Positions 1 through 64,000 of a stretch of DNA of 64,000 nt are shown here, in pieces. Numbering within the stretch: the stretch's first letter is position 1; each line of letters starts with the position of its first letter. The notes beneath the pieces are model-generated. The model ran no database searches, was not told where the DNA came from, and was given only the letters and a program-made list of their open reading frames with translations. The stretch is from Candidatus Uhrbacteria bacterium RIFCSPLOWO2_01_FULL_47_17 (lineage in GTDB: Bacteria > Patescibacteriota > Patescibacteriia > UBA9934 > GWF2-40-263): assembly GCA_001791305.1 (NCBI GenBank), contig MGEI01000005.1, positions 210,698 through 274,697 on the forward strand, read 5' to 3'. Position numbers and translations under genes: made by a program.

Positions 1-587
1 AGCTTGCAAAGATTGCATTTGTTCGTCAGACCAAACCGCTCGGTGACGGTCACGCAATTCTCTCCGCACTCCCATTTGTGGAAAAACACGAACCAGTCGC
101 CATTCTCTTTGGAGATGACATCATCGACGGGAAGGTTCCTGCCCTCAAACAGTTGATCGATGTGTACAATGAATACGAATCACCCGTCATCGCCCTTCAA
201 AAAGTTCCAAAGAAAGATGTCTCGAGCTATGGCGTTATTGGTGGAAAAAAAATGAAAGGTGGCTCCTGGCAAATCGATCGCTTTGTCGAAAAACCCACCG
301 TTGCGGAAGCGCCATCAGATTTGATCGTGATCGGCCGATACATCATCACCCCAGAAGTCATGGAAATGTTGCCGAAAGTTGCTGCGGGAAAAGATGGCGA
401 GATTCGCTTGGCGGACGCATTCGCCAAACATCTCGCAAACGGAAAAGTCCTTTATGGTTGTCAGTTCGATGGCACACGCTATGACTGCGGATCCAAACTC
501 GGATTTGTAAAAGCGCAAATCGAACTTGGACTGAAGCATAAAGACATTGGTTCTGAATTGAAAAAGTATTTGAAAACACTGAAGTGA
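1..587 (+). CDS. galU: UTP--glucose-1-phosphate uridylyltransferase, C-terminal part (5' end lies outside the window)
   Basis: The reading frame is open from base 3. The translation 'LGDGHAILSALPFVEKHEPVAILFGDDIIDGK...GRYIITPEVMEML' matches the conserved GalU core. The ORF track shows the 78..587 portion. Confidence 0.8.
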   Translation, partial: LAKIAFVRQTKPLGDGHAILSALPFVEKHEPVAILFGDDIIDGKVPALKQLIDVYNEYESPVIALQKVPKKDVSSYGVIGGKKMKGGSWQIDRFVEKPTVAEAPSDLIVIGRYIITPEVMEMLPKVAAGKDGEIRLADAFAKHLANGKVLYGCQFDGTRYDCGSKLGFVKAQIELGLKHKDIGSELKKYLKTLK

Positions 588-1975
588 ACTATATGACCAC
601 ACGGAGGAATCTTTCAAAATTGATTGCCGCTTTGTCCCTTGTGACCTTGCTTGGCGCAGGTTGCGGTGGACCGTCTGCTGCACAAATTGCGGCATCAAAA
701 CCCGTCAGTCTTGTTGTCTGGCGCGTGTTTGATTCAGATGACGTCATACAACCCGTGATGGCTGCGTATCAAAAAATTCATCCGAATGTTTCGTTTGAGT
801 ATCGTGAATTGCGTTCAGACGAATTTAAAAACGAACTCTTACGCGCCCTTGCCGAAGGAAACGGTCCGGATATTTTTTCTGTGAATAACGCATGGATTGG
901 GGAATATCAGTCCCTCATGACGCCCCTTCCTTCTTCCCTTAAAATTCCGTATTCAGAAGTGCGTGGAACGATTAAAAAAGAAACCATTTATACCGTAAAA
1001 GAACAGCCAACCATTTCTCTCCGATCCTTAAAAACAGATTTTATTGATGTTGTGGCAACAGACGTGCTCAGACCTTTTCAAGAAAACACCAAAGCCCCTG
1101 TCACAGACCGCATCTTTGGACTTCCGCTTGCGGTTGATAACCTCGCCCTTTACTACAACAAAGATTTGCTGAACGCCGCTGGATTTCCTGAGCCACCAAA
1201 AACCTGGACACAATTTCAAGAACAAACAACCAAATTAACGCGCATTGGAACCGGAGGTGAAATCCTCCAGTCCGGTGCAGCACTTGGAACAAGTAAAAAC
1301 GTGGAACGCGCATCAGACATTCTTTCGCTCCTCATGATGCAAAACGGAACACAAATGACCGATGAACGCGGCGTTGCTACGTTTGCAAACGCAAACCAAG
1401 AAAGACAAATTGTTGGATTAGATGCAGTCAATTTCTACACAGATTTTGCAAACCCAACCAAACAGGTCTACAGCTGGAATGCAAAACAACCAAATTCCTT
1501 TGACGCATTCACCGCTGGAAAAACTGCCTTCTTCTTTGGATATTCCTACCACGCACCGCTCATTCGCGCGGGCGCACCAAAACTTCCGTTTGCGATTGCA
1601 ACGGTGCCACAAATTGAAGGCGGAAAAAATGTTAACTACGCAAACTACTGGATTGAAACCGTTTCAAAAGCCTCTGAAAATCCAGATTTTGCCTGGGACT
1701 TTATCCAATTTGCCGCAAGCGCAGAACAAGTTCCGGCTTACCTCACGGCCGCACGCAAACCGCCTGCTCGTCGTGCCCTCATCAATTCGCAAATGCAGGA
1801 CGAAGATCTTTCCATTTTTGCCTCACAACTTCTCACAGCCAAAAGTTGGTACAAAGGAAAAAATGCATCCGTTGCGGAAGGGGCGCTCCTTGATTTGATC
1901 AACGCGGTTCTTCTTGCGGAAGACGGAAATAAGGCCATGCAGGAAGCACAAAATAAAGTGAATCAGACGCTTTAA
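584..1975 (+). CDS. ABC transporter extracellular solute-binding lipoprotein (probably sugar/oligosaccharide family)
   Basis: 463 aa with an N-terminal lipoprotein signal (LVTLLGAGCGG) and family-1 solute-binding-protein architecture. The start overlaps the galU stop by 4 nt. Confidence 0.7.
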   Translation: MNYMTTRRNLSKLIAALSLVTLLGAGCGGPSAAQIAASKPVSLVVWRVFDSDDVIQPVMAAYQKIHPNVSFEYRELRSDEFKNELLRALAEGNGPDIFSVNNAWIGEYQSLMTPLPSSLKIPYSEVRGTIKKETIYTVKEQPTISLRSLKTDFIDVVATDVLRPFQENTKAPVTDRIFGLPLAVDNLALYYNKDLLNAAGFPEPPKTWTQFQEQTTKLTRIGTGGEILQSGAALGTSKNVERASDILSLLMMQNGTQMTDERGVATFANANQERQIVGLDAVNFYTDFANPTKQVYSWNAKQPNSFDAFTAGKTAFFFGYSYHAPLIRAGAPKLPFAIATVPQIEGGKNVNYANYWIETVSKASENPDFAWDFIQFAASAEQVPAYLTAARKPPARRALINSQMQDEDLSIFASQLLTAKSWYKGKNASVAEGALLDLINAVLLAEDGNKAMQEAQNKVNQTL

Positions 1976-1980
1976 GACAT

Positions 1981-2640
1981 ATGAAAAAACTTGCTACCAT
2001 TTTCCTTACGCTTGTTCTCCTTATCGCCCCGTCGATGAGTTTTGCGGCGTATGTGAGTGAAAACTGTCCGGGTGATCCCCTTTCCACAACCGTGCTCTGT
2101 CCAAAAGAAAGTGTGGGATGGTTTATGCAAGGCATTACAAACGCCTGCGGTAATGCAGGCAACTGCACGCTCAATGATCTCATGACTGTGGTCGCAAACG
2201 TTGGAAATTTTGTGCTCAGAATCATTGGAGCGGTCGTGCTTTTCATGTATGTTCTTGGAGGATTCTGGTATCTTGTGTCTCATGGAGATCCCAAGCTTGT
2301 TGAAAAAGGAAAAACCGCACTGAAAGTTTCAACAACAGGTCTCGTGATTGTGATGTTCGCTTATCTTGGTGTCACAACGCTCAAAAAATACATTACCAAT
2401 CAAGCGTCCACTGGCCTAGGAGGAGTAACCTATGTTGCCTCGTGCAGCGCAAGCACAGAAGGACAGGCGTGTGCGCTCAATAAAAAATGTGCAGGGGGTA
2501 CATGTATTGAACTGTGTACAGTAGATTACAGCGGAACCTATAGTTGTGTGGAAAAAAATGTGGTTGATGCAAGCAAACTCAGTTCCTGTGTTCCAAATAA
2601 GTGCTCTTCCTCTGTTGATACCTTGTGTTGCCCTCCTTAA
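1981..2640 (+). CDS. TrbC/VirB2-like 'T4SS pilin' family membrane protein, paralog 1, with a Cys-rich C-terminal extension
   Basis: Signal peptide, then the conserved core 'GGFWYLVSHGDPKLVEKGKTALKVSTTGLVIVMFAYLGVTTL' shared with four downstream paralogs. The C-terminal ~70 aa contain 14 Cys. Confidence 0.65.
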   Translation: MKKLATIFLTLVLLIAPSMSFAAYVSENCPGDPLSTTVLCPKESVGWFMQGITNACGNAGNCTLNDLMTVVANVGNFVLRIIGAVVLFMYVLGGFWYLVSHGDPKLVEKGKTALKVSTTGLVIVMFAYLGVTTLKKYITNQASTGLGGVTYVASCSASTEGQACALNKKCAGGTCIELCTVDYSGTYSCVEKNVVDASKLSSCVPNKCSSSVDTLCCPP

Positions 2641-2650
2641 ACGTCCCCTT

Positions 2651-2989
2651 ATGAATATCTCCTCGAAAAAAATAGCCATTGCAACATATCTTATCTTTTT
2701 ATTGCCTCTTGTGACGCATGCAGAACTCATTAACCCACTTGGAACCACAAGCATTGAAGGCTTCATTGGCCGCCTCATTAAAGCGATTCTCGGCCTTTCC
2801 GGATCTGTTGCGCTTCTCATGTTTGTTTGGGGAGGGTTTCAATATCTCTGGTCTGGAGGAGATCCAAAGAAAGTCGAGAAAGGAAAAGAGACGCTCAAAA
2901 ATGCCGTGCTTGGAATCGTGATCATCTTCTTTTCCTACACTCTCGTGAACACTCTCATCAAAATTCTCGCAACCGGAGCTGTGACGTAG
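2651..2989 (+). CDS. TrbC/VirB2-like pilin family protein, paralog 2
   Basis: Starts at the ATG at 2651 (MNISSKKIAIATYLIFLLPLVTHA), a signal peptide. Core motif 'WGGFQYLWSGGDPKKVEKGKETLKNAVLGIVIIFFSYTLVNTL'. The track ORF 2546..2989 has a 5' extension that overlaps paralog 1 and was rejected. Confidence 0.65.
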   Translation: MNISSKKIAIATYLIFLLPLVTHAELINPLGTTSIEGFIGRLIKAILGLSGSVALLMFVWGGFQYLWSGGDPKKVEKGKETLKNAVLGIVIIFFSYTLVNTLIKILATGAVT

Positions 2990-3032
2990 TTTTCGTCTCA
3001 CTGTGGATATCTTCCATATCAAAAATTCCAAA

Positions 3033-3062
3033 AAAACGATAAAATAGCTTTATCGTTTTTTC
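3033..3062 (+). terminator. Rho-independent terminator after pilin paralog 2
   Basis: Hairpin AAAAAACGATAAAatagctTTATCGTTTTTT, i.e. stem ACGATAAA/TTTATCGT followed by a T-run. Confidence 0.6.
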
Positions 3063-3121
3063 TATTCAAAAAATTTTTAATCTGTTTGTTCGGGAGTAGA
3101 CCCCTCCCCTACCTCATTTCT

Positions 3122-3568
3122 ATGAAGAAGATCTCACAAAAAATCAGTCACAGCGTCCTTCGTGCTTCTGTCGCTGCGTCTCTTGCTGTTCCAGCCATGC
3201 TCGGATTCGCCGGAAAGGCGTTCGCGGCGGATGGTGCATTAACAGCAGATGAACTGTTTGGAGGTGCTGACCAAGGAGACGGAGCAGATTTTGCTGGAGC
3301 TTCAGGTCTGAGCTCAGGAAACCTTATTGACACTATTTCTTCCATCATTCGTGTCGCTCTCGGATTCCTGGGTGTTATTGCCGTGGTTATCATTCTTCTC
3401 GGAGGATTTAAGTGGATGACTTCTGGCGGAAATGATGAAAAAGTAAAGAAAGCAAAACAACTCATCTTCCAAGGAATTATCGGACTCGTCATTGTCCTTT
3501 CTTCCTACGCCATCGCTTCGTTCGTTATTACATCCATTACAACCGCTACAGCTGGAAGCGCAACGTAA
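3122..3568 (+). CDS. TrbC/VirB2-like pilin family protein, paralog 3
   Basis: Start chosen at MKKISQKISHSVLRASVAASLAVPAMLGFAGKAFA (signal peptide). Core 'GGFKWMTSGGNDEKVKKAKQLIFQGIIGLVIVLSSYAIASFVITSI'. Confidence 0.65.
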   Translation: MKKISQKISHSVLRASVAASLAVPAMLGFAGKAFAADGALTADELFGGADQGDGADFAGASGLSSGNLIDTISSIIRVALGFLGVIAVVIILLGGFKWMTSGGNDEKVKKAKQLIFQGIIGLVIVLSSYAIASFVITSITTATAGSAT

Positions 3569-3691
3569 AAATTTCATTTTTCATTTCCCCATTCTTAAAT
3601 GGGGATTTGCATGAGTGGATCAGCTTGATCCTTTCATGCGAATGCAAATTTTTCGAAGCGGGGTCGGGGACCCCACCCATAACACACGTCT

Positions 3692-4078
3692 ATGAAAAGA
3701 TTCCCGATTTTCCTTAGTGTTCTCTTTCAGGTCTTTGTCCTTTCAAAGTTACCGGCGTTTGCCGGAGCGGCAGATCCTGCCAGCATTTTAACCGGAGGGT
3801 TAAATGACGCGGCAAAAGATTCTGGGTTTAATCAAACCTTGAGTCTACCCGCGCTCATTGGACGCTTCATTGGTGTCATGCTTGGGCTCATGGGAATCAT
3901 TTTTATTGTGTATCTTGTCTGGGCCGGCATCATGTACATGACCGCAGCCGGAGATGACACAAAGGTCAAAAAAGCAAAGCAAATGATCAATCAATCCATC
4001 ATCGGAATCATCATCATGGTTTCTGCCTACGCCATCTCAAGCTTCATCATTTCTCAACTTACAACCGCCGTTAAATAA
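3692..4078 (+). CDS. TrbC/VirB2-like pilin family protein, paralog 4
   Basis: Signal peptide, then core 'AGIMYMTAAGDDTKVKKAKQMINQSIIGIIIMVSAYAISSFIISQL'. Confidence 0.7.
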   Translation: MKRFPIFLSVLFQVFVLSKLPAFAGAADPASILTGGLNDAAKDSGFNQTLSLPALIGRFIGVMLGLMGIIFIVYLVWAGIMYMTAAGDDTKVKKAKQMINQSIIGIIIMVSAYAISSFIISQLTTAVK

Positions 4079-4111
4079 TCCTTTACACACTGAACCCTAA
4101 TCAACATCTGT

Positions 4112-4522
4112 ATGTTAAAAAATAGTTATCTCAAATTCGGCGCAATGATCGGTTCACTTCCAGCTCTCATTCTTCCCCTTTCTGTTTCTGCTGGTGCAAC
4201 CGCAGCGCCAGGTCAAGGTCTTAATGCTTCTCAAGGCTCTCTCACAACTATTAAAGAAGGGGCGGGTATCACTGCAGGCGCATCGGACCTTCCAACCTTA
4301 ATCGGAAGAATCATTGGTGTTCTTCTTGGAGTCATGGGTATTATCTTGGTTATTTACATTGTTCTTGCGGGTATCACGTACATGACGGCAGGAGGAGATG
4401 ACGCAAAGGTCAAGAAAGCAAAGGCGATGATTCAAACCTCTGTTGTTGGTATCATCATCATCGTTGCGGCGTACTCCATTTCCAGTTTCGTTATTTCACA
4501 GATTATTACAGCAACCGCATAA
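4112..4522 (+). CDS. TrbC/VirB2-like pilin family protein, paralog 5
   Basis: Signal peptide, then core 'AGITYMTAGGDDAKVKKAKAMIQTSVVGIIIIVAAYSISSFVISQI'. It is nearly identical to paralog 4 in the core. Confidence 0.7.
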   Translation: MLKNSYLKFGAMIGSLPALILPLSVSAGATAAPGQGLNASQGSLTTIKEGAGITAGASDLPTLIGRIIGVLLGVMGIILVIYIVLAGITYMTAGGDDAKVKKAKAMIQTSVVGIIIIVAAYSISSFVISQIITATA

Positions 4523-4632
4523 ATACTACGGGGAAAACGGGGCGCAAAAACGTCCTGTTTTTTTGTTCCAATGAAAAAGCCCCGACACCCTTACAGCGAT
4601 TTGCTGTTTTGGATGCCGAGGCAAGGTTGAGA

Positions 4633-5490
4633 TCAGTACTGAGGATCACCCGTTCGAGCGCTGATCGACAGGCGCCCCGAATGGTTGCTGACCGAGTTGT
4701 CGTGGAAGATGGTCCGCCTTGGATTCCCCCAGACGATCTGGAGCGGAAACCCGGGAACCACGATGGTGGAAACTGGAGTCAGGTAGACAAGTTCGATCAC
4801 GTCTCCTTGCTGGTAGCCAAGGAAGATCGTGTCGACTTCAGACGGGTCAATTCCCTTTGCAGGATCTTGGTCCGCCTTCTTGTCGCCGTTCAGGTCCGTA
4901 TAGAAATCCACGAACCGAACTCCTGCGGGTCCTGGGCCTTTGTGTGCGATGGCAAGCAACTGGCCGTTCTTGCGAACAACCACACGCTGCATTCCCGCAC
5001 GAGCAAACCACTTGAGCCCACCCGAGTTGATCGAGTGAAGTTCCGCATGAAACGGAGTCCCACCAAACATGTTCCAGGTTGCGGCTGCGTAGTTGCCGAC
5101 AGGCTCGATGACCTGGGAAGGAGCGTCCATCATGTACAGAGGCATTGCGGCCGCCGGCATGATTGGCGTAACTTCACCCGGAGGCAGAACCGCTTTGGGG
5201 GCGGATTCGAGCGCCTTCAGGGACTTCGACACCCGAGCGAGTTCGGCTTCGAACTTGTCGCTCTTTTTCGCCTTGGCCTTGAGGACGAGGACGTCCACTT
5301 CGAGGAAGCACCTCTCTTGCGCAAGTGCGACCACGAGTTTGTCGGTCGTGGGAACGATCGCTGGATTGTACTTCGTCACGCAGACCGACTTGTCGGCTGC
5401 GATCTCGGCGTCCGTCGGAATCGCTGCCACTTCGGCGAGCGCGATCGAAGACACGAGGGACAGGACGAGGGAAACGATGATCTTGAACAT
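4633..5490 (-). CDS. Secreted hypothetical protein (signal peptide), in a GC-rich segment
   Basis: 285 aa, N-terminus MFKIIVSLVLSLVSSIALAEVAA. Local GC is visibly higher than the flanks. The long plus-strand ORFs here are shadows. Confidence 0.55.
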   Translation of the reverse strand: MFKIIVSLVLSLVSSIALAEVAAIPTDAEIAADKSVCVTKYNPAIVPTTDKLVVALAQERCFLEVDVLVLKAKAKKSDKFEAELARVSKSLKALESAPKAVLPPGEVTPIMPAAAMPLYMMDAPSQVIEPVGNYAAATWNMFGGTPFHAELHSINSGGLKWFARAGMQRVVVRKNGQLLAIAHKGPGPAGVRFVDFYTDLNGDKKADQDPAKGIDPSEVDTIFLGYQQGDVIELVYLTPVSTIVVPGFPLQIVWGNPRRTIFHDNSVSNHSGRLSISARTGDPQY

Positions 5491-5559
5491 GGGAACTCCC
5501 GTGGTCCGAGTCGGACCGATTGTCTGTTTCAGACCGACTCGGAACCGTTCCTTGTCGAT

Positions 5560-6123
5560 CTATTTTCCGTACACCTTCTTGCGCACCTCTTTGAGGTTTT
5601 GCGCAGCGCATGCAGCGACTTCACCGTCTGTGCCAGGCGGACGTCCGCTCGGACACGCTGTCAGACCTCCGCCTGCCACTTGCGCGGCTTGCGGTTGGCT
5701 TAGCAAGGAAACCGGTACCTCACCGAGTCGCGGAAGTTGTCCCGGCACGTAGCCAAGGCTTGCCGCTTCTGCTGCGAGGATCGCAGGCGAGACGCCGTAT
5801 GGATTGGCGCCGTACGTTCCGTACGCGCCGTAGCCGTAGGTGTACCCAGCCTGGACATCAGAACGAACCGCGTCCTGGCCGAGCGTCGCCGGCATGCCTT
5901 TCGCGATCGCCGCTTGCGCGACGTCGCCAGACTGCAAGGTCTGCACACGCCGCGTTTCCGCATCGAGCAGGTTCCGAGCTCCGCCCGAGGTGCCACTGAA
6001 GTTCACCTCGAGCTTGGTCGTCCGAGCCGGCTTTCCCGCTTGCGCAGGCTCCGTCTCAACGATCGAGGTTTTCATCTGGGCGCAACTTGCGCACAGGAGC
6101 AAACTGAGTGCCAAGAATTTCAT
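5560..6123 (-). CDS. Gly/Tyr-rich secreted lipoprotein-like hypothetical protein
   Basis: 187 aa with signal and lipobox-like N-terminus MKFLALSLLLCASCAQ, and a low-complexity YTYGYGAYGTYGANPYG region. GC-rich. Confidence 0.5.
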   Translation of the reverse strand: MKFLALSLLLCASCAQMKTSIVETEPAQAGKPARTTKLEVNFSGTSGGARNLLDAETRRVQTLQSGDVAQAAIAKGMPATLGQDAVRSDVQAGYTYGYGAYGTYGANPYGVSPAILAAEAASLGYVPGQLPRLGEVPVSLLSQPQAAQVAGGGLTACPSGRPPGTDGEVAACAAQNLKEVRKKVYGK

Positions 6124-6379
6124 GGCCGTCCTTGTGCCGACTCGTCACACGACTGTCGGTTCTGAGAATGTGTTTTCCGATCCTTTCGGAAAAACAGAGA
6201 TTCGTTAAAGGCACGAAGAAGCTTTGAACCGTTGATTTCAAGCCTTTTTCGCATCTTCAACCATTCTTTGTAACGGCTTACTATACCATAAAAATGCCAT
6301 TTTGTCAAGGTATTATGGCCTTTTTCTTGACTTTTTGGCTGTTTTTTCGTGTAATGACAAAGCCATTTGGAGGCATTTC

Positions 6380-6772
6380 ATGAATGACGAGCCGTTTGGG
6401 CATCTCACGCACCTCAAGCAATTTCGTGACGAAGAAAAATCCTATCAGGAGCTTTTGCGAACCGCCCGTCGTATTGTTCGCGAGCGACAATTCTCTGGCA
6501 CGTTCCTTGCAGAAGATCTTTTGGCACGCGACCGTATATTTGGGTTGCTCAAAAAGCAAAACTTTAAAAACATGGATGAAACGCCCGTGAAATGGGAACG
6601 TCTCAAAGCCTTGTACGAAAAGCCGCAGACAGACGATCAAAAAAATTTAGAAACACTGTTGCTCATTCGATCCTTTTTGTTTTATGCCGTGGAACGTCAT
6701 GATGTCTATCGAACACCACTTGTTGGATCTCCACATGCGGTTCAGGGCTTTGCCTTCAGTAAAACCGGTTAA
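6380..6772 (+). CDS. Hypothetical protein
   Basis: Start moved to the ATG at 6380, preceded by GGAGG 6 nt upstream. A TTGACT..TGTAAT promoter-like pair lies at 6318-6350. No recognisable domain. Confidence 0.5.
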   Translation: MNDEPFGHLTHLKQFRDEEKSYQELLRTARRIVRERQFSGTFLAEDLLARDRIFGLLKKQNFKNMDETPVKWERLKALYEKPQTDDQKNLETLLLIRSFLFYAVERHDVYRTPLVGSPHAVQGFAFSKTG

Positions 6773-6877
6773 ACAAATAGCACATCGTCTTCCTGCCACC
6801 CTTCGCTGAAGCTTCGGGTGGCTTTTCTTTTTCCAGAAAATAAAAAATCGAAGGGGGTTAGCCTTCGACAGAGAATC

Positions 6878-9313
6878 TCACTCACACTCAAGGTCTCTTC
6901 GCCACTCATACGAGTAGCCCGCGCATTCAGATGCACTGATTTTTTGACTCCTTCGACGCGGCTGTGTCGCACGCGTTCCAGAAACCGGAACTGGCGCAAT
7001 CACTTGTGCGCTCACGGGAGCAGACGGAGCGGGAGGCTGTACGGTTGGCTGAGGAGCCGGGGCCGTCATCTGGTTGATGAGCTTCGCAGGCAGACTCGCC
7101 GGAGCTTCCGCCGCATAATGTGCGTTGATGTCGGACTCAATCCACGGCCATGAGGCGAGCCCAAGGACGAGGATAAGGGCGACACTGCGCAACCACCAGT
7201 TACGTCGATAATCAATGCTTTTCGGCATTCCGGTTTCGACACTGGTTTCTCGACTCACTTCTTCCATTCGTCGGACAGCCTTCCAAAGAAGGAACCCGGC
7301 CCCCGAAAAGATGAGGATCGATTGCACAATGCGTGATCCCATAATCCATCCGACCACATCACTGAAGGACTTGCCCAACCAGTGAGCTGCCAACGCTCCA
7401 ATTATGGCTACAAAAACAATGGTCGAAAGAGCACCGAATAGACGCGTAGTCTTGCGCGCGCGCTGACGAGCTTCCTCACCGAACTCATACCCAGACAATC
7501 CCATCTGGGATGCAAGGGCGAAGAACGTGGGGACGCAAATCAGCAAGCGAAAGATGAGCGGTGTTTTCAACGAAAGGAGAACGCTGAAAATACCCACATG
7601 AATGAAAAGAAACATGATCAGGATGCGTCCCTTATTGACCAGCCAGTCTTTGTGAACGTTCGGAAAGAACCGTGTCACAATCGACAGCAGGCCTTGAATA
7701 GCCGTGAAGGAAAACAGTTCGATGCACGCGAGAATTCCGCCACCTGCGACAAGCGCAACGGCGAATTCATGCGGCAGGAGTCGTTCCATGACGTCGGCCG
7801 TGATAAGGATGGCTGCGGGAATTCCCGTTGTGATTCCGAAAACCACGAACAGAAACCGAGTCCATCCGGAGAAATTCCACGCAAGCGCAAGGCAAAGCAG
7901 TGGAAGCCCACCGTAGGCGATATCGATGTTCGAGAACGTGAGGGGGTGATGCAAGCTCACCGCAAACGCGCCGAAAAGCACAAGTCCGAGGAACATGGCG
8001 AACAACGCCGTGAATCCAATGAAGCTCGCAAGAGCGTATTTGCCAATGGTTTGCGCAAACACCCCGACAGCTTTTTCGACTCGCACACCAGTGGCGAGCG
8101 CGGTACCAGTTACAGGATCCTGTGCGTTATCGAATGCATTCTTTGCGTGTTCAAACGCAAGACGCATCCTGTTCTCGATGGTGAGCGTAGAACCGAGCCA
8201 CATCTGAAGATGTGTTTGGATCGCCGCGTACTCATCGTCACTCAGGCCATTCGCCTGATTCGCGTCTGTAACGAACATGTCCCCAAGATGATTGATTTTC
8301 TCAGGGCTCTGAGCGATGTCGTTTGCGAGATCGATGATGAGCTTTTGTTCAAGCGGCGTCCGTGTCGCAACTTTCTGCGTCAGGAGCTTCATGAGCAAAA
8401 GGCCCTTCTCACTCACTTCGACTTTCTTTGGCGCCAACGGATCCTTCAGCACAAGCGCTGCTTTCGCGAGCGCGAGCAATTCGGGATCCATCGGATAGAC
8501 GGACGCGATGCGCGTCACGGCAATGGCAAGCGGAACGAGGGTTCCTTTGTGAATCTTTCTCGGAACGAGCACCCGCCGCGTGCGCGGCTGGTTGTTGTTC
8601 TGATTCTGATTCCTGCCACGACCGCCCTGTTGGTCGTTTGGTAGCGGTTCAACGGGAACCTCTTCCCAATGTTCATCGTGTGCAGCTCGCCAATCGTGAG
8701 TAAACTTCCGACCATTGACGCCAGCCAAAATGACGGCGCCGTCTGTGTCGTACTGCAGTTTGCCGTCCTCACCCCATTCCGGAAAAAGCAGACCGTACTT
8801 TACCCAGTAATCGACTCCATTCGTGGATTCGACGTCATAGGCAGAGTCGATCGCACCTGGCTTGTGTACGACCGTCGTAGGTGTCTCTGCAGGATCCGTA
8901 ATCACACTATTCACCGTCTCATGCACCTTCTGTTCCCAAGTATCCGCCGCACCTTCCGCAGCACCAACGATGAGGGCGGGCGCAGCGTGTTTCAACACGT
9001 AACGCACCTGTTTCATGATGTTGCCTTGATCATCGGGGAGAAGACCGTCAAAGTCGATATGTTGGAGGAGCTTTGCGAGAAGCGTTCCACAGCCGACCAG
9101 TGTGAGCCCAAGGGCACGCGGTCCAAGCAGCGCATGAACCTTCAAAAGGTATTCATTGCTGCGCAGCCGAATGATGGCCCTTGCCACAATATTCTTTGTA
9201 CTATTGCCTTTGGCAATTTCTTCGCGAAGAAGCCTGGAGAGCTCCTGGTGAACATAGCGCTCACCAACCTCTGCCCCCATTTCTCCCAAGATACCCTGAA
9301 CATCGAAAGCCAT
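6878..9313 (-). CDS. Large polytopic membrane protein with a ~330-aa N-terminal soluble domain (811 aa). A VirB6/TrbL-like role is speculative.
   Basis: Several clear TM helices in the C-terminal half (e.g. FIGFTALFAMFLGLVLFGAFAV, ILIMFLFIHVGIFSVLLSL) and a Pro/Ala/Gln-rich tail. GC-rich. Downstream of the pilin array. Confidence 0.5.
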   Translation of the reverse strand: MAFDVQGILGEMGAEVGERYVHQELSRLLREEIAKGNSTKNIVARAIIRLRSNEYLLKVHALLGPRALGLTLVGCGTLLAKLLQHIDFDGLLPDDQGNIMKQVRYVLKHAAPALIVGAAEGAADTWEQKVHETVNSVITDPAETPTTVVHKPGAIDSAYDVESTNGVDYWVKYGLLFPEWGEDGKLQYDTDGAVILAGVNGRKFTHDWRAAHDEHWEEVPVEPLPNDQQGGRGRNQNQNNNQPRTRRVLVPRKIHKGTLVPLAIAVTRIASVYPMDPELLALAKAALVLKDPLAPKKVEVSEKGLLLMKLLTQKVATRTPLEQKLIIDLANDIAQSPEKINHLGDMFVTDANQANGLSDDEYAAIQTHLQMWLGSTLTIENRMRLAFEHAKNAFDNAQDPVTGTALATGVRVEKAVGVFAQTIGKYALASFIGFTALFAMFLGLVLFGAFAVSLHHPLTFSNIDIAYGGLPLLCLALAWNFSGWTRFLFVVFGITTGIPAAILITADVMERLLPHEFAVALVAGGGILACIELFSFTAIQGLLSIVTRFFPNVHKDWLVNKGRILIMFLFIHVGIFSVLLSLKTPLIFRLLICVPTFFALASQMGLSGYEFGEEARQRARKTTRLFGALSTIVFVAIIGALAAHWLGKSFSDVVGWIMGSRIVQSILIFSGAGFLLWKAVRRMEEVSRETSVETGMPKSIDYRRNWWLRSVALILVLGLASWPWIESDINAHYAAEAPASLPAKLINQMTAPAPQPTVQPPAPSAPVSAQVIAPVPVSGTRATQPRRRSQKISASECAGYSYEWRRDLECE

Positions 9314-9619
9314 GATAGGTCTCCTCTGTGCGGCTTTTGCCGTGTGGTTGACTGAACAAAACGCCGCACACGATTTTATGTGTTCTACGGAACTTCCGCA
9401 GAAAAAAATCGTCTACGCTACGTTTGGTATTCCTCGTTAGGTACGATTTTGCACCGTGAAGAATACGCTTGTTATACCTGATTTATTCTATTTTGTCAAT
9501 CGTTATTGGCAAAATTTGTTGATAAAGTAAAACAAAAATCGATCAAGTGATCGATTTGTTATGAAACACTGACGTTTATAGATCCCCTCCCCCTTCGAGG
9601 GGGAGGGTTAGGGAGGTGG

Positions 9620-10807
9620 TTAGGATGACAAAATCACGGACGTATCTGTTAATTCAGTCTGTTCTTGAATCAATTTCGTGAGCACGGCTCGATCAGAATT
9701 GCGCCCCACAAGAATCGCGCCAACAAGTCTGTTGTTTCTGACAAACAGCTCGGAGATTCCCCCGGCCTCAATACTTCCGATGAGTCTCGACTCGGCCGCA
9801 TGAGCTCTCGACGTATCTCCAATAAAAATGATTTCAAGTCCAAGCGCGTTCGTTGCGTAAGACGATACAAGATTGAACACCGTGCGCTCGCCGAACATGT
9901 TTCTTGCTACACAACGTCCTTGCATCTGAGCATTCATCCAGTTCCCCGCGAGGAGATGGCGACCGTAACGCTCGTCGAGAAACTCGGCGACATCGCCCAC
10001 CGTATAAATATTCGGCATGTTTGTTTCCAAAAATTGGTTACAGAGAATTCCATCTTGCACATCGATGGTTGCCTCACGCATCAAAGAAAAATCTGGTTCG
10101 ATGCCGACACCGATTCCTAAAATATGACACGAAATTTTTTTATCACCGACCGAGAATGCTTCGATTATTTTTTCTCCGTGTATCTCGACAACAGCCGCAT
10201 TTGGAATCACCTCGACTCCGTTCGTGATCAAATGGTTTGTGATGAGTTCACCCGCTTCACTCGAGAGCGCACGCGACCACATGTGTGCGCCGCGAAAGGC
10301 GATCGTTGTTGCGATGTTGAAGTGCTTAAAAATATTCAGATACTCGCACGCAATAAACCCCCCGCCGTAAATTCCCGCACGTGCCTCGAGAGGCAGTGCG
10401 CGCAAAAGCTCAAGCATGTGGTCTGCATCATCTAACGTTCGAAAATAGGAAACGCCTGGAACATCTTGTTCGATCAGTTTTACTTCCCCACCCGTTGCGA
10501 TCAACAACTTGTCGTACGCAACTTCCGTTTGATCGGATAACGCGACATGTTGGTTCACCGGATCGATTTTCGTCACAGATTCGCCAACGATCCATTCGAT
10601 CTTTTGTTCCGCATACCATGTTTCTTTTTTCAGAAAAACACGCTCGCGCGGAACTTTTGCCTTCACATAATGCGGCAACAAAACACGCGAATACACCGCG
10701 TGAAACTCGAGAGAAATAAGAGTGATTTCGGATTCAGGATCCAGCTTGCGAAGCTCTTCCGCAGCCGTTGTCCCGGCGATTCCGCCGCCGATAATAACGT
10801 ACTTCAC
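9620..10807 (-). CDS. FAD-dependent pyridine nucleotide-disulfide oxidoreductase (ferredoxin/rubredoxin reductase-like)
   Basis: N-terminal MKYVIIGGGIAGTTAAEEL dinucleotide-binding motif and a second GxGxxG-type region (HILGIGVGIE). Overlaps the upstream ferredoxin gene by 4 nt. Confidence 0.8.
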   Translation of the reverse strand: MKYVIIGGGIAGTTAAEELRKLDPESEITLISLEFHAVYSRVLLPHYVKAKVPRERVFLKKETWYAEQKIEWIVGESVTKIDPVNQHVALSDQTEVAYDKLLIATGGEVKLIEQDVPGVSYFRTLDDADHMLELLRALPLEARAGIYGGGFIACEYLNIFKHFNIATTIAFRGAHMWSRALSSEAGELITNHLITNGVEVIPNAAVVEIHGEKIIEAFSVGDKKISCHILGIGVGIEPDFSLMREATIDVQDGILCNQFLETNMPNIYTVGDVAEFLDERYGRHLLAGNWMNAQMQGRCVARNMFGERTVFNLVSSYATNALGLEIIFIGDTSRAHAAESRLIGSIEAGGISELFVRNNRLVGAILVGRNSDRAVLTKLIQEQTELTDTSVILSS

Positions 10808-11073
10808 ATGTCTGGAAATAATTGTTTCCCTGCTTCATTGAAAATAAAAATCGCCAACGTTGGACACGATTGTGCACCAAGCAAAATGTTTTCCATTTGG
10901 TCATCTGTGACTTCCATCCAGCGTTCATACTTCGAACCTTCCGGCTCTGTTCCGTGATCGAGGACGAATGCTTTGTTTTCTGCGTTCATTTGAAATGTTT
11001 CTGGTGCGATCGTCACGCAGGACGCTGCGCCGATACACAAATCTTCATCTACTTTTACTCGGATGCGTGGCAT
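10804..11073 (-). CDS. Small 4Fe-4S ferredoxin
   Basis: 89 aa, 'RIRVKVDEDLCIGAASCVTIAPETF' is a mono-cluster ferredoxin signature. Confidence 0.7.
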   Translation of the reverse strand: MPRIRVKVDEDLCIGAASCVTIAPETFQMNAENKAFVLDHGTEPEGSKYERWMEVTDDQMENILLGAQSCPTLAIFIFNEAGKQLFPDM

Positions 11074-11074
11074 A

Positions 11075-11299
11075 TTAAATTTCTTCGAAATTTATTTCTG
11101 TGATTTCTGGGCAGGTTTCTTTTACCAAATCCATAATACCTTCTCTGTACGAAGTGGAACATGCACATCCTCCGCAGAATCCAGAAAGACGAAACGTTGC
11201 GCTCGGAACTTCGACAGATAAAACTTCAATCGAGCGACCAGCGGACGCAAGAATCGGTTTCAGGTGTTCGAGGCGTTTTTCTAAAAGTTCTTTTTGCAT
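11075..11299 (-). CDS. NifU/Nfu-type Fe-S cluster assembly protein (C-terminal NifU domain)
   Basis: 74 aa with 'GFCGGCACS' (CxxC Nfu motif). Confidence 0.7.
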   Translation of the reverse strand: MQKELLEKRLEHLKPILASAGRSIEVLSVEVPSATFRLSGFCGGCACSTSYREGIMDLVKETCPEITEINFEEI

Positions 11300-11304
11300 A
11301 TCGT

Positions 11305-11988
11305 TTACGCCGCGCCGAAATATTTTTCTTTATAGAAGCGAATGAGTTCCTCGACAGCTGGTAAACAGTTTGGATTTCCAATGCCGACTTTCGTTTTTTG
11401 TTGAACGAGTTCGAGGGTATGTGCACCTTCGAGCACTGCTTCTTCGATATCATGATCTGTCACTTTCGATACGGGATCGATAATGCGAGACGACTCGACC
11501 ACAATCTTATCAAACTTTTCTACACGACGATAGAAATCGTTAATCGCATCACGAAGCGCTTTGTCGCAGAGCACGGAACAGTGGAACTTTCTTTGTGGAA
11601 GGCCGCCGAGGCGCTCCATGATGTCTTGAGGTTTGAGCTTGCGCGCTTCGTTGAGGGTCATTCCGTCATTTTCTGTGACGATCACGGATGCCATCGATGT
11701 CGAAGCAATCGCACTTCCGCAACCGAATGTTTTCCATTTAAATTCTTCGATCTTTTCCGTCTCCGGATTTACTTTCATCCAAACACGAAGTTCATCGCCA
11801 CACGCGGGTGAACCAACTTTTCCAATCGCGTTGTAGTGCGTTTCATCCGCATCATTCTCCATGAAATTTTTTGGATGAAAAAAATGTTCCTTCACAATAT
11901 CTGTGTAGAACCAAGATTTGGTTTGATCATGCGAAGCGACATCACCCTTTGTGCCCGCAATGGGTTCTTGTTTGTGTGTCATATGCAA
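11305..11988 (-). CDS. nifU: Fe-S cluster assembly scaffold NifU/IscU-like protein
   Basis: 'GSPACGDELRVWMKV' IscU cysteine motif, 'FHCSVL' and 'GCGSAIASTS' motifs. Confidence 0.75.
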   Translation of the reverse strand: MHMTHKQEPIAGTKGDVASHDQTKSWFYTDIVKEHFFHPKNFMENDADETHYNAIGKVGSPACGDELRVWMKVNPETEKIEEFKWKTFGCGSAIASTSMASVIVTENDGMTLNEARKLKPQDIMERLGGLPQRKFHCSVLCDKALRDAINDFYRRVEKFDKIVVESSRIIDPVSKVTDHDIEEAVLEGAHTLELVQQKTKVGIGNPNCLPAVEELIRFYKEKYFGAA

Positions 11989-12058
11989 GGAGTAGTCAAG
12001 AAGTCGAGGGGTCGAGTTTTATAAAACTTGACTTCTTGACTCCTCGACTACTTTTTTA

Positions 12059-13258
12059 TTACTGCCAATATTTTTCATCCACACTCACAGGACTAATGGA
12101 TCTGAGTGTTTGTACGAGTGGTGGAAGGGTTTTTAAAACGTAGTCGATATCCTCCTCAGTCGTAGAATGACCGAGCGAGAAGCGCATGGAGCCGTGGGCA
12201 ACTTCGTAAGGAAAACCGAGGGCGAGGATGACATGGGAAGGGTCGAGTGAGGCCGAAGTACAGGCCGATCCTGTAGACGCGTAAATTCCGGCAGCGTCTA
12301 GATACAAGAGGAGTGCTTCGCCTTCGATGTCGATAAACGATGCATTCACATTATTTGGCAAACGATTCACACGATCACCATTGATGCGTGTGCGCGGAAC
12401 GATCGAGAGAATTCCGTTGATGAGCTTATCGCGAAGTGGCATAAGTCGCGCCGTCTCCTCGACACGTTCCGCTTGCACAAGCTCAAATGCTTTTGCAAAT
12501 CCGATAATGCCCGCGACGTCTTCCGTTCCCGGACGAATCCCGCGTTCTTGTGCGCCGCCAAACATGAGAGGCTCGAGTTTAATTCCGCGCTTCACGTACA
12601 AGAGCCCTGTTCCCTTTGGTCCATAAATTTTCGGACCGTTCATCGTGAGCATGTCGACGTGTAACTTTTCGACATTCATGTCGAGATACGCCGCAGCTTG
12701 GCATGCATCCGTGTGGAACATGAGGTGCGGAAGCTTTTTCTCTTCGCGATATTTCTGAATAATGTTTCCAATTTCCACAATCGGTTGAATCGTTCCAACT
12801 TCATTATTTGCGTACATGACAGAAACGAGAATGGTATCTTCCGTGAGCACTTCTTCGATCTGCTTCGGATCAATCATTCCCTCTTTGCTTGGTTTGAGAT
12901 AGGTCACGCGGAAACCTTCTTTTTTCTCGAGACGAATACAGGCCTCGAGCACAGCGTGGTGCTCGAACGAAGTGGTGATGATGTGCATGCCGAACTGTTT
13001 GTTCATGCGTGCGTAGCCGAGAATCGCGAGGTTGTCCGATTCGGTTCCACCAGATGTAAACAAAATCTCGTCCGGACGAACGTGCAAAAGATTTGCCATC
13101 GAGGAACGAGCTTCTCGCAGCGCATCCGTCGCAACTTTCCCTCGAGAATGAAAACTCGAAGGATTGCCATATTTATCTTCCAGGTACGGCAACATCACCT
13201 CAAGAACACGAGGATCAAGCGGAGTTGTTGCGGCGTGATCAAGATAGATATCGAGCAT
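12059..13258 (-). CDS. nifS: Cysteine desulfurase NifS/IscS
   Basis: 'MLDIYLDHAATTPLDPRVLEVMLPYL...', PLP-lysine region 'SFEHHAV', and 'TGSACTS' active-site Cys. The start was taken at the internal Met (13258) rather than the track start 13279. Confidence 0.85.
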   Translation of the reverse strand: MLDIYLDHAATTPLDPRVLEVMLPYLEDKYGNPSSFHSRGKVATDALREARSSMANLLHVRPDEILFTSGGTESDNLAILGYARMNKQFGMHIITTSFEHHAVLEACIRLEKKEGFRVTYLKPSKEGMIDPKQIEEVLTEDTILVSVMYANNEVGTIQPIVEIGNIIQKYREEKKLPHLMFHTDACQAAAYLDMNVEKLHVDMLTMNGPKIYGPKGTGLLYVKRGIKLEPLMFGGAQERGIRPGTEDVAGIIGFAKAFELVQAERVEETARLMPLRDKLINGILSIVPRTRINGDRVNRLPNNVNASFIDIEGEALLLYLDAAGIYASTGSACTSASLDPSHVILALGFPYEVAHGSMRFSLGHSTTEEDIDYVLKTLPPLVQTLRSISPVSVDEKYWQ

Positions 13259-13294
13259 AAGATTCAAGGACTGTAACAAAAAAGCCGTTGAAAA

Positions 13295-13897
13295 TCAACG
13301 GCTAGGGGTGAGAAGCTTCGCAAGGTCTTTTGCATCAATTTGCCGGCCATATTTCCGCAGAATGATCTGCGTTTTTTTGGACCCGTAATCACACATGACC
13401 AGTCGACCGCAAAGAAGGCCGAAGTTGTGCGAGGATCCCCAGTGATGCGCGTCCTTCACAAGCTCATCCATTGGAACGATTTCAAGAAAGCGGGTTCGAG
13501 CATTATTCTGAAACGTCTTCATGTCCACGAATTCGACCTGCTTCATCACGGAAAACAATCCGCATGAAAAATACGTTGGTGCGATGAATGTGCTTCCGTA
13601 TCGGATGGTGAAATACCACTCCAAAAGGTTTGAAACAAATCCAGCGATCGTTGAGTTACTGTAGACGTGAAACGCGCGTTCATGTCGCAACATGTGCGCA
13701 AACGTTTTTTGTGTGTCTTTCGACCACGCAAGGTCTTGCTTAAACGTATTCCAAAAAAGCTTGGGTCGCACACGCGCAATCTTGATCACAATTCCAAGCC
13801 ACAGAATCGGAATCACGATGCGTGTTGTTCCTTTATGAATTTGCATCCAGACCTCCAAGGAAGAAAAGAATGTATCAAAAAAAGCCGTCTTTGTCAA
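13295..13897 (-). CDS. Hypothetical protein (possibly membrane-associated)
   Basis: 200-aa ORF with no recognisable motif. Hydrophobic segment PILWLGIVIKIA. Confidence 0.4.
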   Translation of the reverse strand: MTKTAFFDTFFSSLEVWMQIHKGTTRIVIPILWLGIVIKIARVRPKLFWNTFKQDLAWSKDTQKTFAHMLRHERAFHVYSNSTIAGFVSNLLEWYFTIRYGSTFIAPTYFSCGLFSVMKQVEFVDMKTFQNNARTRFLEIVPMDELVKDAHHWGSSHNFGLLCGRLVMCDYGSKKTQIILRKYGRQIDAKDLAKLLTPSR

Positions 13898-13924
13898 CGG
13901 CTTCTCTTTTTATCTTCCGTTTTC

Positions 13925-14476
13925 TTATGCGGATACATTCACACCAAAGTAAACATTCACGAGTCGCCCAATCACATAACCAATAAGCGCGGCGGATAAA
14001 GAAACAAAAACCATTTCAAGACCGCTTCGCAAGAGTGATCGTTTGGTAAAGGTTGCTGACCATGCGCCGACAAGAAATAATGAAACGACCGTGAGAAAAA
14101 TGGATGGAAGAATCGCTTGCGATGTTGAGAGGAATAAATACGGGGCAAGGGGAATGATTCCGCCGAGCAGGTAGGAAACCCACATAACGCCTGCGCCACG
14201 AATCGGATGTCCGCGAAGATGATGATGTTTTTTCCGTTGTTCTTTGTCTTGTTCTTCATCCGCATCACTTGCGGACACCGAGGAAAGATAGCTCCCCGCC
14301 GCCATAGACGTGCTCTCCGCGGCGATTAAAACAAATCCGGAGAGAATCACAATGTACGTGCTTTGTGTTCCGACCGCAATTCCGGTAATCGTTCCGAGTG
14401 TTGAAACAAGAGAATCCTCAAGGCCGAAAATCAATTCTCTCATGGATGAGAGAATGAAATGACGAAACGATTTCAT
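13925..14476 (-). CDS. VIT1/CCC1-family iron/manganese transporter
   Basis: 'FGLEDSLVSTLGTITGIAVG' VIT-family signature, two hydrophobic blocks, and an internal acidic/His-rich loop. Confidence 0.7.
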   Translation of the reverse strand: MKSFRHFILSSMRELIFGLEDSLVSTLGTITGIAVGTQSTYIVILSGFVLIAAESTSMAAGSYLSSVSASDADEEQDKEQRKKHHHLRGHPIRGAGVMWVSYLLGGIIPLAPYLFLSTSQAILPSIFLTVVSLFLVGAWSATFTKRSLLRSGLEMVFVSLSAALIGYVIGRLVNVYFGVNVSA

Positions 14477-14518
14477 AAGGGTATACTAGAAATATCTTAA
14501 CTGTACTCTGATTATTTT

Positions 14519-14947
14519 ATGCTTATTCCTGAACAATATCCAGCGTTCCACAAAAAGACTCTTGTTGTTGTTTCTGATCACGTTCACGCAAAACTTTTTT
14601 TAGGCAATGATCGCGAATTCACATTCATCACCGAATTCAAAACAGATTATCCATCACACGAAGGAGGCGATCGTACATCCATGGTAACTCCGGGCGGCCA
14701 ACATAGTGCCGAAAAAAATGAAAAAGAATTCATGCTCGGCGAAGATCATCTTTTTCACAGACTCGCAAAGAACCTCTACGAACGTCTTGAAAAGAATGAA
14801 TTTGAGGATCTCATCATTGCAGCCGGCCAAGAAGTCCATCAACTCGAAAAAATGCTCCATCACGATGTTCAGGCGCGCATCACAAAGCTCATTCCAAAAC
14901 TTCTCACAAAGATGAATGACGACCAACTCCTCGAACATCTTTTCTAG
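14519..14947 (+). CDS. Hypothetical protein
   Basis: 142-aa ORF with no assignable domain. Confidence 0.4.
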   Translation: MLIPEQYPAFHKKTLVVVSDHVHAKLFLGNDREFTFITEFKTDYPSHEGGDRTSMVTPGGQHSAEKNEKEFMLGEDHLFHRLAKNLYERLEKNEFEDLIIAAGQEVHQLEKMLHHDVQARITKLIPKLLTKMNDDQLLEHLF

Positions 14948-15021
14948 AGCCAACTCGTCTTTCGTGAACGACGGTCTTGATCTCCAGACGTAAACTTGGT
15001 ACATTTCCCTCGCTTCCAATC

Positions 15022-15097
15022 GGCCACGTGGCGAAGTGGTTAACGCGGGGGTCTGCAAAACCTCTATGCATCGGTTCAACTCCGATCGTGGCCTCCA
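15022..15097 (+). tRNA. tRNA-Cys (anticodon GCA)
   Basis: Hand-folded cloverleaf. Acceptor GGCCACG/CGTGGCC, anticodon stem GGGGT/ACCTC with loop CTGCAAA, T-arm ATCGG-TTCAACT-CCGAT, U73 discriminator typical of tRNA-Cys, and an encoded CCA. Confidence 0.8.
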
Positions 15098-15145
15098 AAA
15101 AAACAATCAAACAAAAAACCCGAGCATAAGCTCGAGTTTTTTGTT

Positions 15146-15805
15146 TTAAAATACCTCAACGGTTGCGTACTTAAGTCCAAATTTTTTGGCTTGTTTAATA
15201 TCTTTCATCCAAAAGTCCATACGTTTCGTATAACGAGCGTTCATACGGTCTTGCACTGTAAAGATACGATCGCCATACAATTCTGGAATACGCACACGTG
15301 TTCCAAGTGGCAAAAAGTTTGCCGCAACAACGTCTTCCTGGTTACGTTCACAAACGTCCATACCGGACGCGGTGATACACGGCGTATCATCTGTTTGTGC
15401 AGGATCCGATGTATAAGCCGTCATTGGAACCGTAAACGTTTTACGTGGACGGGCATCTTCAGAAACCGGAAGGTTTCCAAAGGATTTTGTTTCGTTTTCC
15501 ATGGCGTCAATCATGAGTGCCACGGTTTTATGATCAATAGGCTTTTGGTCCGTAAGCATGTCTGCGTTCGCCATGGCTGGGAACAAAACATAGGTACCTA
15601 CCGTTGCCACAAAGGCAATAACAGAGAGATCAAGCGAATATTTGCGAACATGAACCATTTTTTGAATCAAAGTAAGGGAAATTTTGGATGTGAAAAAAGT
15701 AACGGTGCGTACAAACCCAAAATCGTTATCCCAAATGTAGGCAAACGCCGATTTGGTTTTCTTCTGAATTGTATTCAAACCCAATGTTTTGCGTTTATTT
15801 GTCAT
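15146..15805 (-). CDS. 3D-domain protein (MltA/YabE-like cell-wall hydrolase domain), membrane-anchored
   Basis: C-terminal 'MTAYTSDPAQTDDTPCITASG...VAANFLPLGTRVRIPELYGDRIFTVQDRM' is a 3D (Asp-Asp-Asp) domain. A TM/signal anchor lies upstream. The true start may be the internal Met at 15676. Confidence 0.65.
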   Translation of the reverse strand: MTNKRKTLGLNTIQKKTKSAFAYIWDNDFGFVRTVTFFTSKISLTLIQKMVHVRKYSLDLSVIAFVATVGTYVLFPAMANADMLTDQKPIDHKTVALMIDAMENETKSFGNLPVSEDARPRKTFTVPMTAYTSDPAQTDDTPCITASGMDVCERNQEDVVAANFLPLGTRVRIPELYGDRIFTVQDRMNARYTKRMDFWMKDIKQAKKFGLKYATVEVF

Positions 15806-15975
15806 ACCCGGCGTGTCCTTCCTCCTACAGAAGAGACGCTGGGCAGGGCAAATATGTTTCCATCAAAAAACCCTGTTTCCAGAGTGGCAATAGAATACCA
15901 CAAAAATGGGTTTTTGTCAATGGTTTCAGACCGATTTTTTCTTATTTTTTAGCTCAACAAAGCTAAATCACCCCT

Positions 15976-18900
15976 GTGGATGTTTTGTGGATTCTTTTGT
16001 CGAAAATCAAGAAATCAGGTATTCTATCCTCACTTATGTCCAAACACATTTATAACAAGCAAAGCTGGAAAAAAACTGGCAATTCCTCCTCATTTCTCGC
16101 CAAAACATGGAGGGCTTTTCGACGAACTCCTGTTGGAAAAAATCTTTGGTTGATCCTTCTCTTTTTTATCATCCTTGGCACCCTTTTTGTCTTGGCTCTC
16201 ATTGCGGTCGCAAGCCGAGATCTTCCAAGCCCAAGCAGTCTCACGGAACGAAAAATTTCGCAGACGACCAAAATCTATGATCGCACAGGTGAACACCTAT
16301 TGTATGAAATTGCTGGAAACCAGAACCGGACGTTGAAGAACTTTCAGTCTGGTTTTTGTGATCCACAAGATCCAAAACTGAGCTTAGATCCAAAAGGCAT
16401 TCCGCTTTACGCTGTTCACGCAACCATTTCCGCAGAGGATCGAAATTTTTGTGAGCACATTGGATTTGATTTTAAAGGATTTTCACGAGCGGTCGTTTCA
16501 AATCTTTTTGGGAAGCGGGTTGGTGGATCAACACTCACGCAACAGCTTGTTAAAAATGCCATTCTCTCCAACGAGAAAACACTGACGCGTAAAATAAAAG
16601 AGTTGATCCTGTCTCTTGGACTTGAACAAAAGTATTCAAAAGATGAAATCCTTCAAATTTATTTCAACGAAATTCCGTATGGATCGAGTTACTATGGTAT
16701 CGAAGCCGCGTCACAAAATTATTTTGAGAAATCAGTAAATGAGTTAACGGTCGCACAAGCCGCCACGCTTGCCGCTTTACCAAAAGCTCCAACAACCTAC
16801 TTAAATAATCCAGACAAACTGCAAGCACGTCGTGATTACATTTTGAGTGAAATGTTAAAGTTGGGATTTATTGATAAAACATCATTCGAAAATGCAAAAT
16901 CGGAAAAAACGCCTGTAACGGTTCAGGTGACAAACATTACGGCACCACATTTTGTCATGGACGTAAAAGCAGCTCTTGAAGATACGTATGGTCGTCGTAC
17001 GGTTGAAGAAGGTGGAATGAAGGTCATCACAACACTTGATTTTGATTTACAAAAAATTGCGGAGGAAGAGGTAAAAAGCGGAGTAGAAGCAAGATCCGAA
17101 CAATACGGTTTCTCAAACGCCTCCCTTGTTGCAGAAGATCCAAAAACCGGACAGATTTTGGCCATGGTCGGTTCAAAAGATTTTTTTGATAAAAAAATTG
17201 ATGGACAGGTCAACGTCTCAACACGTCACAGACAACCCGGTTCCAGCTTTAAACCAATCGTCTACACAAAAGCGTTTGAAATGGGTTATACCCCGAACAC
17301 TGTTTTATGGGATGTCACAACCAGCTTCCCAACAGATGTTGGAGAAGCTTACACCCCAAATAACTACGATCTAAAAGTACGCGGACCAATCAAACTGCGC
17401 GACGCTCTCCAATTTTCTTTAAATATTCCTGCGGTGAAAACGGTTTATCTTGTCGGTGTTGAAAATGCCCTCGATTTCGCCACACTGCTTGGATATGATT
17501 CGTTTGCAAACCACGCAAACTTTGGATTATCCATCGTCCTTGGTGGTGGTGAAGTTCGCTTAATAGACCATGTTCATGCATACGCTACGTTCGCAAACAA
17601 CGGTAAGGCGAACGAGCAAGTTTCCATTTTACGTGTGGAAGATTCAAATGGAAGTGTTCTTGAAGAGTGGAAACAAAAAGACGCGAAGGAGGTTGTGAAG
17701 GAAAATGCCACACACATGATTTCACATGTGTTGTCAGATAATAATGCGCGTATTCCAGTATTTGGAGCAAAAAGTTCTTTGCAGTTAGGCGACAGACCCG
17801 TTGCCGCAAAATCCGGAACAACAAATGATTATCATGATGCGTGGCTTATGGGATACACTCCTTCTCTTGCCGCAGGTGTTTGGGTTGGAAATAACAACAA
17901 TACTTCCATGAAAAGTAAGGCGGACGGTTCTATTGTTGCTGGCCCAATTTGGAACGCGTTTATGAAACGCGCTCTTGAAGGAAAACCAATCGAACCCTTC
18001 CCAACTCCCGACATTCGTCCAACCGGAAAAATGGTTCTTGATGGTTCCCTCGGCGCTCAGACTCTTTTGATTGACCGAGCGAGCGGAAAACTCGCGACAG
18101 AATTTACCCCAGATTCGTTTAAAGAAACACGTGTCTATGGTGGCTATCACGAAATTCTTCACTTTGTGATTCCATCAGATCCACAAGGTCCAATTCCATC
18201 TGAACCAGAAAAAGATCCTCACTACGCAGCATGGGAAACAGGGGTTCAAACATGGCTCACAAAACGTCAGCAGGAAACAGGTGTTCAACTCCTGACAACA
18301 AATCCACCAACAGAACAGGACGATCTTCACATTCCATCCAATAAGCCAACCGTTCAAATTCAGTTTCCTTCAAATAACTCTGTTTTGGATGGAAGGACTC
18401 TTCCAATTTCTGTTTCTGCTTCTGCTCCTCGTGGTGTTGTGAGAATCGAATATTTTTTGGACGACTTATTTATTGGTGCATCAAGTAGTTCCCCTTTTGA
18501 CACAACACTCACCATCCCATCGACAACCCCGAAAGGGATTCACTCTCTGAAAGCCGTCGCCTATGACAATATCGACAACAGTTCCTCAGACACAGTCAGT
18601 ATTCAAACAACCACGGAAGGTCAGGAAAATATTCTCAGCTTAATCGACCCGAAAAACGGACAAGTGATAGATAAAACAGCTGGAACATATACGGTTGTCG
18701 CTTCCATAAAAAATCCACAAAGTATAAGTACCGTAACCATCTTTGCCGAACAAATTGGCACGCAAGCGAAATCGATTATTGGTCAATTCTCAAACCCAAC
18801 ATCACCGTTTGCAACGGTTGATTGGAAAATTCCAGACTCTGGAAAATGGGTTTTATCAGCAAATGCAAAATTAAAAAATGCGTTTGATCTTGTCACAACA

Positions 18901-19002
18901 GGTGGAACGGTTGTCGAGATTCGAAGTTCAATGACGGGAACGTCCTCAGAGACAACAAGTAACTTTAAACCACAAAATTCGCTTGATCCATTCGCAAGAT
19001 AA
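15976..19002 (+). CDS. Class A penicillin-binding protein (PBP1A; glycosyltransferase + transpeptidase) with a C-terminal Ig-like extension
   Basis: GT51 motifs (EDRNFCEHIGFD, GGSTLTQQLVKN), transpeptidase motifs (SSFKP, SLN, KSGTT), and an N-terminal TM anchor. A ~250-aa extra C-terminal region follows. Confidence 0.85.
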   Translation: MDVLWILLSKIKKSGILSSLMSKHIYNKQSWKKTGNSSSFLAKTWRAFRRTPVGKNLWLILLFFIILGTLFVLALIAVASRDLPSPSSLTERKISQTTKIYDRTGEHLLYEIAGNQNRTLKNFQSGFCDPQDPKLSLDPKGIPLYAVHATISAEDRNFCEHIGFDFKGFSRAVVSNLFGKRVGGSTLTQQLVKNAILSNEKTLTRKIKELILSLGLEQKYSKDEILQIYFNEIPYGSSYYGIEAASQNYFEKSVNELTVAQAATLAALPKAPTTYLNNPDKLQARRDYILSEMLKLGFIDKTSFENAKSEKTPVTVQVTNITAPHFVMDVKAALEDTYGRRTVEEGGMKVITTLDFDLQKIAEEEVKSGVEARSEQYGFSNASLVAEDPKTGQILAMVGSKDFFDKKIDGQVNVSTRHRQPGSSFKPIVYTKAFEMGYTPNTVLWDVTTSFPTDVGEAYTPNNYDLKVRGPIKLRDALQFSLNIPAVKTVYLVGVENALDFATLLGYDSFANHANFGLSIVLGGGEVRLIDHVHAYATFANNGKANEQVSILRVEDSNGSVLEEWKQKDAKEVVKENATHMISHVLSDNNARIPVFGAKSSLQLGDRPVAAKSGTTNDYHDAWLMGYTPSLAAGVWVGNNNNTSMKSKADGSIVAGPIWNAFMKRALEGKPIEPFPTPDIRPTGKMVLDGSLGAQTLLIDRASGKLATEFTPDSFKETRVYGGYHEILHFVIPSDPQGPIPSEPEKDPHYAAWETGVQTWLTKRQQETGVQLLTTNPPTEQDDLHIPSNKPTVQIQFPSNNSVLDGRTLPISVSASAPRGVVRIEYFLDDLFIGASSSSPFDTTLTIPSTTPKGIHSLKAVAYDNIDNSSSDTVSIQTTTEGQENILSLIDPKNGQVIDKTAGTYTVVASIKNPQSISTVTIFAEQIGTQAKSIIGQFSNPTSPFATVDWKIPDSGKWVLSANAKLKNAFDLVTTGGTVVEIRSSMTGTSSETTSNFKPQNSLDPFAR

Positions 19003-19007
19003 ACAAA

Positions 19008-19033
19008 AAAACGCTCACATGAGCGTTTTTTTG
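19008..19033. terminator. Bidirectional Rho-independent terminator between PBP1A (+) and dnaN (-)
   Basis: ACGCTCACATGAGCGT hairpin flanked by an A-run and a T-run. Confidence 0.65.
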
Positions 19034-19034
19034 T

Positions 19035-20171
19035 TTATTGTTTGATAGGCATCACAATGTAGCGATGTTCTTTTGGTTTATCTTTGGTCGTGAGCAAACA
19101 GGGGTTTGAGGCATCGATCAACTGAAACATTACTTGATCCCCGGACATTGACTGGAGACCATCAAGAAGATAACGGAAGTTTACGGTTACCGTGTTTTGA
19201 ACTCCTGTGATATCCGCATCGCACGTCGTTGTATTTTCTCCGCGTGTTGCATCAAGCGCTTGAACACTCACGCGTTTCTCCGTTGGAGAGAATGAAAGCG
19301 TCACATCAAAGAGACCATTCTTTGAGAAAAGGGCAGCCGTCTTTACGGCTTTAATGAAGTCCTCACGATCAACAAGTGCTTGAGTTTGAAATTGTTTTGG
19401 AATGATCTGTTCGTAATCTGGATAATTTTCCTCAATCGTTCGAGATACGAGTTCGACAGGTCCATACATAAACACCACCTGATTCTGTTTCACTTGCATG
19501 GTGATGTACGAAGGCAAATCAACTTCATCTCTAAACACGGATAAAACGCGATTTACTTCGGAAAGTGTTTTTGCTGGAATAACCACAAGGAAATCCTGCA
19601 TCGGCCCGCTTGTAACGGGAATTGTCTTTTCAGACAATCGATACGAATCTGTTGATGCAAGTGTGAGTCTCATTTCCTGTTGGAAGGGGTAAAAATGCAT
19701 CAGGACGCCGGTGAGCTCTGGACGCGACTCGTTTGTGGCAACCGAGAACAGAACCTGCGAGAGGGCTGCTTTAAGGTCATCAATCGGGATCTGAAAACTT
19801 GTATCCCCTTCTACTTTTGGAACAAGAGGAAAATCTGAAGCATTCATTCCATGAATTTTTGTTTTATGTCCTCCGCACTCGACAAGTACCTGATCTCCAT
19901 TCGTCTCGAGATGTATGACTTCATTTGGAAGAAGAGAAACATAGTCGAAAAATAGTTTTGAAGGGATCGTAAATTCACCTTGTTCATCAATTTTTCCACG
20001 GACAGAACAGTTGATGGCAATTTCAAGATTTGTTGCCGTGAACTTTACGATTCCCCCATCAGCTTTGACGAGAACATTTTGGAGAATGGGAAGATTTACG
20101 TTTTTTGTCACTAAGTGACTTGTGATACTGAGTCCTTGATGGAGGTTTTCTTGTGTGCAGGAAATCTTCAT
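19035..20171 (-). CDS. dnaN: DNA polymerase III beta subunit (sliding clamp)
   Basis: 378 aa, 'MKISCTQENLHQGLSITSHLV...LPILQNVLV...ATNLEIAI'. Located downstream of dnaA. Confidence 0.9.
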   Translation of the reverse strand: MKISCTQENLHQGLSITSHLVTKNVNLPILQNVLVKADGGIVKFTATNLEIAINCSVRGKIDEQGEFTIPSKLFFDYVSLLPNEVIHLETNGDQVLVECGGHKTKIHGMNASDFPLVPKVEGDTSFQIPIDDLKAALSQVLFSVATNESRPELTGVLMHFYPFQQEMRLTLASTDSYRLSEKTIPVTSGPMQDFLVVIPAKTLSEVNRVLSVFRDEVDLPSYITMQVKQNQVVFMYGPVELVSRTIEENYPDYEQIIPKQFQTQALVDREDFIKAVKTAALFSKNGLFDVTLSFSPTEKRVSVQALDATRGENTTTCDADITGVQNTVTVNFRYLLDGLQSMSGDQVMFQLIDASNPCLLTTKDKPKEHRYIVMPIKQ

Positions 20172-20229
20172 AAGTTTTAGTTCTGATTTTTTGAATAATA
20201 GAACTAAAGATAATGATAAGGCTGTGGAT

Positions 20230-20335
20230 GATCTGTATAACTACTTCCCTGCGGCTGAACTTAGCAAAATTTTAGGGAGATTGCCTGTGGATGTTGCCTG
20301 TGGAAACGTGTGTGTGGAAATGTGGATATAAATTC
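20230..20335. promoter_or_regulatory. DnaA-box cluster in the dnaA-dnaN intergenic region (oriC part 2)
   Basis: Several TGTGGA(T/A) motifs: GGCTGTGGATGA, CCTGTGGATGT, CCTGTGGAAAC, GTGTGGAAATGTGGATATAAA. Confidence 0.6.
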
Positions 20336-20423
20336 CGTTTGAAGAACCCTGTTTCTACCCGCACGTTTTACACAGGTTTATCAAGTGGGTTATCGAGAGG
20401 ATATTCACAAGGATAACTTGTGA

Positions 20424-21839
20424 CTACGCTGTGTATAAACGTTGTTTGATGAGTTCAAGGTCGTGTTGCAACTTTTCATCTTCTGTTAAACACTCCGAAA
20501 TTTTCTCATACGCATGCATAGCAGTTGTGTGATCACGCCCACCGAGTTCGTTTCCGATAGACGGATAACTCGATTTCATTTCTTCACGCATGAGGTACAT
20601 GATGATTTGGCGTGGAAACGCGAGTTTTTTCTCACGACTTTTGCCAAGTAAGTCTTCAATACGGATATCAAAGTAGATAGATACCGTATGAATAAGTTGT
20701 TTTGGAGTAACATTTTTTTTGAGGGATGAGGGCTGGAAGCTTGTGAGGATTGGCTTGACGGTGTCGAGTGTTGGTCGAACGTTTTTGAATTGATGAAAGG
20801 CAATAACCTTGTTTAGAGCTCCTTCGAGTTCTCGCACGTTTGTTTGAACAACGGATGCGATGTGATTCAAGATGTCATGTTCAATTTGATAAACTTTTTC
20901 ACGACATTTTGATTCAAGAATGGCAACGCGCGTTTCAAAGTCTGGGGATCCAACATCAGCCATCATTCCTTGTTCCAGACGAGAGGAGAGTCGAGCTTCG
21001 AGGGAAGGAATAGCTTTTGGAGGGCGATCTGAAGAGAAAACAAGTTGTTTGTTATTTTGGAAGAGTTGGTTAAACGTATGAAAAAATTCTTCCTGTGTGC
21101 TTTCTTTCCCGCCCAAAAACTGAATATCGTCGATAAGGAGCGTATCAACCATGCGGTAGCGATTTTTAAAATCGTTCATTTTTCCTGTGCGAAGCGCAGA
21201 AACATAGTCGTTTGTGAATCTTTCACACGTGATGTAGAGAATGCGAAGGTTTGGATTTTTTCGAAGTAACTCATTTCCGATTGCCTGCAACAAATGGGTT
21301 TTTCCGAGTCCCACACCACCATAAATATAGAGTGGGTTATAAACGCCTCCTGGTTGGCTCGCGACCGCTTGAGCTGCTGCATGTGCAAGCTCATTTTGTT
21401 TTCCAACGATAAACGTTTCAAAACAGTATTTTCCGTTTAAAGAAAACTCCCCCGTTCTATTTTCTTGAACGTCTGAAGTATGTTGCTCAACAAAAAAGTC
21501 TTTCGGTGTTTGTACAGGCTGTTCTTGTTGGTGAAAAACAGGTTGTGGTTCCGGTTTTCCTGCAACAGGAACCATTTGTGCAGGAGCTTGGCGTGTTTCA
21601 ACACGAAACGTGATGTGCTTGATGTTTCCACCCGTGTGTTCCAAGACAGATTTTACGATTTCACGCGCGTGTTTTTTTTCAAGCCAGTTCTGCGTGAACA
21701 TGTTTGGGACACCAACAATAAGAGAGTGTTCTGAAATTTCAGAAATGAATGTACTTTTGAACCAAGTTGTAAAATTGGCTTTGCTGAGCGATAACTCAAG
21801 TTCCCCAAGAACAGCTTGCCAAAGTTCGATCGTGTTCAT
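20424..21839 (-). CDS. dnaA: Chromosomal replication initiator protein DnaA
   Basis: 471 aa, Walker A 'GGVGLGKTHLLQAIG', and C-terminal DNA-binding domain (HTTAMHAYEKI). Confidence 0.95.
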   Translation of the reverse strand: MNTIELWQAVLGELELSLSKANFTTWFKSTFISEISEHSLIVGVPNMFTQNWLEKKHAREIVKSVLEHTGGNIKHITFRVETRQAPAQMVPVAGKPEPQPVFHQQEQPVQTPKDFFVEQHTSDVQENRTGEFSLNGKYCFETFIVGKQNELAHAAAQAVASQPGGVYNPLYIYGGVGLGKTHLLQAIGNELLRKNPNLRILYITCERFTNDYVSALRTGKMNDFKNRYRMVDTLLIDDIQFLGGKESTQEEFFHTFNQLFQNNKQLVFSSDRPPKAIPSLEARLSSRLEQGMMADVGSPDFETRVAILESKCREKVYQIEHDILNHIASVVQTNVRELEGALNKVIAFHQFKNVRPTLDTVKPILTSFQPSSLKKNVTPKQLIHTVSIYFDIRIEDLLGKSREKKLAFPRQIIMYLMREEMKSSYPSIGNELGGRDHTTAMHAYEKISECLTEDEKLQHDLELIKQRLYTA

Positions 21840-22125
21840 AACGACAATTTATGAGAAAAAACGATTCAAATACACGAGGTTGAATATAGGATGTGGGTAA
21901 GTGTAACCATTTATCCACAAGTGGGCAAGTGTGAGAATTGTTCATAAAGCTCTTGATAAGTTGTGGATAGCATGTTAGTATCTGGGGGCATGAGTAGAAA
22001 GTAGAGAGCAGAAAGTAGAAAGGGTAGAAAACAGAAAAAAACTGTTCCAAATCCATCTTCTTGTCTTTTTTTCTCTTCCCCCCTTTCTACTTTCTACTTT
22101 ACTACTTTCTACTACCCCAACCCCT
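21840..22125. promoter_or_regulatory. oriC part 1: DnaA boxes plus a long inverted repeat upstream of dnaA and rpmH
   Basis: TTATCCACA at 21911-21919 and an inverted TGTGGATAG at ~21963-21970. Arms GTAGAAAGTAGA... (21995-22030) and CTTTCTACTTTCTAC... (22084-22117) are reverse complements of each other. Confidence 0.65.
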
Positions 22126-22278
22126 ATGCCAAAGCGCACCCATCAACCAAAGAAGCTTAAACGCGTCAAAACCCATGGTTTCCTTAAGCGAATGAGCACA
22201 AAAAACGGCCGAGAAGTGATTGCTCGTCGTCGCGCAAAAGGCCGCAAACGCCTTGCTCCAAAAGCTACCAGTAAATAA
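22126..22278 (+). CDS. rpmH: 50S ribosomal protein L34
   Basis: [50 protein letters not shown] (50 aa). Below the ORF-track size cutoff, found by reading the sequence. Confidence 0.9.
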
Positions 22279-22284
22279 ACCTCT

Positions 22285-22623
22285 GTGTTTCCTTCCGTAA
22301 ATCGATTACGAAATGAAAAAGATATCAAAACACTCTTCGCAAAAGGCAGGAGTGTTTTTGATGTGACGCTCGGAATCCGATTCGCCCCAAATAACCTCCC
22401 AGTTACTCGATTCACGGTCGTTGTTGGAACAAAGATCTCAAAACGCGCGGTCGTTCGAAACAAGATTAAGCGAAGAATCCGAGGAATTGTCGAAAAACGT
22501 CTTCTCGAGATAAAACCCGGGTTTGATGTGCTGTTTCTCGTAAAGAAAGAAACGATTGATCAAACGCACAAACAACTTGTTGAGCAGATTGAGCGTATGT
22601 TTAAACGTGCAAAACTCGTATGA
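22285..22623 (+). CDS. rnpA: Ribonuclease P protein component
   Basis: 112 aa, basic, '[17 protein letters not shown]' RNR-like motif. Sits in the rpmH-rnpA-yidD order. Confidence 0.85.
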
Positions 22624-22880
22624 AGCTCCGATTTTGGATTGTTCCAAGCCTCGCTGTCCTTTTATTGATCCGTGTCTATCAAAAGACCTTGTCTTTTGAT
22701 CACGGATACATGAAATTCTTTTACCCAGACGGATATTGCCGTTTTTACCCAACCTGCTCGGAGTACGGATACAGGGCGATCGAGAAACATGGGCTTATAA
22801 AAGGAGGTTGGCTCACCGTTCGCCGCATTCTCCGATGTAATCCGTTTAATAAGGGAGGGATCGATGAGGTTCCTAAATAA
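22620..22880 (+). CDS. yidD: Membrane protein insertion efficiency factor YidD
   Basis: '[45 protein letters not shown]'. Confidence 0.85.
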
Positions 22881-22955
22881 AACATCGCTCAATTGAGCGA
22901 TGTTTTTAGTTATCCCCATTCGAAATACATATGGGGATAACGTGTTGATACTGGG

Positions 22956-23201
22956 CTACTTCTCGAAAAGCTTTTTAATTTCCACCTGTTTAATACGCGT
23001 CGTTTTTCCTCTCACAATCTCCATACAAGATTTCGCAATGCCGAGATCCTCGGCCAGAACCTCGACAACAGCCTCATTCGCCTTCCCTTTCTCTGCAATC
23101 GCCGTAACTGAAATCTTTGCCGTCTCATCATCGATCCATTCAATCGCGTTTTTTCTCGACCGTGGTTTTACATGAACCGTTATAATCATACATTTCTCCA
23201 C
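22956..23201 (-). CDS. DUF167/YggU-family protein
   Basis: 81 aa, 'ITVHVKPRSRKNAIEWIDDETAKISVTAIAEKGKANEAVVEVLAEDLGIAKSCMEIVRGKTTRIKQV'. Confidence 0.65.
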   Translation of the reverse strand: MEKCMIITVHVKPRSRKNAIEWIDDETAKISVTAIAEKGKANEAVVEVLAEDLGIAKSCMEIVRGKTTRIKQVEIKKLFEK

Positions 23202-24022
23202 TTCTTCAACAACTTCACTTCTCCAGCCTGTTCCTCATCGAGCGGCGTCTCGAGAAGTAAATCGAGATGATGTAGCTTTGGGTGTTGAACGAAGAGTTTG
23301 ATTGCATCCTTTCCAATCAATCCTTTTCCAATGTGTTCATGGCGATCTTTGTGAGAACCAAGCTCCACTTTCGAATCGTTCAAGTGTGACGCGACCAATT
23401 TCTTTAATCCAACGATTTTATCGAACTTTTTTATCATGGCGTCGAGAAGTTCTGGTGTTCGAAAATCATATCCACTTCCGAATGCATGTTGCGTGTCGAA
23501 ACAAACTCCAATTTCTTTCCCGCGTTCTGCCCTATCGAGAAACGCCGCTATCTCCTCGAACGAAGCTCCCATAACAGCCCCTGCACCCGCCGAGATTTCA
23601 ACAAGTAGTTGACATGAGCCTTTATAGTCATCCATGATTTTATTGAGTCCCTCGATCACAAACTTTGTTCCTGCTTCCTCACCTACTTCCTTCGCCGAAC
23701 CCGGATGGAACATCATACCGCTCACGCCGAGGAGACTTCCACGTTCGAGTTCCTCGCGTAGGAGCCGAACCGAGTTTGCTCGAGTTGATGCCTTTTCGGA
23801 CGCAAGGTTGATCACATACGGCCCGTGAATATAGCAGCTTTTGATTTTGTATTCCTTCATAGCATCTCGAAAAAGCTTTTGGTCCTCTTCCGAGATCGCC
23901 TTCACGTTTCCGCCCTGTGGCGGGCGTGAAAAAAACTGGAAGGTTTCACATCCAATCTTGCCCGCATTTTTGGGCCCATTCCAGAGTCCTCCCGCGGCTG
24001 ATACGTGTGCTCCAACACTCAT
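23186..24022 (-). CDS. nfo: Deoxyribonuclease IV (endonuclease IV, AP endonuclease family 2)
   Basis: 'MSVGAHVSAAGGL', 'YIHGPYVINLAS', 'MMFHPGS', 'FDTQHAFGSGYD', 'VASHLNDSK'. Confidence 0.85.
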   Translation of the reverse strand: MSVGAHVSAAGGLWNGPKNAGKIGCETFQFFSRPPQGGNVKAISEEDQKLFRDAMKEYKIKSCYIHGPYVINLASEKASTRANSVRLLREELERGSLLGVSGMMFHPGSAKEVGEEAGTKFVIEGLNKIMDDYKGSCQLLVEISAGAGAVMGASFEEIAAFLDRAERGKEIGVCFDTQHAFGSGYDFRTPELLDAMIKKFDKIVGLKKLVASHLNDSKVELGSHKDRHEHIGKGLIGKDAIKLFVQHPKLHHLDLLLETPLDEEQAGEVKLLKKWRNV

Positions 24023-24067
24023 AAAACAAAAGTAATGGCTTTAATGCCATTACTTTATCACAGAGTC

Positions 24068-25360
24068 TTACATCTTCACCATCACGTTCTTCACAAGTTC
24101 AATCACCTTTCTGTTCAAGACAACTTGTTCGAAGTACTGTCGATATTCCGGAGTGTAAATACGTTTTTTGTCTTCCGCGTCTTCATAACGCGCCGCGACG
24201 TCGTCGAGTTCTTTGTCGAGCTCTTCGTCGCTTACAGTAAGGTTCTCGCGTTTTGCAATTTCACGCATCGCAATCGCGACCTTGATGCGCATAAGGGCTT
24301 GTGGAGTGAAGTCGAGTTTCACTTGCACTAGCGTCTTTTCCAAACTTTGAATGTATTTTTCAAAGTCCATACCCTGTTCTTCTACACGGCCCTTCAATTC
24401 ACGAAGCATCTTTTCGATTTCTTCATTCAAGAGAAGATCAGGAATGTTTTCAAACTGTGTTTTGTTTGCAATCAGCTCAAGAGCTTCTTTTTCTTGGCGC
24501 ATTTGTTCTTCGCGAATTTTCTCATCGAGAAGATTTTTGTGAATGAGTTCTTTCATCATCGCAAAATCTTTAAGTCCGAGTGATTGTGCGAACGAGTCGT
24601 CCATTTGTGGTGGCTCGAGATGAAATAATTCTTTTAAGACAACTTCGAAGTCGATATCTTGTCCTGCCAAAAATGCTTGCGCGTGATCTGCCGGAAACGC
24701 AAGAGTAAAAGTTTTTGCATCACCCTCTTTTAATCCAATCAACTGTTCTTTGAATCCAGGAATATAATATTCTTCTGCGAGATATACGGCGTGATTTGGT
24801 GATTGTCCACCTTCGATCGGAACTCCGTCTTTTTTCATGTCCATCGAAACAACCGCTTTATCTGTTGCACTCACGATCGAACCAGATGCGGCACGAACTT
24901 CTTTTGTTTGCATGCGCGTGAGATCTTTGAGCGCGAGTTCAACATCATGGTCAGCAACTTCTGGAACTTTTCCTTGGACAGACAAACTTTTAAAATCTGC
25001 GAGTTCTTTGACAGCCGGCATGCGTGTTACTTCTGCGGTAAACACCAGTTCATTTCCTGGCGCCATTTTTTCAACATCAATTTTTGGAGAGCCGACGGTG
25101 TCGATTTCGTTATCTAAAAGTGCTTTCACAAAAAGACTTCGCACGATTTTTTCAAGCGCCTCTTCCATGATTTTTGTTTCCCCAACGCGTTGTTTCACAA
25201 TCTCATAACCAGCCTTTCCTGGGCGGAAACCTGGAATGGTTGAGTGTTCAGAAATGTGTTCAGCGGCAGCCTCAAGAAACGGAGTTTGTTCTTCAACAGA
25301 AACGGTAAAGGTGATTTTCACGAGTCCTTTTTCTTGTTCTTCGACAGTAATATTTGGCAT
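24068..25360 (-). CDS. tig: Trigger factor
   Basis: 'MPNITVEEQEKGLVKITFTVSVEE...IPGFRPGKA' N-terminal ribosome-binding domain signature. Start taken at the internal Met. Confidence 0.85.
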   Translation of the reverse strand: MPNITVEEQEKGLVKITFTVSVEEQTPFLEAAAEHISEHSTIPGFRPGKAGYEIVKQRVGETKIMEEALEKIVRSLFVKALLDNEIDTVGSPKIDVEKMAPGNELVFTAEVTRMPAVKELADFKSLSVQGKVPEVADHDVELALKDLTRMQTKEVRAASGSIVSATDKAVVSMDMKKDGVPIEGGQSPNHAVYLAEEYYIPGFKEQLIGLKEGDAKTFTLAFPADHAQAFLAGQDIDFEVVLKELFHLEPPQMDDSFAQSLGLKDFAMMKELIHKNLLDEKIREEQMRQEKEALELIANKTQFENIPDLLLNEEIEKMLRELKGRVEEQGMDFEKYIQSLEKTLVQVKLDFTPQALMRIKVAIAMREIAKRENLTVSDEELDKELDDVAARYEDAEDKKRIYTPEYRQYFEQVVLNRKVIELVKNVMVKM

Positions 25361-25463
25361 AAAGATGGTTTGAATTTCTGCGAAAGTGTAGCGAATAAAC
25401 AAAATTGCGTCAATGTTGTGGAGTGGTGTTCGTTTCAATAAAAAAATCGCCAGGATTTGGCGA

Positions 25464-27464
25464 TTAAGACTTTTTGACCATGAGCACGGTGCTCACCTGA
25501 GCGGCTTTCTTAAACATATCATCCGGCGTGCTCGGCCCCTGGGTTTCATCCAAGAGGACGTGTGCGACACGCTGTGAGATTTCACGCAAGGCAGCATGGC
25601 GGCGAACCGCATCTGTGTATCCGTCAAAGAGTGTGTGACCCAAGTTGAGCGTGATGATGGTGTAGCCGTCTCCGCGCTCAATCCAGCTCGTTTTGGCATT
25701 TGCGTCCGGCGTGCCACGCATCGTCGTTGAGGAGAGTTCGAACAAGTGATCTTCAACAATGAATTGCCGATCTGTGGTCTCCCCGGTTTTCGGTGATTCA
25801 CCTTCATCCTGTTCTCGAATGCGAATGGTACAGTTTGCCGTGTCACTCGGATTGTTTTTGTTTACAACCGTGATGTCGAAGTCTCCCGCTTTGTCGCTCG
25901 AGAGAATTTCAGCTTCAGTTACATCTTTCGAAATCTTGATTTCCCCTCCCCATTTCTGGTAGGTCCATACAAGATCCGCTCCGGCGGGCACTTCATTAAG
26001 TCGGACAAATCGACGGTCATGGAATCCCATCCGAACGGTTGGTTTCCCAAACCGCATCGGAATCGTTGCGAAGATGTTGATCGTGATGATGGCGCTTGGC
26101 GCATCCTTCACGTCCCCCATCATACTCACACGCAGCGTGTGCCCTTCACCAATATCACGGGCTGTGTAGGTCACGCGTGTTCCGGTGTTGGTATCCAAAC
26201 TGCCGCCACTTGCCTTTGCATCCCAATGGTATGGACGCCCCGGTCGCGGATCCTTGATTTCGAACACGTAGCTACGTCCAGGAACCAGGTCCACGCAATG
26301 GCGATTCAGAGCGATTTCGATCACCTTTTGCTTGATCGGTGCTTCGCCCGTTGCTTCGTGAATATTTCGACACACATCTGCAAGCAGAGTTGCGTCATCG
26401 GTCGTCACGATTTCTTCTGAGCGCATCCCGAGTTCGTTCTCGACGAGCGGAACGATTTCAAGACGCAGGAACTTGAGGAGCGCTTCACAGAAGTGCTCAT
26501 CTTCAAGCATGTTCGCGTTGAATTCCTTGCGGCTATTCACAGCGAACTTATTTGCCTTCGGAATGTCGATGCTGCCCACAACGTACGGGTGACGCAACAC
26601 GATGTCAATTTCTCGCGCAAGTGTGCGATACCGCGGGTCGTGTGTGAACGCACGCGCAAACGTGGTCCAAGAACACACGGGGCCCATCGCACCCATCATC
26701 ACGAAATCTGCGCTGCGGTCACTTTGCTGAACCACATACAGATTCCACTCAACGTCTCCAAGATGTTTCACGGGCGTTGTGGTACGTCCCTCAATCGGCT
26801 TGCCTTTCAGCTCGCGCGGCTTGAGTTCGAATGTCTGTACTCCGCCCGTCTCATCCACGGTTTCCACACGAATCTTTCGTGCAATGTGTGGGGAGAGTTT
26901 TTCGGCGAGGCCTTCAATCAATCGTTCCGCTGTCCGTTGTGCCTGCTGCGACTTGGTGCCAACCGTGAGGTCGCGCCAGGTCACAATCGTTCCACTCGTT
27001 TTCAGCAGATGATCGAATGAGAGCTTCTTTGCGGTCCACGCGAGCGTTGTATTTCGTTCAAACCACGCGTCATGCATGCGTTCTTTTGTGAGAACGATTT
27101 CAAACGCTGTCTGATCTGCAGCTTTTGTGATCGTGTGACACTCAACCGCGTGGTTGATGAAGCCGATGCGTCCGGTACCGTTGCGGCCCTTTTTCGAATC
27201 GTCTTCACGTGCAGCGCTGTCACACAAATTGGTATAGGCTTCCCGACCGCGCTCATCCATGCCCTGTCCGTTGTCGCGGAATTGAACACAGCTGATTTCA
27301 CGTTTCGGATCCGTGTAGAAACGAATAGTGAATTCCGTCGCTCCCCAGTCGAAGGCGTTTTCGGCGATTTGCACCACCGCATCCGCAAATCCTGTGAACC
27401 CATCGGTCAACTTGTCGAGAATCGATTTGTCAACGCGATTTCGCCTTACATGTGGTACTGCCAT
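25464..27464 (-). CDS. GHKL-superfamily (Bergerat-fold) ATPase-domain protein with a ~500-aa uncharacterised C-terminal region
   Basis: The N-terminus carries all three Bergerat motifs: 'IAENAFDWGATE' (ExxNAxD N-box), 'FRDNGQGMD' (DxGxG G1-box) and 'KKGRNGTGRIGF' (GxxGxG G2-box). Start is immediately adjacent to the stop of the upstream gene (27464/27465), with GGAGG embedded in that gene's end. Confidence 0.65.
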   Translation of the reverse strand: MAVPHVRRNRVDKSILDKLTDGFTGFADAVVQIAENAFDWGATEFTIRFYTDPKREISCVQFRDNGQGMDERGREAYTNLCDSAAREDDSKKGRNGTGRIGFINHAVECHTITKAADQTAFEIVLTKERMHDAWFERNTTLAWTAKKLSFDHLLKTSGTIVTWRDLTVGTKSQQAQRTAERLIEGLAEKLSPHIARKIRVETVDETGGVQTFELKPRELKGKPIEGRTTTPVKHLGDVEWNLYVVQQSDRSADFVMMGAMGPVCSWTTFARAFTHDPRYRTLAREIDIVLRHPYVVGSIDIPKANKFAVNSRKEFNANMLEDEHFCEALLKFLRLEIVPLVENELGMRSEEIVTTDDATLLADVCRNIHEATGEAPIKQKVIEIALNRHCVDLVPGRSYVFEIKDPRPGRPYHWDAKASGGSLDTNTGTRVTYTARDIGEGHTLRVSMMGDVKDAPSAIITINIFATIPMRFGKPTVRMGFHDRRFVRLNEVPAGADLVWTYQKWGGEIKISKDVTEAEILSSDKAGDFDITVVNKNNPSDTANCTIRIREQDEGESPKTGETTDRQFIVEDHLFELSSTTMRGTPDANAKTSWIERGDGYTIITLNLGHTLFDGYTDAVRRHAALREISQRVAHVLLDETQGPSTPDDMFKKAAQVSTVLMVKKS

Positions 27465-28916
27465 TTACTTTCCTCCATTGGATTTGTTGAATTCTGACGC
27501 GACTCCGACCATGGAGCGTGTCCCCTGAACAATCTCCCACGCCGCTTTTGAGCCCATCAAGTGATGGAGCCCTTCATGTGCAACGAAGAGTTCTGCAAGT
27601 TCTGGACCAAGAATCGGCGTGATCGTTTTCCGAATGAGATCCGGATTCAGCTCACTGAGCGCAACCAGCACTTTCCGCAGATGGACGATCGCGGTTCGAA
27701 CGTCTTCAATCTGTTCCATTGTGACACGTTCATCTTTTCGAAGGTGCCACGTTTTCGGATCAAGACAGTGCTCCACGCCACCAATCACGGAACCAATCGG
27801 TTCATAGATCGGAGTTACGGATGGTGTCGCAACCGTTTCTGTTCGTGCCTTGAGTCGTGCGACCAAAGCTTCGAGTCCATCGATCACAACATCTTCGAAC
27901 GAATCTTTGGATGGCGTGATTGGTTTTGGTTCAGAAACGACGGGGGTCGCAACCGGAGTCGCAACAGGTTCCACTTTCTTTTGGACAGAAGGCTTCGCTT
28001 TTGATTGTTTTGCGACAGGCTTCACATCCATGAGGTCTTTGAGAGGGACTTCCACTTCCCAAATTCCCGCATCTTCCTTTTTGCGATACGTCTTGCGGTG
28101 CTCGTCAAACGTTTCCAAGAGCGCGGGATACGATCGCTCGACAAGCGCGCGCAGAATTCCTTCGACGGTTTCCGGATAACAACTTGTCTTTTCTTTTTCA
28201 GGCTTCCATTCAAGGAGTCGAGAAATGGTGTTCTCTTTGATTCCCGTAAGGCTTTCAATTTTGACAGCCGTGTGACCGGGATACCGATGAAGAAATTCTT
28301 GGAGCGCGGATGCAAAATCCGTGACTCCAGGAAAAAATTCTTGCGAGTCTCCGCCAAGGATGGCTCGACACATCAAGATGAACTGTGCATCTTCAAGACA
28401 CGAGATCTTGAGAAAGCCTCGCATGAGATTGCTCAAGAGGATTTTCAACATCTCCACACCGGGTTTGTTGATTCCTCTGTTCCAACCACTCAACGTCCCT
28501 GACGGAACACCCATCTGAAGCGCGAGGTAGAAATTTCCTCCGTACTCTTTGATGATTTTGCGCAAGCGATTCACGACGTCTTCACGGTGAATATCACGAT
28601 CGAAATCAATGTGTTCACGCAGATCAGGACACTCGTTCCACAACTGACGTTTTGCTTCACAAACCATCCAGGCGTCGATATCAACACCGGTTGTTTCGAG
28701 AATGGATTGAAGACCGGTTGTGACAAGATCAATCGTTGGTGTGTTTGCAAGCCAGGCAGGAAGACTCTTTCTGCCTCGAATGCCGTGTTTTTTGAACACA
28801 GCCTGCGCTTCTTCAACGGTTTTGAGTCCGTTGTGCTGCATCCACATTTCCCAAAGCACGGCGAGGGTGATGTCTTTTCCCCAAACGGCTGTTGGAAGTT
28901 TCTTGAGCTTTTCCAT
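27465..28916 (-). CDS. Hypothetical protein with two XRE-like helix-turn-helix segments, first gene of the GHKL operon
   Basis: 'FYLALQMGVPSGTLSGWNRGINKPGVEMLKILL' and 'AVKIESLTGIKENTISRLLEWKPEK' resemble Cro/C1-type HTH. A Pro/Val/Ala/Thr-rich linker (VEPVATPVATPVVSEPKPITP) follows. Confidence 0.5.
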   Translation of the reverse strand: MEKLKKLPTAVWGKDITLAVLWEMWMQHNGLKTVEEAQAVFKKHGIRGRKSLPAWLANTPTIDLVTTGLQSILETTGVDIDAWMVCEAKRQLWNECPDLREHIDFDRDIHREDVVNRLRKIIKEYGGNFYLALQMGVPSGTLSGWNRGINKPGVEMLKILLSNLMRGFLKISCLEDAQFILMCRAILGGDSQEFFPGVTDFASALQEFLHRYPGHTAVKIESLTGIKENTISRLLEWKPEKEKTSCYPETVEGILRALVERSYPALLETFDEHRKTYRKKEDAGIWEVEVPLKDLMDVKPVAKQSKAKPSVQKKVEPVATPVATPVVSEPKPITPSKDSFEDVVIDGLEALVARLKARTETVATPSVTPIYEPIGSVIGGVEHCLDPKTWHLRKDERVTMEQIEDVRTAIVHLRKVLVALSELNPDLIRKTITPILGPELAELFVAHEGLHHLMGSKAAWEIVQGTRSMVGVASEFNKSNGGK

Positions 28917-28928
28917 GGATCCTCCGGC

Positions 28929-28965
28929 TGAAAAGAACCGTTCTGAAATACGGCCATTCCGTACA
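28929..28965. promoter_or_regulatory. Nested palindrome (candidate operator) in the divergent promoter region
   Basis: TTCTGAAATACGGccattCCGTAcATTTCAGAA, a near-perfect 13-14 bp inverted repeat immediately upstream of the 27465..28916 gene start. A TTGACA..TACATT promoter-like pair at ~29015-29045 faces the opposite gene. Confidence 0.45.
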
Positions 28966-29105
28966 TTTCAGAAGGGGTCAACCTATCAATTTAAGCCTGT
29001 TATGTCAAGGTTCTATTGACAGATCCGGCTCGCGTGGTACATTTTTACATCCTTTTTTCGAATGACGAAGAAAGGTGTTTGTTCAGACAACCAAGGAGTG
29101 TCTCA

Positions 29106-30298
29106 TGGGAGATGCAGCGACGGTACGTGCAGCTTTATCGGGCTCAGATCAAAAAGACCCGAAAATCATCTATCTTTCACCCGTTCTTGCCAACGTCTGG
29201 CTTGCGCTTCAGGTGGAATACAGCAAGCGGAATGCTCCGATTCCGGCAGATGTTGCTGCGGAGATCGTGCGAAAAAATTCGAAGAACACGAAAAATCCGT
29301 TCTCAACGCTCAACAACCTCGACAAGCGAGGGGTGTTGCAAATAGCGTCAGGCAGCTCAAGTCGTCGTACACGCATTCCTCTCACAATCGGGATTGTCAT
29401 CACAACCGGAAAAGCTCCGAATGTGAAACAGATCTGGCCTGTGGAAGAAGCGGTGACTAAATTGCCGAAGCTGCCTACCGAGCCGAAGACGGAAGCCAAA
29501 GTGAAGAAACCTCCAGCCCCGAAGCCTCCTGCTCTCACAGATCTTCTCGGAGAGCCTGTGTGGGTGTATCCAAAAACACATAAGCCTGTGATGGTACAGG
29601 TGACAACACTCGAACTCTACAAAGCCCTTCTTGAAGGGGCTCGAAAAGACGAGTTTGCCCCAAAGACGACGAGTGAAATAGTTGTATATATCGCACACAT
29701 GAATGAGAAAAAAGACAGCTTGATTCATGCGATCAGTCGCATGGAAAAACAAGGATTGTTTCTTCATGTGAGCGGAAAGAAGACCAGGGTGGATCCGGCA
29801 AAGCGCGTGCTTGTCTGCCGACCTGTTCAGGTGTTCCGACATGCGAGTTGGACTTCGGGAGAAACAGTAACGTTCATTCCTCAAGAATGTGAAGCGTGTG
29901 TTGATACACGCATGCTCGCACAAGCGCAAGAAACGGTTCAAGAGCCGGTTACAAAGGTTGAAGCGCAATTGGAACACGCTCCCTCGAGCGCCCTGCCTAC
30001 AAAGGCTGAACTTGCAGTGAGGCTTACAGATAAGCAGCAGGAAGCGGAACAGCTCGCGCAGACCTGGCGTGCAGAAGAAGAAACTCTCGTGCAAGAGTTC
30101 GCGACAATCCAGGAAGAGATCGCGGATCTCGACCGGCGCCGTCATGCGCGCATGCAGCGGTTTCAAGAAGTACAAGTTGCTCTTGCCGCAAATCAGATTG
30201 GAAAACCGGAAGGCTTGGATGCACTGCGTCATGAGATCGAAGATCTTGGCATGCTCGTTTTGAACTACGATCGGCTCGTCCCGCATTTGCAGCGGTGA
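29106..30298 (+). CDS. Hypothetical protein with a C-terminal coiled coil
   Basis: Start chosen at the ATG preceded by AAGGAG (29106) rather than track start 29075. Lys/Pro-rich linker (KVKKPPAPKPPA). Heptad-like C-terminus (QQEAEQLAQTWRAEEETLVQEFATIQEEIADLDRRR). Confidence 0.5.
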
Positions 30299-30384
30299 GA
30301 AATACTTACATCGGAATGAACCCCGGTGTTTTTTTATTGAAATTTTTGTATGAAAAAACCACCCGTAGCTTTAGCGAAGGGTGG

Positions 30385-31923
30385 TTAGAGATCTTCGTCG
30401 TCATTTGCGGCTTTTTCTTTGCGTTCGGCAGCAGCAGTCTCTTTGTAGATGGCTTGTCCATCCAGAATGGCCGCGCGAATGGCGTCCGCAAACGGACTGT
30501 CCTGAAGAAACTGCCGCGCAAGAGCAAGACATTCTGGCTTTGGCTTCCAAAGCCAGCTGAACTTGAAGCGTTCCATGTCGTACAGGTTCTTGAGCTGATC
30601 AGGAACGAGCGCGAATGCGTCCGCATCCCGGGGCGAGATGAGCCCGCTTGCAAGGACGCTTCCCACAAGGGTTTTTTTCCCTTTGTATCCACGAAACATG
30701 TTGGATTCCGGTTTGTTACACACGTCAGAGGCAATCATGAACAGTCGCGCATGAGCATCCTTTCGCGAACATTTGTCCTGAAACAAATCTTCTGGATTCA
30801 GTTTACGCACTTTGAGAAGCAGGGCTTCTGCAAGTGGCAAGGCTGTCGCGAGAAAATCTTTCAGAGCCTTCGGACGTTCCGGGAAGGTTGTTTGGTACAA
30901 GTTCATGTTGCCAATCCGTGCGCTTTCTTCGCTGCGCGGATTCACAAAGCTCAATTCCCTTTTCGCATGGTCGACTTGACGATCCACCTCTGCAGGGATT
31001 GGAAGGGCAAACAAGGAACAGTATCCCTTGATGCTTGCCGCGCGATCCCAAAGTCCAGAGGCTTCTTCGTTTGTCAGGCGGTAATCCGCTTTGTGCTGCT
31101 CGATGCGTGCACCGATTGTTGTCGCTTGTTCATCGAGTTCGTTGAGTCGAACAAGAGACGAACGCGCGAGACGAATCAGTGATTCGAGTTCGCTCACATC
31201 TTCCGGCTGGTTGAGAGGAAGACATTTTTGCATGCCATCGCGCAAGATGCTGAACTTCGCATCTAGGCGATGTTTTTGCATGAGGTCATCCGTCAGGCTT
31301 TTGCGTGCATGGAGCACGTCTTGAAACTCGGAACGATCGCGACTGAACGCTGTGTAGATTTGACGAATACGATGCGGAAGTCCGATCGCTTGTTCGTACA
31401 GTTCTCGCACAAGAGTTCGCACGCGATCTTCAAGCTCGGCGTCCACACGCTGCTTGATCATCTGTTCTGTGATGATGGGAGTTGCCAATGCTGGCGCTGA
31501 GATCCTCGAGACAACCTCGGGCTGCTTCGCGCGTTCAAGATCTGTCATCTTGCACGAAAGATCGGTGACACGCGTTCGGTATCCCTCGATTGCTTTCCAC
31601 GCTTCAACAGAATCTCCAGAGATGACCGATTGAATGAGGGCTGCAAGAGAGAATGTTGGACCGCATACACCAAGCTCGGCGGCGAAATCACGATCACGTT
31701 CGATCGTTGAGAGATCGAGCAGAAACTGATCAACACGCACAAAGCGTTCTCGTTTCTTTTCGAGAAGTTCAAGCTGAACCTGTAGATTGGTGATTTGACG
31801 CTCAAGGTTTTTGCGCGCAACGCGTTCTTGCTGACCTTCTTGGTCATAGATCGCGATCATCTCATTCAGTGTTCGAATCTCAGCGGTGAGTTTCTGAATG
31901 CGAATTGTTTCTGGCGAACTCAT
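30385..31923 (-). CDS. Hypothetical coiled-coil protein (512 aa)
   Basis: Long ORF, N-terminal coiled-coil (LTAEIRTLNEMIAIYDQEGQQERVARKNLERQITNLQVQLELLEKKRE). No nucleotide-binding motif seen. Confidence 0.5.
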   Translation of the reverse strand: MSSPETIRIQKLTAEIRTLNEMIAIYDQEGQQERVARKNLERQITNLQVQLELLEKKRERFVRVDQFLLDLSTIERDRDFAAELGVCGPTFSLAALIQSVISGDSVEAWKAIEGYRTRVTDLSCKMTDLERAKQPEVVSRISAPALATPIITEQMIKQRVDAELEDRVRTLVRELYEQAIGLPHRIRQIYTAFSRDRSEFQDVLHARKSLTDDLMQKHRLDAKFSILRDGMQKCLPLNQPEDVSELESLIRLARSSLVRLNELDEQATTIGARIEQHKADYRLTNEEASGLWDRAASIKGYCSLFALPIPAEVDRQVDHAKRELSFVNPRSEESARIGNMNLYQTTFPERPKALKDFLATALPLAEALLLKVRKLNPEDLFQDKCSRKDAHARLFMIASDVCNKPESNMFRGYKGKKTLVGSVLASGLISPRDADAFALVPDQLKNLYDMERFKFSWLWKPKPECLALARQFLQDSPFADAIRAAILDGQAIYKETAAAERKEKAANDDEDL

Positions 31924-32055
31924 GTTAAAGCCCCATTTCCGACACTTGCCGGAGCAACGAGCATATCAGATAAAGGCGTTTTGTCAAGAATTCGTTGACA
32001 AAGTTCCCCTATTTTGTTAGTTTTCTTTCTCCGCTTCTGTGGAGAAAGGACACAC

Positions 32056-33054
32056 ATGCGTGATTACGATTATCCTGCAAAGAATACGGTTAGGGACGCA
32101 TGGATGCGTTTTTTACCGGAGTTCTTTCAAGATACGCAGGCCCACGGGCTTTATCTTCCAGGACACCAAAATCTGGAATTTCCTTGTTATGAACAGAAGC
32201 GATTGTCAAAAGATCGACTGATAGGGATCGAACATGATCCGAGTCGGTTTGCTGCGGTGAAACGTAAAGCAAATGGCATTCGCTTGATTCATGGAAATGT
32301 GAGGGATGCTGTTTGTGAAATAGAACAACAGCATATTCCGCGTCTGCGTTTTGCCAATCTGGACTTTGAAGGGTTGTACAGCCGTTTGATCAGTGAGATT
32401 CTTTCTCTTTTCCGCGTTTTTCCTTCAACGTCTGGTGGATATTTGTGTGTGACGAGTTTTAGTTCACGCGACGAAGAAACACTCCTGCAAGGAATGATTC
32501 ATACGTCCAAGTTTTATTCCGGACGTGCCGAGCGTACCGAATTCATGAGCGACTACGGTCGCATGGTGAATCGATATGTCGCATTAAAGCATATCCTGAA
32601 AGATCCTCGTGCATCTGACCATAGTCACCTTACTCGCGAACTTGGATTTCTTTGGTGGATGACGCTTGTGATGGGAGTTATGCAATTCCCTGGCGACACA
32701 TACGGAATCATTGATGAGGCGTATCTTACAGAGCTTGATGCAATTTTAGAACGGATTGACGAACGATCGCGTGCGCGCAGCGAAGGCACGCTTGATTTTC
32801 ACTTGGTCTATGATACTGAACTTGCAACACGGATGTGCGCTCATACTTCGTGTCTGTGGCCATCTGGTTTTCAGCATTTTATTTACTACACAGCACCGGG
32901 TCTCCCGATGCATGTGTGGATGTTGAAAATCGATTTCATCAATACGAAAAAGAAGCCGAGCCATCAAGACGTTCTTGAACAGGTTTGGCAGTTTGCAACG
33001 CGCACCCCGCTTATCTACGTTGATAAGATGGGTACGGCGCATAGCCTGGTGTGA
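32056..33054 (+). CDS. Hypothetical protein. The Rossmann/methyltransferase-like signals are weak.
   Basis: Start at 32056 preceded by GGAGAAAGG. Segments 'LIGIEHDP', 'IHGNVRD', 'ANLDFEG' are loosely reminiscent of class I MTase strands but not diagnostic. Confidence 0.45.
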   Translation: MRDYDYPAKNTVRDAWMRFLPEFFQDTQAHGLYLPGHQNLEFPCYEQKRLSKDRLIGIEHDPSRFAAVKRKANGIRLIHGNVRDAVCEIEQQHIPRLRFANLDFEGLYSRLISEILSLFRVFPSTSGGYLCVTSFSSRDEETLLQGMIHTSKFYSGRAERTEFMSDYGRMVNRYVALKHILKDPRASDHSHLTRELGFLWWMTLVMGVMQFPGDTYGIIDEAYLTELDAILERIDERSRARSEGTLDFHLVYDTELATRMCAHTSCLWPSGFQHFIYYTAPGLPMHVWMLKIDFINTKKKPSHQDVLEQVWQFATRTPLIYVDKMGTAHSLV

Positions 33055-33064
33055 GGAGATTTAA

Positions 33065-33739
33065 ATGAGCGTCTCAAAATTCCTGATCGAACTCGGAAAA
33101 GCAGCGATTGAACTTGGAACACGGCTCGACATGCAAGACGCGCGACTCGATTCGCTCGGGGCACGTCGTGAGCCGCCGAAGGAAGGGGGCGAAATTACGG
33201 ATGTGATTCGCGATGCGATCATCAGGTCTCGCGCGGAATGTTCAGAAGAAGATTGGTTGCGACTGAACGGTCGGCGCGATCAAGAGTGTGTTCGTTACGG
33301 AATCACGACCGAGTCGGCCGCCGCAATTCTCGCCGGCGCGACGAAGCGTGAAAAGAAGAACGGAAACGGAAATGGCCACGCGGCTATTGTCCCCACTTCG
33401 GAGACGGTGGCTGAGACGCTGTCGTCGCCCGTTCCAAAGAGCGGCGCAAAAAAAGTTCGCAACATGTTTGATCCAAACGAGTGGGGCGAGGTCTCGCTCG
33501 AGAAGGGTGGTTCACGGAGTACGGCTCCTGCAGAACCGTTTCGCAAAGCAAATCAGCAAGACACCGACATCGTCATTCTCGTGCATCAGCTTGCTCTCGA
33601 GCATGGGAAAGATTGGAGTGAAGTGCGTCAGCAACTCTGTTGCACACGTCGTCTGACACGTCAGCAAGTTGCGGCGATCCTTGCGGAACATACGAAAGAA
33701 AAACAGAATAAGTTCACCGCGAACGCCGCACACGCTTAA
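33065..33739 (+). CDS. Hypothetical protein
   Basis: 224-aa ORF tightly following the previous gene (10-nt gap). No domain recognised. Confidence 0.45.
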   Translation: MSVSKFLIELGKAAIELGTRLDMQDARLDSLGARREPPKEGGEITDVIRDAIIRSRAECSEEDWLRLNGRRDQECVRYGITTESAAAILAGATKREKKNGNGNGHAAIVPTSETVAETLSSPVPKSGAKKVRNMFDPNEWGEVSLEKGGSRSTAPAEPFRKANQQDTDIVILVHQLALEHGKDWSEVRQQLCCTRRLTRQQVAAILAEHTKEKQNKFTANAAHA

Positions 33740-33828
33740 GACCCTTATCGCTTTCGAGACTCTCGAAGCGATTTTTTATTTACTCATAAAAAAATCGACC
33801 CGCGTGCTGCGAATCGATTTTATTTTTC

Positions 33829-35820
33829 CTACACAAGGAAGCCAACAATGAGTAACGCGACAATGTTCAAAATTTTGATCATTGGGTTAATTGCTGGTCC
33901 TGCTGTGTCTTTGTATGGATCACCGACGGTATCTCCTGTCACCGCTGCTTTGTGGGCATTGGATCCTTTTCCGCCGTAGTTTCCAGACTCAATATATTTT
34001 TTTGCATTGTCCCAAGCTCCTCCGCCTGTTGTCATCGAAATCGCCATGAAGAGTCCTGTGACGATGGAACCGATCAAGAGTCCTCCGAGCGCCTTTGGTC
34101 CAAAGGCGAATCCAACAACGATTGGGGCAAACACAGCAAGCAATGACGGAGCGATCATGAAATTGATCGCAGCTTTTGTCACAATGTCTACAGCCTTTGC
34201 GTAGTCTGGCTTTCCGGTTCCATCCATAATTCCCGGGATCTCACGGAATTGGCGGCGAACTTCTTCGACAACGGATCCAGCAGCTTTTCCAACGGCTTCC
34301 ATCGCGAGTGCGGCAAATAAGTACGTAACGATTCCTCCAAGAAACAAACCGGAGAGCACATAAGGATCGCTAACCTCGAACACAATATGAGAACCTTTTG
34401 CGGCGAGCGCATGCACATAGTCTCCGAAGAGCACGACCGTTGCGAGCCCAGCTGACCCAATCGCGTATGCTTTGGTCACAGCTTTTGTGGTGTTTCCAAC
34501 AGCGTCGAGTGGATCTGTCACGTTGCGAACGTCTTCTCCAAGATCTGCCATTTCCGCAATTCCACCTGCGTTATCTGTGATTGGACCAAAGGCGTCAATC
34601 GCAACGACAATTCCTGTAAGAGACAACATCGCCATTGCGGCAACGGCTACGCCGTAAAGTCCAGCGAGGGAGTTCGCGATCAAGATTCCAAAGACAATCG
34701 TGAGAACAGGATACGCCGTTGATTTCATGGAGAGCGCGAGCCCCGCAATGATGTTTGTACCGTGTCCGGATTCAGATGCGGCTGCAAGATCTTTTACAGG
34801 TTGATGATTTGTTCCTGTGTAATATTCTGTGATGAGAATCATGGCTGCAGTAATCACGAGTCCAAGAAGGGCTGAGTAGTACACGTTCATGACGTTTAAT
34901 CCTGCAACACCTGTGAGCATGTACTTTGTGACAGGATAAAAACCGATTGCGGCGAGTGCGCCTGCGACAAATAATCCTTTATAAAGTGCGTTCATGATGT
35001 TTCCATCTTTTCCGATTTTGATGAACAACGTTCCAACAATCGAACAAACGATGGCAATCGCTCCAAGGGCGATTGGATACAAAATAACTTGTGGGTTGTT
35101 TGCAAATAAAAGTGCTCCGAGCAACATAGCTGCAACAGATGTAACAGCATAGGTCTCGAAAAGATCCGCGGCCATTCCTGCACAGTCTCCAACGTTGTCT
35201 CCAACGTTGTCTGCAATAACCGCTGGATTGCGTGGGTCATCTTCTGGAATTCCCGCTTCTGTTTTTCCAACCAAGTCCGCACCAACGTCAGCGGCTTTGG
35301 TAAAAATTCCTCCACCCAAACGAGCGAAGACAGAAATAAGAGATCCTCCAAATCCGAGTCCGATAAGGGCTTGGACATCTTGTGTCACCATGTAAAAGAG
35401 CGTGACACCAAGGAGGGCGAGTCCAACTACAAAGAATCCGGTGACAACTCCGCCACGTACAGCAACGTCCATGGCCGCAGATAATCCACTTTTTGCGGCT
35501 TCTGTTGTACGAACGTTTGCGCGTACAGAAACGGACATTCCAATGTAGCCAGCAACTCCAGAGAGAACAGCACCGATTAAAAATCCGATCGCGAGGGTCC
35601 ATCCTAAAGCAAAGCCAAGGATCACAAAAACGACAGCACCGATCATACCGATCATTTTATACTGGCGCGCCATGTATGCGTTTGCCCCTTCTTGAATCGC
35701 AAGAGCGATTCCCTTCATTTTTCCTTCACCTGCCGGGAGCTTTAAAATCCATTGAGTAAGATAGGCTCCATAAATGAGGGCAAGCAAGCTCGCCCCGATC
35801 GCGTACATCGAAATATTCAT
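33829..35820 (-). CDS. hppA: Membrane-bound proton-translocating pyrophosphatase (H+-PPase)
   Basis: 663 aa, many TM helices, and conserved 'GDNVGDCAG' / 'DNVGDNVGD' and '[14 protein letters not shown]' motifs. Confidence 0.9.
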
Positions 35821-36064
35821 AATGTATGGGTCGAAAAGAATATGACTAAAAACTTGAGGGTATCGTAATGAGATATGCGCATTTTGTCAACGATTTTTAC
35901 ACAGAGGAAACACAGATTTTAACCTTAAATGAGCAGAAAAATACAAAAAAACGTTTGACGAAACAGAGAAAAAAGGCTATCATTTCCGCCATGGAAAAGA
36001 TTTAAGGAAATTTTCTATCAAACTTCACATTAAACATTTTTTTGTCCGGTCAGCCCTTTCCGTC

Positions 36065-37309
36065 TTGCGAGGATTGATTGTTGTCAAACGTGTTGCCAAA
36101 CCGTTTTTTTTGGCTACCTACCAACCGTTTAAGGCGGTTGGTTTTGTTTTTGTGAAGCTCGTCGGCGTTCCGGCGTATCGTGGAATCTTTTTTGTTCGTC
36201 GATTTGTCCATACGATTCTTTTGCCAGCCAAACACAGATTTTTTTATTTGCTTTCAAATCGGTATACCGTGCACGCCCTCATGATTATTCTTGTGGGAAT
36301 CATCGGCGTGACAAATTTTCAGACGCGCAACGTCCGTGCGGAAACATTCGGGCAAAAAAGTATTCTTTATTCCCTTGTGTCTGTTGATGATTCACAAACG
36401 GTTGAGGTCGTTGAGGCGGGAAAGTCTGTTTTGATTCCTGGAGGACAATCGAGTTATTTTGCGGACGCAACACTTGATACGCGCACACAGTTTCACCAAA
36501 CAGAATTGGATCAGACGGGGGCAACAACACAACCACAAGGCGTGCCAACACGTTCAAGTGTTGAAACATATGTTGTTCAAGAAGGCGACACACTTGGACG
36601 CATTTCTGTCCGCTTTCACTTGAGCATCAGCACCATTCTTTCTGCAAACGGACTTACGCTCCGTAGCACCATTCGTCCTGGCGACACCCTGAAGATTCTT
36701 CCAAGAGATGGAATTATTTATACCGTGAAGCGTGGCGACACGCTTTCAAGAATCGCGAATACATACAACGTTCAAATACAAGACATTGCATCGGCAAACC
36801 AGCTTGAAAGCAATGCAACGCTTAAAGTTGGGGCAGAGATTTTGTTACCAGGCGCAACACAAGTTGCAGCACCTGCCGCGCTTGCTCGTAAACCAGTGAG
36901 TGTGAAGGATATTATTTCAAACACACCTATTCCAAAAGCGTCTGTATCAACCGCTGGATGGGTTTGGCCTACAAACTGGCACGTGATTACCCAATACTAT
37001 GGTTGGAAACACACGGGAATTGACGTTGATGGCGATTACTCTACATCGAGTATTGCGGCGCATGATGGTGTGGTGAGCTACACAGGTTGGCGCACGGGAT
37101 ATGGATTAACCGTTGAGATTGATCATGGAAACGGATTAAAAACACGTTACGCACACAACTCAAAAATCTATGTTAATAGAGGGGATGTTGTTTCCGCTGG
37201 CGAACGATTAGCTCAAACGGGAACAACAGGACGTTCAACAGGAACCCACTTACACTTTGAGGTAATTTTAAATGGCAAGTTTCAAAACCCATTGTCTTAC
37301 GTGCGTTAA
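36065..37309 (+). CDS. LysM-domain M23 family metallopeptidase
   Basis: Two LysM repeats (YVVQEGDTLGRISVRF..., YTVKRGDTLSRIANTY...) and the M23 catalytic region (HTGIDVD..., DHGNGLKTRYAHNS..., GTTGRSTGTHLHFEV). The true start is uncertain and possibly internal. Confidence 0.75.
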   Translation: MRGLIVVKRVAKPFFLATYQPFKAVGFVFVKLVGVPAYRGIFFVRRFVHTILLPAKHRFFYLLSNRYTVHALMIILVGIIGVTNFQTRNVRAETFGQKSILYSLVSVDDSQTVEVVEAGKSVLIPGGQSSYFADATLDTRTQFHQTELDQTGATTQPQGVPTRSSVETYVVQEGDTLGRISVRFHLSISTILSANGLTLRSTIRPGDTLKILPRDGIIYTVKRGDTLSRIANTYNVQIQDIASANQLESNATLKVGAEILLPGATQVAAPAALARKPVSVKDIISNTPIPKASVSTAGWVWPTNWHVITQYYGWKHTGIDVDGDYSTSSIAAHDGVVSYTGWRTGYGLTVEIDHGNGLKTRYAHNSKIYVNRGDVVSAGERLAQTGTTGRSTGTHLHFEVILNGKFQNPLSYVR

Positions 37310-38827
37310 TTAATCGTGCTGCATCTTTTGTCCGCGAAACTGCAGCGCTTCGGCAAGATGTTGTTCTTCAATGATGTTTGACTCCGCAAGGTCGGCAATG
37401 GTGCGTGCGACTTTGCGGATACGTGTTGTGGCGCGAGGAGAAAGTGATTGTGATCCGATCGCAAGACCTAACAGGGTTTTTGCTTCACTCGACATCACGC
37501 AGGTTTTTTCAAGGAGTGAAGGCGAAATTTCAGCGTTCACATGACAAGCGGAATCGAAAAATCGATCCGCTTGTTTTATTCTTGCGGCAACAACGCGTGC
37601 GCGAATGATTGCTGATGGCTCTGATTGAGTGTCCGATAACAATTTTTCCTGCGGCAGATTAGAGACTTCAATGCGCAAATCAAATCGATCAAGGAGCGGC
37701 CCGGAAATGCGTTTTTGATACGTTTGCATTTGAAATATAGTGCAAATACATTTTCGTTTGGGGTCACTCGCGTATCCGCACGGGCATGGATTCATCGCGG
37801 CAACCAAAATAAATCGTGCAGGAAATTTCACCGTCGCCTGTGCGCGAGAAATGGTCACGACACCGTCTTCAAGTGGACCGCGCAAATGTTCCAGAACATG
37901 ACGAGGAAATTCTGGGAGTTCATCCAGAAATAAAACACCACGATGCGCAAGAGATATTTCGCCTGGTGTTGGCCACGTTCCCCCACCCACAAGCGAGACG
38001 ACAGAAGCAGAATGATGGGGAGAACGAAACGGACGCGTTTCAATGAGACCAGATGAGGATGTCAGTTCACCCGCAACAGACGCGATGCTTGTGACTTCCA
38101 TAGATTCTTCTTCGGTGAGATCTGGAAGAATAGAGGGAAAGGAACGGGCAAGAAGCGTCTTCCCCGTTCCTGGTGGACCCGAAAGCAAAATATTGTGCCC
38201 ACCCGCAGCAGCGATTTCCAGTCCGCGTTTCGCAAAGTCTTGTCCTTTTATAAAGGAGAAACACTGATGATCTTCTCTCGCTCGTATTTTTCGGGCGTAC
38301 ACCGTTTTCGTCATGAGTGTGCGTCCAAGCAAATGATCAACAAGTCCACGCAATGATGTTGCACCGAACACTTCGAGATCTTTTATCACAGCGGCCTCTT
38401 GTTCATTTTCTTTTGGAACGAACATGGACGTTTTTTGAATGCGTCGAGCCATCAGTGCGGTTGTAAGAACTCCACGAACCGGTCGAATGACTCCATCGAG
38501 CGCAAGTTCACCGAGCACAACAGCATGTTCAAGCGTGTGGGCTGGAATTTCGCCGCGCGCAATTAAAATTGAAAGGGCAATTGGTAGATCATAGAGCGGG
38601 CCTTGTTTGCGTAAATCTGCCGGAGCAAGATTGATGGTTAATCGTCCGCGAGGAAATTGAAAACCACTATTTTTAATGGCAGCGCGAATGCGATCCCGAG
38701 ATTCTTTTACGGAAGTATCAGGCAATCCCACAATCGTAAAATTATTCATGCCGTTTGAAACGTCTGTTTCAACAATAACAGGAATAGCATCGATTCCCGT
38801 TGTTGTGCTTGAAATGATAGAAAACAT
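37310..38827 (-). CDS. comM: YifB/ComM-family Mg-chelatase-like AAA+ ATPase
   Basis: 'IVGLPDTSVKESRDRIRAAIKNSGFQFP...', Walker A 'LSGPPGTGKTLLA', and 'VLFLDELPEF'. Start taken at the internal Met (MFSIISSTTTG). Confidence 0.85.
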   Translation of the reverse strand: MFSIISSTTTGIDAIPVIVETDVSNGMNNFTIVGLPDTSVKESRDRIRAAIKNSGFQFPRGRLTINLAPADLRKQGPLYDLPIALSILIARGEIPAHTLEHAVVLGELALDGVIRPVRGVLTTALMARRIQKTSMFVPKENEQEAAVIKDLEVFGATSLRGLVDHLLGRTLMTKTVYARKIRAREDHQCFSFIKGQDFAKRGLEIAAAGGHNILLSGPPGTGKTLLARSFPSILPDLTEEESMEVTSIASVAGELTSSSGLIETRPFRSPHHSASVVSLVGGGTWPTPGEISLAHRGVLFLDELPEFPRHVLEHLRGPLEDGVVTISRAQATVKFPARFILVAAMNPCPCGYASDPKRKCICTIFQMQTYQKRISGPLLDRFDLRIEVSNLPQEKLLSDTQSEPSAIIRARVVAARIKQADRFFDSACHVNAEISPSLLEKTCVMSSEAKTLLGLAIGSQSLSPRATTRIRKVARTIADLAESNIIEEQHLAEALQFRGQKMQHD

Positions 38828-38913
38828 AAATTGATGATAAAAAAAGAACTCCCAAGAAATTAATCTAAGGAGTTCATTTATAGAAAAGAGTTTATCGAAC
38901 TTTTTTGTGTTTG

Positions 38914-39390
38914 TCAAACATCTTTTTCCGTTTTGTGCGTTGTGGTCGATTGACGCGATGAAATAAGAAGGAAGATGACACCGAGAATGATGAGCAAATC
39001 TGAAAGGTTGAGTGCGGATCTTCCAAAGAAGATCAAATAATCTACTGTGAATCCGTAATAGACTCGATCAAAGACGTTTCCAATGGCACCGATGAGAATC
39101 ATCAGACTGGAGAAAGCGATTTTTGGATGTGATTTGAAATTTTTTACGATCATTTCCACAAGGAAATAACCAATCACAATGGAGATGAGGAGAATAAATT
39201 CTCGGCGAAACGGAATATCAAAGGCGAGCCCCCAATTTTTATGGATAGCGAGATTGAGAAATCCAGGATCCACAAGTGTGCTTTCATCTGGAAAATGGGT
39301 TAAGGCAAATGCTTTAATCCACTCATCGAGTAAAACCAAAAGGACGGCTGGGAGAAGGAACCAATAAAGATGTTTTTGAAGGTTTTTCAC
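38914..39390 (-). CDS. lspA: Lipoprotein signal peptidase (signal peptidase II)
   Basis: 158 aa, four TM segments, and 'NWGLAFDIPF' and 'FNVFDRVYYGFTVDYL...SALNLSDLLI' LspA-like motifs. Confidence 0.7.
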   Translation of the reverse strand: MKNLQKHLYWFLLPAVLLVLLDEWIKAFALTHFPDESTLVDPGFLNLAIHKNWGLAFDIPFRREFILLISIVIGYFLVEMIVKNFKSHPKIAFSSLMILIGAIGNVFDRVYYGFTVDYLIFFGRSALNLSDLLIILGVIFLLISSRQSTTTHKTEKDV

Positions 39391-39782
39391 ACTTCTTGAG
39401 TCAGGGTTTTTTTACATTGAATGCATGAGCTTGAGGTTGGGCGCGCAAGAAGTCGGCGCTCATCAATGGGTTGATGACAATACTTACATGTTCCGTAATT
39501 CCCTTTATCGATTTGTTTCAGCGTGGACTCGACATCACGTAACGCCTTTTCGAGTTCGTCTTCCAAAGAAAGATTATCAGAAAATTGGGCAACTTCAGAA
39601 GCGTTTTCATCCTCACTATCCCCATTATTTGGAAAGTTTGCTTGAAAGCTTTCTTCGGTTGCTTTTGGGTTTCTGTGTGAAAACTTGGAGAGTTCCGTTT
39701 CAAGGCGCATTTTTTCTTCTTCCAAGAGAGTTTTTGCTTTTGAAACAAGATCCTTTGTCATATGAGGGTGATGGAAAAACAT
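39387..39782 (-). CDS. DksA/TraR-family C4-type zinc-finger protein
   Basis: C-terminus 'GNYGTCKYCHQPIDERRLLARPTSSSCIQCKK' (CxxC-N17-CxxC). Coiled-coil N-terminus. Confidence 0.7.
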   Translation of the reverse strand: MFFHHPHMTKDLVSKAKTLLEEEKMRLETELSKFSHRNPKATEESFQANFPNNGDSEDENASEVAQFSDNLSLEDELEKALRDVESTLKQIDKGNYGTCKYCHQPIDERRLLARPTSSSCIQCKKTLTQEV

Positions 39783-39821
39783 CCATTCAAATCTTTAATG
39801 AAGCCAGCATAGCATAAAGAA

Positions 39822-39852
39822 GCGAGAAAAGAAAAAAGCCCCCGAAGGGGCT
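39822..39852 (-). terminator. Rho-independent terminator on the minus strand, ending the rpsO-pnp-downstream transcript or an ncRNA
   Basis: Minus-strand reading CCTAGCCCCTTCGGGGGCTTTTTTCTTTTC: perfect GC-rich hairpin followed by a T-run. Confidence 0.65.
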
Positions 39853-40355
39853 AGGAAACGAATTAGCGACCGGTTTAGATATCGGGTTTTGGGTTCAATC
39901 CTTTATTGACGTTCAAAACTCGACATCCATACCGGTACAACTACTTCATTTAAGAAGAAGCTCTTGTCATCTACCATTCAATGGTTTTACCCAGGCGAAG
40001 ACCAGAAGGTCGTCATAATTTGGGCGAACCTAGATGTTGTTCGATTTTGTTTTTGTTTTTAATCAGAACAGTAGATGTGCGTGAGATCATGGTTCCTGAA
40101 TCATAATTCAAGCGTGGGGAGCTTGCCGACAGCTGTGGTCGGGATAAAGGAGGATCTCAGAGATGGAAAAGGTACGAAGCAGTGTTTCACGACTGCACAT
40201 ATATAATACCAAAAAAAGACCCAAAGGTCAATCTATACTTTTGTGCTTTGTTGAGAATTAAAATCGTACTATGAGAAAAAAATGTGTGCACAGCATATGT
40301 GGAAGATAAAAAGTTATCCACAATTTATACCACTTATCCCACAGTTATCCACAGC

Positions 40356-41648
40356 CTATTTACAGAAGCGAATCGTTGTTGAAACTATTCCACTTTTAAC
40401 GCCAATACTTGAGAAATTTTGGGCAAATAACAAAATAGCACTGTTGTTTGGAACATTTGCGTATTGGTTTTGCATTGTTACAAGCGGCTGCAAGGCAATG
40501 CCGGCCATATTACCTGAGCAAATCTTGTTTGCCGATTTTGCTGATTCTTTTGTATAGCGAAAAAGCGATTCGCGATTTGTGAGGAAAATCTTATGATTTT
40601 GTGCGCGGCTTGCCAGTAAATCAACGTTATTTACATGAATGCGATTGATCTGTGTTCCAAGGAGAGTGATCTGTTCTACAGAAACGGAGTTCGGGTTCGC
40701 GATAATTTCTTTGATAGATGAGCCATCGTCAAGAAGTGTTTCTTGGATTTTTGGGGTATTCAGGGCGGCAATGGAACGTAAAGCTTGTTCGATATCGATG
40801 TCTTTTTTAAGTTCTGACGGAGTTATTGTAAGGAAAAAACCGACCCCATTTGCATCTTTGGTGAGAAGAAGCTGACTTTTATTGTTTGCCAGATCATTCA
40901 AGTGTGCCAAAAATTGTGGATCCACAACGGATTGCATGAGCGGAAGAAAAGGATCCAAGAATTCGTTTGATGTGTTTGGCAAGAATGGAGTAGACAAATA
41001 TGCGAATGTGTCATTTGGAATTTGTTTGAATGCCTGTCCATCTGTGTGTACAACAGGAAGAGTCATCTCTACATGATTTTTTGTGGCAAACAGAAAAGAT
41101 CTTTTCGTGTTTGTCTGATCAACAAGTTCGCCAATCCAACGTTTTCCTGGGAGGGAAATTCCAGGAAGCAGTTTTGGTTTGATTTGAAATGGTTTTATGA
41201 TGACTTGTTTCTCTGAAAGTAAGACAATGTTGTGCCCAATCGGCTGTACGGCAACTGTTTGAGAATCGAGAAGAGATTGTGGAAGGGCTGTTTTCCCTTT
41301 TCGTATTGCAATGGATCTTGATCCATCTTTATTAACGAAGAGGACAAACTCTCCGGAAATATAAGGGGACAGATCCGTAAGGGTGAGAGATCTATTCGAA
41401 ATAAGCGGAATGTTTTTTGTTATTGATTCGACAATTTCACCCTTTTTTCCGCTTATAAAGAACCGAACCGCGATCGTAGTGTTTTCAGGAGCGGCTTTGT
41501 AAATAGTATCTCGTGTAAACCAAAGGGTGCTTATCCATGCGGTTGCGAGCATGATTGAGAAGATTCCGGCCGCTAGAATCCAAACAACCCACCGAGTTCG
41601 GCGGGTTGTTTTGGAATTTCTAGACAGTGGAATATTAAGGTGTTGCAT
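40356..41648 (-). CDS. Hypothetical membrane-anchored protein (430 aa)
   Basis: N-terminal TM (RWVVWILAAGIFSIMLATAWISTLWF). Overlaps the pnp stop by 14 nt, so it is operonic. Confidence 0.5.
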   Translation of the reverse strand: MQHLNIPLSRNSKTTRRTRWVVWILAAGIFSIMLATAWISTLWFTRDTIYKAAPENTTIAVRFFISGKKGEIVESITKNIPLISNRSLTLTDLSPYISGEFVLFVNKDGSRSIAIRKGKTALPQSLLDSQTVAVQPIGHNIVLLSEKQVIIKPFQIKPKLLPGISLPGKRWIGELVDQTNTKRSFLFATKNHVEMTLPVVHTDGQAFKQIPNDTFAYLSTPFLPNTSNEFLDPFLPLMQSVVDPQFLAHLNDLANNKSQLLLTKDANGVGFFLTITPSELKKDIDIEQALRSIAALNTPKIQETLLDDGSSIKEIIANPNSVSVEQITLLGTQINRIHVNNVDLLASRAQNHKIFLTNRESLFRYTKESAKSANKICSGNMAGIALQPLVTMQNQYANVPNNSAILLFAQNFSSIGVKSGIVSTTIRFCK

Positions 41649-43881
41649 TTTTCTTGAAGAATGGACGCTTTGGGCGGTCGCCAGATCCTCCAGCTGCTGG
41701 AGGTCGTGGCGTTCCGCTCGCGCTTGGGGCTGGACGTTCTGGATAAACGTTTCCAGGGGCTTCCTTCATGGAAAGACTGATCTTTCCGTCTGGATTGATT
41801 TCCATGACTTTCACAAAAACCACCTGACCCATCTTCACAATATCAGTTACGTTTTCAACGCGCCATGGGGCCATGTTGCTCACGTGAACCATTCCATCCT
41901 TCTTTGGTAAGAATTCGACAATCGCGCCGAAGTCCATGACACGGACGACTTTTCCTTGATAAATCTCGCCAACTTTGGCTTCTCGCGTCAGAGATTCGAT
42001 CCAAGCCTTTGCTTGGTCAGCTCCGTTTGAGTCTTTTGACGTAATCATGACGAGTCCGTCTTCTTCAATGTCGATCGCTTGAACGCCTGTTGTCGCAATA
42101 ATCTCGTTGATCATTTTTCCACCTGGGCCAATGACCGCACCAATAGATTCTGGGTTGATGCGAAGAGTGATGATGCGAGGTGCGTATGGGGAAAGATCTG
42201 GGCGAGGTGCCGCAATTGTTTTTGCCATCACATCGAGGATTTGCATGCGAGCGACTTTCGCTTGGTTCACCGCTTGTGTAACCATTTCACGGGAAAGCCC
42301 TTTTGTTTTTGTGTCCATTTGAATGGCTGTAATACCGTCTCGAGAGCCAGCGATTTTAAAGTCCATTCCACCTTCTCCATCTTCAAGATCCTGAAGGTCG
42401 GTTAAAACTTTGAAACGTCCCTTGTCGTCAGAAGCAAGTCCCATCGCGATTCCTGCAACCGCTGCTTTGATTGGGACTCCAGCGTCCATGAGAGCGAGGG
42501 TTGATCCACAGGTGGATGCCATCGAACTTGATCCGTTTGATCCGAAGACTTCGGATACAGCGCGGACGGTGTATGGAAACGCTTCTTTGTCCGGCATCAT
42601 TCCGCGAAGTGCTTTTTCCGCGAGTCCACCGTGTCCAATGTCGCGACGAGATGGTCCGCGAAGTGGTTTTACTTCTCCAACAGAGAAAGGAGGGAAGTTG
42701 TAGTGATGAAAGTAACGCTTTTTTCCAACCGTTTCCATTCCGTCCAATGTTTGCTCGTCGCCAGGCGCGCCGAGGGTGATGGTTGTGAGAACTTGTGTTT
42801 CTCCGCGCATGAAGTGTCCGGTTCCATGAATGCGTGGGAGGAGTTGAACTTCGGCAAGAAGCGCGCGAATCTCATCGAGTCCGCGACCATCAACACGTCT
42901 ACTGTCTTCGATCACCGCACGAGTCAACTCGCTCTCGAGAACTTCGATCACGATGTCTGTTCCGTATTTGATTTGATCTTTTTCAACACCTTTGTCGATC
43001 AAGAATTGTTTCGTGCGTGCTTTCAATTCTGTTTTCTGCGCCGCACGCTCACCTTTTGTTGCCTGCGGTGCTTTGAAGAACAATTCTTTTACCTGTTCGA
43101 GGATGTAAGGACGTACGAGTGTTTCGACGTGCTCGCGAGCGACCAAGATCGCTTTTTCCTCTTCTGTTTTTGGAGAAAGAATATCAACTTTTGTTTTTCC
43201 CGCAGCCTTCACAACTTGATTGATGAGTTCCATCGGTTCTTTCAAATGTTTTTGTCCAAACCAGAATGCTTCAAGCACAACATCTTCTGGCGCTTCGTTT
43301 GCTCCCGCTTCCACCATGATGATGGATTCAGTTGTTCCTGCGAACGCGAGATCGAGAAGAGACTTCTCACGCGCTTCGTAGCTTGGGTTGATCACCCATT
43401 CGCCTTCAATTTGGCCGATACGGATACAACCGAGTGGGCCGTCCCATGGAATGTCTGACATCGCGAGGGCACAGCTTCCGCCAATGAGGCCGAGAACATC
43501 TGGATCATTTTCGCCGTCGAAGGCGAGACAAGTCACAATAACTTGAATGTCATTGCGAATGCGATCATCAAAGAGTGGGCGTAAAGCGCGATCGATAAAT
43601 CGGGCTGTGAGAATCGCTTCATCGGTTGGGCGACCTTCGGTTTTCATGAAGCGAGAACCTTTGATACGTCCTGCAGCGTAGAGTTTTTCTTCGTAATCAA
43701 CCATGAGTGGAAGATAGTCGATTCCGTCGCGCTTGTTTGAACTAAGCGTTGCGGTTGCAAGGATCACGGTGTCTCCGTATTGCACCATACAAGCGCCGTT
43801 CGCTTGTGCTGCATACTTTCCGACTTCGATCGACAATGTTTTTCCACCCCATTGCGTTTCGAATTTCTGAATCTTGTTCAT
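41635..43881 (-). CDS. pnp: Polyribonucleotide nucleotidyltransferase (PNPase)
   Basis: 748 aa, 'MNKIQKFETQWGGKTLSIEVGKYAAQANGA', two RNase PH domains, KH/S1 region (GEIYQGKVVRVMDFGAIVEF), and a basic tail. Confidence 0.95.
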   Translation of the reverse strand: MNKIQKFETQWGGKTLSIEVGKYAAQANGACMVQYGDTVILATATLSSNKRDGIDYLPLMVDYEEKLYAAGRIKGSRFMKTEGRPTDEAILTARFIDRALRPLFDDRIRNDIQVIVTCLAFDGENDPDVLGLIGGSCALAMSDIPWDGPLGCIRIGQIEGEWVINPSYEAREKSLLDLAFAGTTESIIMVEAGANEAPEDVVLEAFWFGQKHLKEPMELINQVVKAAGKTKVDILSPKTEEEKAILVAREHVETLVRPYILEQVKELFFKAPQATKGERAAQKTELKARTKQFLIDKGVEKDQIKYGTDIVIEVLESELTRAVIEDSRRVDGRGLDEIRALLAEVQLLPRIHGTGHFMRGETQVLTTITLGAPGDEQTLDGMETVGKKRYFHHYNFPPFSVGEVKPLRGPSRRDIGHGGLAEKALRGMMPDKEAFPYTVRAVSEVFGSNGSSSMASTCGSTLALMDAGVPIKAAVAGIAMGLASDDKGRFKVLTDLQDLEDGEGGMDFKIAGSRDGITAIQMDTKTKGLSREMVTQAVNQAKVARMQILDVMAKTIAAPRPDLSPYAPRIITLRINPESIGAVIGPGGKMINEIIATTGVQAIDIEEDGLVMITSKDSNGADQAKAWIESLTREAKVGEIYQGKVVRVMDFGAIVEFLPKKDGMVHVSNMAPWRVENVTDIVKMGQVVFVKVMEINPDGKISLSMKEAPGNVYPERPAPSASGTPRPPAAGGSGDRPKRPFFKKNATP

Positions 43882-44011
43882 AATTTGTGATTCTGCAGAA
43901 GCGTAAGATGTCGAGCAACTTCTCGAGATCTCGTTGTCTCTGCAGAATCGGGTTAATGATTAATCCGTGTAAGGCTTGCGAGTTTCGCAAGCCTCTCACC
44001 GCGTAATCATT

Positions 44012-44707
44012 TTAAAACTCCAATCTTCGTTCGCGTGAATCTTCTTGGTCGTTGTTTGGTTTTGATTCCATGAAGAATCCTTGCGTGACTTGATCATCTT
44101 CGTGTTCTTCGCCAATGTCATCTGTATTTGTTGGCTCAAGATACTCTGGCTCGTCGTTGTAATTCGGTTTTTCATCGCGTGACTGTTTTTTTTCGTACGC
44201 AGGTTTCAATGCAGGTCCAATTAAATAGCGTCGTTTGTTTTGCGACATGTCGATGTGCGCATCAACAACGCCGGTCAGGATCGACGAAGTTGTTTCGCCG
44301 AAACTAATCAATTCTACGATGCGTCCGCGTGCTTGGCAATATTGTACGAGCGGTGCGTAATCGCCATCGCCCGAGACAAGGACGACGACGTCGAGCATGT
44401 CGAGCATGCGCACGACGTCGATGGTCAGGCCAACATCCCAATCACCTTTTTTGTGGCCGGATGCATATTCGATCAAATCTTTTTCGCGAAGTTCAATCCC
44501 TGCTTTCTCAAGAGCATCGAAGAACGGACGCCCTTCTTCTCCTTTCGTTGTAATGACGTACGCCATCGCACGAATGAGTTTGCGTCCGCCTGTTGCGTCT
44601 TCAAGAATGTGTTTGAAATCCACTTTGCGTTTAAAAAGATAACGCGCCGAGTAATACATGTTCTGTGTGTCGATAAAAATGCCGACACGTTGGTCTGGGT
44701 GTTGCAT
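44012..44707 (-). CDS. NYN-domain (LabA/PIN-like) protein
   Basis: 'VGIFIDTQNMYYSARY...', '...VLVSGDGDYAPLVQYCQARGRIVELISF' is typical of NYN/LabA. Acidic low-complexity C-terminus. Confidence 0.7.
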   Translation of the reverse strand: MQHPDQRVGIFIDTQNMYYSARYLFKRKVDFKHILEDATGGRKLIRAMAYVITTKGEEGRPFFDALEKAGIELREKDLIEYASGHKKGDWDVGLTIDVVRMLDMLDVVVLVSGDGDYAPLVQYCQARGRIVELISFGETTSSILTGVVDAHIDMSQNKRRYLIGPALKPAYEKKQSRDEKPNYNDEPEYLEPTNTDDIGEEHEDDQVTQGFFMESKPNNDQEDSRERRLEF

Positions 44708-44774
44708 AGAAAAATGTAGGGGAGGGTCGCGACCCTCCCGTGCGAATTAGGTTGCACACGAAAAAAAAGTGCGT

Positions 44775-44806
44775 GCGAGAAAAAGGCAAAACCTCGCCGA
44801 AGGGGC
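44775..44806 (-). terminator. Rho-independent terminator downstream of rpsO
   Basis: Minus-strand reading GCCTCGCCCCTTCGGCGAGGTTTTGCCTTTTT. Confidence 0.6.
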
Positions 44807-44818
44807 GAGGCTTTTATA

Positions 44819-45082
44819 TTACTTCAATTCGAGTTCTTTTTTGAGTTTCAAAAACGCTTTTGCGTCTTCGCGCTCAAGGTATTTGAGCAAGCGGCGGCGT
44901 TCGTTGACTTTTTTGATGAGTCCACGGCGAGATGAAAAGTCTTTTTTGTGGTCTTTCAAGTGATCCGTAAGCTCAGAGATTTCTGAGGTTAAAATCGCGA
45001 TCTGGACTTGCGGTGACCCTGTGTCAGAAGCGTGTGTGCGGAATTTCTCAATAATCTTGAGTTTTTTCTTAACATCGAGCAT
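44819..45082 (-). CDS. rpsO: 30S ribosomal protein S15
   Basis: 87 aa, 'KKLKIIEKFRTHASDTGSPQVQIAILTSEISELTDHLKDHKKDFSSRRGLIKKVNERRRLLKYL'. Confidence 0.9.
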   Translation of the reverse strand: MLDVKKKLKIIEKFRTHASDTGSPQVQIAILTSEISELTDHLKDHKKDFSSRRGLIKKVNERRRLLKYLEREDAKAFLKLKKELELK

Positions 45083-45203
45083 AGATTTGTGATTTCATGC
45101 CTGTCAACCGAGAATCGGGGGCTCGAGTCCACGAAACCGAGTCAGAGGCCTGTGAGTTATGCGGCTAATATAAGGATATAAGGCTTCTTTGTCAAATATT
45201 TAG

Positions 45204-45536
45204 CTATCCATAGAGTAAAATCCCCACGACAACCCCAATGTCCACGAGAACCATCAGGCTGTTTGGAAACCAAATGGGGGCTTCTTTGTGGAGCCAGCCG
45301 TAGGTAGTCCAATAGACCGCACTCACAAGATATGTTCCCCAGGTGATGAGGGAAAGGTTGGAGGCATTGTGGTGGGCAAAGATGGTGATGAACTGCGGAA
45401 TCGTCATGAGTGGAACAATCACAGATAAATACGCGAGATGATCAACCGTGCGTACGAGTTTTGTGTTTCCCGGAATAGGTTCAAGGGTTTTTGTTCCGCG
45501 TTTGCGTTTTTGAAAATGGTGAAGACCGGAGATCAT
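45204..45536 (-). CDS. SemiSWEET / PQ-loop family small transporter
   Basis: 110 aa, three hydrophobic helices, and a 'PLMTIPQFITIF' PQ motif. The true start may be internal. Confidence 0.6.
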   Translation of the reverse strand: MISGLHHFQKRKRGTKTLEPIPGNTKLVRTVDHLAYLSVIVPLMTIPQFITIFAHHNASNLSLITWGTYLVSAVYWTTYGWLHKEAPIWFPNSLMVLVDIGVVVGILLYG

Positions 45537-45575
45537 AAAAAAATGTATTACGAACTTCTGCTATAATAGCATTCT

Positions 45576-46787
45576 ATGCTATCGATTGATAATCGTCCTT
45601 CGTTTTCTCATACGCACAGATTTTCTTTTGGACACGCGGCTGCGCTTCCAACACTCGCCCTCAATCGGCTCCTTGCGTACGCTGCCTCAAGCATTATCGG
45701 ATTGTTCCTTCCGATTTTTTTGTTCGATTTTTTTCATCGATCATTTCAAGCTGTTCTCTTATTTTATCTTGTTGATCAACTCTTAAAGTTGCCGTTCTAT
45801 GTTCCTGGTGCAAAGATTTTTTCAAAGATTGGTTTGAAAAAAAGTATGATGATTGGTGTGCTTGGATTGTCTGTTTTTTATTTCATGTTTTTTCTTCTGG
45901 GACAAAACACTCCGGTTTCTCCTTTTATCTTGATGGGTATTGGGCTTGTGGCGCTTATGTTTACAAGCACGCTTTACTGGTCCCCATTTCACATTGATTT
46001 TGCGGAATTCTCCTCAAAAGAAAAACGCGGGCGTCAGATTAGTGCTCTTTTTGTGCTTCAACACATTATTGGAGTGATCGGTCCGATTGTCTCTGGAGCG
46101 TTGATTGTTTTGTATGGTTATTCCGCAACGTTCGCCCTCGGGTTTTTTCTGGTTCTGTGTTCCCTTCTCCCGCTTTATTTTCTTCCCGCCAAATCTGTGC
46201 AATATGAATTCGGGTATTGGCAAAGTTTTCGCGAATTATTCTCCAAACGGTTTCGGCCCATGTCGATTTCTATGATGGCATTTGGAGCAGAAAATACCAT
46301 TGGAATTCTTGTATGGCCCATTTTTCTCTACATGCTTTTTGAGGGTGATTATTTGAACATTGGATTTTTCTCCGCGTTTATCATTATCACAACACTTCTC
46401 TTTCAGATTTTTATTGGAAAAGAAACAGACAAGGTTTCCGCAAAACGGATGCTTCATATCGGAACAGGATTGTATGCGCTTGGATGGGTTTGGAAAGGGC
46501 TTGTGCAAACCGTGACGGGAGTATTCGCCGCCTCAACATTTCACAGCTTTGGCTCCATTTTTCTGCAGACCCCCATGGACGCACTGACGTATGAGCAGGC
46601 AGCGGATGCAGGACATTACATTGATGAATACACCGTATTGCGTGAGATGTCATTAAATATTGGTCGCATTTTTATTATAATTTTCCTCTTGGTTTTAAAC
46701 ATTTATCTCCCAATCACCGTTTCATTCTTTGTTGCAGCAGCAATCTCTCTCGTGATTAATCGCCTCGCGGATACGGTTCGAACTTAG
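45576..46787 (+). CDS. Major facilitator superfamily transporter
   Basis: 403 aa with ~12 predicted TM helices. MFS-like loop between TM2 and TM3. Confidence 0.65.
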   Translation: MLSIDNRPSFSHTHRFSFGHAAALPTLALNRLLAYAASSIIGLFLPIFLFDFFHRSFQAVLLFYLVDQLLKLPFYVPGAKIFSKIGLKKSMMIGVLGLSVFYFMFFLLGQNTPVSPFILMGIGLVALMFTSTLYWSPFHIDFAEFSSKEKRGRQISALFVLQHIIGVIGPIVSGALIVLYGYSATFALGFFLVLCSLLPLYFLPAKSVQYEFGYWQSFRELFSKRFRPMSISMMAFGAENTIGILVWPIFLYMLFEGDYLNIGFFSAFIIITTLLFQIFIGKETDKVSAKRMLHIGTGLYALGWVWKGLVQTVTGVFAASTFHSFGSIFLQTPMDALTYEQAADAGHYIDEYTVLREMSLNIGRIFIIIFLLVLNIYLPITVSFFVAAAISLVINRLADTVRT

Positions 46788-46839
46788 CGATGGCAATAAA
46801 AAAATATCCCTGGGTCAGGGATATTTTTTTATTGTCGCG

Positions 46840-47628
46840 TTACTTGCCGAGTGCCTTATCAATAGCTGCGGAAAGTGTTGCTTCTGGGACAGCTCCCGTA
46901 ATTGGCGTTGCACTTCCATCTTTTCCAATCACGAATGTTCCAGGGGTTCCATTTACTCCTGCTGCACCACCTGCTGCCGCTTGGTCTTGAACTTTGTTCA
47001 AGTATTTTTGTGTGCTGACACAATCGTTAAACTTGTTGAGGTTGAGTTTGTTGTCGGCCGCGAGTTTTTTGAAGTAGTCTGCCGTCAAAGCGTCTTGATT
47101 TTTAAACATGGCGCCATGAAACTCCCAGAACTTTCCTTGTTCAGCCGCACACTCAGACGCAAGAGCGGCCGGGAGAGCGTTTGGATGAAAAGATAATGGG
47201 AAGTGGCGGTAAACAATACGTACCTGGTCTTTATATTTTGCCATGACCGCGTCTAAGGTTGGTTCAAATGCGCCGCAGTATGGGCATTGAAAATCTGAGT
47301 ATTCAATGAGAGTGACCGGAGCGTTTTTGTTTCCTTTAATCTGGTCCTCGTTTGAGACGGCAGGAACGGTTCCAGTTGGAGCCGGTGCGGCGTCATCGCC
47401 AGCTGGTGCGTTATTTACCGCAATGGCTTTTCCACTGCCGAGCGACAAATCGCTCACAGAGCAACTTCCGCGGAACATGCAGGTTGAAAGCAAGATAAAA
47501 CCGAGTGTTCCAATTCCAAGGATGGCTGCTCCAATTCCCAGGTAAAACGCGGTTTTAGATGGGATGACGTCAAAAAGATTTTGTTTTTCCATAAGGTGTT
47601 TGTAGGGGTGCCCCTTGTGGGTACCCAT
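46840..47628 (-). CDS. DsbA-family thiol:disulfide oxidoreductase, membrane-anchored
   Basis: 'DFQCPYCGAFEP' thioredoxin-fold CPYC active site. N-terminal TM anchor. Confidence 0.75.
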   Translation of the reverse strand: MGTHKGHPYKHLMEKQNLFDVIPSKTAFYLGIGAAILGIGTLGFILLSTCMFRGSCSVSDLSLGSGKAIAVNNAPAGDDAAPAPTGTVPAVSNEDQIKGNKNAPVTLIEYSDFQCPYCGAFEPTLDAVMAKYKDQVRIVYRHFPLSFHPNALPAALASECAAEQGKFWEFHGAMFKNQDALTADYFKKLAADNKLNLNKFNDCVSTQKYLNKVQDQAAAGGAAGVNGTPGTFVIGKDGSATPITGAVPEATLSAAIDKALGK

Positions 47629-47752
47629 GCGTTTGATTAATAGATCAAATGTTCCACAAGTTTAGCATGTGAAAGACGAATCGAATAGAGATTCGTCAAG
47701 AGAAGCGTTGCATGTCGACGATCGATGTGGATGTGTCGTATAATTTCGGTAC

Positions 47753-48676
47753 ATGAAAAAACTTGATCAACTGATTACTGACTTTCTTGAGTACCTCGAG
47801 ATCGAACGTGGACGCTCGAATCGCACCATTCGTAATTATGATTTTTATTTGCGACGATTTTCAGATTTTGCGAAGAATCCTTCACCAAAAGATGTGACGC
47901 GCGACAAAATTCACGAGTACCGTTTGTGGTTGAATCGCATGGAGGGTGGGAGGCAGCGTGAGCAGCTTTCGAAGAGTACGCAGAACTATCATTTGATCGC
48001 GCTTCGATCTTTTCTCAAGTACCTCGCGCGCCAAGCGGTCGAGTCTCTTCCGTCCGAGCAGATCGAACTTGCAAAGACACCCATGAGACAGGTTGAGTTT
48101 CTCGAGGTTGATGAGTTAGATCGATTATTGAAAGCTCCCGATCGAACCGCAGCCGGCATGATTGCGTTGCGAGACAAAGCGATTCTCGAATTGCTGTTCT
48201 CGACCGGCCTCCGTGTGTCCGAGCTTTCGAACTTAAAGATCGAGCATGTGAATTTGAAGCGTGATGAATTTACGATTCGTGGAAAAGGTGGAAAAACACG
48301 GCTCGTGTTTCTCTCATCGACGGCGAAGGACGCGATCAAATCGTATTTCGATAAACGCCGTGACGCGTCTCCATTTATTTTCGTCTCGCATGATCGCGCG
48401 AAGCATGGTCGCGAAGAATCCGGGCCGCTCACTCCTCGATCTATTCAAAGAATGGTTGAGCGATATGCAACCGCGGTTGGCATTACAAAACACATCACTC
48501 CGCACACGCTTCGTCACACCTTCGCAACAGATTTACTTCTCTCCGGTGCAGACATTCGATCCGTGCAATCCATGCTCGGTCACTCAAGCATCACAACCAC
48601 ACAGATTTATACACACATTACCAACAACCAGATGAAAGATGTGTATAAGAAGTTTCATGGGAAGCATCATGCGTAA
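47753..48676 (+). CDS. xerD: Tyrosine site-specific recombinase XerC/XerD
   Basis: N-terminal SAM-like domain (LEYLEIERGRSNRTIRNYDFYLRRF). Catalytic 'R...HTLRHTFATDLLLSGADIRSVQSMLGHSSITTTQIYTH' with terminal Tyr. Confidence 0.85.
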   Translation: MKKLDQLITDFLEYLEIERGRSNRTIRNYDFYLRRFSDFAKNPSPKDVTRDKIHEYRLWLNRMEGGRQREQLSKSTQNYHLIALRSFLKYLARQAVESLPSEQIELAKTPMRQVEFLEVDELDRLLKAPDRTAAGMIALRDKAILELLFSTGLRVSELSNLKIEHVNLKRDEFTIRGKGGKTRLVFLSSTAKDAIKSYFDKRRDASPFIFVSHDRAKHGREESGPLTPRSIQRMVERYATAVGITKHITPHTLRHTFATDLLLSGADIRSVQSMLGHSSITTTQIYTHITNNQMKDVYKKFHGKHHA

Positions 48677-49106
48677 ACGATTGACAAATACATGCTTTGC
48701 GTGTATTTTTGTGCGACAATAAAAAAAAACGCCAAAGAGGCGATGAGGTTACATTTGCAAGGAGAACCGTTGGATTTGCGTCGGAGAAACACGCAGCGAG
48801 ATGGTGCGATTGCCAGAGACGAGGCGCGGATTCATTTGAACTGGTCCGAACATTTCCCTTACTGTCCGATACTTGATCTTTGCTTCTTTCATGGCTGCCT
48901 GGAGTTCTGTGGCATCGAGCGGAATGCACATAGGTGTCTTCTCACCTTGAGAGAATACATCAAACACAAGCAAACACGGCATGTTTTTTCCTCCCTCTAT
49001 CTGCATAGACAGATGCACAGATAGACGATTATCATGAGCCTTTTTTTGGTTTTTGTCAAGATACTGAGCAATAAAAAATCCTTCGAGATCATCGAAAGAT
49101 TCTTTA

Positions 49107-49183
49107 TGGTGGCCCGAGCTGGATTCGAACCAGCGACCTTGAGCTTAGAAGTCTCCTGCTCTATCCAACTGAGCTATCGGGCC
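49107..49183 (-). tRNA. tRNA-Arg (anticodon TCT), with two mismatched pairs in the anticodon stem
   Basis: Reverse complement GGCCCGATAGCTCAGTTGGATAGAGCAGGAGACTTCTAAGCTCAAGGTCGCTGGTTCGAATCCAGCTCGGGCCACCA. Acceptor, D- and T-arms are perfect. Anticodon loop CTTCTAA. Pairs 27:43 (G/A) and 31:39 (A/G) are unpaired. Confidence 0.65.
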
Positions 49184-49258
49184 AAAAACCTCCGCAAATA
49201 TATCTGATTTTGACGTTTTTGTAAAGAGACGATAGCGTGCGTGTTATGGGAGGTACAC

Positions 49259-49846
49259 ATGCGAATCATGGCCGTGCTTCTTTGCGTTGGGTGTGCGATG
49301 GCGTGTGGAGCAACACCGATCGCAAAATCGCGCGTGCAGGAACCGTCACGACAGGCAAAACTGACATCTGCCGTTGACGCACTTGTACGATTTGAAACAG
49401 AGAGGTTGTGCCCAACGGACATTCGTATTGCAGCCGAGCTTGTGGATATGACCGTCCGTATACAAAACGAAACGCCGACCGTGTCCACACTTACAGATTG
49501 TCTGTTGCGATCCATGGTCTTGCTTGATGAACTCTTTCGCATGCAAGAAGAATCTCTTTCATATTTTTCTTCTGTGAGCCTGATCGTTCGATCCATGATG
49601 TTCACGCCAAAACAGGCGGAGGAAGTTTTTCTCAAAGCAGAAGTGAAACGTGTCCTTGTTGCCTACGGCGTGAAATCAGTCCCCGATTCACTTGAAGATA
49701 TGGTGCGCCTTACGCATCTGAATGCACGTATGCGACAAGCGCATGTTGATGTATGGGCAAAAGATCGCATCGAACTTCAGCGCTCCATTGAGAATTTGCA
49801 TGACGTCATGCGCAGACAGAGCCCGCATCCAAAATACGTTTACTAG
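49259..49846 (+). CDS. Hypothetical lipoprotein
   Basis: Start at the ATG after GGGAGG. MRIMAVLLCVGCAMACGA signal with lipobox Cys. Confidence 0.5.
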   Translation: MRIMAVLLCVGCAMACGATPIAKSRVQEPSRQAKLTSAVDALVRFETERLCPTDIRIAAELVDMTVRIQNETPTVSTLTDCLLRSMVLLDELFRMQEESLSYFSSVSLIVRSMMFTPKQAEEVFLKAEVKRVLVAYGVKSVPDSLEDMVRLTHLNARMRQAHVDVWAKDRIELQRSIENLHDVMRRQSPHPKYVY

Positions 49847-49860
49847 GTCTCGCTCAGCCT

Positions 49861-50634
49861 TCACGGCTGAGTTTTTTCATACGTTTCCGCCGCGCCCCAC
49901 AACCCTTCAAACCACGCCATCATCGTGTCGTGGTGCTCCTTCGATGTGATGAGCACACAGTACGCGTTTGCTCTCGAGGAAACATAAAGTGTTTTGTCAT
50001 CGTACAAAAAAATCGTTGTGAGAAATTTTTTGTGCATGACATCTGGCAAAATGCGCACATCGGATTTTCCTTTGTAGTAGTCGCGGTAGATAACTGGGTC
50101 GATTCGCTGTTCCCACAAGTTACGTGTCTCAATCTTGCGATCGATACGACTTCCAACGTATCGCTCGACGAAGGCACTCCCGACTTGCCAGGCGAAATTT
50201 TCTTTTGGCACAACCGAACAAATTTTTTTCGATTTACAATACAACGAATCCATCATCGCGTTCTTCACCGCTTCAAATCCCTCGAAGAACGAGACAGTCG
50301 GCCTGTCGCTCGAGGGGGCAGCCGTCTCGAGTGCCGTCTTCAGAATCTGGATGTCTGCCGTGAGTGCCTCGAGCTCATGCTTCTTTTCTTCGACGAGATG
50401 CTCGAGTTTGTGCAGGGGTTCGAGCACGATCTTTTGATCGCTCTCTTTGCCGGACTTGCTTACGAGCCCTCGACGCTCAAGCGAAGTTAGGGCATAGTAC
50501 ACGGTCGGTCTTTTCTCACCCGTATCCTTAATAATGTCGCGGGGGCTTCTGCGCCCAGCGGCAAGAGAGAGGTAAACGGTGATCTCGGATTCCGACAACC
50601 CAAGTTTTTTAAGTATTTTGCGAGGATCGTGCAT
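49861..50634 (-). CDS. TrmB-family transcriptional regulator (paralog 1)
   Basis: N-terminal winged HTH 'ILKKLGLSESEITVYLSLAAGRRSPRDIIKDTGEKRPTVYYALTSLERRGLV', coiled-coil linker, and a C-terminal TrmB-like effector domain. Confidence 0.65.
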   Translation of the reverse strand: MHDPRKILKKLGLSESEITVYLSLAAGRRSPRDIIKDTGEKRPTVYYALTSLERRGLVSKSGKESDQKIVLEPLHKLEHLVEEKKHELEALTADIQILKTALETAAPSSDRPTVSFFEGFEAVKNAMMDSLYCKSKKICSVVPKENFAWQVGSAFVERYVGSRIDRKIETRNLWEQRIDPVIYRDYYKGKSDVRILPDVMHKKFLTTIFLYDDKTLYVSSRANAYCVLITSKEHHDTMMAWFEGLWGAAETYEKTQP

Positions 50635-50721
50635 ATATCGTCTAATGAGTATTAGACAGAATTGTACACTTTTGCGCAAAAAGATACAGTCTAGGCAGGA
50701 CGTACATTAAAAGGAGACACA

Positions 50722-51345
50722 ATGAAGCCTCGTATGATTGGTTTGACGGGCAACATGGGCTGCGGGAAAAGTACTGTGGCGAAATTGCTTTCGGCATTTC
50801 CGGATGTATTTGTGTACAACACGGACCTCATTTGGAGAGAGATGATGCGTGAACAATTCGCGCGCGACTATATCCAATTTTTGATCAGTGAACACGCATA
50901 CGTCGGTAAGGAGCCGCAGATTGGCATCATCGCAGCTGCGATCTTCTCGGACGATCAGAAGCGTGTTGCGCTTGAAGCATTCGCAGGATTGCATATCATG
51001 ACGGGAATCGCGCATCGCGCGGGAAAGCGTCCTGAGAAAATACACATTATCGAGAACGCAATTTTGTTCGAAGCCGACGTGGCGAAATATTTTTCCAAAC
51101 CGCGGGAGATCATTGTTGTGACGTGTGACGAAGAAGAACAACTTCGTCGCGTCCTCGCGAGAGAAATTCCGGGACGCCCGAATCTCACGCACGCACAGTT
51201 TGATGCGCGTATGGCCAAGCAATGGCCGCAAGCAAAGAAAGTCGCACTCGCAACATACGTGATCGATACGTTCTGTTCCCTTCCCGAGCTCGAAGGACGA
51301 GTGAAGGATCTGTACAATCAGATCACAGGAGGAAATCATGAGTAA
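50722..51345 (+). CDS. coaE: Dephospho-CoA kinase
   Basis: 'MIGLTGNMGCGKSTVAKLL' P-loop. 207 aa. Confidence 0.85.
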   Translation: MKPRMIGLTGNMGCGKSTVAKLLSAFPDVFVYNTDLIWREMMREQFARDYIQFLISEHAYVGKEPQIGIIAAAIFSDDQKRVALEAFAGLHIMTGIAHRAGKRPEKIHIIENAILFEADVAKYFSKPREIIVVTCDEEEQLRRVLAREIPGRPNLTHAQFDARMAKQWPQAKKVALATYVIDTFCSLPELEGRVKDLYNQITGGNHE

Positions 51346-51877
51346 TCGCGTTGCGGTTTATGCAGGTTCGTTTGATCTGTTTACGATCGGACACTTGTGG
51401 GTCGCGGAGCAAGGCTCCAAAATGTTCGACACACTTGTGATCGCGGTTGGTGTGAATCCGGCGAAGGCAAACAAAACCATGTTCACTGTTGAAGAACGCC
51501 TCGCACAAATTCGTGCATGTACGTCTCATCTTCCAAATGTGGAAGTTACATCTTGCGGAAAAATGTTTTTGCATGATTACGTAATGAGCATTGATGCGAA
51601 TTGGGTGCTGCGCGGAGTCCGTGGTCCGAAAGACTATGAAGACGAAGCCAACACACAAGACATGGTTCGCGAAGCACTCGACAAGATGAAATGCACGTAT
51701 GATATTCAAACCGCGTTCATCCGTCCGCCACATGATGTGGCAGTGGTGAGCTCAAGTTCCGTCAAAGCGTTGATGGGATTTGATAAGTGGGAAGAAATGG
51801 TCGCGTTTTTCGTCTCACCGGCGATTGTGAATTCCGTGATCGCCAAATTCAAGGAGGTTCTGAATGCAAACGCCTAA
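51338..51877 (+). CDS. coaD: Phosphopantetheine adenylyltransferase
   Basis: 'VAVYAGSFDLFTIGHLWV' (T/H)xGH nucleotidyltransferase motif. 179 aa. Overlaps coaE by 8 nt. Confidence 0.85.
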   Translation: MSNRVAVYAGSFDLFTIGHLWVAEQGSKMFDTLVIAVGVNPAKANKTMFTVEERLAQIRACTSHLPNVEVTSCGKMFLHDYVMSIDANWVLRGVRGPKDYEDEANTQDMVREALDKMKCTYDIQTAFIRPPHDVAVVSSSSVKALMGFDKWEEMVAFFVSPAIVNSVIAKFKEVLNANA

Positions 51878-52505
51878 GATTGAACCGTGGCTTGCATGGA
51901 GACGGTTGTGCGAGGATCTGAATCTCGACGTTGCAGCGATGCAGATCGGGTTTCAAGAACTCGCGCGACGGTACGGAGAGTCACACAGAAAATATCATAC
52001 ACTCGCACACATTGCGGCGTGCCTGCAGGAATTCGAAGCAGTGAAAGCTCAGTGTGATGATCTGCTCGGTGTTGAACTCGCCATCTGGTTTCATGATCTC
52101 TATTATGAAACGAATCGCAAAGACAACGAAGATCGCAGTGCGGACCGTATGTACGTACTCGTCGAACCTCGAGAGTGGACAAGAAACCACACCCTCACCG
52201 CAGACGTCTGTATTCGCGCCACCAAACACGCGGCCGCGCCCGAAGAACACGACGCGCAAATCATGGTCGACATCGATCTCTCGATTCTCGGACAGCCTTG
52301 GAATGTGTACGAAGAATACACGCGTCAGATTCGTGCAGAGTACAAACGCGTTCCACGCCTTCTGTATGTCCCTGGCCGCCGCAAGATTATGCAATCTTTC
52401 CTCGACCGCCCACACATTTTCTCGACCGAGTTTTTTCACGCGCGCTATGAAACGCAAGCCCGCGCAAACATCACGCGCGAACTCAACACCCTCAAGCTGT
52501 TCTAA
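51864..52505 (+). CDS. HD-domain-like hypothetical protein
   Basis: 'YHTLAHIAAC...ELAIWFHDLYYE' His...HD arrangement. Confidence 0.55.
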   Translation: MQTPKIEPWLAWRRLCEDLNLDVAAMQIGFQELARRYGESHRKYHTLAHIAACLQEFEAVKAQCDDLLGVELAIWFHDLYYETNRKDNEDRSADRMYVLVEPREWTRNHTLTADVCIRATKHAAAPEEHDAQIMVDIDLSILGQPWNVYEEYTRQIRAEYKRVPRLLYVPGRRKIMQSFLDRPHIFSTEFFHARYETQARANITRELNTLKLF

Positions 52506-52573
52506 CCTGTTCAAACGAACAGGTTTTTTGTCGGCAAAGAAAAAACACATCCGAGGGATGTGTTGAGAGTGTC

Positions 52574-53578
52574 TTAGAACACCATGCCTTGAACGGCAAA
52601 CGTCGTCTGGATATGAGAATGACGTTCGATGGTGCGAGCGATTTCCTGAACCGTGTCATAGTCCGCGTCCGGATCATGGTGTGTGGTGATGATGCGCTTC
52701 GGCTTGGCTTCGATCGCGTGTTGTGCCGCGGCTTCCGCGGTGATGTGACCGTAGCCTTGCCGTTTGTCTTCATACATCTTTTTCGTGTATTGCACTTCCG
52801 TCACAACCACATCTGCACCTTCCCAAAGGCGTACGATGTTTTTGTCGAACTCATCCTTTCCGTGCTCATGGTCGAGTGTCACGGCAATGACATGACCACA
52901 CCACTCAAAGCGATATCCGTACGAACCGTTTGGGTGATTCATCGGGAGAACCCAAACCTTGATCGGCTGCAAATCGTTTTCGATTTCGAAATGCTCATTG
53001 GGTTCAATCACACGGAGATCCCGTTTGGAACCAAGGTATTCCCACGGAACCGGGAAAACAGGAGGACGAAAGTTGAACTGTTGCATCACCTCAAAGAGGT
53101 TCATGCCGCAGTGAAGACCGCCGATCATGTGAATTTTGGTTTTCGGCGAGAAGATTGGCTTGAAGGCCTGTGCCCCAAAGAGATGGTCTCCGTGTACATG
53201 CGAACTCATGAACGTGAGATCCAGTTCTTCTTCTTGGTTCAGATGCCCGCTTTCGAGCAATGCTTGCCCAAGGTTTTTGATGTCACTGCCTTGGGCGACA
53301 TACTGGTTCAAAAACACATCAACATCTTTGATGGTTTTGCCCGGCATGAGATAACGCTTCATGAGCTCATTGCCAATGTCAATCATGCCTGAGCCGAAGT
53401 CAAAGATGATGAGCTTGCGTCCGAATTGGAGAGTATGACAGGTAGTGTGTCCACCAATCTTTGTGTCACCAATTACGAACGAACCGCGCACGCCATAGAA
53501 TTTGCCTTTTGGCTTCATCATGTCGAGCATTGTTTCTTGCGAAAATCCATTTCCCTGAAGTGCGGGAATTCGAGCCAT
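52574..53578 (-). CDS. MBL-fold metallo-hydrolase
   Basis: 'MSSHVHGDHLFG' HxHxDH motif and downstream His/Asp ligands. 334 aa. Confidence 0.75.
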   Translation of the reverse strand: MARIPALQGNGFSQETMLDMMKPKGKFYGVRGSFVIGDTKIGGHTTCHTLQFGRKLIIFDFGSGMIDIGNELMKRYLMPGKTIKDVDVFLNQYVAQGSDIKNLGQALLESGHLNQEEELDLTFMSSHVHGDHLFGAQAFKPIFSPKTKIHMIGGLHCGMNLFEVMQQFNFRPPVFPVPWEYLGSKRDLRVIEPNEHFEIENDLQPIKVWVLPMNHPNGSYGYRFEWCGHVIAVTLDHEHGKDEFDKNIVRLWEGADVVVTEVQYTKKMYEDKRQGYGHITAEAAAQHAIEAKPKRIITTHHDPDADYDTVQEIARTIERHSHIQTTFAVQGMVF

Positions 53579-53810
53579 GTCTTCCTCCTGAAATTTGGAA
53601 GGTACTTCCGATGAGGTAGATTCCTCATTTCAGCAGGCAACACCGTGTTCCCAGCTGAAGAAAGGATCAAGGACCTTAAGGCTTTTTGTGGTTTTTGTCA
53701 AGGGATTCGACGTGTCTGTCGATATATCAAACTCTTGTTACAGAAACAGCATAAATCATTTGAGAATATTTGAAATATGCCTTGTCGAAGAGTTCGACAA
53801 CACAAAAACA

Positions 53811-53931
53811 AAACCTCCAAAATTGGATGAGATGCGCCGCGCTGGAGGAAATAAATGTTTGAGTCGTAGACTATCTACGGCGAAAACATTTATTTCCGAA
53901 GCGCAAGCAGATCGCCAATTTTGGAGGTTTT
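53811..53931. repeat. Nested inverted-repeat / multi-hairpin element adjacent to tRNA-His
   Basis: Outer IR AAACCTCCAAAATTGG (53811-53826) / CCAATTTTGGAGGTTT (53916-53931). Inner 13-bp IR GGAAATAAATGTT...AACATTTATTTCC. Innermost CGTAGActaTCTACG. Confidence 0.55.
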
Positions 53932-53932
53932 G

Positions 53933-54008
53933 TGGGGCGGTCAACGGGAATTGAACCCGTAATAGAGGTACCACAAACCCCTGTGATAACCTTTTCACCA
54001 TGACCGCC
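53933..54008 (-). tRNA. tRNA-His (anticodon GTG) with encoded G-1 and CCA
   Basis: Reverse complement G-GCGGTCA-TG-GTGA-AAAGGTTA-TCAC-A-GGGGT-TTGTGGT-ACCTC-TATT-ACGGG-TTCAATT-CCCGT-TGACCGC-C-CCA. All stems pair. The extra 5' G pairs with C73. Confidence 0.8.
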
Positions 54009-54075
54009 ATATAGGTTAGCGAGCAGAGTATAACGTTCAGAAAGAAAAAGATCAATAGTTCGGAGTATTTGATAT

Positions 54076-54106
54076 CAATGAAAAAAACCTCGCAAGCGTA
54101 TTGCGA
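54076..54106 (-). terminator. Rho-independent terminator ending the zinc-ribbon operon
   Basis: Minus-strand reading CCTCGCAATACGCTTGCGAGGTTTTTTT. Confidence 0.6.
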
Positions 54107-54117
54107 GGCAAGCGTCT

Positions 54118-54567
54118 CTAGCCAGTTTTGCGTTTTGCAAGCGTGGCATTTGTCTTTTTGCCGCAGGAAACGCAGGCATTCGCTTCGACCTGGATGACAG
54201 CACCACAGGTGCAAGCCTTCGTCTGTTCCCAAGTTTTGTCGACGGCCGTTTGGCAGCCGGGACAGAACTTGTATTCCTTTTTGAGCGTACGTTCGCACGC
54301 GCACTTTACGGGAATAAGATCGGTTACGAGCTGGACTTTGCCGACACTAGTTCCACATTCGTGGCAGAAACGCGCGTCGTGTTCCAGTTTTTCGCCACAG
54401 GCCGAGCAGAAGGTCCAAGGAGCTCCGCTGTGTGGTGTTGCGTGATTCACGGAGCGTAGATGCGATGCACGCGTGCTTGGGTAACTCGGTTGCGGTGCAA
54501 CGTACGGCGCTTGATTGCGCGAATTGTCGCTCCAGGAACCGCCGTATGAGGATGACTTATACGCCAT
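54118..54567 (-). CDS. Multi-zinc-ribbon protein (third gene of the operon)
   Basis: Start at the ATG after GGAGG (MAYKSSSYGG...). Three CxxC...CxxC pairs (CSACGEK..CHECG; CACERT..CPGCQ; CTCGAV..CVSCG). GC-rich. Confidence 0.55.
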   Translation of the reverse strand: MAYKSSSYGGSWSDNSRNQAPYVAPQPSYPSTRASHLRSVNHATPHSGAPWTFCSACGEKLEHDARFCHECGTSVGKVQLVTDLIPVKCACERTLKKEYKFCPGCQTAVDKTWEQTKACTCGAVIQVEANACVSCGKKTNATLAKRKTG

Positions 54568-55279
54568 GACAAACCTCCATGAAGACGTTGTTGCGATTCG
54601 TTCCACATCGATAACAGAATCGACGCGGTTTCTCAAATGTCGAAAGGCCACATTTGGGGCAATGAGTTCCCTCTTCACAGAAGAGACTCGAGCCTTTTGT
54701 ACTCCAGTCGTGCACCGTGAGAAGTCTGGTGTGTTGTTTCCATTCCGTCAGATACGCAGGTTCGCACATCGTTGGATTCATAAGTGCAACACGAGCGTTT
54801 CCTGGAATTCCGTGCGCATGCGCGCGAGCAATGATCACTTGCGCGATCAACATGGATGTTGCGATTCCACTCGACAATTTGTGAATGAGACTCCAGTCGA
54901 GTCCGAACACACCCTGGTCTGTATGTGGGTCATTCGGATCCGAGAAGTAAATCCATCGCACAAAACCGCCGAAGCCGAGTTTGTGATCATCAAGGTAGCA
55001 ACGATCAATTGGGTCCACACCTTTGAATCCTTGCACCATCTCGCCGTGCAATCCACTTTTCATTTCGTTTGGAATCATGAAAACGGAAATGTCTTTTTGA
55101 TGATGTGTTACACCCTTCCCCATTCCGTAACCGATCCACGGACACGTGCGAGCGTCTTCTTGTGTCATAAGAGACGCATCCATGAGAAAGTTTTTTTCAA
55201 ACGGTGTTCGAAGGAATGGCTGAAGCGATTTTACGGGCATACGTTCTGTGCCCGGATGCACATAGATGCGCGGTCGCAT
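54557..55279 (-). CDS. Hypothetical protein with a C-terminal zinc ribbon (second gene of the operon)
   Basis: Start MRPRIYVHPG. C-terminal 'CPKCGLSTFEKPRRFCYRCG'. Its stop overlaps the RBS of the downstream gene. Confidence 0.5.
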   Translation of the reverse strand: MRPRIYVHPGTERMPVKSLQPFLRTPFEKNFLMDASLMTQEDARTCPWIGYGMGKGVTHHQKDISVFMIPNEMKSGLHGEMVQGFKGVDPIDRCYLDDHKLGFGGFVRWIYFSDPNDPHTDQGVFGLDWSLIHKLSSGIATSMLIAQVIIARAHAHGIPGNARVALMNPTMCEPAYLTEWKQHTRLLTVHDWSTKGSSLFCEEGTHCPKCGLSTFEKPRRFCYRCGTNRNNVFMEVCHGV

Positions 55280-55317
55280 GAGACCTCCTCGTGTTGGAAG
55301 AAAAAACTCTGTGAAGA

Positions 55318-55788
55318 TCACAGAGTCAGACGAGGATCTTGGAGCGGCAGGAATTCGATTCCGCCGGCTTCTTCGACCACGGTACCCGGGTTTGCACCGC
55401 AATCCGGGCAGTGCAAAACGGGGTAGGAGAATGACTTCGTTCCGCACTGCGGGCAAAAGTCCGAGCCATGGGCGAAGATGTTGAAGAGGCTGTCCGCCCA
55501 ATCACCAACCGTGACGAGGCGATGCGTGAGACGCATGTGTGCGAGTTCGCGATCGAACTGACCCGTCAGGTTCACGATCGTCGCATCCATGTCGGGCGAC
55601 ATTCCATCAAGAATCGCTTGACGACACTTGCGCGCGATGCCGATCATCGACTTCACGGCGTTTTGGTCCGTCGAGCCTGGGTTGAAACGAATCATGAACA
55701 TGGGCGTGAGCTCCCGATAGCGATTGGCCGGCATGCTGGACTTTCCAAACACGTGACCGTGAACCTTCGCGAAATCGTCTGTAAACAT
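55318..55788 (-). CDS. Hypothetical protein with a C-terminal zinc ribbon (first gene of the operon)
   Basis: Start MFTDDFAKVHG after GGAGG. C-terminal 'CPQCGTKSFSYPVLHCPDCG'. Confidence 0.5.
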   Translation of the reverse strand: MFTDDFAKVHGHVFGKSSMPANRYRELTPMFMIRFNPGSTDQNAVKSMIGIARKCRQAILDGMSPDMDATIVNLTGQFDRELAHMRLTHRLVTVGDWADSLFNIFAHGSDFCPQCGTKSFSYPVLHCPDCGANPGTVVEEAGGIEFLPLQDPRLTL

Positions 55789-55890
55789 GATGTGCCTCCG
55801 TGTTGGTGTTGGAAAGGACAATCTCTATGATCAAGATAATGCATTCCCGGTAAAGTCGAAATAGGCATTGTCGACCTTTTCGACAACATT

Positions 55891-56694
55891 TTGACTATCA
55901 CGGGTTCGCATGAGATCATAGAATATATGCATATGAACTACACATCTGACATTCTCAAAGGCCTTGAAGCTTTTGGTCTTGACGAAAAAGAAGTCAAAGT
56001 CTACCTCGCAGGGCTAGAAATCGGCACGGCAACGGTTCTCGAACTATCAAGAAGAACCGAATTACCGCGCACGACTCTCTACCCGATTCTCGAACGTCTC
56101 GAACACCACGGAGTGTTCAAGGTCGGAAAGCAGAAAAACACAACGGTGTATATCGCGGAACTTCCAGATGTCCTCAATCGTAATCTTGAAGATCGCGCGG
56201 CATTATTCTCAAAAACTCTCCCAGCACTCCAGACGATTCACGGATCAGTTCACGAAGGACCGGGTGTGACGTTTTACGAAGGATCGGATGGATTCAAAAG
56301 AGTTTGGAAAGCGATTATCGGATCAGGCGTGAAGGAATACAGATTGATCACAAGCGGAACCGGACTCCTTGACTACGTGAAGGAACCGTATCTTGTGAAG
56401 CGTGTGATTGCGGAGCGCATGCAAAAGAAAATTTTGAGCAAACAACTCATTCCAGACAATCGCGATACGCGAAAGATTGTGGAAAAAGATTCGGAAGAAT
56501 TGCGCGAGTCACGTTTTTTGCCGACCGGTACCGTGCTCCCGTCGACAGTGATTATTTTTGCGGATCACGTTGCATTTATTACGACACGAAAAGAAAACAC
56601 GATGATTTTGCTTGCGAGTGGTGACGTGGCGCTGACGTACAAGACGTTGTTTGATTTGATTTGGGAAAAGGCGGAGAAGGCTGATACACTGTAG
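55891..56694 (+). CDS. TrmB-family transcriptional regulator (paralog 2)
   Basis: 'ILKGLEAFGLDEKEVKVYLAGLEIGTATVLELSRRTELPRTTLYPILERLEHHGV' winged HTH. Same architecture as 49861..50634. The start may be an internal Met. Confidence 0.65.
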   Translation: MTITGSHEIIEYMHMNYTSDILKGLEAFGLDEKEVKVYLAGLEIGTATVLELSRRTELPRTTLYPILERLEHHGVFKVGKQKNTTVYIAELPDVLNRNLEDRAALFSKTLPALQTIHGSVHEGPGVTFYEGSDGFKRVWKAIIGSGVKEYRLITSGTGLLDYVKEPYLVKRVIAERMQKKILSKQLIPDNRDTRKIVEKDSEELRESRFLPTGTVLPSTVIIFADHVAFITTRKENTMILLASGDVALTYKTLFDLIWEKAEKADTL

Positions 56695-56698
56695 GCAC

Positions 56699-59431
56699 AT
56701 GAAAACTTCTCGCAAAACCCTTTATATTCTCGATGGTAACGCGCTTTTGCATCGCGCTTGGCATGCGGTTCCACCGCTCGCCACAAAAGATGGACTTATC
56801 GTGAATGCGGTTTACGGTTTCACGAACGTTGTTGAAAAAATCCGTTATAGCTTTAAACCGGATTATTTTTGTGTTGCATGGGATCTTCCTGGCAAGACGT
56901 TTCGACATTATGCGGTTGAAAGTTACAAAGCAACGCGCGTAAAAAAAGAACCGGAGTTGTATGCGCAAATTCCCATGATTCAAGAATTGTTGCTCGCATA
57001 TCACGTTCCGTCATACAGCGCTCCCGGATATGAAGCGGATGATGTGATTGGAACCATCGCCGAAGTTGTAAAAAAACAAAACGTCGATGTGGTGATTGTA
57101 ACCGGTGATATGGATGCGCTTCAGCTCGTTGGCGATCACGTTCGAGTTTTATCGTTCGTAAAAGGCGTTTCCGAAACGAAGACGTACGACGAATCGGCGG
57201 TGTTCGAGAGGTTCGAACTTCGACCCGATCAGCTCATTGACTATAAAGCGCTTCGAGGAGATACGTCCGACAACATTGCGGGAATTGCTGGAATTGGTGA
57301 GAAGGGTGCGCTCGAGTTGATTCAGAAGTTTGGAACCGTTGATGGAATTTTTGAAGCATTAAAAAAAGGTGAAGTGCCGTCGAAGTTTGCAAAGAAGTTG
57401 GATGGAAAAGAGAAGGTCGCAGAAGAATCCAAAATGCTCGTGACGATTATTCGTGATGTTCCGTTTAAGTTTCATCTCGACGAAACCGTTTATCAATCAC
57501 CGAACCTTGATTCCCTTCTCGAGCTTTTCCGCAAATATGAGTTTCGTTCGTTGCTCAGAAAGTATTCGACGGCGATGAGTGATTCAGAAATACCACCACC
57601 CCCAATCGATGATATGAATGGAAATGTTTCTTCTGTGTCATCCCGAGCGAAGCGCAGCGAAGCCGAGGGATCTCTCCGTTCGTCGTCGAACTCCTCAGTC
57701 GAGATGACAAAGAAAATAGAACTCATTCGCGACCTTCCCTCTCTCGAACCCGCGCTCAAAAAAATCAAAGACACAACCATCGGCATTCTCCTCGGAACAC
57801 AAACGCCAGATCTCTTCGGAACGATTCACGCGGCGTTTGCGATTTCAGATGGTATGCATACGGTATGCGTGATGAGCCCAACAAAAGCACTGCTCGAAGC
57901 GCTTCATAAAAAAATTTCTCGCGCGGAAAAAGTGATTATACACGATGAAAAGTTTTTGATGCATACACTCGGTTGGAAGTTTACGAATGAAGTATTTGAT
58001 GTGATGATCGCATCGTACCTATTGAATGCCGGATCGAGATCATACGATATCGGCACCGTTCTCGAGGAGGAACTTGGGGTGAGAAACACGGAACTGCCCG
58101 TTTCGTACTCGAGCGATAAAGATTACAAGAAACTCGCAGATCTCGCGCAGCATTTGCCTGCGCTCGAAAAAATCCTTCGCAAGAAATTGCATGAGACGGA
58201 ACAAGAACATGTGTATGATCAGATTGAAATGCCTCTGATTCCAGTGTTGTATCGCATGGAAGAAAAAGGAATCGAGGTTGATGTGAAGGCGCTCGGCGTC
58301 TTCTCGAAAGAACTCGCAAAGAATATTACGAGTCTCGAGAAAAAGATTCGTGACATTGCGGGTGAGGAAGTGAACGTCAATTCTCCATCGCAACTTGCAC
58401 ATGTGTTGTTCGAGACGCTGCAGCTTTCGACGAAACACATCAAGAAAACAAAAACGGGATACTCGACAGCGGCGTCAGAACTCGAAAAGTTGATGGATGA
58501 ACATGAGATCGTTCCGATGATCTCGGAGTATCGTGAACTCGCGAAATTGCAATCAACATACGTCGAGGCGCTTCCGCGACAAGTCGCGAAAGATGGCCGT
58601 ATCCATACGACGTACAATCAAACGATTGCGGCGACTGGACGATTGTCGTCGATCGATCCGAACTTGCAAAACATTCCGATTCGCACCGAACTCGGTCGCG
58701 AAATTCGCAAAGCATTCGTTACGGCAAAAGATTGTTTACTCGTTTCCGCCGACTATTCACAGATCGAGCTTCGCCTTGTCGCGATTCTCGCGCACGACAA
58801 ACCATTTATCGATGCATTTAATAACGGCGCGGATATTCACACACGAACCGCTGCGGAAGTTTGGGAGATCGACGAGAGTGCCGTCACGAAGGACCAGCGT
58901 CGCGCGGCAAAGGCCATCAACTTCGGCATCATGTACGGAATGGGACCGCGTTCCCTTTCGAGATCAACGGGGCTCACCATGACCGAAGCAAAAACATTCA
59001 TTGAAAAATATTTCAACATTCACGCTGCGGTGCGTGAATATCTCGACTCACTCAAAAAGAAAGCGCACGAAGATGGATTCGTGCAAACATATTTCGGACG
59101 TCGAAGATATTTTCCTGAGATTGAATCCGGCATGCAAATGCTTGTCGCGCAAGCGGAGCGCATGGCACAAAACATGCCGATTCAAGGAACGCAGGCGGAT
59201 ATTGTGAAAATGGCGATGCTCTCCGTCGACGGCTGGCTGAAACAAAGTCAGCTACGCGCGAGTATTTTGCTCCAAGTTCACGATGAACTTGTCCTCGAGG
59301 TACACAAAGATGATGTAGATAACGTAAGCAAAGGATTGAAAGAAATGATGGAAAGTGTGGCAAAGTTTGATGTGCCACTCGAGGTCGAGGTAAAGAAGGG
59401 AAAGAATTGGGGGGAGATGGAGAAGATATAA
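56699..59431 (+). CDS. polA: DNA polymerase I
   Basis: 910 aa. 5'-3' exonuclease N-terminus (YILDGNALLHRAWHA...). Pol A motifs (DYSQIELR, RRAAKAINFGIMYG, VHDELVLE). Confidence 0.9.
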   Translation: MKTSRKTLYILDGNALLHRAWHAVPPLATKDGLIVNAVYGFTNVVEKIRYSFKPDYFCVAWDLPGKTFRHYAVESYKATRVKKEPELYAQIPMIQELLLAYHVPSYSAPGYEADDVIGTIAEVVKKQNVDVVIVTGDMDALQLVGDHVRVLSFVKGVSETKTYDESAVFERFELRPDQLIDYKALRGDTSDNIAGIAGIGEKGALELIQKFGTVDGIFEALKKGEVPSKFAKKLDGKEKVAEESKMLVTIIRDVPFKFHLDETVYQSPNLDSLLELFRKYEFRSLLRKYSTAMSDSEIPPPPIDDMNGNVSSVSSRAKRSEAEGSLRSSSNSSVEMTKKIELIRDLPSLEPALKKIKDTTIGILLGTQTPDLFGTIHAAFAISDGMHTVCVMSPTKALLEALHKKISRAEKVIIHDEKFLMHTLGWKFTNEVFDVMIASYLLNAGSRSYDIGTVLEEELGVRNTELPVSYSSDKDYKKLADLAQHLPALEKILRKKLHETEQEHVYDQIEMPLIPVLYRMEEKGIEVDVKALGVFSKELAKNITSLEKKIRDIAGEEVNVNSPSQLAHVLFETLQLSTKHIKKTKTGYSTAASELEKLMDEHEIVPMISEYRELAKLQSTYVEALPRQVAKDGRIHTTYNQTIAATGRLSSIDPNLQNIPIRTELGREIRKAFVTAKDCLLVSADYSQIELRLVAILAHDKPFIDAFNNGADIHTRTAAEVWEIDESAVTKDQRRAAKAINFGIMYGMGPRSLSRSTGLTMTEAKTFIEKYFNIHAAVREYLDSLKKKAHEDGFVQTYFGRRRYFPEIESGMQMLVAQAERMAQNMPIQGTQADIVKMAMLSVDGWLKQSQLRASILLQVHDELVLEVHKDDVDNVSKGLKEMMESVAKFDVPLEVEVKKGKNWGEMEKI

Positions 59432-59506
59432 AGTGAAAATCACCGTTAATGCGGTGATTTTTGATTGCTTGCGACCCCGATCGATCAACGATACAATCCA
59501 CTCACT

Positions 59507-60478
59507 ATGCTTTTATTCGTCTACGGCGATGACTCGTTCCGCGCGCAGGAAAAAGTCTCGCAGCTTAAATATGCGTTTCGTGAGAAACATGATCCATCCG
59601 GTTTGAACACCGTTGTTTTTCCGTCTGTAGATGGAAAGCTGATCGCGGGTGATGTTATTCAAGCTGTGACGACCATGCCGTTTCTCTCGAAGCATCGCAT
59701 GGTCATTATTCGCGATCTGATAGACTCCGTAAAAAAAGACGACCTCCCGCTTTGGGAGACGGGACTCTCGAGAACCCCAGACTCGACGATTGTTATTTTG
59801 TGGGAGTCGAAGGCGGTGGATGCAATTGAGAAGAAGTCGCTTTTTAAAACACTGAAAGAACAAGCTCAAGTTCACACATATCCATTCCCTGCTCTCGCTG
59901 GCTCCTCGCTCACAACTTGGATCGCGGATCGATGTAAGTCAAAAGGTTCTTCGATCGAGTCGGGCGCACTGCGAGCATTGATCGAACGCGTCGGTGCGGA
60001 CTTGTGGCAGATGAGTCATGAGATCGATAAGCTGGTTGCATTTGCAAACGGATCGACCATCACCGAGACAATGGTTACACAACTTGTGCAAGCGAATTTT
60101 GAAGGAAAAATTTTCGACCTTGTTGATGCGCTCTCTCGAAAAGATGTTCGTGCAACTGTCCGCATGCTCGAGGAAGAACGTTTCGCTGGTTCCGACGATT
60201 ACTATTTGATGAGCATGTTCACGCGACAGATTCGTTTACTTCTCGGCGCACGTTCGGTTCTCGATTCAAATCCTCGAGCGGATAAGAATACGATTGCAAC
60301 AGAGCTCGATGTGCATCCGTTCGTCGCATCCAAGCTCGTCACTCAAGCAAAAAATTTCTCCTTGCAACAACTTCTCGACGCACACGCCCAACTCTTCGAA
60401 TTTGATCGCGCCATGAAAAATGGCGTAATTAGTGTGGATTTGGCGGTGGATTTGATCGCCACACGATTAATTGTTTGA
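59507..60478 (+). CDS. holA: DNA polymerase III delta subunit
   Basis: 'MLLFVYGDDSFRAQEKVSQLK' typical HolA N-terminus. About 320 aa. Confidence 0.7.
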   Translation: MLLFVYGDDSFRAQEKVSQLKYAFREKHDPSGLNTVVFPSVDGKLIAGDVIQAVTTMPFLSKHRMVIIRDLIDSVKKDDLPLWETGLSRTPDSTIVILWESKAVDAIEKKSLFKTLKEQAQVHTYPFPALAGSSLTTWIADRCKSKGSSIESGALRALIERVGADLWQMSHEIDKLVAFANGSTITETMVTQLVQANFEGKIFDLVDALSRKDVRATVRMLEEERFAGSDDYYLMSMFTRQIRLLLGARSVLDSNPRADKNTIATELDVHPFVASKLVTQAKNFSLQQLLDAHAQLFEFDRAMKNGVISVDLAVDLIATRLIV

Positions 60479-60542
60479 CCATCAGGCGGTTTTTTGTTAA
60501 GGTTTTCGCTCGATCAATAGTTGATCGAGCGCGGAGGAACAC

Positions 60543-60755
60543 ATGAGAACAGCTGTGATCATTGTCGCTCTTTGGATCTTATCTTTTTGTGGAATGTGGG
60601 CATCAAGTTTGATCTCACCCTCCGCGATGGTCATTGCTGTGATGGTCTTATCAACCATTCTTGGTTTCCTCGGATGTGCTCTCGGAGCTGTATGTGGAAC
60701 ACGTGCCGTACTTCGGTGGTACGAACGTGATTTGAAACCAGGCAATCATGAATAG
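60543..60755 (+). CDS. Small hypothetical membrane protein (70 aa, two TM)
   Basis: GGAGG RBS and a hydrophobic profile. Preceded by a perfect 10-bp palindrome. Confidence 0.45.
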   Translation: MRTAVIIVALWILSFCGMWASSLISPSAMVIAVMVLSTILGFLGCALGAVCGTRAVLRWYERDLKPGNHE

Positions 60756-60764
60756 GAGGAACAC

Positions 60765-61139
60765 ATGAGTCGATTGTTCATTTCACTTGGAGCTATCATC
60801 GTGCTTGCCGCATGCGGTACCGATGCGGCAAAAATGGCTACAGAAAATCCATCGAATATTCTTCAGGCGTTTGCCTTGCTTGTTGGAACACTCACATTTC
60901 TGCTTTGTCTCATAGGTGAACAGGATTTGTGGCCCAATGCTATTTTGAATGCGACCAAGTATTCGGGGTTCATTTGTGTCGTGGTTGGTCCACTTTTTTA
61001 CATCTCGACACAGAAAATCGAACTCGCGCTCGCGATTTCTCTCTCAGGAGGTCTCATTCTCAGTGGTCTGCACCTCTTCTTCAAAAAAGAATTCCAACAG
61101 ATGACGAGGGTTGAGACTCAACGAGAAGAAGAGGAATAA
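60765..61139 (+). CDS. Small hypothetical membrane protein (124 aa, four TM)
   Basis: GGAGG RBS and a hydrophobic profile. Confidence 0.45.
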   Translation: MSRLFISLGAIIVLAACGTDAAKMATENPSNILQAFALLVGTLTFLLCLIGEQDLWPNAILNATKYSGFICVVVGPLFYISTQKIELALAISLSGGLILSGLHLFFKKEFQQMTRVETQREEEE

Positions 61140-61167
61140 GCTTATCATCCCCAAAAAGGATGATTTT

Positions 61168-61713
61168 TTATTTTGATGGACACGCTCCCCACAATCCACG
61201 TTTATTTTTCTTTGCTATTTTTTGCACCGCTCGAAATTCTTTCTGATATTGGTACGGAATTTTGTAGGTGTATTCACGCGCAAAACCGTTTTGAATGAGG
61301 GTTTTATTTATATTCATCTCTTCGAGAAATACAAAACGCAACAGACGATCATATCTGTCTCGATTATCTTGAGATGGATCCGACTCAAGTTTCACAATGC
61401 GATCGATCATGAGATTTTTTGCATATGCAGACGCTTCCGGACCAAAACATTGTACGGGTCGATTCGGTGCGACTGTCTCGGGAGTGTTAACGCCGAGTAA
61501 TCGAACCGTTTCTGGTTTATGATTAAGCGCGACGATGATGGTGTCACCATCAACAACACGAATCACCTGAGACTCGATTGCTATTTTGGCCTTCTGTTTG
61601 TCGAGTGTGTGCTGATCTGTAGAGTTATGATAAAACCACAGTGAAGCGATGCTGATGATGATCGAAATGGAGTAAAAAAATAGTTTTGTGAAGTATTTTG
61701 ATTTGACAGACAT
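61168..61713 (-). CDS. Thermonuclease (staphylococcal nuclease-like), membrane-anchored
   Basis: 'VIRVVDGDTIIVALNHKPETVRLLGVNTPET' and 'DRYDRLLRFVF' SNase motifs. N-terminal TM. Confidence 0.8.
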   Translation of the reverse strand: MSVKSKYFTKLFFYSISIIISIASLWFYHNSTDQHTLDKQKAKIAIESQVIRVVDGDTIIVALNHKPETVRLLGVNTPETVAPNRPVQCFGPEASAYAKNLMIDRIVKLESDPSQDNRDRYDRLLRFVFLEEMNINKTLIQNGFAREYTYKIPYQYQKEFRAVQKIAKKNKRGLWGACPSK

Positions 61714-61818
61714 AGGATTTGATGTTAGAGTTTATTTACATTTGATCATGTAGTCGAAGTGATCCCCGAGGAATCGCCCTAAAAATGATTCCGTTTTGAT
61801 ACGAAAGTGGGTTTTGTG

Positions 61819-62304
61819 TCATTTATTTGGCCGTTTGGCTCCCGAGGAACTCTCAATGTGAGAGTTCCGTTTTTTTATCAAGGCGATAATTTTTTCTTCA
61901 ATCTGTTTAAATTCCTCCTCAGAAATTTTCCGTATCAATCGCTGGAGACGTTTTGAACTTATGAGGCGCAATTGTAATAGGAGGATAGAAAAAATTTTCC
62001 CTTGTTGAACATAGGGATGATACCAGTTTCCTGTTCTATTTTTTGAGGTCATTGGCAGGATCCAGGCAGTGTGGCGATTAAATTTTCTGAGAATGAGCAC
62101 GGGTCGTTCGAAGAGTGCGTTTTTTCCATCTTGTTCATACCCAATATTAAGACCAATCGAACACCACCAAACTTCGCGTTCATGAAAAAATGGAATTTGC
62201 ATGTTTAACAATTCAATTTTCTCTTTCAGAAGATTCCATTCATCAAAATTTTTCATACGCAGAATGTTAAAACAAAAAAAGAACTCCCAGATGAATTTGA
62301 TCAT
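61819..62304 (-). CDS. PemK/MazF-family toxin-like protein
   Basis: 'REVWWCSIGLNIGYEQDGKNALFERPVLIL' matches the PemK/MazF core (W..G.N.G.EQ.G...RP.L.L). Likely true start MKNFDEW at 62256. No adjacent antitoxin ORF was seen. Confidence 0.55.
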   Translation of the reverse strand: MIKFIWEFFFCFNILRMKNFDEWNLLKEKIELLNMQIPFFHEREVWWCSIGLNIGYEQDGKNALFERPVLILRKFNRHTAWILPMTSKNRTGNWYHPYVQQGKIFSILLLQLRLISSKRLQRLIRKISEEEFKQIEEKIIALIKKRNSHIESSSGAKRPNK

Positions 62305-62408
62305 GTAGGAGTTCTAATTTCTTGTATCTCTATTTCATCAAAAAATTTTGTGATTGTCAATGGTGGGTTGTGGAAAAATAAATCCGAGCTATGAGGCTCG
62401 GATTTTAT

Positions 62409-62678
62409 TTACTTCGTTTTGAGCGCGTTCACTTTTTTCATGAGACGTGACTTCAAACGAGCGGCGGTGTTTTTTTTGACGATGTTTTTTGAAACGGCTT
62501 TGTCGAATTTCTTGCTGACAAGTTTTGCAACTTCCGCAGCCTCTGTAAGTTTCTTTGCATCAATCATTTTGCGCAATTTCACGCGAAGTGATTTGATTTC
62601 TGCATTGATAACTTTCACGTGTTGGGTGCGCTTTTCTGCTTTGCGCATCGCTTTTTTGGCGTTCTCTTTGTTTGGCAT
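62409..62678 (-). CDS. rpsT: 30S ribosomal protein S20
   Basis: 'MPNKENAKKAMRKAEKRTQHVKVINAEIKSLRVKL...'. Start taken at the internal Met. A hairpin plus T-run terminator lies just downstream, around 62345-62395. Confidence 0.8.
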   Translation of the reverse strand: MPNKENAKKAMRKAEKRTQHVKVINAEIKSLRVKLRKMIDAKKLTEAAEVAKLVSKKFDKAVSKNIVKKNTAARLKSRLMKKVNALKTK

Positions 62679-62786
62679 AGTGTAGTAAATAATTTTTGGG
62701 CAAGATGGAAAGGTTATATCCTCCTTTGCATCTATCACATTCCGTGAGAGCGATACGGATTGAGTCGAAGTTTATGGGAAAAGACC

Positions 62787-63899
62787 TTAATCGTCAAGCA
62801 TCTGACTTCCCTGCTCGATTTCAATCGGTTCAAGGAGCTTTCCGGCTGCGCCTTGCGTGATGCGAAACACGTCTTTATCGACCTTTTTTAACTCCCCAGA
62901 TGAGGCATTAAAGGCGCGGACGGTCGTTTCAAGGTTCTTTCCGAGCTTATTGTGATAGTCCTCATACGCTTTCATGTGTTTCACGAGTGCCTCGGCCTGG
63001 AGCTGTATATCCTTCACAGAATCTTCGATTTGCAAGGCCTTTAGTCCAAGGATCACTGTTTGTAGGTAGGCAAAGAACGAAGTTGGTGCAACGATCATGA
63101 CGCCTTTTTCGAAGGCGTACTCGATGAGATTGCGCGCGTTTACCTTTACAGCGCCCACACTTGAATTGATCAAGTTGTGATAAACCCCTTCGGCCGGAAT
63201 AAACATGAAGGCAAAATTCGTTGTCCCCTTATCAGGGCGAATGTACTTTGAGGTTTCGTCGATGCGTTTTTTTACATCGGATTTAAATTCCTTTTCGAGC
63301 TGCTCGCGAAGTTCAACATCCTGCTCGTTCGAGATTTTGTTGTAATTTTCCAAAGAAAACTTCGAATCTATTGGAATCAGCATTTCTTTAATGTGGATCA
63401 CAGCGTCAGGAATCAGCTTTTGTCCGGATGTTTCATCTATACCGAGATCATATTGCATTTCGTATTGGCCAGGCGCGAGAACTTGTCCAAGAAGCGATTC
63501 CAACCAGTATTCCCCAAGAATTCCACGGTGTTTTGGATTTTTAAGAATATTCTCGAGACTCTGAAGTTGTGTTGAGAAGCCAAGAACTTGTTTATTTGTT
63601 TCATCGAGTTTCGTGAGTTTTTCTGTGACGTCTCGAATGATTCCTGATGTATTTTGAAAGTTTTTTTGCAGTGTGGATGAGGATTCTGTTAGGTTTTTCA
63701 TCATGCGATCAGACATTTGGTCGAGTCGATCGGCAACTTCGCGACGCTGATTATTGGTGGTTTCTTGAAGTTCTTTGCGTAATTCCGAAAGAGTTTGTTG
63801 AAAAGAAGAGTGATCAAATGAAGCCGATGGTTTTTTTGCGACAAGAAAAACAACAATCGCAAGAAGTAAAACAAGAATGATGATTTCAACAGGTGACAT
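62787..63899 (-). CDS. rmuC: DNA recombination protein RmuC
   Basis: 370 aa, N-terminal TM, long coiled coil, and a C-terminal RmuC nuclease-like region (FMFIPAEGVY). Confidence 0.75.
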   Translation of the reverse strand: MSPVEIIILVLLLAIVVFLVAKKPSASFDHSSFQQTLSELRKELQETTNNQRREVADRLDQMSDRMMKNLTESSSTLQKNFQNTSGIIRDVTEKLTKLDETNKQVLGFSTQLQSLENILKNPKHRGILGEYWLESLLGQVLAPGQYEMQYDLGIDETSGQKLIPDAVIHIKEMLIPIDSKFSLENYNKISNEQDVELREQLEKEFKSDVKKRIDETSKYIRPDKGTTNFAFMFIPAEGVYHNLINSSVGAVKVNARNLIEYAFEKGVMIVAPTSFFAYLQTVILGLKALQIEDSVKDIQLQAEALVKHMKAYEDYHNKLGKNLETTVRAFNASSGELKKVDKDVFRITQGAAGKLLEPIEIEQGSQMLDD

Positions 63900-64000
63900 A
63901 ATGCTTTACGATGAATGTTAAAGAAACGTATAATGTTCGAGCTCCATTATAGCATGCGGCGTTTAACGAATCTTGTATTTTACGACGCATATGTAATGAA

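Follow-up and report, generated by a model that had tools for sequence, protein, structure and literature searches.

Five divergent T4SS-pilin-like paralogs in fixed order behind galU and an orphan sugar-type binding lipoprotein gene in Candidatus Uhrbacteria

What five different pilin genes in a row might build, at a place where no secretion ATPase is encoded, is the question raised by a locus of Candidatus Uhrbacteria (class ABY1, Patescibacteria) from Rifle aquifer groundwater. Patescibacteria represent a large share of uncultured bacteria, and few of their systems have been shown to be essential for living on a host, the T4SS and the pilin arrays being among these. The five genes, P1 to P5, are adjacent on the plus strand at 1981-4522 of the 64-kb stretch that we analysed (the window), and the exact array is found in three NCBI assemblies; the genome is that of Ca. 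Uhrbacteria RIFCSPLOWO2_12_FULL_47_9, of which there are sibling bins. The array is chromosomal and origin-proximal, about 16 kb from dnaA, in a housekeeping, syntenic context with no relaxase, and the block is ordered galU, sbp, P1, P2, then P3, then P4 and P5. It is a real gene cluster of an already described kind, whose local wiring (a solute-binding lipoprotein, a putative separate promoter and an RNA element) is new detail and not a new system. On balance, we lean slightly towards five ancient, non-interchangeable pilin paralogs contributing to one mixed structure, most likely a pilus-like or conduit part of a patescibacterial T4SS.

All five paralogs score above the gathering cut-off (26.6 bits) of the Pfam family PF18895, T4SS_pilin, which shares a clan with TrbC/VirB2 (PF04956): P1 (1981-2640, 219 aa) at 31.9 bits, P2 (2651-2989, 112 aa) at 59.2, P3 (3122-3568, 148 aa) at 36.2, P4 (3692-4078, 128 aa) at 35.8 and P5 (4112-4522, 136 aa) at 34.3, all on the plus strand and in agreement with precomputed Pfam matches. 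P2, which starts at the ATG at 2651 in the called gene and further upstream, at a GTG, in the ORF list, is alone above the PF04956 cut-off (41 against 27.9 bits), with P3 and P4 sub-threshold at about 18 bits. The best NCBIfam match of every paralog was NF045849 (Mbov_0395 family), for which only P4 exceeds the cut-off (42.4 against 40 bits). A preliminary description of this DNA had proposed five adjacent plus-strand genes, each with a leader and a shared core, belonging to the VirB2/TrbC-like T4SS pilin family that is abundant in Patescibacteria; the ORF coordinates and the alignment confirm the former, and the T4SS_pilin/TrbC profile search it had suggested, with its significant matches to all five paralogs, the latter.

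On inspection, each paralog begins with a hydrophobic N-terminal leader with an A-x-A-type site at its end, and in the alignment this is followed by two hydrophobic helices whose joining loop reads G-G-D/N-x-x-K-V-x-K-A/G-K, with predicted mature lengths of 88-197 aa. The AlphaFold model of P3 is a hairpin with helices at residues 68-100 and 105-144 (pLDDT >90). Given the predicted cleavable leader and two membrane helices with a short lysine-rich loop, both mature termini are expected to face outward and the loop to be cytoplasmic. An outward-facing C-terminus is also consistent with the Big_5 surface proteins of other loci, where a hairpin of the pilin type forms the N-terminal anchor, and with the DsbA-like oxidoreductase gene present in the window. 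When the P3 model was compared with the PDB by Foldseek, only generic helical hairpins were returned, all at E>1 and the best being ATP synthase subunit c (E=1.1), a result that is uninformative because a helical hairpin is too simple and resembles many structures. Searching the PDB by sequence and by profile, with P1-P5, 69 P3-type sequences and 17 P2 orthologues as queries, reached no solved pilin, and no Patescibacterium has been observed to carry a pilus (PMC12857230); both observations were counted against the T4SS reading. Among the Saccharibacteria pilins, no individual P1-P5 orthologues could be clearly paired, the scores being too close.

Arrays of this kind were reported by Quinonero-Coronel (2025), who listed 441 arrays of 2-11 divergent VirB2-like pilin genes in 383 Patescibacteria assemblies, with a mean identity between paralogs of 25% and a maximum of 54% (PMC12102498). 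That definition, at least two pilin genes in tandem or one gene apart in Patescibacteria and highly divergent, describes the present locus, with five genes in tandem at pairwise identities of 23-48%. It resembles the published arrays in Pfam family, tandem arrangement, low identity, origin-proximal chromosomal position and absence of a relaxase context, but differs, as ABY1 arrays generally do, in having no adjoining virB4 or prgI and in that galU and the gene for an orphan binding protein belong to the same operon; its source assemblies are moreover listed as VirB4-negative. As far as could be searched, the collinear orthology of five lineages, the putative P3 promoter with its DnaA-box-like motif and the RNA element between P3 and P4 are not described in the papers on those arrays. 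With the VirB2/TrbC/TraA pilins of Gram-negative T4SS (PF04956), the paralogs share the leader, the two hydrophobic helices and the basic loop, and P2 passes the TrbC cut-off; however, the host here is monoderm, the mature pilins carry N- or C-terminal extensions and are longer, five paralogs take the place of a single one, VirB5, a TraF-type cyclase and the ATPase are absent nearby, and P1-P5 have no sequence-level match to any solved pilin. The Mbov_0395 family protein of Mycoplasma ICEs is likewise small, forms a hairpin and comes from a monoderm that has an MPF-FATA-type system, yet the family is an equivalog encoded by a single gene in a mobile conjugative element, whereas here five chromosomal paralogs, four of them below its cut-off, are found with no conjugation genes.

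The paralogs differ in features that suggest a division of labour; the roles proposed for them, as well as the promoter, the link to DnaA and the function of the RNA, are read from conservation only. P3 is the most conserved, with a core 81% identical among 13 orthologues against 54-60% in the other paralogs, and has a long leader of 35 aa; it has 1314 homologues, the best 120 of which are P3-type proteins of about 135-168 aa. This conservation and homologue set, together with a promoter of its own and the RNA element, are the reasons for which P3 is taken as probably the main structural subunit. P1, whose exact protein sequence is present on 24 contigs of up to 568,899 bp, carries four cysteines ahead of helix 1 and ten within an 85-aa C-terminal tail; in orthologues the 4-Cys N-region is kept (50% identity), while the Cys-patterned tail varies in length (20% identity). 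It is a candidate adhesin-bearing or minor subunit with its cysteine-rich parts outside the cell, where it may display disulfide-rich domains. P2, the shortest paralog and the nearest to classical TrbC/VirB2, has an L-x-N-P-L motif at its mature N-terminus, with L26, N28 and P29 invariant in 17 aligned orthologues, and would supply this conserved N-terminal motif to the structure. P4 and P5, to which fast evolution of the N-regions and copy-number variation are confined, could be exposed, fast-changing and copy-variable subunits; the extra pilin copies in relatives are of the P4/P5 type.

Signals around P3 point to its separate expression. Upstream of its putative promoter, a motif TGTGGATATC (reverse complement ATATCCACA) is found at 3002-3011 on the plus strand. 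The canonical DnaA box is TTATCCACA, and we take the motif to be a putative DnaA box. A gap-free alignment of 13 Uhrbacteria loci places it a constant 38 nt upstream of a TAAAAT/TAGAAT box, and within the window such motifs cluster around dnaA, with 18 matches at up to one mismatch compared to 5.4 +/- 2.3 in shuffled sequences. The hexamer TAAAAT at 3040-3045 on the plus strand, conserved in position in the 13 loci, would be the -10 element of P3's own promoter. A hairpin at 3031-3062 was considered as a terminator after P2 and dropped; it overlaps this conserved box and is present only in the window and in the related locus L006.

In the gap between P3 and P4, at 3584-3652 on the plus strand, lies a conserved RNA element of two hairpins, in which a G/C-rich one of 7 bp is immediately followed by one of 18 bp. 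RNAalifold predicted 25 pairs, and compensatory changes were present in 17; 92% of the cells were paired as opposed to 38-51% in slid controls, a value reached by none of 500 shuffles. Its covariance model recovered one copy per locus in the 13 loci and no further strong match in 530 kb, and Rfam gave no match for it nor for anything else on 1-6500. The element may be a terminator or a site of processing or translation control, and it probably uncouples expression of P3 from that of P4 and P5. As far as regulation is concerned, this would be analogous to the processing of the chaperone-usher papBA mRNA, in which an RNA structure sets the main-subunit gene apart at a separate expression level, although the two are not homologous and the P3-P4 element is a putative site of processing or termination. 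The array is closed by a terminator-like hairpin at 4531-4564 on the plus strand (a 14-bp stem followed by a U7 run, -16.4 kcal/mol in ViennaRNA), which would terminate its transcription and on which the downstream genes converge from the opposite strand.

Upstream, the conserved block is opened by galU (UTP-glucose-1-phosphate uridylyltransferase, NTP_transferase family), the 3' part of which lies at 78-587 on the plus strand; PF00483 was matched in the identical loci L001-L005, and orthologues with 59-92% identity precede the binding protein gene in related loci. With a 4-nt overlap, galU is followed by the gene for a solute-binding lipoprotein of sugar-type family 1 (584-1975, plus strand; SBP_bac_1, 110.7 bits), which has the lipobox L-G-A-G-C and is related, in the PDB, to binding proteins for maltose, trehalose and oligosaccharides. 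The gene stops 5 nt ahead of the P1 start, and in 25 related loci a homologue of it sits immediately in front of the first pilin gene; including the window, the gap is at most 40 nt in 22 of 26 loci, and a 4-nt overlap occurs in 10. Neither an ABC permease nor an ABC ATPase was seen near this gene, with no ABC-ATPase-like ORF within 10 kb. The lipoprotein, being so tightly coupled, would probably work with the pilin structure at the cell surface.

Concerning the secretion ATPases, Pfam scans of the large ORFs revealed no VirB4, VirD4 or VirB11 in the 64-kb window, and a local VirB4 profile built from 24 Saccharibacteria VirB4 found no match there at E<=10, which bears out what the preliminary description had stated. 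Apart from chance matches, the Walker A motif occurs in the window only in DnaA, a ComM-like Mg-chelatase and a 207-aa ORF. VirB4, VirB6 and VirB3/PrgI were not found in the window, in 6 kb before it or in 10 kb after it, and profiles of the PrgI-like, 1048-aa and 358-aa proteins of Saccharibacteria matched nothing in the window or in ABY1-type loci. The absence of T4SS components here and the VirB4-negative listing of the exact-array assemblies were likewise counted against the T4SS reading. The conclusion earlier drawn from this absence, namely use as a surface or competence-like appendage, does not follow, since an unlinked virB4 is the normal ABY1 layout: galU, the binding protein gene and then the array recur in 25 related loci, in none of which VirB4 lies within 10 kb, whereas in Saccharibacteria the array adjoins VirB4 and PrgI. 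Published data show an array within about 20 genes of virB4 in 1135 of 1948 assemblies, so that linkage is no strict requirement, and of five genomes in the published table that share this architecture, four have VirB4 elsewhere (PMC12102498). What speaks for use outside a T4SS is the listing of the three assemblies with the exact array as VirB4-negative (PMC12102498), and not the missing ATPase in the window; as these are draft metagenome bins, true absence is unproven. A competence-like role finds no footing either, because the class III prepilin motif G/F-T-L-I-E with a single N-terminal helix is absent from P1-P5, no T4P Pfam family matched them and no com genes lie beside the array.

Could the array instead be a store of surface variants? 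The preliminary description had taken the N-terminal diversity as surface-variation selection and P4 and P5 as close duplicates, which would make the genes interchangeable exposed variants under positive selection against phage or host recognition. Anaplasma, Bartonella and Rickettsia, also host-dependent bacteria, carry tandem divergent virB2 copies that have been interpreted as antigenic or host-range variants. For P4 and P5 this has something in its favour: their N-regions are only 22% identical among orthologues (against cores of 54% in P4 and 60% in P5), P4/P5-type copies number 2 to 4 depending on the species, a frameshift seems to have disrupted the P4 orthologue of L006, and the same analogy (Anaplasma, Bartonella) was made in the published discussion (PMC12102498). 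Nevertheless, calling P4 and P5 close duplicates was an overstatement, as they are 48% identical with a dS of about 2.2 (P1/P2 and P3/P4 each share 44%), and the five lineages are old and collinear, keeping the same order in at least 13 Uhrbacteria species and each having conserved features of its own. Orthologues of P1-P3 share conserved N-regions (50-64% identity), and the alignment and dN/dS analysis that had been proposed gave ratios of 0.11-0.27 in the comparison with the closest relative, far under 1 for each gene and for most regions; all five genes are under purifying selection. Furthermore, no polymorphism appears across 14 kb in five assemblies that come from different samples and share 99.99-100% identity there, and no repeats or recombination cassettes were seen. 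We consider the variant-cassette explanation very improbable; unlike the arrays of those pathogens, the fixed order, purifying selection and paralog-specific motifs suggest distinct roles within one assembly.

An assembly of that kind need not be a secretion system, and a rather unlikely but coherent alternative is a stable membrane oligomer (a ring, pore or docking platform), loosely like ATPase c-subunit rings, that would form without a VirB4-driven pilus and act with the orphan binding protein in uptake or attachment. Undetected VirB4 in the three exact-array assemblies fits it, as does the coupling seen in ABY1 and Andersenbacteria, where the stop codon of the binding protein gene overlaps the start codon of the first pilin gene and no ABC partner lies nearby; on the other hand, VirB4 is missing only from draft bins, most relatives with this architecture (four of five) possess it, and the homologous arrays of Saccharibacteria are inside the T4SS cluster and essential together with it. 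That essentiality was reported by Wang (2023) for six pilins in the cluster SEML1_0006-0019 of Ca. Southlakia epibionticum ML1 (PMC10633639; also PMC12857230). Fused proteins cut both ways: elsewhere, single proteins carry 6-17 pilin hairpins back to back, one of them inside an Andersenbacteria array of the SBP-pilin type; the fused hairpins in locus L091 match P4/P5 best, and a version of 1775 aa is encoded in an archaeal-looking locus where T4SS genes are missing from the surrounding 10 kb. Such concatenates would be polytopic membrane proteins, as expected of an autonomous oligomer, yet they could fit a pilus lattice because both termini of each hairpin face outward. A phage-derived or unrelated small membrane protein (filamentous-phage coat, holin or type IV competence pilin) deserves next to no credence: the weak, sub-threshold resemblance of P1 to coat protein B of Inovirus (E=0.021, 15.3 bits, the cut-off being 23.5) is opposed by the lack of any PHROGs family at E<=0.01, zero relatives in 2.9 million viral contigs, the two helices and A-x-A leader without a G/F-T-L-x-E prepilin motif and the chromosomal, syntenic housekeeping context, and the family matches above curated cut-offs effectively refute it.

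For the slightly favoured reading, a part of a T4SS, the existence of fused proteins argues that array members pack side by side, and this, with the conserved P1-P5 order and purifying selection, is why one co-assembling structure is proposed. P1-P5 would assemble side by side into a single mixed envelope structure, with P3 as the main subunit made from its own promoter with the DnaA-box-like motif, and the ATPase genes would lie elsewhere in the genome, as usual in ABY1. By analogy with the essential T4SS pilin array of Saccharibacteria, the structure may serve host contact or exchange and not conjugation. A bolder proposal, clearly unlikely in our view, is that the ABY1 and Andersenbacteria hairpins constitute an autonomous, VirB4-independent envelope module, heteromeric and sometimes fused, forming an uptake or attachment organelle with the orphan lipoprotein, with synthesis of the main subunit tied to DnaA, i.e., to the replication state. 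If that were true, the population carrying the exact array, in which the ATPase was not found, would be a natural test case for T4SS independence. The locus leaves the overall picture of patescibacterial pilins unchanged and gives concrete handles: a five-member subunit set in fixed order, a candidate main subunit with its promoter and covarying RNA, the gene for the orphan sugar-binding lipoprotein as an obligatory partner, and the fused multi-hairpin proteins.

Other neighbours of the array may be mentioned. A block at 25-34 kb yielded nothing useful with PADLOC and NCBIfam. Downstream, at 4633-9313 on the minus strand, lie genes for two secreted proteins (285 and 187 aa) and for a protein of 811 aa that has about 6-10 membrane helices, together with a 130-aa ORF on the plus strand (6380-6772); none of these was matched by Pfam, NCBIfam, PHROGs or PADLOC. 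The 811-aa protein was tried as a VirB6-like component and rejected, with only 8 homologues, no Pfam match and hhalign probabilities of at most 1% against the Saccharibacteria T4SS neighbours; its AlphaFold model (pLDDT 50.6) was unusable and left out of the fold search. How far these genes are linked to the array is uncertain. Their synteny is kept only among close Uhrbacteria, and they evolve fast, with identities of 55%, 47% and 42% in L006 compared to 93% for NifS.

The five adjacent plus-strand genes at 1981-4522 of the window, here called P1 to P5, are real and were correctly identified in the preliminary description as T4SS pilin genes; they are a member of a published class. In a Pfam profile search, P1 (1981-2640 (+), 219 aa), P2 (2651-2989 (+), 112 aa), P3 (3122-3568 (+), 148 aa), P4 (3692-4078 (+), 128 aa) and P5 (4112-4522 (+), 136 aa) all gave significant matches above the gathering cutoff of PF18895 (T4SS_pilin), and P2 additionally exceeded that of PF04956 (TrbC/VirB2). 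Among NCBIfam models the nearest is NF045849, which describes a pilin-like conjugal transfer protein of Mycoplasma ICEs; only P4 exceeded its cutoff. Phage-coat, holin and type IV pilin identities were excluded. All five proteins have a hydrophobic leader with an A-x-A-type site at its end, and in the alignment two hydrophobic helices follow, connected by a loop reading G-G-D/N-x-x-K-V-x-K-A/G-K. For P3, AlphaFold (69 sequences) predicted two helices, 68-100 and 105-144, that form a hairpin (pLDDT >90). Compared pairwise, the paralogs share 23-48% identity, and because P4 and P5 are 48% identical with a dS of ~2.2, calling them close duplicates was an overstatement.

Arrays of this kind were sought by Quinonero-Coronel et al. 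2025 (PMC12102498), who screened 3,035 Patescibacteria genomes using the two Pfam profiles applied here and catalogued 441 VirB2-like arrays of 2-11 genes in 383 assemblies (mean identity 25%, maximum 54%); virB4 lay near a pilin gene in 1135 of 1948 assemblies, relaxases were rare and T4SS genes were frequently close to dnaA. Using Tn-seq, Wang et al. 2023 (PMC10633639) found a pilin series within the T4SS cluster of Southlakia epibionticum to be essential. In view of the 441 arrays and this essential series, the kind of array described here is therefore already published. A 2025 review emphasized that no pilus has been observed to date. Among Pfam domains, PF18895 predominates in freshwater-specific structure clusters. 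The family is large, with 83,286 cluster representatives at E<=1e-3 in our exhaustive profile search. What our analysis adds is an operon specific to ABY1 that includes an orphan binding protein, a fixed five-subunit set with a distinct candidate main subunit and predicted regulatory elements, multi-hairpin fusion proteins, and a population, known from draft bins, in which VirB4 was not detected.

As the preliminary description had noted, VirB4, VirD4 and VirB11 were not found in the window by Pfam scans of its large ORFs. A profile built from 24 Saccharibacteria VirB4 proteins returned nothing from it at E<=10, profiles of other Saccharibacteria T4SS neighbour proteins had no match there, and T4SS genes were not found in the 6 kb preceding the window or the 10 kb following it. 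When the five-paralog alignment was used to scan GTDB species genomes, 80 loci were returned, nearly all with arrays of 3-10 pilin genes. In the Saccharibacteria loci, VirB4 (P-loop_TraG/AAA_10) and PrgI adjoin the array. Another 25 loci, from Uhr-, Buchanan-, Jackson- and Komeilibacteria and their relatives, show the order galU, family-1 solute-binding lipoprotein, array. Because VirB4 was not found within 10 kb of the array in any of these 25 loci, yet four of the five such genomes present in the published Table S1 (PMC12102498) are VirB4-positive, an array without an adjacent ATPase is the ordinary arrangement in ABY1, and therefore it is not by itself an argument for a T4SS-free function. 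The missing ATPase had been read as fitting a surface or competence-like appendage rather than a conjugation system, a reading that this unlinked layout does not by itself support. In the published table, all three assemblies carrying the exact array, which are draft bins, are listed as VirB4-negative, as are several sibling bins (~1.0 Mb, 46-48% GC, likewise draft).

The serious alternative is a T4SS-independent membrane assembly cooperating with the solute-binding lipoprotein (SBP), whose gene lies between galU and P1 at 584-1975 (+). Judging from gene spacing, this orphan family-1 SBP is translationally coupled to the first pilin gene across ABY1, in the window and in 25 related loci (L006-L040): the gap is at most 40 nt in 22 of the 26 loci, the window included, and there is a 4-nt overlap in 10. 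ABC-ATPase-like ORFs and ABC transporter genes were not found within 10 kb of these SBP-array loci (the window plus the 25 related). The coupling recurs in Andersenbacteria (L091), and galU is usually 5' of the SBP gene. Weighed with the VirB4-negative bins on one side and the VirB4-positive ABY1 genomes on the other, we consider such an assembly rather unlikely.

Selection for surface variation had also been proposed, and as an explanation of the array we hold it to be very improbable. The order P1-P2-P3-P4-P5 is kept in 13 or more Uhrbacteria loci, each position best matching the same position of the window, and additional copies in Uhrbacteria arrays are of the P4/P5 type. Relative to L006, the closest related locus, the pilins have a dN/dS of 0.11-0.27, compared with 0.03-0.04 in NifS, NifU and GalU, at a dS of ~1-1.6 that is near saturation. 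Across 14 kb, identity among five assemblies from separate samples is 99.99-100%. Fast turnover is limited to the exposed parts of P4 and P5: their mature N-regions are 22% identical among orthologues, versus 50-64% for P1-P3. The functional inferences of the preliminary description are, then, only partly supported. In L006, a frameshift or deletion has removed both the leader and the N-region of the P4 orthologue (L006:9980-10279), pointing either to a pseudogene or to a faulty assembly.

The pattern of paralog evolution fits five specialised T4SS pilin subunits and not a variation cassette. The P3 core shows 81% identity across 13 orthologue sets, versus 54-60% in the other paralog cores; the neighbouring SBP, at ~62%, is below it. 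P2 carries an L-x-N-P-L motif directly after the predicted leader cleavage site (window 2723-2740, P2 residues 25-30), with L26, N28 and P29 invariant in 17/17 aligned orthologues; this may be a processing or recognition signal. N-P-L-G also occurs in the first pilin of the Andersenbacteria array (L091:8649-9254). P1 orthologues retain four Cys upstream of helix 1 and a C-terminal tail with patterned Cys, whose length varies. A gene for a DsbA-like protein is present in the window.

The predicted regulatory elements set P3 apart. Upstream of it, a TGTGGATAWC motif (3002-3011 (+)) aligns without gaps in 13 Uhrbacteria loci, a constant 38 nt ahead of a -10-like TAAAAT/TAGAAT box (3040-3045 (+)) of a predicted promoter. 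Read on the opposite strand, the motif agrees with the canonical DnaA box at 8-9 of 9 positions, and its conserved placement suggests that P3 transcription may respond to DnaA. This motif is also enriched around dnaA in the window (18 matches with <=1 mismatch, versus 5.4 +/- 2.3 in shuffles). Between P3 and P4 lies a predicted two-hairpin RNA (3584-3652 (+)) of 25 pairs, 17-18 with compensatory changes, in 13 Uhrbacteria species; 92% of cells are paired versus 38-51% in slid controls, a level reached by 0/500 shuffles. It is single-copy per locus, with no further strong match in 530 kb, and a search of Rfam with this region returned no family. In most relatives the P4 start codon follows 5-15 nt past it, and a terminator-like hairpin (4531-4564) is predicted at the 3' end of the array. 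Three expression units might result, galU-sbp-P1-P2, P3 alone and P4-P5, which would be consistent with P3 as the main subunit.

The best matches in the exhaustive profile search were single polypeptides of 6-17 consecutive pilin hairpins with no internal leaders, for which we found no mention in the T4SS literature consulted. In Candidatus Andersenbacteria, a six-hairpin protein, whose hairpins are closest to P4/P5 among the paralogs, is embedded in the order SBP, three pilin genes, fused protein, three pilin genes; another fused protein is located within an array of single pilin genes. With both hairpin termini facing outward, the topology permits such fusions, and they argue for side-by-side packing of neighbouring array members. 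Elsewhere in Patescibacteria, a single hairpin forms the N-terminal part of large proteins of 650-1660 aa (L024:7485-9449, L026:6780-9899, L041:9881-14863), followed in L024 by a Big_5 domain, and looks like the membrane anchor of a surface protein. Such anchoring argues that the C-terminus faces outward, so that the Cys-rich tail of P1 would be displayed on the outside. The tandem-hairpin entries (P0147-P0180; loci L089, L090, L091) reach 1775 aa, and some lie within Patescibacteria pilin arrays. The 1775-aa version comes from a locus of archaeal appearance that has no T4SS gene close by, and one fused-protein cluster contains an Altiarchaeales protein.

The locus is found identically in GCA_001791565.1 and GCA_001790985.1 (Candidatus Uhrbacteria, Rifle aquifer; GTDB class ABY1), on a 91.6-kb JGI contig and in ENA assemblies; the exact P1 protein also occurs in GCA_001790825.1 and on one 568,899-bp contig. 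The window is chromosomal and holds dnaA (20424-21839), ~16 kb from the array, dnaN, a class A PBP, NifS/NifU, trigger factor, H+-PPase, PNPase, Pol I and three tRNAs. Clusters of DnaA boxes flank dnaA on either side (20321-22941) and probably mark oriC; the cumulative GC skew minimum falls at ~26-30 kb. Two further perfect boxes, at 40313 and 40344 (40313-40353), lie between a 430-aa ORF and a DksA/TraR-type gene. Downstream of the array, 4633-9313 holds genes for an 811-aa membrane protein with multiple helices and for a GC-rich (55%) pair of secreted proteins, together with a 130-aa ORF, all very fast-evolving, confined to close Uhrbacteria and matching no family. Near the origin region, a six-gene block (25464-33739) with GC above its surroundings may be a mobile or defence island; its one Pfam family is a GHKL-type ATPase domain in a 666-aa protein, and PADLOC and NCBIfam searches of it gave no result. 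Finally, the window carries an XerC/D-type integrase near tRNA-Arg and, toward its right end, a PemK-family toxin gene (47753-48676, 49107-49183 and 61819-62304).

What the first reader, a model, noticed from the sequence alone, without database searches (positions are those of the whole stretch)
25464..28916. Translationally coupled operon: double-HTH protein followed by a GHKL (Bergerat-fold) ATPase with a large unknown C-terminal region
The 666-aa protein carries all three GHKL motifs in the canonical order within its first ~110 residues: ExxNAxD (IAENAFD), DxGxG (DNGQGMD) and GxxGxG (GRNGTGRIG). It has no HisKA/DHp phosphoacceptor domain, so it is not an ordinary sensor kinase. It is fused to ~500 aa with no recognisable fold. 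The upstream gene (483 aa) has two XRE-like helix-turn-helix segments. Its stop abuts the ATPase start (27464/27465), with the ATPase's GGAGG embedded in its 3' end. In established knowledge, HTH plus GHKL/MORC-like ATPase pairs are features of conflict and defence loci. I cannot match this pair to any named system.
Basis: partly seen in the sequence, partly recalled or inferred. Interest (0 to 1): 0.8.

Follow-up and report, generated by a model that had tools for sequence, protein, structure and literature searches.

The report
Swappable six-gene GHKL ATPase cassette
The HTH protein and GHKL ATPase are real, but they are two parts of an unannotated six-gene cassette that always sits between the same two housekeeping genes in Uhrbacteria, and close relatives carry very different versions of it, as seen at defence or recognition loci.

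Summary
**Observation.** The two ORFs, their abutting stop and start, and the GHKL domain are confirmed. Two details need correcting:
- The canonical catalytic Glu of motif I is Gln (Q32).
- The "unknown" C-terminus folds into a MORC/MutL/Hsp90-like second domain, two Ig-like sandwiches and a small α/β domain.

**Context.** The genome is Candidatus Uhrbacteria (CPR). The pair belongs to an 8.3-kb six-gene cassette (25464-33739) built from two divergent modules: g3⇄g2-g1 and g4⇄g5-g6. No gene except the ATPase matches Pfam, PHROGs, NCBIfam or PADLOC.

**Synteny.** Every related Uhrbacteria-type locus I recovered with intact flanks has the cassette between tig and the H+-pyrophosphatase gene.

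**Evolution.** The cassette does not behave like a core gene block.
- Two genomes whose flanks are 96-97% identical carry cassettes only 24-65% identical.
- Synonymous sites are saturated inside the cassette but not in the flanks (dS 0.4-0.6).
- The cassette phylogeny contradicts the flank phylogeny.
- Divergence of g1 does not correlate with divergence of the flanking pyrophosphatase gene (rho 0.12).
- All genes are under purifying selection (dN/dS about 0.1-0.27).

**Best reading (confidence 0.4).** This is a new GHKL-centred DNA-directed conflict system, kept as recombining alleles at a fixed hotspot. Its function is untested.

The parts
25464..27464 (-). g1: 666-aa GHKL ATPase. Domains: GHKL about 1-175, transducer-like middle domain about 176-376, two Ig-like sandwiches about 385-550, C-terminal α/β domain 565-662.
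27465..28916 (-). g2: 483-aa all-helical protein with one supported and one probable lambda-repressor/XRE-like HTH (about 128-165 and 217-236). A disordered P/V/A-rich linker spans about 300-340, followed by a conserved helical C-terminal domain. Its stop abuts the g1 start.
   Evidence: g2 orthologues lie upstream of g1 in all loci examined.
28917..29104 (.). Divergent g2/g3 control region. It holds back-to-back -35 boxes (palindrome 28994-29030) and a 15-nt-arm palindrome, TTCTGAAAT...ATTTCAGAA (28935-28979), in the g2 leader.
   Evidence: The promoter core TGTCAA-N5-CCTTGACA-N12-ATTGATAG is conserved in L019 and L004. The leader palindrome differs between alleles; in L004 it is TCTCTGC...GCAGAGA. 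A role as an operator is inferred, not tested.
29075..30298 (+). g3: about 397-407 aa (the likely start is the ATG at 29105). It has two repeated N-terminal domains and a C-terminal coiled-coil ending in a conserved NYD motif.
   Evidence: Orthologues are found in all loci by local HMM. There is no Pfam hit. Calling the repeats winged-helix-like rests on reading the alignment by eye only.
30385..31923 (-). g4: 512-aa, largely coiled-coil protein with a conserved C-terminal globular domain. It is transcribed divergently from g5-g6.
   Evidence: A promoter-like site TTGACA-16-TATGCT lies at 31987-31960. The PDB profile search gave only coiled-coil noise.
32014..33054 (+). g5: about 332-aa protein (the likely start is the ATG at 32056). 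It is the most conserved cassette gene. Invariant motifs are YLPGxxNxE, GxE and NLDFDG.
   Evidence: Identity is 65-77% where g1-g4 are 24-82%. It co-occurs with g1 in every g5-bearing locus with enough flank. It has no Pfam or PDB sequence match. Its fold is undetermined.
33065..33739 (+). g6: 224-aa protein of unknown function, co-oriented with g5. It is absent from some alleles (L004, L014).
25445..25465 (-). Terminator-like hairpin followed by a T-run, at the g1 stop. It separates the cassette from tig.
   Evidence: DNA identity to L004 resumes at window 25413.

Best explanation
**What it is.** The pair is the g2-g1 module of a self-contained six-gene cassette specific to Patescibacteria/Uhrbacteria. 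The cassette occupies a fixed chromosomal hotspot between tig and the H+-pyrophosphatase gene, about 3.6 kb from dnaA. It persists as deeply divergent, co-adapted alleles that are swapped between lineages by recombination in the conserved flanks.

**Most likely function.** I think it is a DNA-directed conflict system, meaning defence, exclusion or self-identity.

**Shown**
- g1 has an intact nucleotide-binding GHKL domain and a MORC/MutL/Hsp90-type second domain.
- g2 carries lambda-repressor-like HTH domain(s) and is translationally coupled to g1.
- The six genes travel together through rearrangements.
- All six are under purifying selection, yet alleles are far older than the genomes that carry them.

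**Inferred**
- g2 binds DNA and recruits or gates g1.
- ATP binding dimerises the g1 N-termini into a clamp, as in MORC and MutL. Because the general-base position is Gln, with a covarying Glu at N-1, this clamp would be a slow switch rather than a motor.
- The Ig-like and C-terminal domains dock partners. They are the least constrained parts of g1.
- The coiled-coil proteins g3 and g4 act as DNA-binding scaffolds.
- g5, the most conserved gene, is the enzymatic modifier or effector.
For: **g1 and g2**
- GHKL domain above the Pfam threshold.
- Fold match over 220-260 residues to Hsp90, MORC, SMCHD1 and MutL.
- ATP-binding residues conserved in 119-134 of 138 family representatives.
- HTH evidence for g2.
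- Stop and start abut. g2-g1 adjacency is conserved in every locus.

**Six-gene unit**
- The unit is conserved in the Uhrbacteria-type loci, although individual alleles lack g6 (L004) or g5-g6 (L014).
- The two divergent modules keep their internal structure when their order is inverted in L017 and L018.

**Allele behaviour**
- L019 and L004 flanks: tig 96%, PPase 97%, M23 93%, dS 0.42-0.62. Their cassette genes are 24-65% identical with pS 0.69-0.77, which is saturated.
- L019's cassette is 66-82% identical to the window's, although by flanks the window is the outgroup.
- DNA identity between the window and L004 drops from about 80% to undetectable exactly at the cassette edges, 25413 and 33707.
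- PPase identity against g1 identity over 48 genome pairs gives Spearman rho 0.12, p 0.41.
- dN/dS is 0.09-0.27. Within g1, the Ig2 and C-terminal domains have omega 0.17-0.18, against 0.05-0.06 for the ATPase part.
- Cassette GC exceeds flank GC in every locus compared, by about 2 to 13 points.

**Other contexts**
- In L017 the cassette lies next to tRNA-Gln and a large serine recombinase, with a GC jump from 0.44 to 0.60.

**Literature**
- Prokaryotic GHKL/MORC-like ATPases are established components of restriction-type systems (PMC2292703) and of a Shedu variant (PMC12137116).
Against: - No nuclease, helicase or methyltransferase is recognisable in any cassette gene.
- There is no PADLOC hit.
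- I never observed an empty tig-PPase site or a patchy distribution. I could only search by cassette genes, so absence was not testable. Universal presence would be unusual for a defence system.
- The location near oriC and the abundance of DNA-binding and coiled-coil proteins also fit a nucleoid function.
- Selection is purifying overall, with no positive-selection signal.
- The folds of g5, g3, g4 and g6 are unknown.
- The g2 model is low-confidence.
- There are no expression or phenotype data.
- Differential loss of ancient tandem paralogues could mimic allele exchange.
Confidence: 0.4

Rival explanations
1. It is a lineage-specific housekeeping module for nucleoid or origin-region organisation. 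A MORC-like GHKL clamp (g1), sequence-specific HTH proteins and coiled-coil proteins would compact or segregate the chromosome near oriC.
For: The position between tig and the PPase gene, about 3.6 kb from dnaA, is the same in every related Uhrbacteria-type locus that reached far enough, down to 28% g1 identity. All genes are under purifying selection. The fold resembles the DNA-compacting proteins MORC and SMCHD1. Several predicted DNA-binding and coiled-coil proteins are present.
Against: Housekeeping chromosome machinery is not expected to exist as deeply divergent alleles in near-identical genomes. Observed here are saturated dS inside the cassette against 0.4-0.6 in the flanks, a phylogeny that conflicts with the flanks, and no correlation with core divergence. 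Gene content varies between alleles: g6 or g5-g6 can be missing and extra genes can be inserted. The cassette occurs elsewhere next to a tRNA and a recombinase (L017) and in an unrelated neighbourhood (L028).
Confidence: 0.2
2. It is a domesticated or still selfish mobile module. This could be the regulatory or maintenance region of an integrated element, or an addiction module that persists and spreads by recombination for its own benefit.
For: The GC offset from the flanks is seen in every locus compared. Alleles are exchanged. L017 has a tRNA-Gln and a large serine recombinase next to the cassette with a sharp GC step. The HTH domains of g2 resemble those of phage repressors and antitoxins. 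A MazE/PIN pair lies next to the L018 cassette.
Against: There is no integrase, replication, conjugation or virion gene, and no att-like repeat, in the Uhrbacteria loci. The edges fall within about 25 and 90 bp of tig and the PPase gene. There is no match in 50,697 phage records, 72,556 plasmids or IMG/VR, and no PHROG hit. The L017 recombinase has flank-like GC and lies on the other side of the tRNA.
Confidence: 0.15
3. It is a transcription-regulatory or signalling pair. The GHKL protein would act as a kinase or anti-sigma-like switch controlling the HTH regulator, and the neighbouring genes would be the regulon.
For: The GHKL superfamily includes protein kinases. g2 has HTH domains and allele-specific palindromes in its own leader.
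Against: There is no HisKA/DHp domain or receiver domain, and HATPase_c is below threshold. Structural neighbours are GHL ATPases with a transducer domain, not kinases. The closest sequence relatives in the PDB are MORC2 and PMS/MutL.
Confidence: 0.08
4. It is a specialised Hsp90-like chaperone with co-chaperones.
Confidence: 0.04

Closest known systems
Prokaryotic MORC / paraMORC GHKL ATPases of restriction-modification-type systems (Iyer, Abhiman and Aravind 2008, PMC2292703)
   Different: There are no linked superfamily-II helicases, methylases, or Vsr or RE-fold endonucleases. The C-terminus is two Ig-like domains plus a new α/β domain, not a nuclease or TIR domain. The general-base Glu is replaced by Gln in about half the family. 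The distribution is at a fixed locus in one CPR clade, not sporadic across phyla.
Shedu variant VcSduA with an N-terminal GHKL ATPase (PMC12137116)
   Same: In VcSduA, a GHKL ATPase with a clamp-like middle domain is proposed to control a defence effector. Its motif I Glu (E27) is required.
   Different: VcSduA is a single protein fused to a DUF4263 PD-(D/E)xK nuclease. g1 has no nuclease domain, there is no PADLOC Shedu hit, and g1 works within a six-gene set.
Eukaryotic MORC2/3 and SMCHD1 ATP-dependent DNA clamps
   Different: g1 has no CW, coiled-coil insertion or hinge domain. Its catalytic Glu equivalent is Gln. Its partners are bacterial HTH proteins. DNA clamping by g1 is inference only.
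Allelic cassette loci at fixed sites, such as type I R-M specificity genes, agr groups and defence-island hotspots (from my general knowledge, not tested here)
   Same: The flanks are conserved. The internal alleles are deeply divergent and co-adapted, they are incongruent with the genome tree, and they are under purifying selection within each allele.
   Different: The gene content is unrelated to any of these. Here all six genes, including the ATPase, are replaced together.

Membership tests
GHKL (Bergerat-fold) ATPase superfamily | Motif I Asn (Mg2+), motif II DxGxG, motif III Gly-rich ATP lid, motif IV G-T/S | tested here: met
   Pfam PF13589 at 34 bits against a cut-off of 25. N36, D64/G66/G68, G93/G96/G98 and G158-T159 are present and are conserved in 113-134 of 138 family representatives.
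GHKL (Bergerat-fold) ATPase superfamily | General-base Glu four residues before the motif I Asn, which is required for hydrolysis | tested here: not met
   The position is Q32. It aligns with E35 of MORC2 and is invariant Gln in 13 close relatives. Across the family it is E in 68 and Q in 63 of 138 representatives. Q32 co-occurs with E at N-1 in 51 of 63 cases, so a relocated base is possible but untested.
GHL/MORC-type ATPase module (GHKL plus S5/transducer domain) | A second domain packed on the GHKL domain, as in MutL, Hsp90, GyrB and MORC | tested here: met
MORC/paraMORC restriction-type systems (PMC2292703) | Gene-neighbourhood link to SFII helicases, DNA methylases or endonucleases | tested here: not met
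   No such Pfam domains occur in g2-g6 or in the extra cassette genes of eight related loci.
Sensor histidine kinase | HisKA/DHp phosphoacceptor domain next to HATPase_c | tested here: not met
   There is no HisKA hit, and HATPase_c scores 16.6 bits against a cut-off of 26.4. The structural neighbours are GHL ATPases.
MutL | Full-length match to the MutL equivalog (TIGR00585); the C-terminal dimerisation/endonuclease domain was checked via Pfam | tested here: not met
   TIGR00585 scores 12.3 bits against a cut-off of 180. There is no Pfam MutL_C hit. The C-terminus is made of Ig-like domains.
Hsp90/HtpG | HSP90 middle and C-terminal dimerisation domains | tested here: not met
Known anti-phage defence systems (PADLOC-DB 2.0) | Match of any component to a defence-system HMM | tested here: not met
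   Zero families for g1 and g2 at E up to 1. g3-g6 were not scanned against PADLOC.
XRE/lambda-repressor-like HTH (g2) | Five-helix HTH domain recognised by profile or structure | tested here: inconclusive
Integrative mobile element or prophage | Integrase or recombinase, att repeats, and replication or structural genes within the unit | tested here: not met
   None of these is present in the window cassette. There are no phage, plasmid or IMG/VR relatives. Only L017 has a neighbouring serine recombinase and tRNA.
Variable cassette at a conserved hotspot | Conserved flanks, internal alleles incongruent with the flank phylogeny, and an excess of synonymous divergence inside | tested here: met

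The most novel reading that the evidence does not exclude
This would be a previously undescribed multi-protein DNA-surveillance or self-identity system specific to Patescibacteria. Its core would be a MORC-like GHKL clamp with a non-canonical active site (QxxEN instead of ExxxN) and Ig-like partner-docking domains. HTH and coiled-coil proteins would target it, and it would pair with an enzyme of a new fold (g5). The system would be kept in the population as balanced, recombining allelic cassettes at an origin-proximal hotspot.
Probability: 0.3. Interest if true: 0.85.

Novelty: new variant of a known kind. Interest (0 to 1): 0.66.

Why it matters
CPR/Patescibacteria have tiny genomes and few recognised defence systems, yet this clade spends about 8 kb on six genes of unknown function.

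If the cassette is a conflict system:
- It adds a new architecture to immunity based on GHKL/MORC-type ATPases.
- It gives a natural E-versus-Q series at the catalytic position of a GHL ATPase.
- It offers a well-defined example of allele exchange at a fixed hotspot in uncultivated episymbionts.

If it is instead a nucleoid module, it would be a bacterial MORC-like chromosome organiser that turns over unusually fast.

Either way, five unannotated protein families gain a genomic and evolutionary context that can be tested.

Tried and rejected
**Searches that failed or added nothing**
- Broad g1 alignments were too divergent for pattern-based locus searches.
- A profile search with distant members in the word-indexed database returned only the same 13 proteins.
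The g5 fold is therefore unknown.
- The afdb50 library was unavailable.
- The g2 AF2 model was poor (pLDDT 47) and was used only cautiously.
- The BFVD fold search gave only domain-level matches: rIIA, topoisomerase II, Hsp90 and BIG2.
- PDB profile searches found nothing for g5 and only coiled-coil noise for g4.
- Pfam scans of all g5 orthologues at E up to 10 found nothing consistent.
- Extra genes in other alleles have no Pfam domains.
- hhalign found no relation between g3 and g4 beyond the coiled coil.
- Rfam found nothing in 24-36 kb.
- There are no paralogues of g1-g6 elsewhere in the window.

**Readings rejected**
- Histidine kinase.
- MutL.
- Hsp90.
- Prophage or plasmid.
- An 'ordinary conserved core operon'. 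I rejected this because synonymous sites inside the cassette are saturated between genomes whose flanks have dS 0.4-0.6.
- My idea that g5 is a Rossmann-type methyltransferase rests only on motif spacing read by eye. It is not claimed.
Full report
**1. Observation**

The upstream stop TAA is followed directly by the downstream ATG, and GGAGG lies 8 nt upstream of that ATG. A terminator-like hairpin overlaps the g1 stop (25445-25465), and tig has its own promoter-like site. P0001, a 100% identical protein, identifies the organism as Candidatus Uhrbacteria bacterium RIFCSPHIGHO2_02_FULL_47_44, a member of the CPR/Patescibacteria.

**2. The ATPase (g1)**

*Sequence profiles.*
- Pfam HATPase_c_3 matches residues 26-122 above threshold (34 bits against 25).
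- Nothing else in Pfam matches, and neither PADLOC nor NCBIfam gives a hit above threshold.

*Structure.*
- An AF2 model built on 13 homologues has pLDDT 78.
- g1 therefore has a GHKL domain plus the second, transducer-like domain typical of GHL ATPases. It is not a kinase.
- A small α/β domain follows (565-662) and carries a conserved h-N-h-x-H-P motif.

*Family size.* An exhaustive HMMER search found 184 cluster representatives at E<1e-10, almost all 640-720 aa. This is a sizeable, uniform and unannotated family.

*Motif I.*
- In a profile alignment to MORC2, E35 of MORC2 (four residues before the Mg-binding Asn) aligns with Q32 of g1. N39 of MORC2 aligns with N36.
- N39 of MORC2 is required for ATP binding and dimerisation (PMC5811534).
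- The motif I Glu of the GHKL-Shedu protein was the residue mutated to abolish hydrolysis (PMC12137116).
- Q32 is invariant in the 13 close relatives.
- Among 138 full-length representatives the position is E in 68 and Q in 63. Q goes with Glu at N-1 in 51 of 63 cases, while E goes with a non-Glu there in 66 of 68.
- The nucleotide-binding residues are conserved in 119-134 of 138 representatives.
The protein is predicted to bind ATP. Hydrolysis would be either slow or carried out by a relocated base, and I did not test which.

**3. The HTH partner (g2)**

Evidence for lambda-repressor/XRE-like HTH domains is consistent but weak:
- Pfam HTH_3 is below threshold and appears in 5 of 14 orthologues.
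- A PDB profile search gives E 0.0012 to an XRE-type protein at positions 122-168 and E 0.2 to HipB at 206-240.

A P/V/A-rich linker and a conserved helical C-terminal domain follow.

**4. The unit is six genes**

- Between tig (24068-25438) and the H+-PPase gene (33829-35820) lie g1, g2, g3 (29075-30298 +), g4 (30385-31923 -), g5 (32014-33054 +) and g6 (33065-33739 +).
- Only g1 has any profile hit.
- The genes form two divergent modules, g3⇄g2-g1 and g4⇄g5-g6, with good promoter-like sites in both divergent regions.
- The g2/g3 promoter core is conserved even in a very divergent allele. The palindrome in the g2 leader differs between alleles.

**5. Synteny**

- I recovered loci through g1 homologues, a GTDB scan and g5 homologues in metagenomes. 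Every Uhrbacteria-type locus with enough flank has the cassette between the PPase gene and tig.
- This holds even at 28-33% g1 identity, although individual alleles lack g6 (L004) or g5-g6 (L014).
- The site is followed by rnpA-rpmH-dnaA-dnaN.
- In L018 and L017 the two modules are in the opposite order but are intact internally.
- L017 lies next to tRNA-Gln and a large serine recombinase, with a GC step from 0.44 to 0.60.
- A member at about 20% identity (L028) sits beside a suf operon. It again has a small upstream ORF and a long divergent ORF.

**6. Evolution**

This section changes the interpretation.

| Gene | Window vs L004 (aa identity) | L019 vs L004 | L019 vs window |
|---|---|---|---|
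| tig | 90% | 96% | 90% |
| PPase | 95% | 97% | 95% |
| M23 peptidase | 79% | 93% | 81% |
| g1 | 47% | 48% | 82% |
| g2 | 41% | 41% | 70% |
| g3 | 32% | 24% | 66% and 52% (two partial segments) |
| g4 | 34% | 37% | 66% |
| g5 | 66% | 65% | 77% |
| g6 | absent in L004 | absent in L004 | 77% |

- dnaA and dnaN are 94% and 93% identical between the window and L004.
- DNA identity between the window and L004 falls from about 80% to undetectable exactly at 25413 and 33707.
- L019 and L004 are each other's closest relatives by flanks, yet L019's cassette resembles the window's.
- Between L019 and L004, flank dS is 0.42-0.62. Cassette pS is 0.69-0.77, which is saturated. The alleles are therefore far older than the split between these genomes, and fast protein evolution alone cannot explain the difference.
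- Over 48 genome pairs, g1 identity does not track PPase identity (rho 0.12, p 0.41). For example, L023 has PPase at 83-84% but g1 at 22-25%.
- Within an allele lineage, selection is purifying (dN/dS 0.09-0.27). The ATPase and middle domains are the most constrained, and the Ig2 and C-terminal domains the least.
- Cassette GC exceeds flank GC in every locus compared.

The simplest reading is that the whole cassette is replaced by recombination in the conserved flanks, or that there is a long-lived balanced polymorphism. Either would imply diversifying or frequency-dependent selection on a co-adapted gene set.

**7. What it is not**

- It is not a histidine kinase, MutL or Hsp90 (see the membership rows).
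- It is not a known defence system. PADLOC gave no hit for g1 or g2.
- It was not found in phage, plasmid or IMG/VR collections.
- No RNA family is present.

**8. Mechanism**

*Shown:*
- a nucleotide-binding GHL-type ATPase
- an HTH partner that is translationally coupled to it
- co-inheritance of six genes
- allele turnover under purifying selection

*Inferred:*
- g2 targets DNA and recruits or gates g1.
- ATP-driven N-terminal dimerisation of g1 forms a slow clamp or switch.
- The Ig-like and C-terminal domains, and the coiled-coil proteins g3 and g4, assemble the complex on DNA.
- g5 is the conserved enzymatic component.

I favour a conflict function, meaning defence, exclusion or self-identity, at confidence 0.4. 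The allele pattern is typical of conflict loci, and prokaryotic MORC-like ATPases are known components of restriction-type systems (PMC2292703).

The main rival is a lineage-specific nucleoid module near oriC (0.2). A selfish or domesticated mobile module comes next (0.15).

**9. Limits**

- I could not test whether any member of the clade lacks the cassette.
- The folds of g3-g6 are unknown.
- No functional data exist.
- The winged-helix reading of g3 and g4 and the methyltransferase-like motif spacing of g5 are impressions from alignments, not results.

Noticed in passing
window 4000-9400: A second stretch of elevated GC (0.51-0.55 against about 0.45) holds an 811-aa ORF (6878-9313 -) and a 364-aa ORF (4609-5703 +) with no Pfam hit. 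It may be another variable island.
   Followed up: no
window 21729-21744 (inside dnaA, codons 32-37): A perfect 16-bp palindrome, TTCTGAAATTTCAGAA, uses the same 9-nt half-site as the palindrome in the g2 leader (28935-28979). These are the only exact copies of the half-site in the window. The sequence encodes the repeated peptide ISEISE, so it may be a coincidence.
   Followed up: partly
window 25360-25438: The listed tig ORF (TTG start at 25438, 456 aa) is about 26 codons longer than its orthologues (429-432 aa). The true start is probably near 25360, downstream of a promoter-like site at 25413-25385.
   Followed up: partly
L017 4982-6372: A 401-aa large serine recombinase (Resolvase, Recombinase and Zn_ribbon_recom domains) and tRNA-Gln lie immediately next to a distant copy of the cassette. 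GC steps from 0.44 to 0.60 at the tRNA.
   Followed up: partly
L018 15856-16425: A MazE/PIN toxin-antitoxin pair lies just downstream of the rearranged cassette.
   Followed up: no
L007 15055-16047: A reverse-transcriptase gene (RVT_1, 330 aa) lies about 3 kb beyond tig in one relative.
   Followed up: no
L011, L012 (CAYMBX010000008.1, CAYJWY010000021.1): Two NCBI MAGs titled 'uncultured Gammaproteobacteria' carry the Uhrbacteria-type gene order and cassette. Their taxonomic label is probably wrong.
   Followed up: no
g1 residues about 385-552; P0066, P0077 and others: The Ig-like domains of g1 match up to 20-21 tandem repeats in giant proteins of 1.4-5.5 thousand residues. The same domain family therefore also occurs in those large multi-repeat proteins, whose origin and function I did not check.
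   Followed up: no
all cassette loci (window 25464-33739; L001, L004, L005, L007, L014, L016, L017, L018): Cassette GC is higher than flank GC in every locus, by about 2 to 13 points, and it follows the GC of the host genome. The cause is unexplained. It could be amino-acid composition, or GC-biased gene conversion at a recombination hotspot.
   Followed up: partly
L028 9354-22019: A g1 relative at about 20% identity sits beside a suf operon. It lies in a block of seven further ORFs without Pfam hits, including a small upstream ORF and a divergent 997-aa ORF. The ATPase family therefore extends to other gene neighbourhoods.
   Followed up: partly

Follow-up and report, generated by a model that had tools for sequence, protein, structure and literature searches.

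A block of six genes between the H+-PPase gene and tig of a Candidatus Uhrbacteria genome is very probably a lineage-specific accessory cassette that occupies a single recombination hotspot, bounded by the hppA terminator and the tig promoter, and whose alleles are swapped, lost and replaced through homologous recombination in the flanks, with no integrase. The cassette spans positions 25417..33789 (8,373 bp) of the window, the 64,000-nucleotide stretch of DNA that was analysed, and corresponds to the insertion relative to a cassette-free relative, L002. Combining this evolutionary reading with a paraMORC-like function in DNA conflict or defence gives a proposal with slightly less than an even chance of being right as a whole. 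The six genes, here A to F, are genuine: comparison with the orthologs in the relative L015 yields dN/dS values of 0.09-0.27, indicating purifying selection on all of them.

The cassette site and its exchange among relatives

On the left the block is flanked by tig (24068-25438, minus strand; Pfam Trigger_N/Trigger_C) and on the right by hppA (33829-35820, minus strand; Pfam H_PPase, E 5e-263), as a preliminary description of this DNA had stated. The ORF coordinates given there were exact for five of the six genes and one nucleotide off for the third (29106): gene C has an in-frame ATG at 29105 and an alternative GTG at 29075. Alignment against L002 by blastn matched window 38000-33790 to L002 5718-9922 and window 25416-23235 to L002 9945-12127. 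The site lies about 3.5 kb from a cluster of DnaA boxes.

Both edges of the cassette are marked by terminators. The terminator of the B-A unit (25445..25465, minus strand) forms the left edge directly upstream of the tig promoter (TTGACG-17-TACACT, 25413-25385), and that of the E-F unit (33752..33768, plus strand) forms the right edge, facing the hppA terminator (approximately 33788-33828). The edges had been described as free of integrase, tRNA and direct repeats, and domain, tRNA and repeat searches agree. Pfam revealed no recombinase or integrase domain in the cassette, no tRNA lies beside it (the closest in the window are at 15022 and 49107), and no repeats were found at its edges apart from terminator T-tracts. 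An integrase-mediated island was rejected for the lack of a recombinase, an adjacent tRNA and att repeats at the edges.

Among close relatives the cassette is missing in L002 and L005, where hppA abuts tig, and an unrelated gene takes its place in L001, L003 and L004. The cargo at the site in L004 comprises a ParB-like gene, two helicases and a sigma-r4 protein. In the cassette-free L005 a matching second terminator hairpin persists as a scar. The same cassette is found at this site in at least 12 lineages, with tig identity down to 55-61%; site and gene order are shared by L012-L015, L017, L018, L020, L023, L024, L027 and L030-L033. In L025, L026 and L034 it lies elsewhere in the genome, adjoining rnpA/yidC in the last. 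A and E are found together down to 24-29% identity of A. All homologs found lie in Uhrbacteria/Patescibacteria-type contexts, and judging from these sequences the family appears restricted to Patescibacteria. The recurrence of cassette and site in lineages with such divergent tig genes contradicts a one-off insertion and points to a long-established, lineage-specific occupant of a recombination hotspot.

Where tig is at least 85% identical, genomes have one of three cassette allele classes (A 38-49% identical between classes), an unrelated gene or nothing at all. Between L015 and L017 the flanks show a dS of 0.42-0.62, whereas the dS of the cassette ranges from 1.9 to saturated, and blastn identity ends about 40 nt inside each cassette edge. 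Divergence of this kind, together with the breaks of identity at the edges, indicates that alleles have been exchanged by recombination in the flanks. The cassette phylogeny conflicts with that of the flanks. Between the window and L015, its nearest cassette-bearing relative, the dS of A, E and F is similar to that of the flanks, which fits co-inheritance over that interval.

The GC content of the block is 0.505 against 0.4615 for the remaining window. Windows of the same size have a mean GC of 0.467 (sd 0.024), and 5.8% of them reach the value of the block; its tetranucleotide distance (0.206) is slightly above the maximum of all other windows (0.201). GC is also raised in 9/9 related cassettes, by 2 to 11 points over their own flanks. 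Therefore, the raised GC claimed earlier is real and recurrent in relatives, but only modest, and it is a weak argument for foreign origin, given that GC rises to 0.55 elsewhere in the window. Presence/absence, replacement and a GC 4 points above that of the rest of the window give the cassette the patchy distribution and atypical composition of integrative elements. Of the horizontally acquired accessory island first proposed, the accessory and exchanged nature holds (absence in L002 and L005, replacement in L001, L003 and L004, conflicting phylogeny), whereas a recent foreign island does not.

The six genes and their shared promoter element

None of the six ORFs has a housekeeping signature, in line with the preliminary description, and the lone Pfam match is that of A; NCBIfam, PADLOC and PHROGs searches of the six proteins gave nothing significant. 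Gene A (25464..27464, minus strand, 666 aa) encodes an ATPase with GHKL and transducer (S5-like) domains, behind which come two Ig-like beta-sandwiches and, at the C-terminus, a beta/helical domain. Its N-terminus matches HATPase_c_3 (E 3.5e-8), the PDB profiles matched are MORC2, PMS1 and MutL, and matches to viral rIIA and BIG2 domains were also found. Foldseek comparison of the AF2 model (pLDDT 78) retrieved Hsp90, MutL, TopoVI-B and MORC2 at E 1e-13 to 1e-10, with alignments of 370-500 columns covering the GHKL and transducer domains (Hsp90, the 40-kDa N-terminal fragment LN40 of MutL, MLH1, MORC2, TopoVI-B); the model thus predicts the S5-fold transducer of the GHKL superfamily. The Bergerat-fold motifs (N box ExxxNxxD, DxGxG, GxxGxG) are present, and the ATP motifs are intact as ENAFD (N36, D39), DNGQGM (G66, G68) and GRNGTGRIGF (G93, G96, G98), whose residues do not vary among 13 close homologs and reach 90% conservation or more among 65 distant family members. 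A is a MutL/MORC/Hsp90-type GHKL and transducer ATPase. The MORC S5 motif GhXhhpXXRhl had zero matches among 65 A-family members even with a relaxed regular expression, which speaks against membership of the MORC family sensu stricto. MutL was rejected as well, as the C-terminal dimerisation/endonuclease domain (DQHA(X)2E(X)4E) is missing and the gene is accessory rather than universal and single-copy. A conserved catalytic cluster, acidic or histidine, is absent from the C-terminus across 65 homologs.

Gene B (27465..28916, minus strand, 483 aa) encodes a multi-HTH protein whose C-terminal helical domain is conserved. A begins directly after the stop codon of B, and the two genes are translationally coupled. 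Residues 111-163 match a Cro/C1-type HTH weakly (3bs3 E 0.01; phrog_4 E 0.009). A candidate PD-(D/E)xK nuclease motif in B failed on wider homologs, and B is not a MutH-like nuclease either. The sole pair retained in L034, the most distant context, is the C-terminal domain of B together with A, and we infer that B-A is the conserved core of the cassette.

The most variable component is gene C (29105..30298, plus strand, 397 aa from the ATG; dN/dS 0.11 against L015). Its N-terminus has one or two winged-helix-like modules (judged by eye), and the protein further contains a P-x-E-C motif, a coiled coil towards the C-terminus and an N-Y-D tail that is invariant in the alignment. Gene D (30385..31923, minus strand, 512 aa) has coiled-coil-like N-terminal and central regions and a C-terminal half that is conserved in the alignment and carries no recognisable domain. 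Two long coiled coils had been reported in the block, and this was confirmed in part. Residues 280-380 of C match only coiled-coil proteins among PDB profiles, and weakly; the profile matches of D are weak and of coiled-coil type only, PADLOC LmuB (E 0.01) being coiled-coil noise. These matches concern the C-terminal approximately 100 aa of C and stretches of D. A crude heptad scan flagged D 5-74 and C 333-362. The convergent gap between C and D contains two facing hairpins, one of them terminator-like (30308..30329, plus strand), which are kept in L015 and L017.

Gene E (32056..33054, plus strand, 332 aa) is predicted to adopt a class-I (Rossmann) SAM-methyltransferase fold with a helical insertion. 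For its AF2 model (pLDDT 90.9, pTM 0.91) each of the best 50 Foldseek matches in the PDB is a SAM methyltransferase (E about 1e-5), with rmsd values of 3.3-4.2 over a core of 135-160 columns. By sequence, E has no match in PDB or Pfam and none to a methyltransferase family. Motif I is atypical (GLYLPGxENLE), the glycine-rich SAM loop being missing; E59 at the end of beta2 is nearly invariant and D103 at the end of beta4 is invariant. From the model, E is confidently predicted to be a methyltransferase-fold protein; it is a putative enzyme with DNA as putative substrate. Gene F (33065..33739, plus strand, 224 aa) starts 10 bp after E and encodes a small protein. Two of its helical motifs are related to each other (...AAILAG.TK... 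and RRLTRQQVA...), and residues W140, D166, R195, L197, Q200 and Q201 are invariant in the alignment. The gene is deleted in L017, leaving a 3' remnant.

Two divergent promoter regions, as initially described, were confirmed between B and C (28917-29104) and between D and E (31924-32055), both with sigma-70-like sites. Each contains the palindrome TGTCAA-N7-TTGACA (29003..29021 and 31982..32000, neither assigned a strand), a candidate shared operator that in the B/C region consists of back-to-back -35 hexamers. These are the only two occurrences in 64 kb, where 0.31 is expected. The promoter-like sites TTGACA-16-TACATT of C (29016-29043) and TTGACA-16-TATGCT of D (31987-31960) lie in the respective regions. 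Both palindromes are conserved across alleles. The B/C palindrome is at the same place in L015, L017, L023, L024 and L030, with variants in L012 and L031, and the D/E palindrome is also present in L015, L017, L020 (one mismatch) and L026.

Searches of A to F with Pfam, NCBIfam, PADLOC, PHROGs and PDB profiles brought up no nuclease, helicase or other effector domain; structure prediction covered A and E, and B, C, D or F may harbour a cryptic nuclease. PADLOC-DB v2 gave no match for A, B, C, E or F, and the absence of significant HMM matches for component proteins speaks against a known PADLOC anti-phage system; distant A homologs match the GHKL region of TmtA weakly (PADLOC, E 1e-5 to 1e-3). 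No known defence genes were found next to the cassette. Relatives of A or E are absent from IMG/VR and those of A from the INPHARED phages, and plasmid collections likewise contain none. With nothing significant in PHROGs and no relatives in viral collections, a prophage or phage-derived region was rejected.

Proposed function and alternative readings

We tentatively propose that the cassette functions as a DNA-directed, defence-type conflict system resembling paraMORC. Among the points in favour, polymorphic presence, hypervariable alleles and patchy loss are features that defence loci typically show. In such a system A would act as an ATP-driven MutL/MORC-like dimerising clamp, working with its co-translated multi-HTH partner B. 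The hypervariable C and the coiled-coil protein D could be recognition or adaptor subunits, and E with F might provide a self-marking or modification activity. The four transcription units would be co-regulated through the palindrome at both divergent promoters. The effector step may be cleavage by an unrecognised nuclease or by one recruited from the host, or else unmarked DNA may be compacted or silenced in an ATP-dependent manner. A more far-reaching version, which we consider speculative and rather unlikely, sees in the cassette an immune or conflict system that is specific to Patescibacteria and has not been described before. Around the GHKL clamp and its HTH partner it would group coiled-coil subunits, hypervariable and responsible for recognition, and a cryptic enzyme of methyltransferase fold for self-marking. 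Maintained as ancient balanced alleles at an origin-proximal hotspot, it could act without a classical nuclease, e.g. by ATP-driven entrapment or silencing of unmarked DNA that enters CPR cells, which naturally scavenge DNA.

Several alternatives were weighed against these proposals. A recently acquired foreign island, specific to this genome and from outside the lineage, would explain the GC and tetranucleotide deviation and the absence from L002 and L005. This strict form of the initial interpretation is very unlikely and largely refuted by conserved synteny: the homologs keep to Uhrbacteria/Patescibacteria-type contexts and to the same site at 55-61% tig identity, A, E and F are about as diverged from L015 as the flanks, and L005 bears a deletion scar. 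Patchy presence, other cargo at the same site (L004), the consistently raised GC and the relocated cassettes of L025, L026 and L034 would also suit a domesticated or decaying mobile element of CPR bacteria, integrative or plasmid-like and with no host-beneficial role. The HTH, winged-helix-like and coiled-coil proteins would then be regulators or replication/partition factors and the GHKL ATPase a DNA-handling enzyme. We consider such an element improbable, since the cassette has no integrase, transposase, relaxase, replication initiator or terminal repeats and no relatives in IMG/VR, phage or plasmid collections, its edges are plain terminators with swap boundaries in host flanks, and purifying selection acts on every one of its genes.

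The position near the DnaA-box cluster, fixed in many lineages, and the rnpA/yidC neighbourhood in L034 would fit a dispensable, lineage-specific module for chromosome organisation or transcriptional silencing near oriC. MORC-like ATP-dependent compaction would be guided by HTH proteins and serve no defence; five of the six proteins look nucleic-acid-related and no nuclease was found. However, a housekeeping-type role predicts neither three alleles at 38-49% identity among near-identical genomes nor full loss in L002/L005 and relocation in L025/L026, making this explanation improbable. A selfish addiction or incompatibility locus, with modification and toxic activities, would be kept and diversified by post-segregational killing or strain incompatibility rather than by defence. 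It agrees with a modification-fold enzyme alongside an ATPase, with allelic diversity resembling balancing selection and with tight, shared regulation. In silico it is indistinguishable from the defence reading, but the cassette is readily lost without replacement (L002, L005) and no toxin domain was recognised, and we regard it as quite improbable.

Comparison with known systems

ParaMORC ATPases, which combine GHKL and S5 domains, have been predicted to belong, along with methylases, to systems of the R-M type (Iyer, Abhiman & Aravind 2008, PMC2292703). Similar to paraMORC and prokaryotic MORC proteins, A begins with a GHKL domain whose ATP motifs are intact, continues with an S5/transducer domain and ends in a C-terminal extension specific to its family. 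Its operon neighbours likewise include HTH proteins and a gene of methyltransferase fold, and the cassette is likewise patchy in distribution and laterally exchanged. Unlike paraMORC systems, the cassette lacks the MORC S5 motif, and profile searches of A to F recognised neither the endonuclease nor the SF-II helicase linked to their R-M systems. As for the methylase linked to those systems, E is confidently modelled with a class-I methyltransferase fold, while its motif I is atypical and it matches no DNA methylase family by sequence. In addition, the C-terminus of A has Ig-like domains, and its family is apparently Patescibacteria-restricted and tied to a fixed position in the chromosome. 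MutL, with MutH and Dam, is alike in its GHKL and transducer ATPase, being among the best structural and sequence matches, and in coupling this ATPase to a DNA-binding partner and a methyltransferase-type gene. It differs in the C-terminal dimerisation/endonuclease domain that A lacks and in its MutH nuclease, which B does not resemble, whereas the cassette is accessory and hypervariable. Similarity to Tiamat (TmtA) and other PADLOC GHKL candidates is weak, seen in some distant A-family members and limited to the generic ATP-binding domain; TmtA has about 1,500 aa against about 666 aa in A and another architecture, and A of the window has no PADLOC match.

R-M systems are among the few defences reported for CPR/Patescibacteria (PMC12455944). 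An 8-kb cassette is costly for a genome of about 1 Mb and so probably matters to the cell, and many Uhrbacteria lineages keep it under purifying selection, yet swap between deeply diverged alleles. CPR bacteria have tiny genomes, mostly without CRISPR, and poorly known defences; they are thought to live on other cells and to scavenge DNA. If the cassette is indeed a defence or self/non-self DNA system, it would extend the GHKL (MORC/paraMORC) conflict systems, for which mechanisms in bacteria are largely untested, by a CPR-specific member, and would offer a natural allelic series for specificity studies. In enterobacteria and vibrios, phage-defence hotspots and variable islands are swapped by flanking homologous recombination. 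The cassette resembles these hotspots in its single site between core genes, with alternative cargo or none, and in its sharp boundaries with no integrase. It differs in that its cargo is not recognised as defence, and in that one cassette type with very divergent alleles dominates the site across a family-level clade. For an uncultured phylum, the locus is also a clear case of cassettes being exchanged at a fixed hotspot with no integrase involved.

Organization of the cassette and its position near the likely origin

The six genes A to F lie between tig, the trigger factor gene (24068-25438, minus strand; its true start is probably the ATG at 25360), and hppA, which encodes the H+-pyrophosphatase (33829-35820, minus strand), both as named in the preliminary description. 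Its coordinates for the six reading frames also hold, except that the start of the third gene, C, is not 29106 and has to be moved to an ATG at 29105 or a GTG at 29075. The genes form four transcription units arranged round two divergent regions. On the minus strand, B (27465-28916) is followed by A (25464-27464), with the stop of B abutting the start of A. C (plus strand, ending at 30298) and D (minus strand, 30385-31923) are each transcribed on their own, and E (32056-33054) and F (33065-33739) make up one unit on the plus strand. Hairpins resembling terminators lie at the two ends of the cassette and also between the convergent genes C and D. Protein A matches A3C09_02465 of Candidatus Uhrbacteria bacterium RIFCSPHIGHO2_02_FULL_47_44 at 100% identity.

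Each divergent region carries one exact copy of the palindrome TGTCAA-N7-TTGACA (29003-29021 and 31982-32000), which consists of two back-to-back -35 hexamers. These are the only two exact copies in the 64-kb window, against 0.31 expected, and the palindrome is kept at matching places in very divergent cassette alleles. That both regions have the palindrome in its strict form points to joint control of the four transcription units, for which one of the cassette's own HTH proteins is a plausible regulator. Other divergent promoters of these genomes carry less strict versions, and the palindrome may therefore be partly a general promoter design.

Clusters of DnaA boxes upstream of dnaA (21892-21970) and between dnaA and dnaN (20223-20329) likely mark oriC, which puts the probable origin at a distance of about 3.5 kb from the cassette. 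An origin within the cassette was rejected, since the boxes cluster outside it; only one match, with one mismatch, was found inside, at 32038. Over the whole window, cumulative GC skew is lowest at about 28.8-29.7 kb; this is the B/C divergent point and not a DnaA-box cluster, and the minimum is therefore probably a transcription-strand effect. The window as a whole is enriched in DnaA boxes, with 31 where 11 would be expected. At 40314 and 40345 (40314-40353), just upstream of a gene ending at 41648, stands a pair of perfect TTATCCACA boxes, 31 bp apart.

Absence, replacement and exchange at a fixed site

Close relatives were found by scanning the genome collection with tig, and cassette-bearing contigs by look-up of A and E homologs. 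In the relatives L002 (tig 89% identical) and L005 (76%), tig comes directly after hppA without the cassette; compared with L002, the window carries an insertion of 8,373 bp at about 25417-33789. In L001 (tig 90%), the site holds a single unrelated gene of 638 aa (Y638; L001 7921-9837). The alternative cargo of L004 (50-9850) includes a related 601-aa gene (Y601), the two products being 31-34% identical and each ending in a coiled-coil tail. Further genes of this cargo encode a ParB-like protein, a ResIII helicase, a DEAH/HA2 helicase, an Rce1-like protease and a sigma region-4 protein. For the L004 cargo, PADLOC returned generic helicase similarity and no specific match. The site in L003, upstream of tig, resembles those of L001 and L004. 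Homology of C to Y638 and Y601 was not supported (hhalign probability 1.5%).

The order F, E, D, C, B, A is found at the same site in other Uhrbacteria-type contigs: L012-L015, L017, L018, L020, L023, L024, L027 and L030-L033. L022 shows this order too, on a contig that ends before identifiable flanks. Same-site cassettes extend to lineages with tig only 55-61% and A only 24-29% identical. L012 and L024 have additional genes in the D-E interval and L022 in the C-D interval, and the cassette or its core lies at other genomic places in L025, L026 and L034. L017 is without gene F and retains a 3' remnant of it (L017 4495-4682), and in L005, which has no cassette, a second terminator-like hairpin survives as a scar (L005 9860-9960), both being traces of cassette decay.

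In the cassette-bearing contig L020, the stretch from the hppA terminator to gene F contains a tandem array of the ~29-bp unit CTAAAGCCTGCGGCTACCACGCGACAACA (3780-4110, with an assembly gap inside), and a 330-aa reverse-transcriptase (RVT_1) gene (15055-16047) lies a few kb past tig. In L024, a 357-aa SMC_N/AAA_15/AAA_21-type ATPase gene (191-1264), absent from the window, lies between tig and the AP-endonuclease gene and marks another variable spot beside the cassette.

Five cassette-bearing genomes with tig at least 85% identical (that of the window, L015, L017, L023 and L024) carry three allele classes of A, with identities of 82% and 77% within the two two-member classes and 38-49% between classes. 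The A of the window is 52% identical to that of L012 (tig 59%), compared with 47% to that of L017 (tig 90%). Between L015 and L017, dS is 0.42-0.62 in the flanks, whereas cassette values start at 1.9 for E and are saturated for A, B and D, and the nucleotide identity of 86-89% ends about 40 nt inside each cassette edge. Between the window and L015, dS values of 0.6-1.3 for A, E and F are similar to those of the flanks (0.9-1.1), with dN/dS of 0.09-0.27 across all six genes. It follows that the six genes are functional, that the cassette has long resided at this locus, and that whole alleles are exchanged through recombination in the conserved flanks, the cassette being at times deleted or replaced.

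No integrase, tRNA or att repeat was found at the cassette, whose edges had already been described as free of integrase, tRNA and direct repeats. The direct repeat CGATTTTTTTAT, 12 bp long and present at either junction, was rejected as an att site, since its copies are terminator T-tracts and the repeat is not common to other cassette alleles. A phage or plasmid origin was likewise rejected, as no relatives were found in viral, phage and plasmid collections.

The GC content of the cassette is 0.505, compared with 0.4615 for the rest of the window, a small excess that bears out the impression gained by eye; 5.8% of same-size windows are as GC-rich, and GC reaches up to 0.55 elsewhere. Tetranucleotide usage makes the cassette the most deviant window by a small margin. 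The excess is systematic, as the cassette lies 2-11 GC points above its own flanks in all nine related loci compared (L012, L015, L017, L018, L020, L024, L026, L030 and L031), independent of genome GC (0.42-0.62). We infer that it is an intrinsic property of the cassette and not a mark of recent foreign origin, possibly a by-product of frequent recombination with GC-biased gene conversion at the hotspot. A second GC-rich stretch at 4000-9300 (GC 0.51-0.55 against a window mean of 0.467), with reading frames at 4609-5703 (plus strand) and 6878-9313 (minus strand, 811 aa), may be another accessory region; its large ORFs are without Pfam match.

The preliminary description, whose observation is confirmed, had interpreted the block as a horizontally acquired accessory island, and this is partly supported. 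The cassette is absent from L002 and L005, replaced in L001, L003 and L004 and present at the same site in many others; it is an accessory and hypervariable block that is exchanged horizontally, and it occupies a fixed hotspot close to the origin. A recent foreign island in the strict sense is contradicted by the conserved synteny and largely refuted. The locus represents a clear case of integrase-free allele swapping.

Proteins encoded by the cassette

Among the products of the cassette are an ATPase of the MutL/MORC class, partners of DNA-binding type and a protein with a methyltransferase fold. In A (666 aa), the GHKL ATP-binding motifs do not vary among 13 close homologs and are conserved to at least 90% across 65 distant family members, and the nearest profiles are MORC2, PMS1/2 and MutL. 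Over the GHKL and transducer domains, the AF2 model of A (pLDDT 78) matches Hsp90, MutL, TopoVI-B and MORC2; these domains are followed by two Ig-like sandwiches, with matches to BIG2 domains and to repeats of giant proteins, and by a beta/helical C-terminal domain. No conserved catalytic cluster beyond the ATP site and no MORC-specific S5 motif were found in A. An exhaustive profile search yielded about 184 family representatives at E < 1e-10, nearly all of 640-710 aa, the sole named one coming from Patescibacteria. The two Ig-like domains (residues 388-550, window 25815-26303) match repeated domains of giant metagenomic proteins of 1,400-5,500 aa, with up to 21 matching stretches each; the Ig-like fold of A is common to presumably extracellular CPR giant proteins.

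Several segments of B resemble HTHs, one of them with a weak match to Cro/C1, and its conserved C-terminal domain is helical. This domain together with A is the only pair kept in L034, the most distant context, where a 1323-aa neighbour may be an alternative partner. An apparent B-A fusion in L031 (1107-aa ORF) was rejected, its N-terminal 430 aa being an arginine-rich out-of-frame read-through and not B. The residues D81, E87 and K89 of the motif TGVDIDxWMVCEAKR are invariant in eight sequences. Among 13 sequences, E87 is replaced by V (L026) or Q (L030) and D81 by E, so B was rejected as a MutH-like PD-(D/E)xK nuclease; the segment reads as HTH.

C is hardly alignable between alleles; what they have in common is a P-x-E-C motif, a tail of coiled-coil type and N-Y-D as an invariant ending. 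D has N-terminal and central heptad-like stretches and a conserved C-terminal half of no recognised type, and F is small, with two related helical motifs. The confident AF2 model of E (pLDDT 90.9, pTM 0.91) has class-I SAM methyltransferases as all 50 of its 50 best PDB matches by structure comparison, a similarity unseen by any sequence method (PDB profiles, Pfam scan of the E family). E carries GLYLPGxENLE in place of the glycine-rich loop, and acidic residues are conserved at the ends of beta2 (E59) and beta4 (D103). The genes had been called uncharacterised, and PDB profile searches indeed place E, B, C, D and F in no family by sequence, giving only noise, HTH or coiled-coil matches. PADLOC matched nothing in the cassette, and no nuclease or helicase was found among its proteins.

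A possible conflict system and its alternatives

We tentatively consider, at somewhat below an even chance, that the cassette serves in conflict or defence directed at DNA, on the lines of the R-M-type operons with paraMORC, the prokaryotic MORC-like GHKL ATPases, predicted by Iyer et al. (PMC2292703). B and A would form the motor core, C and D would be the variable components, acting in recognition or as adaptors, and a modification activity would come from E together with F. The weakest point of this reading is the missing nuclease or helicase, together with an activity of E that is predicted only. Alternatively, the cassette may be a decayed mobile element, a dispensable module serving chromatin or tied to the vicinity of oriC, or a selfish addiction locus. 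Compared with the paraMORC operons, the cassette differs in being without a recognised nuclease or helicase; as a DNA-directed conflict system, it would be a candidate CPR-specific defence system among the GHKL/paraMORC-type accessory systems.
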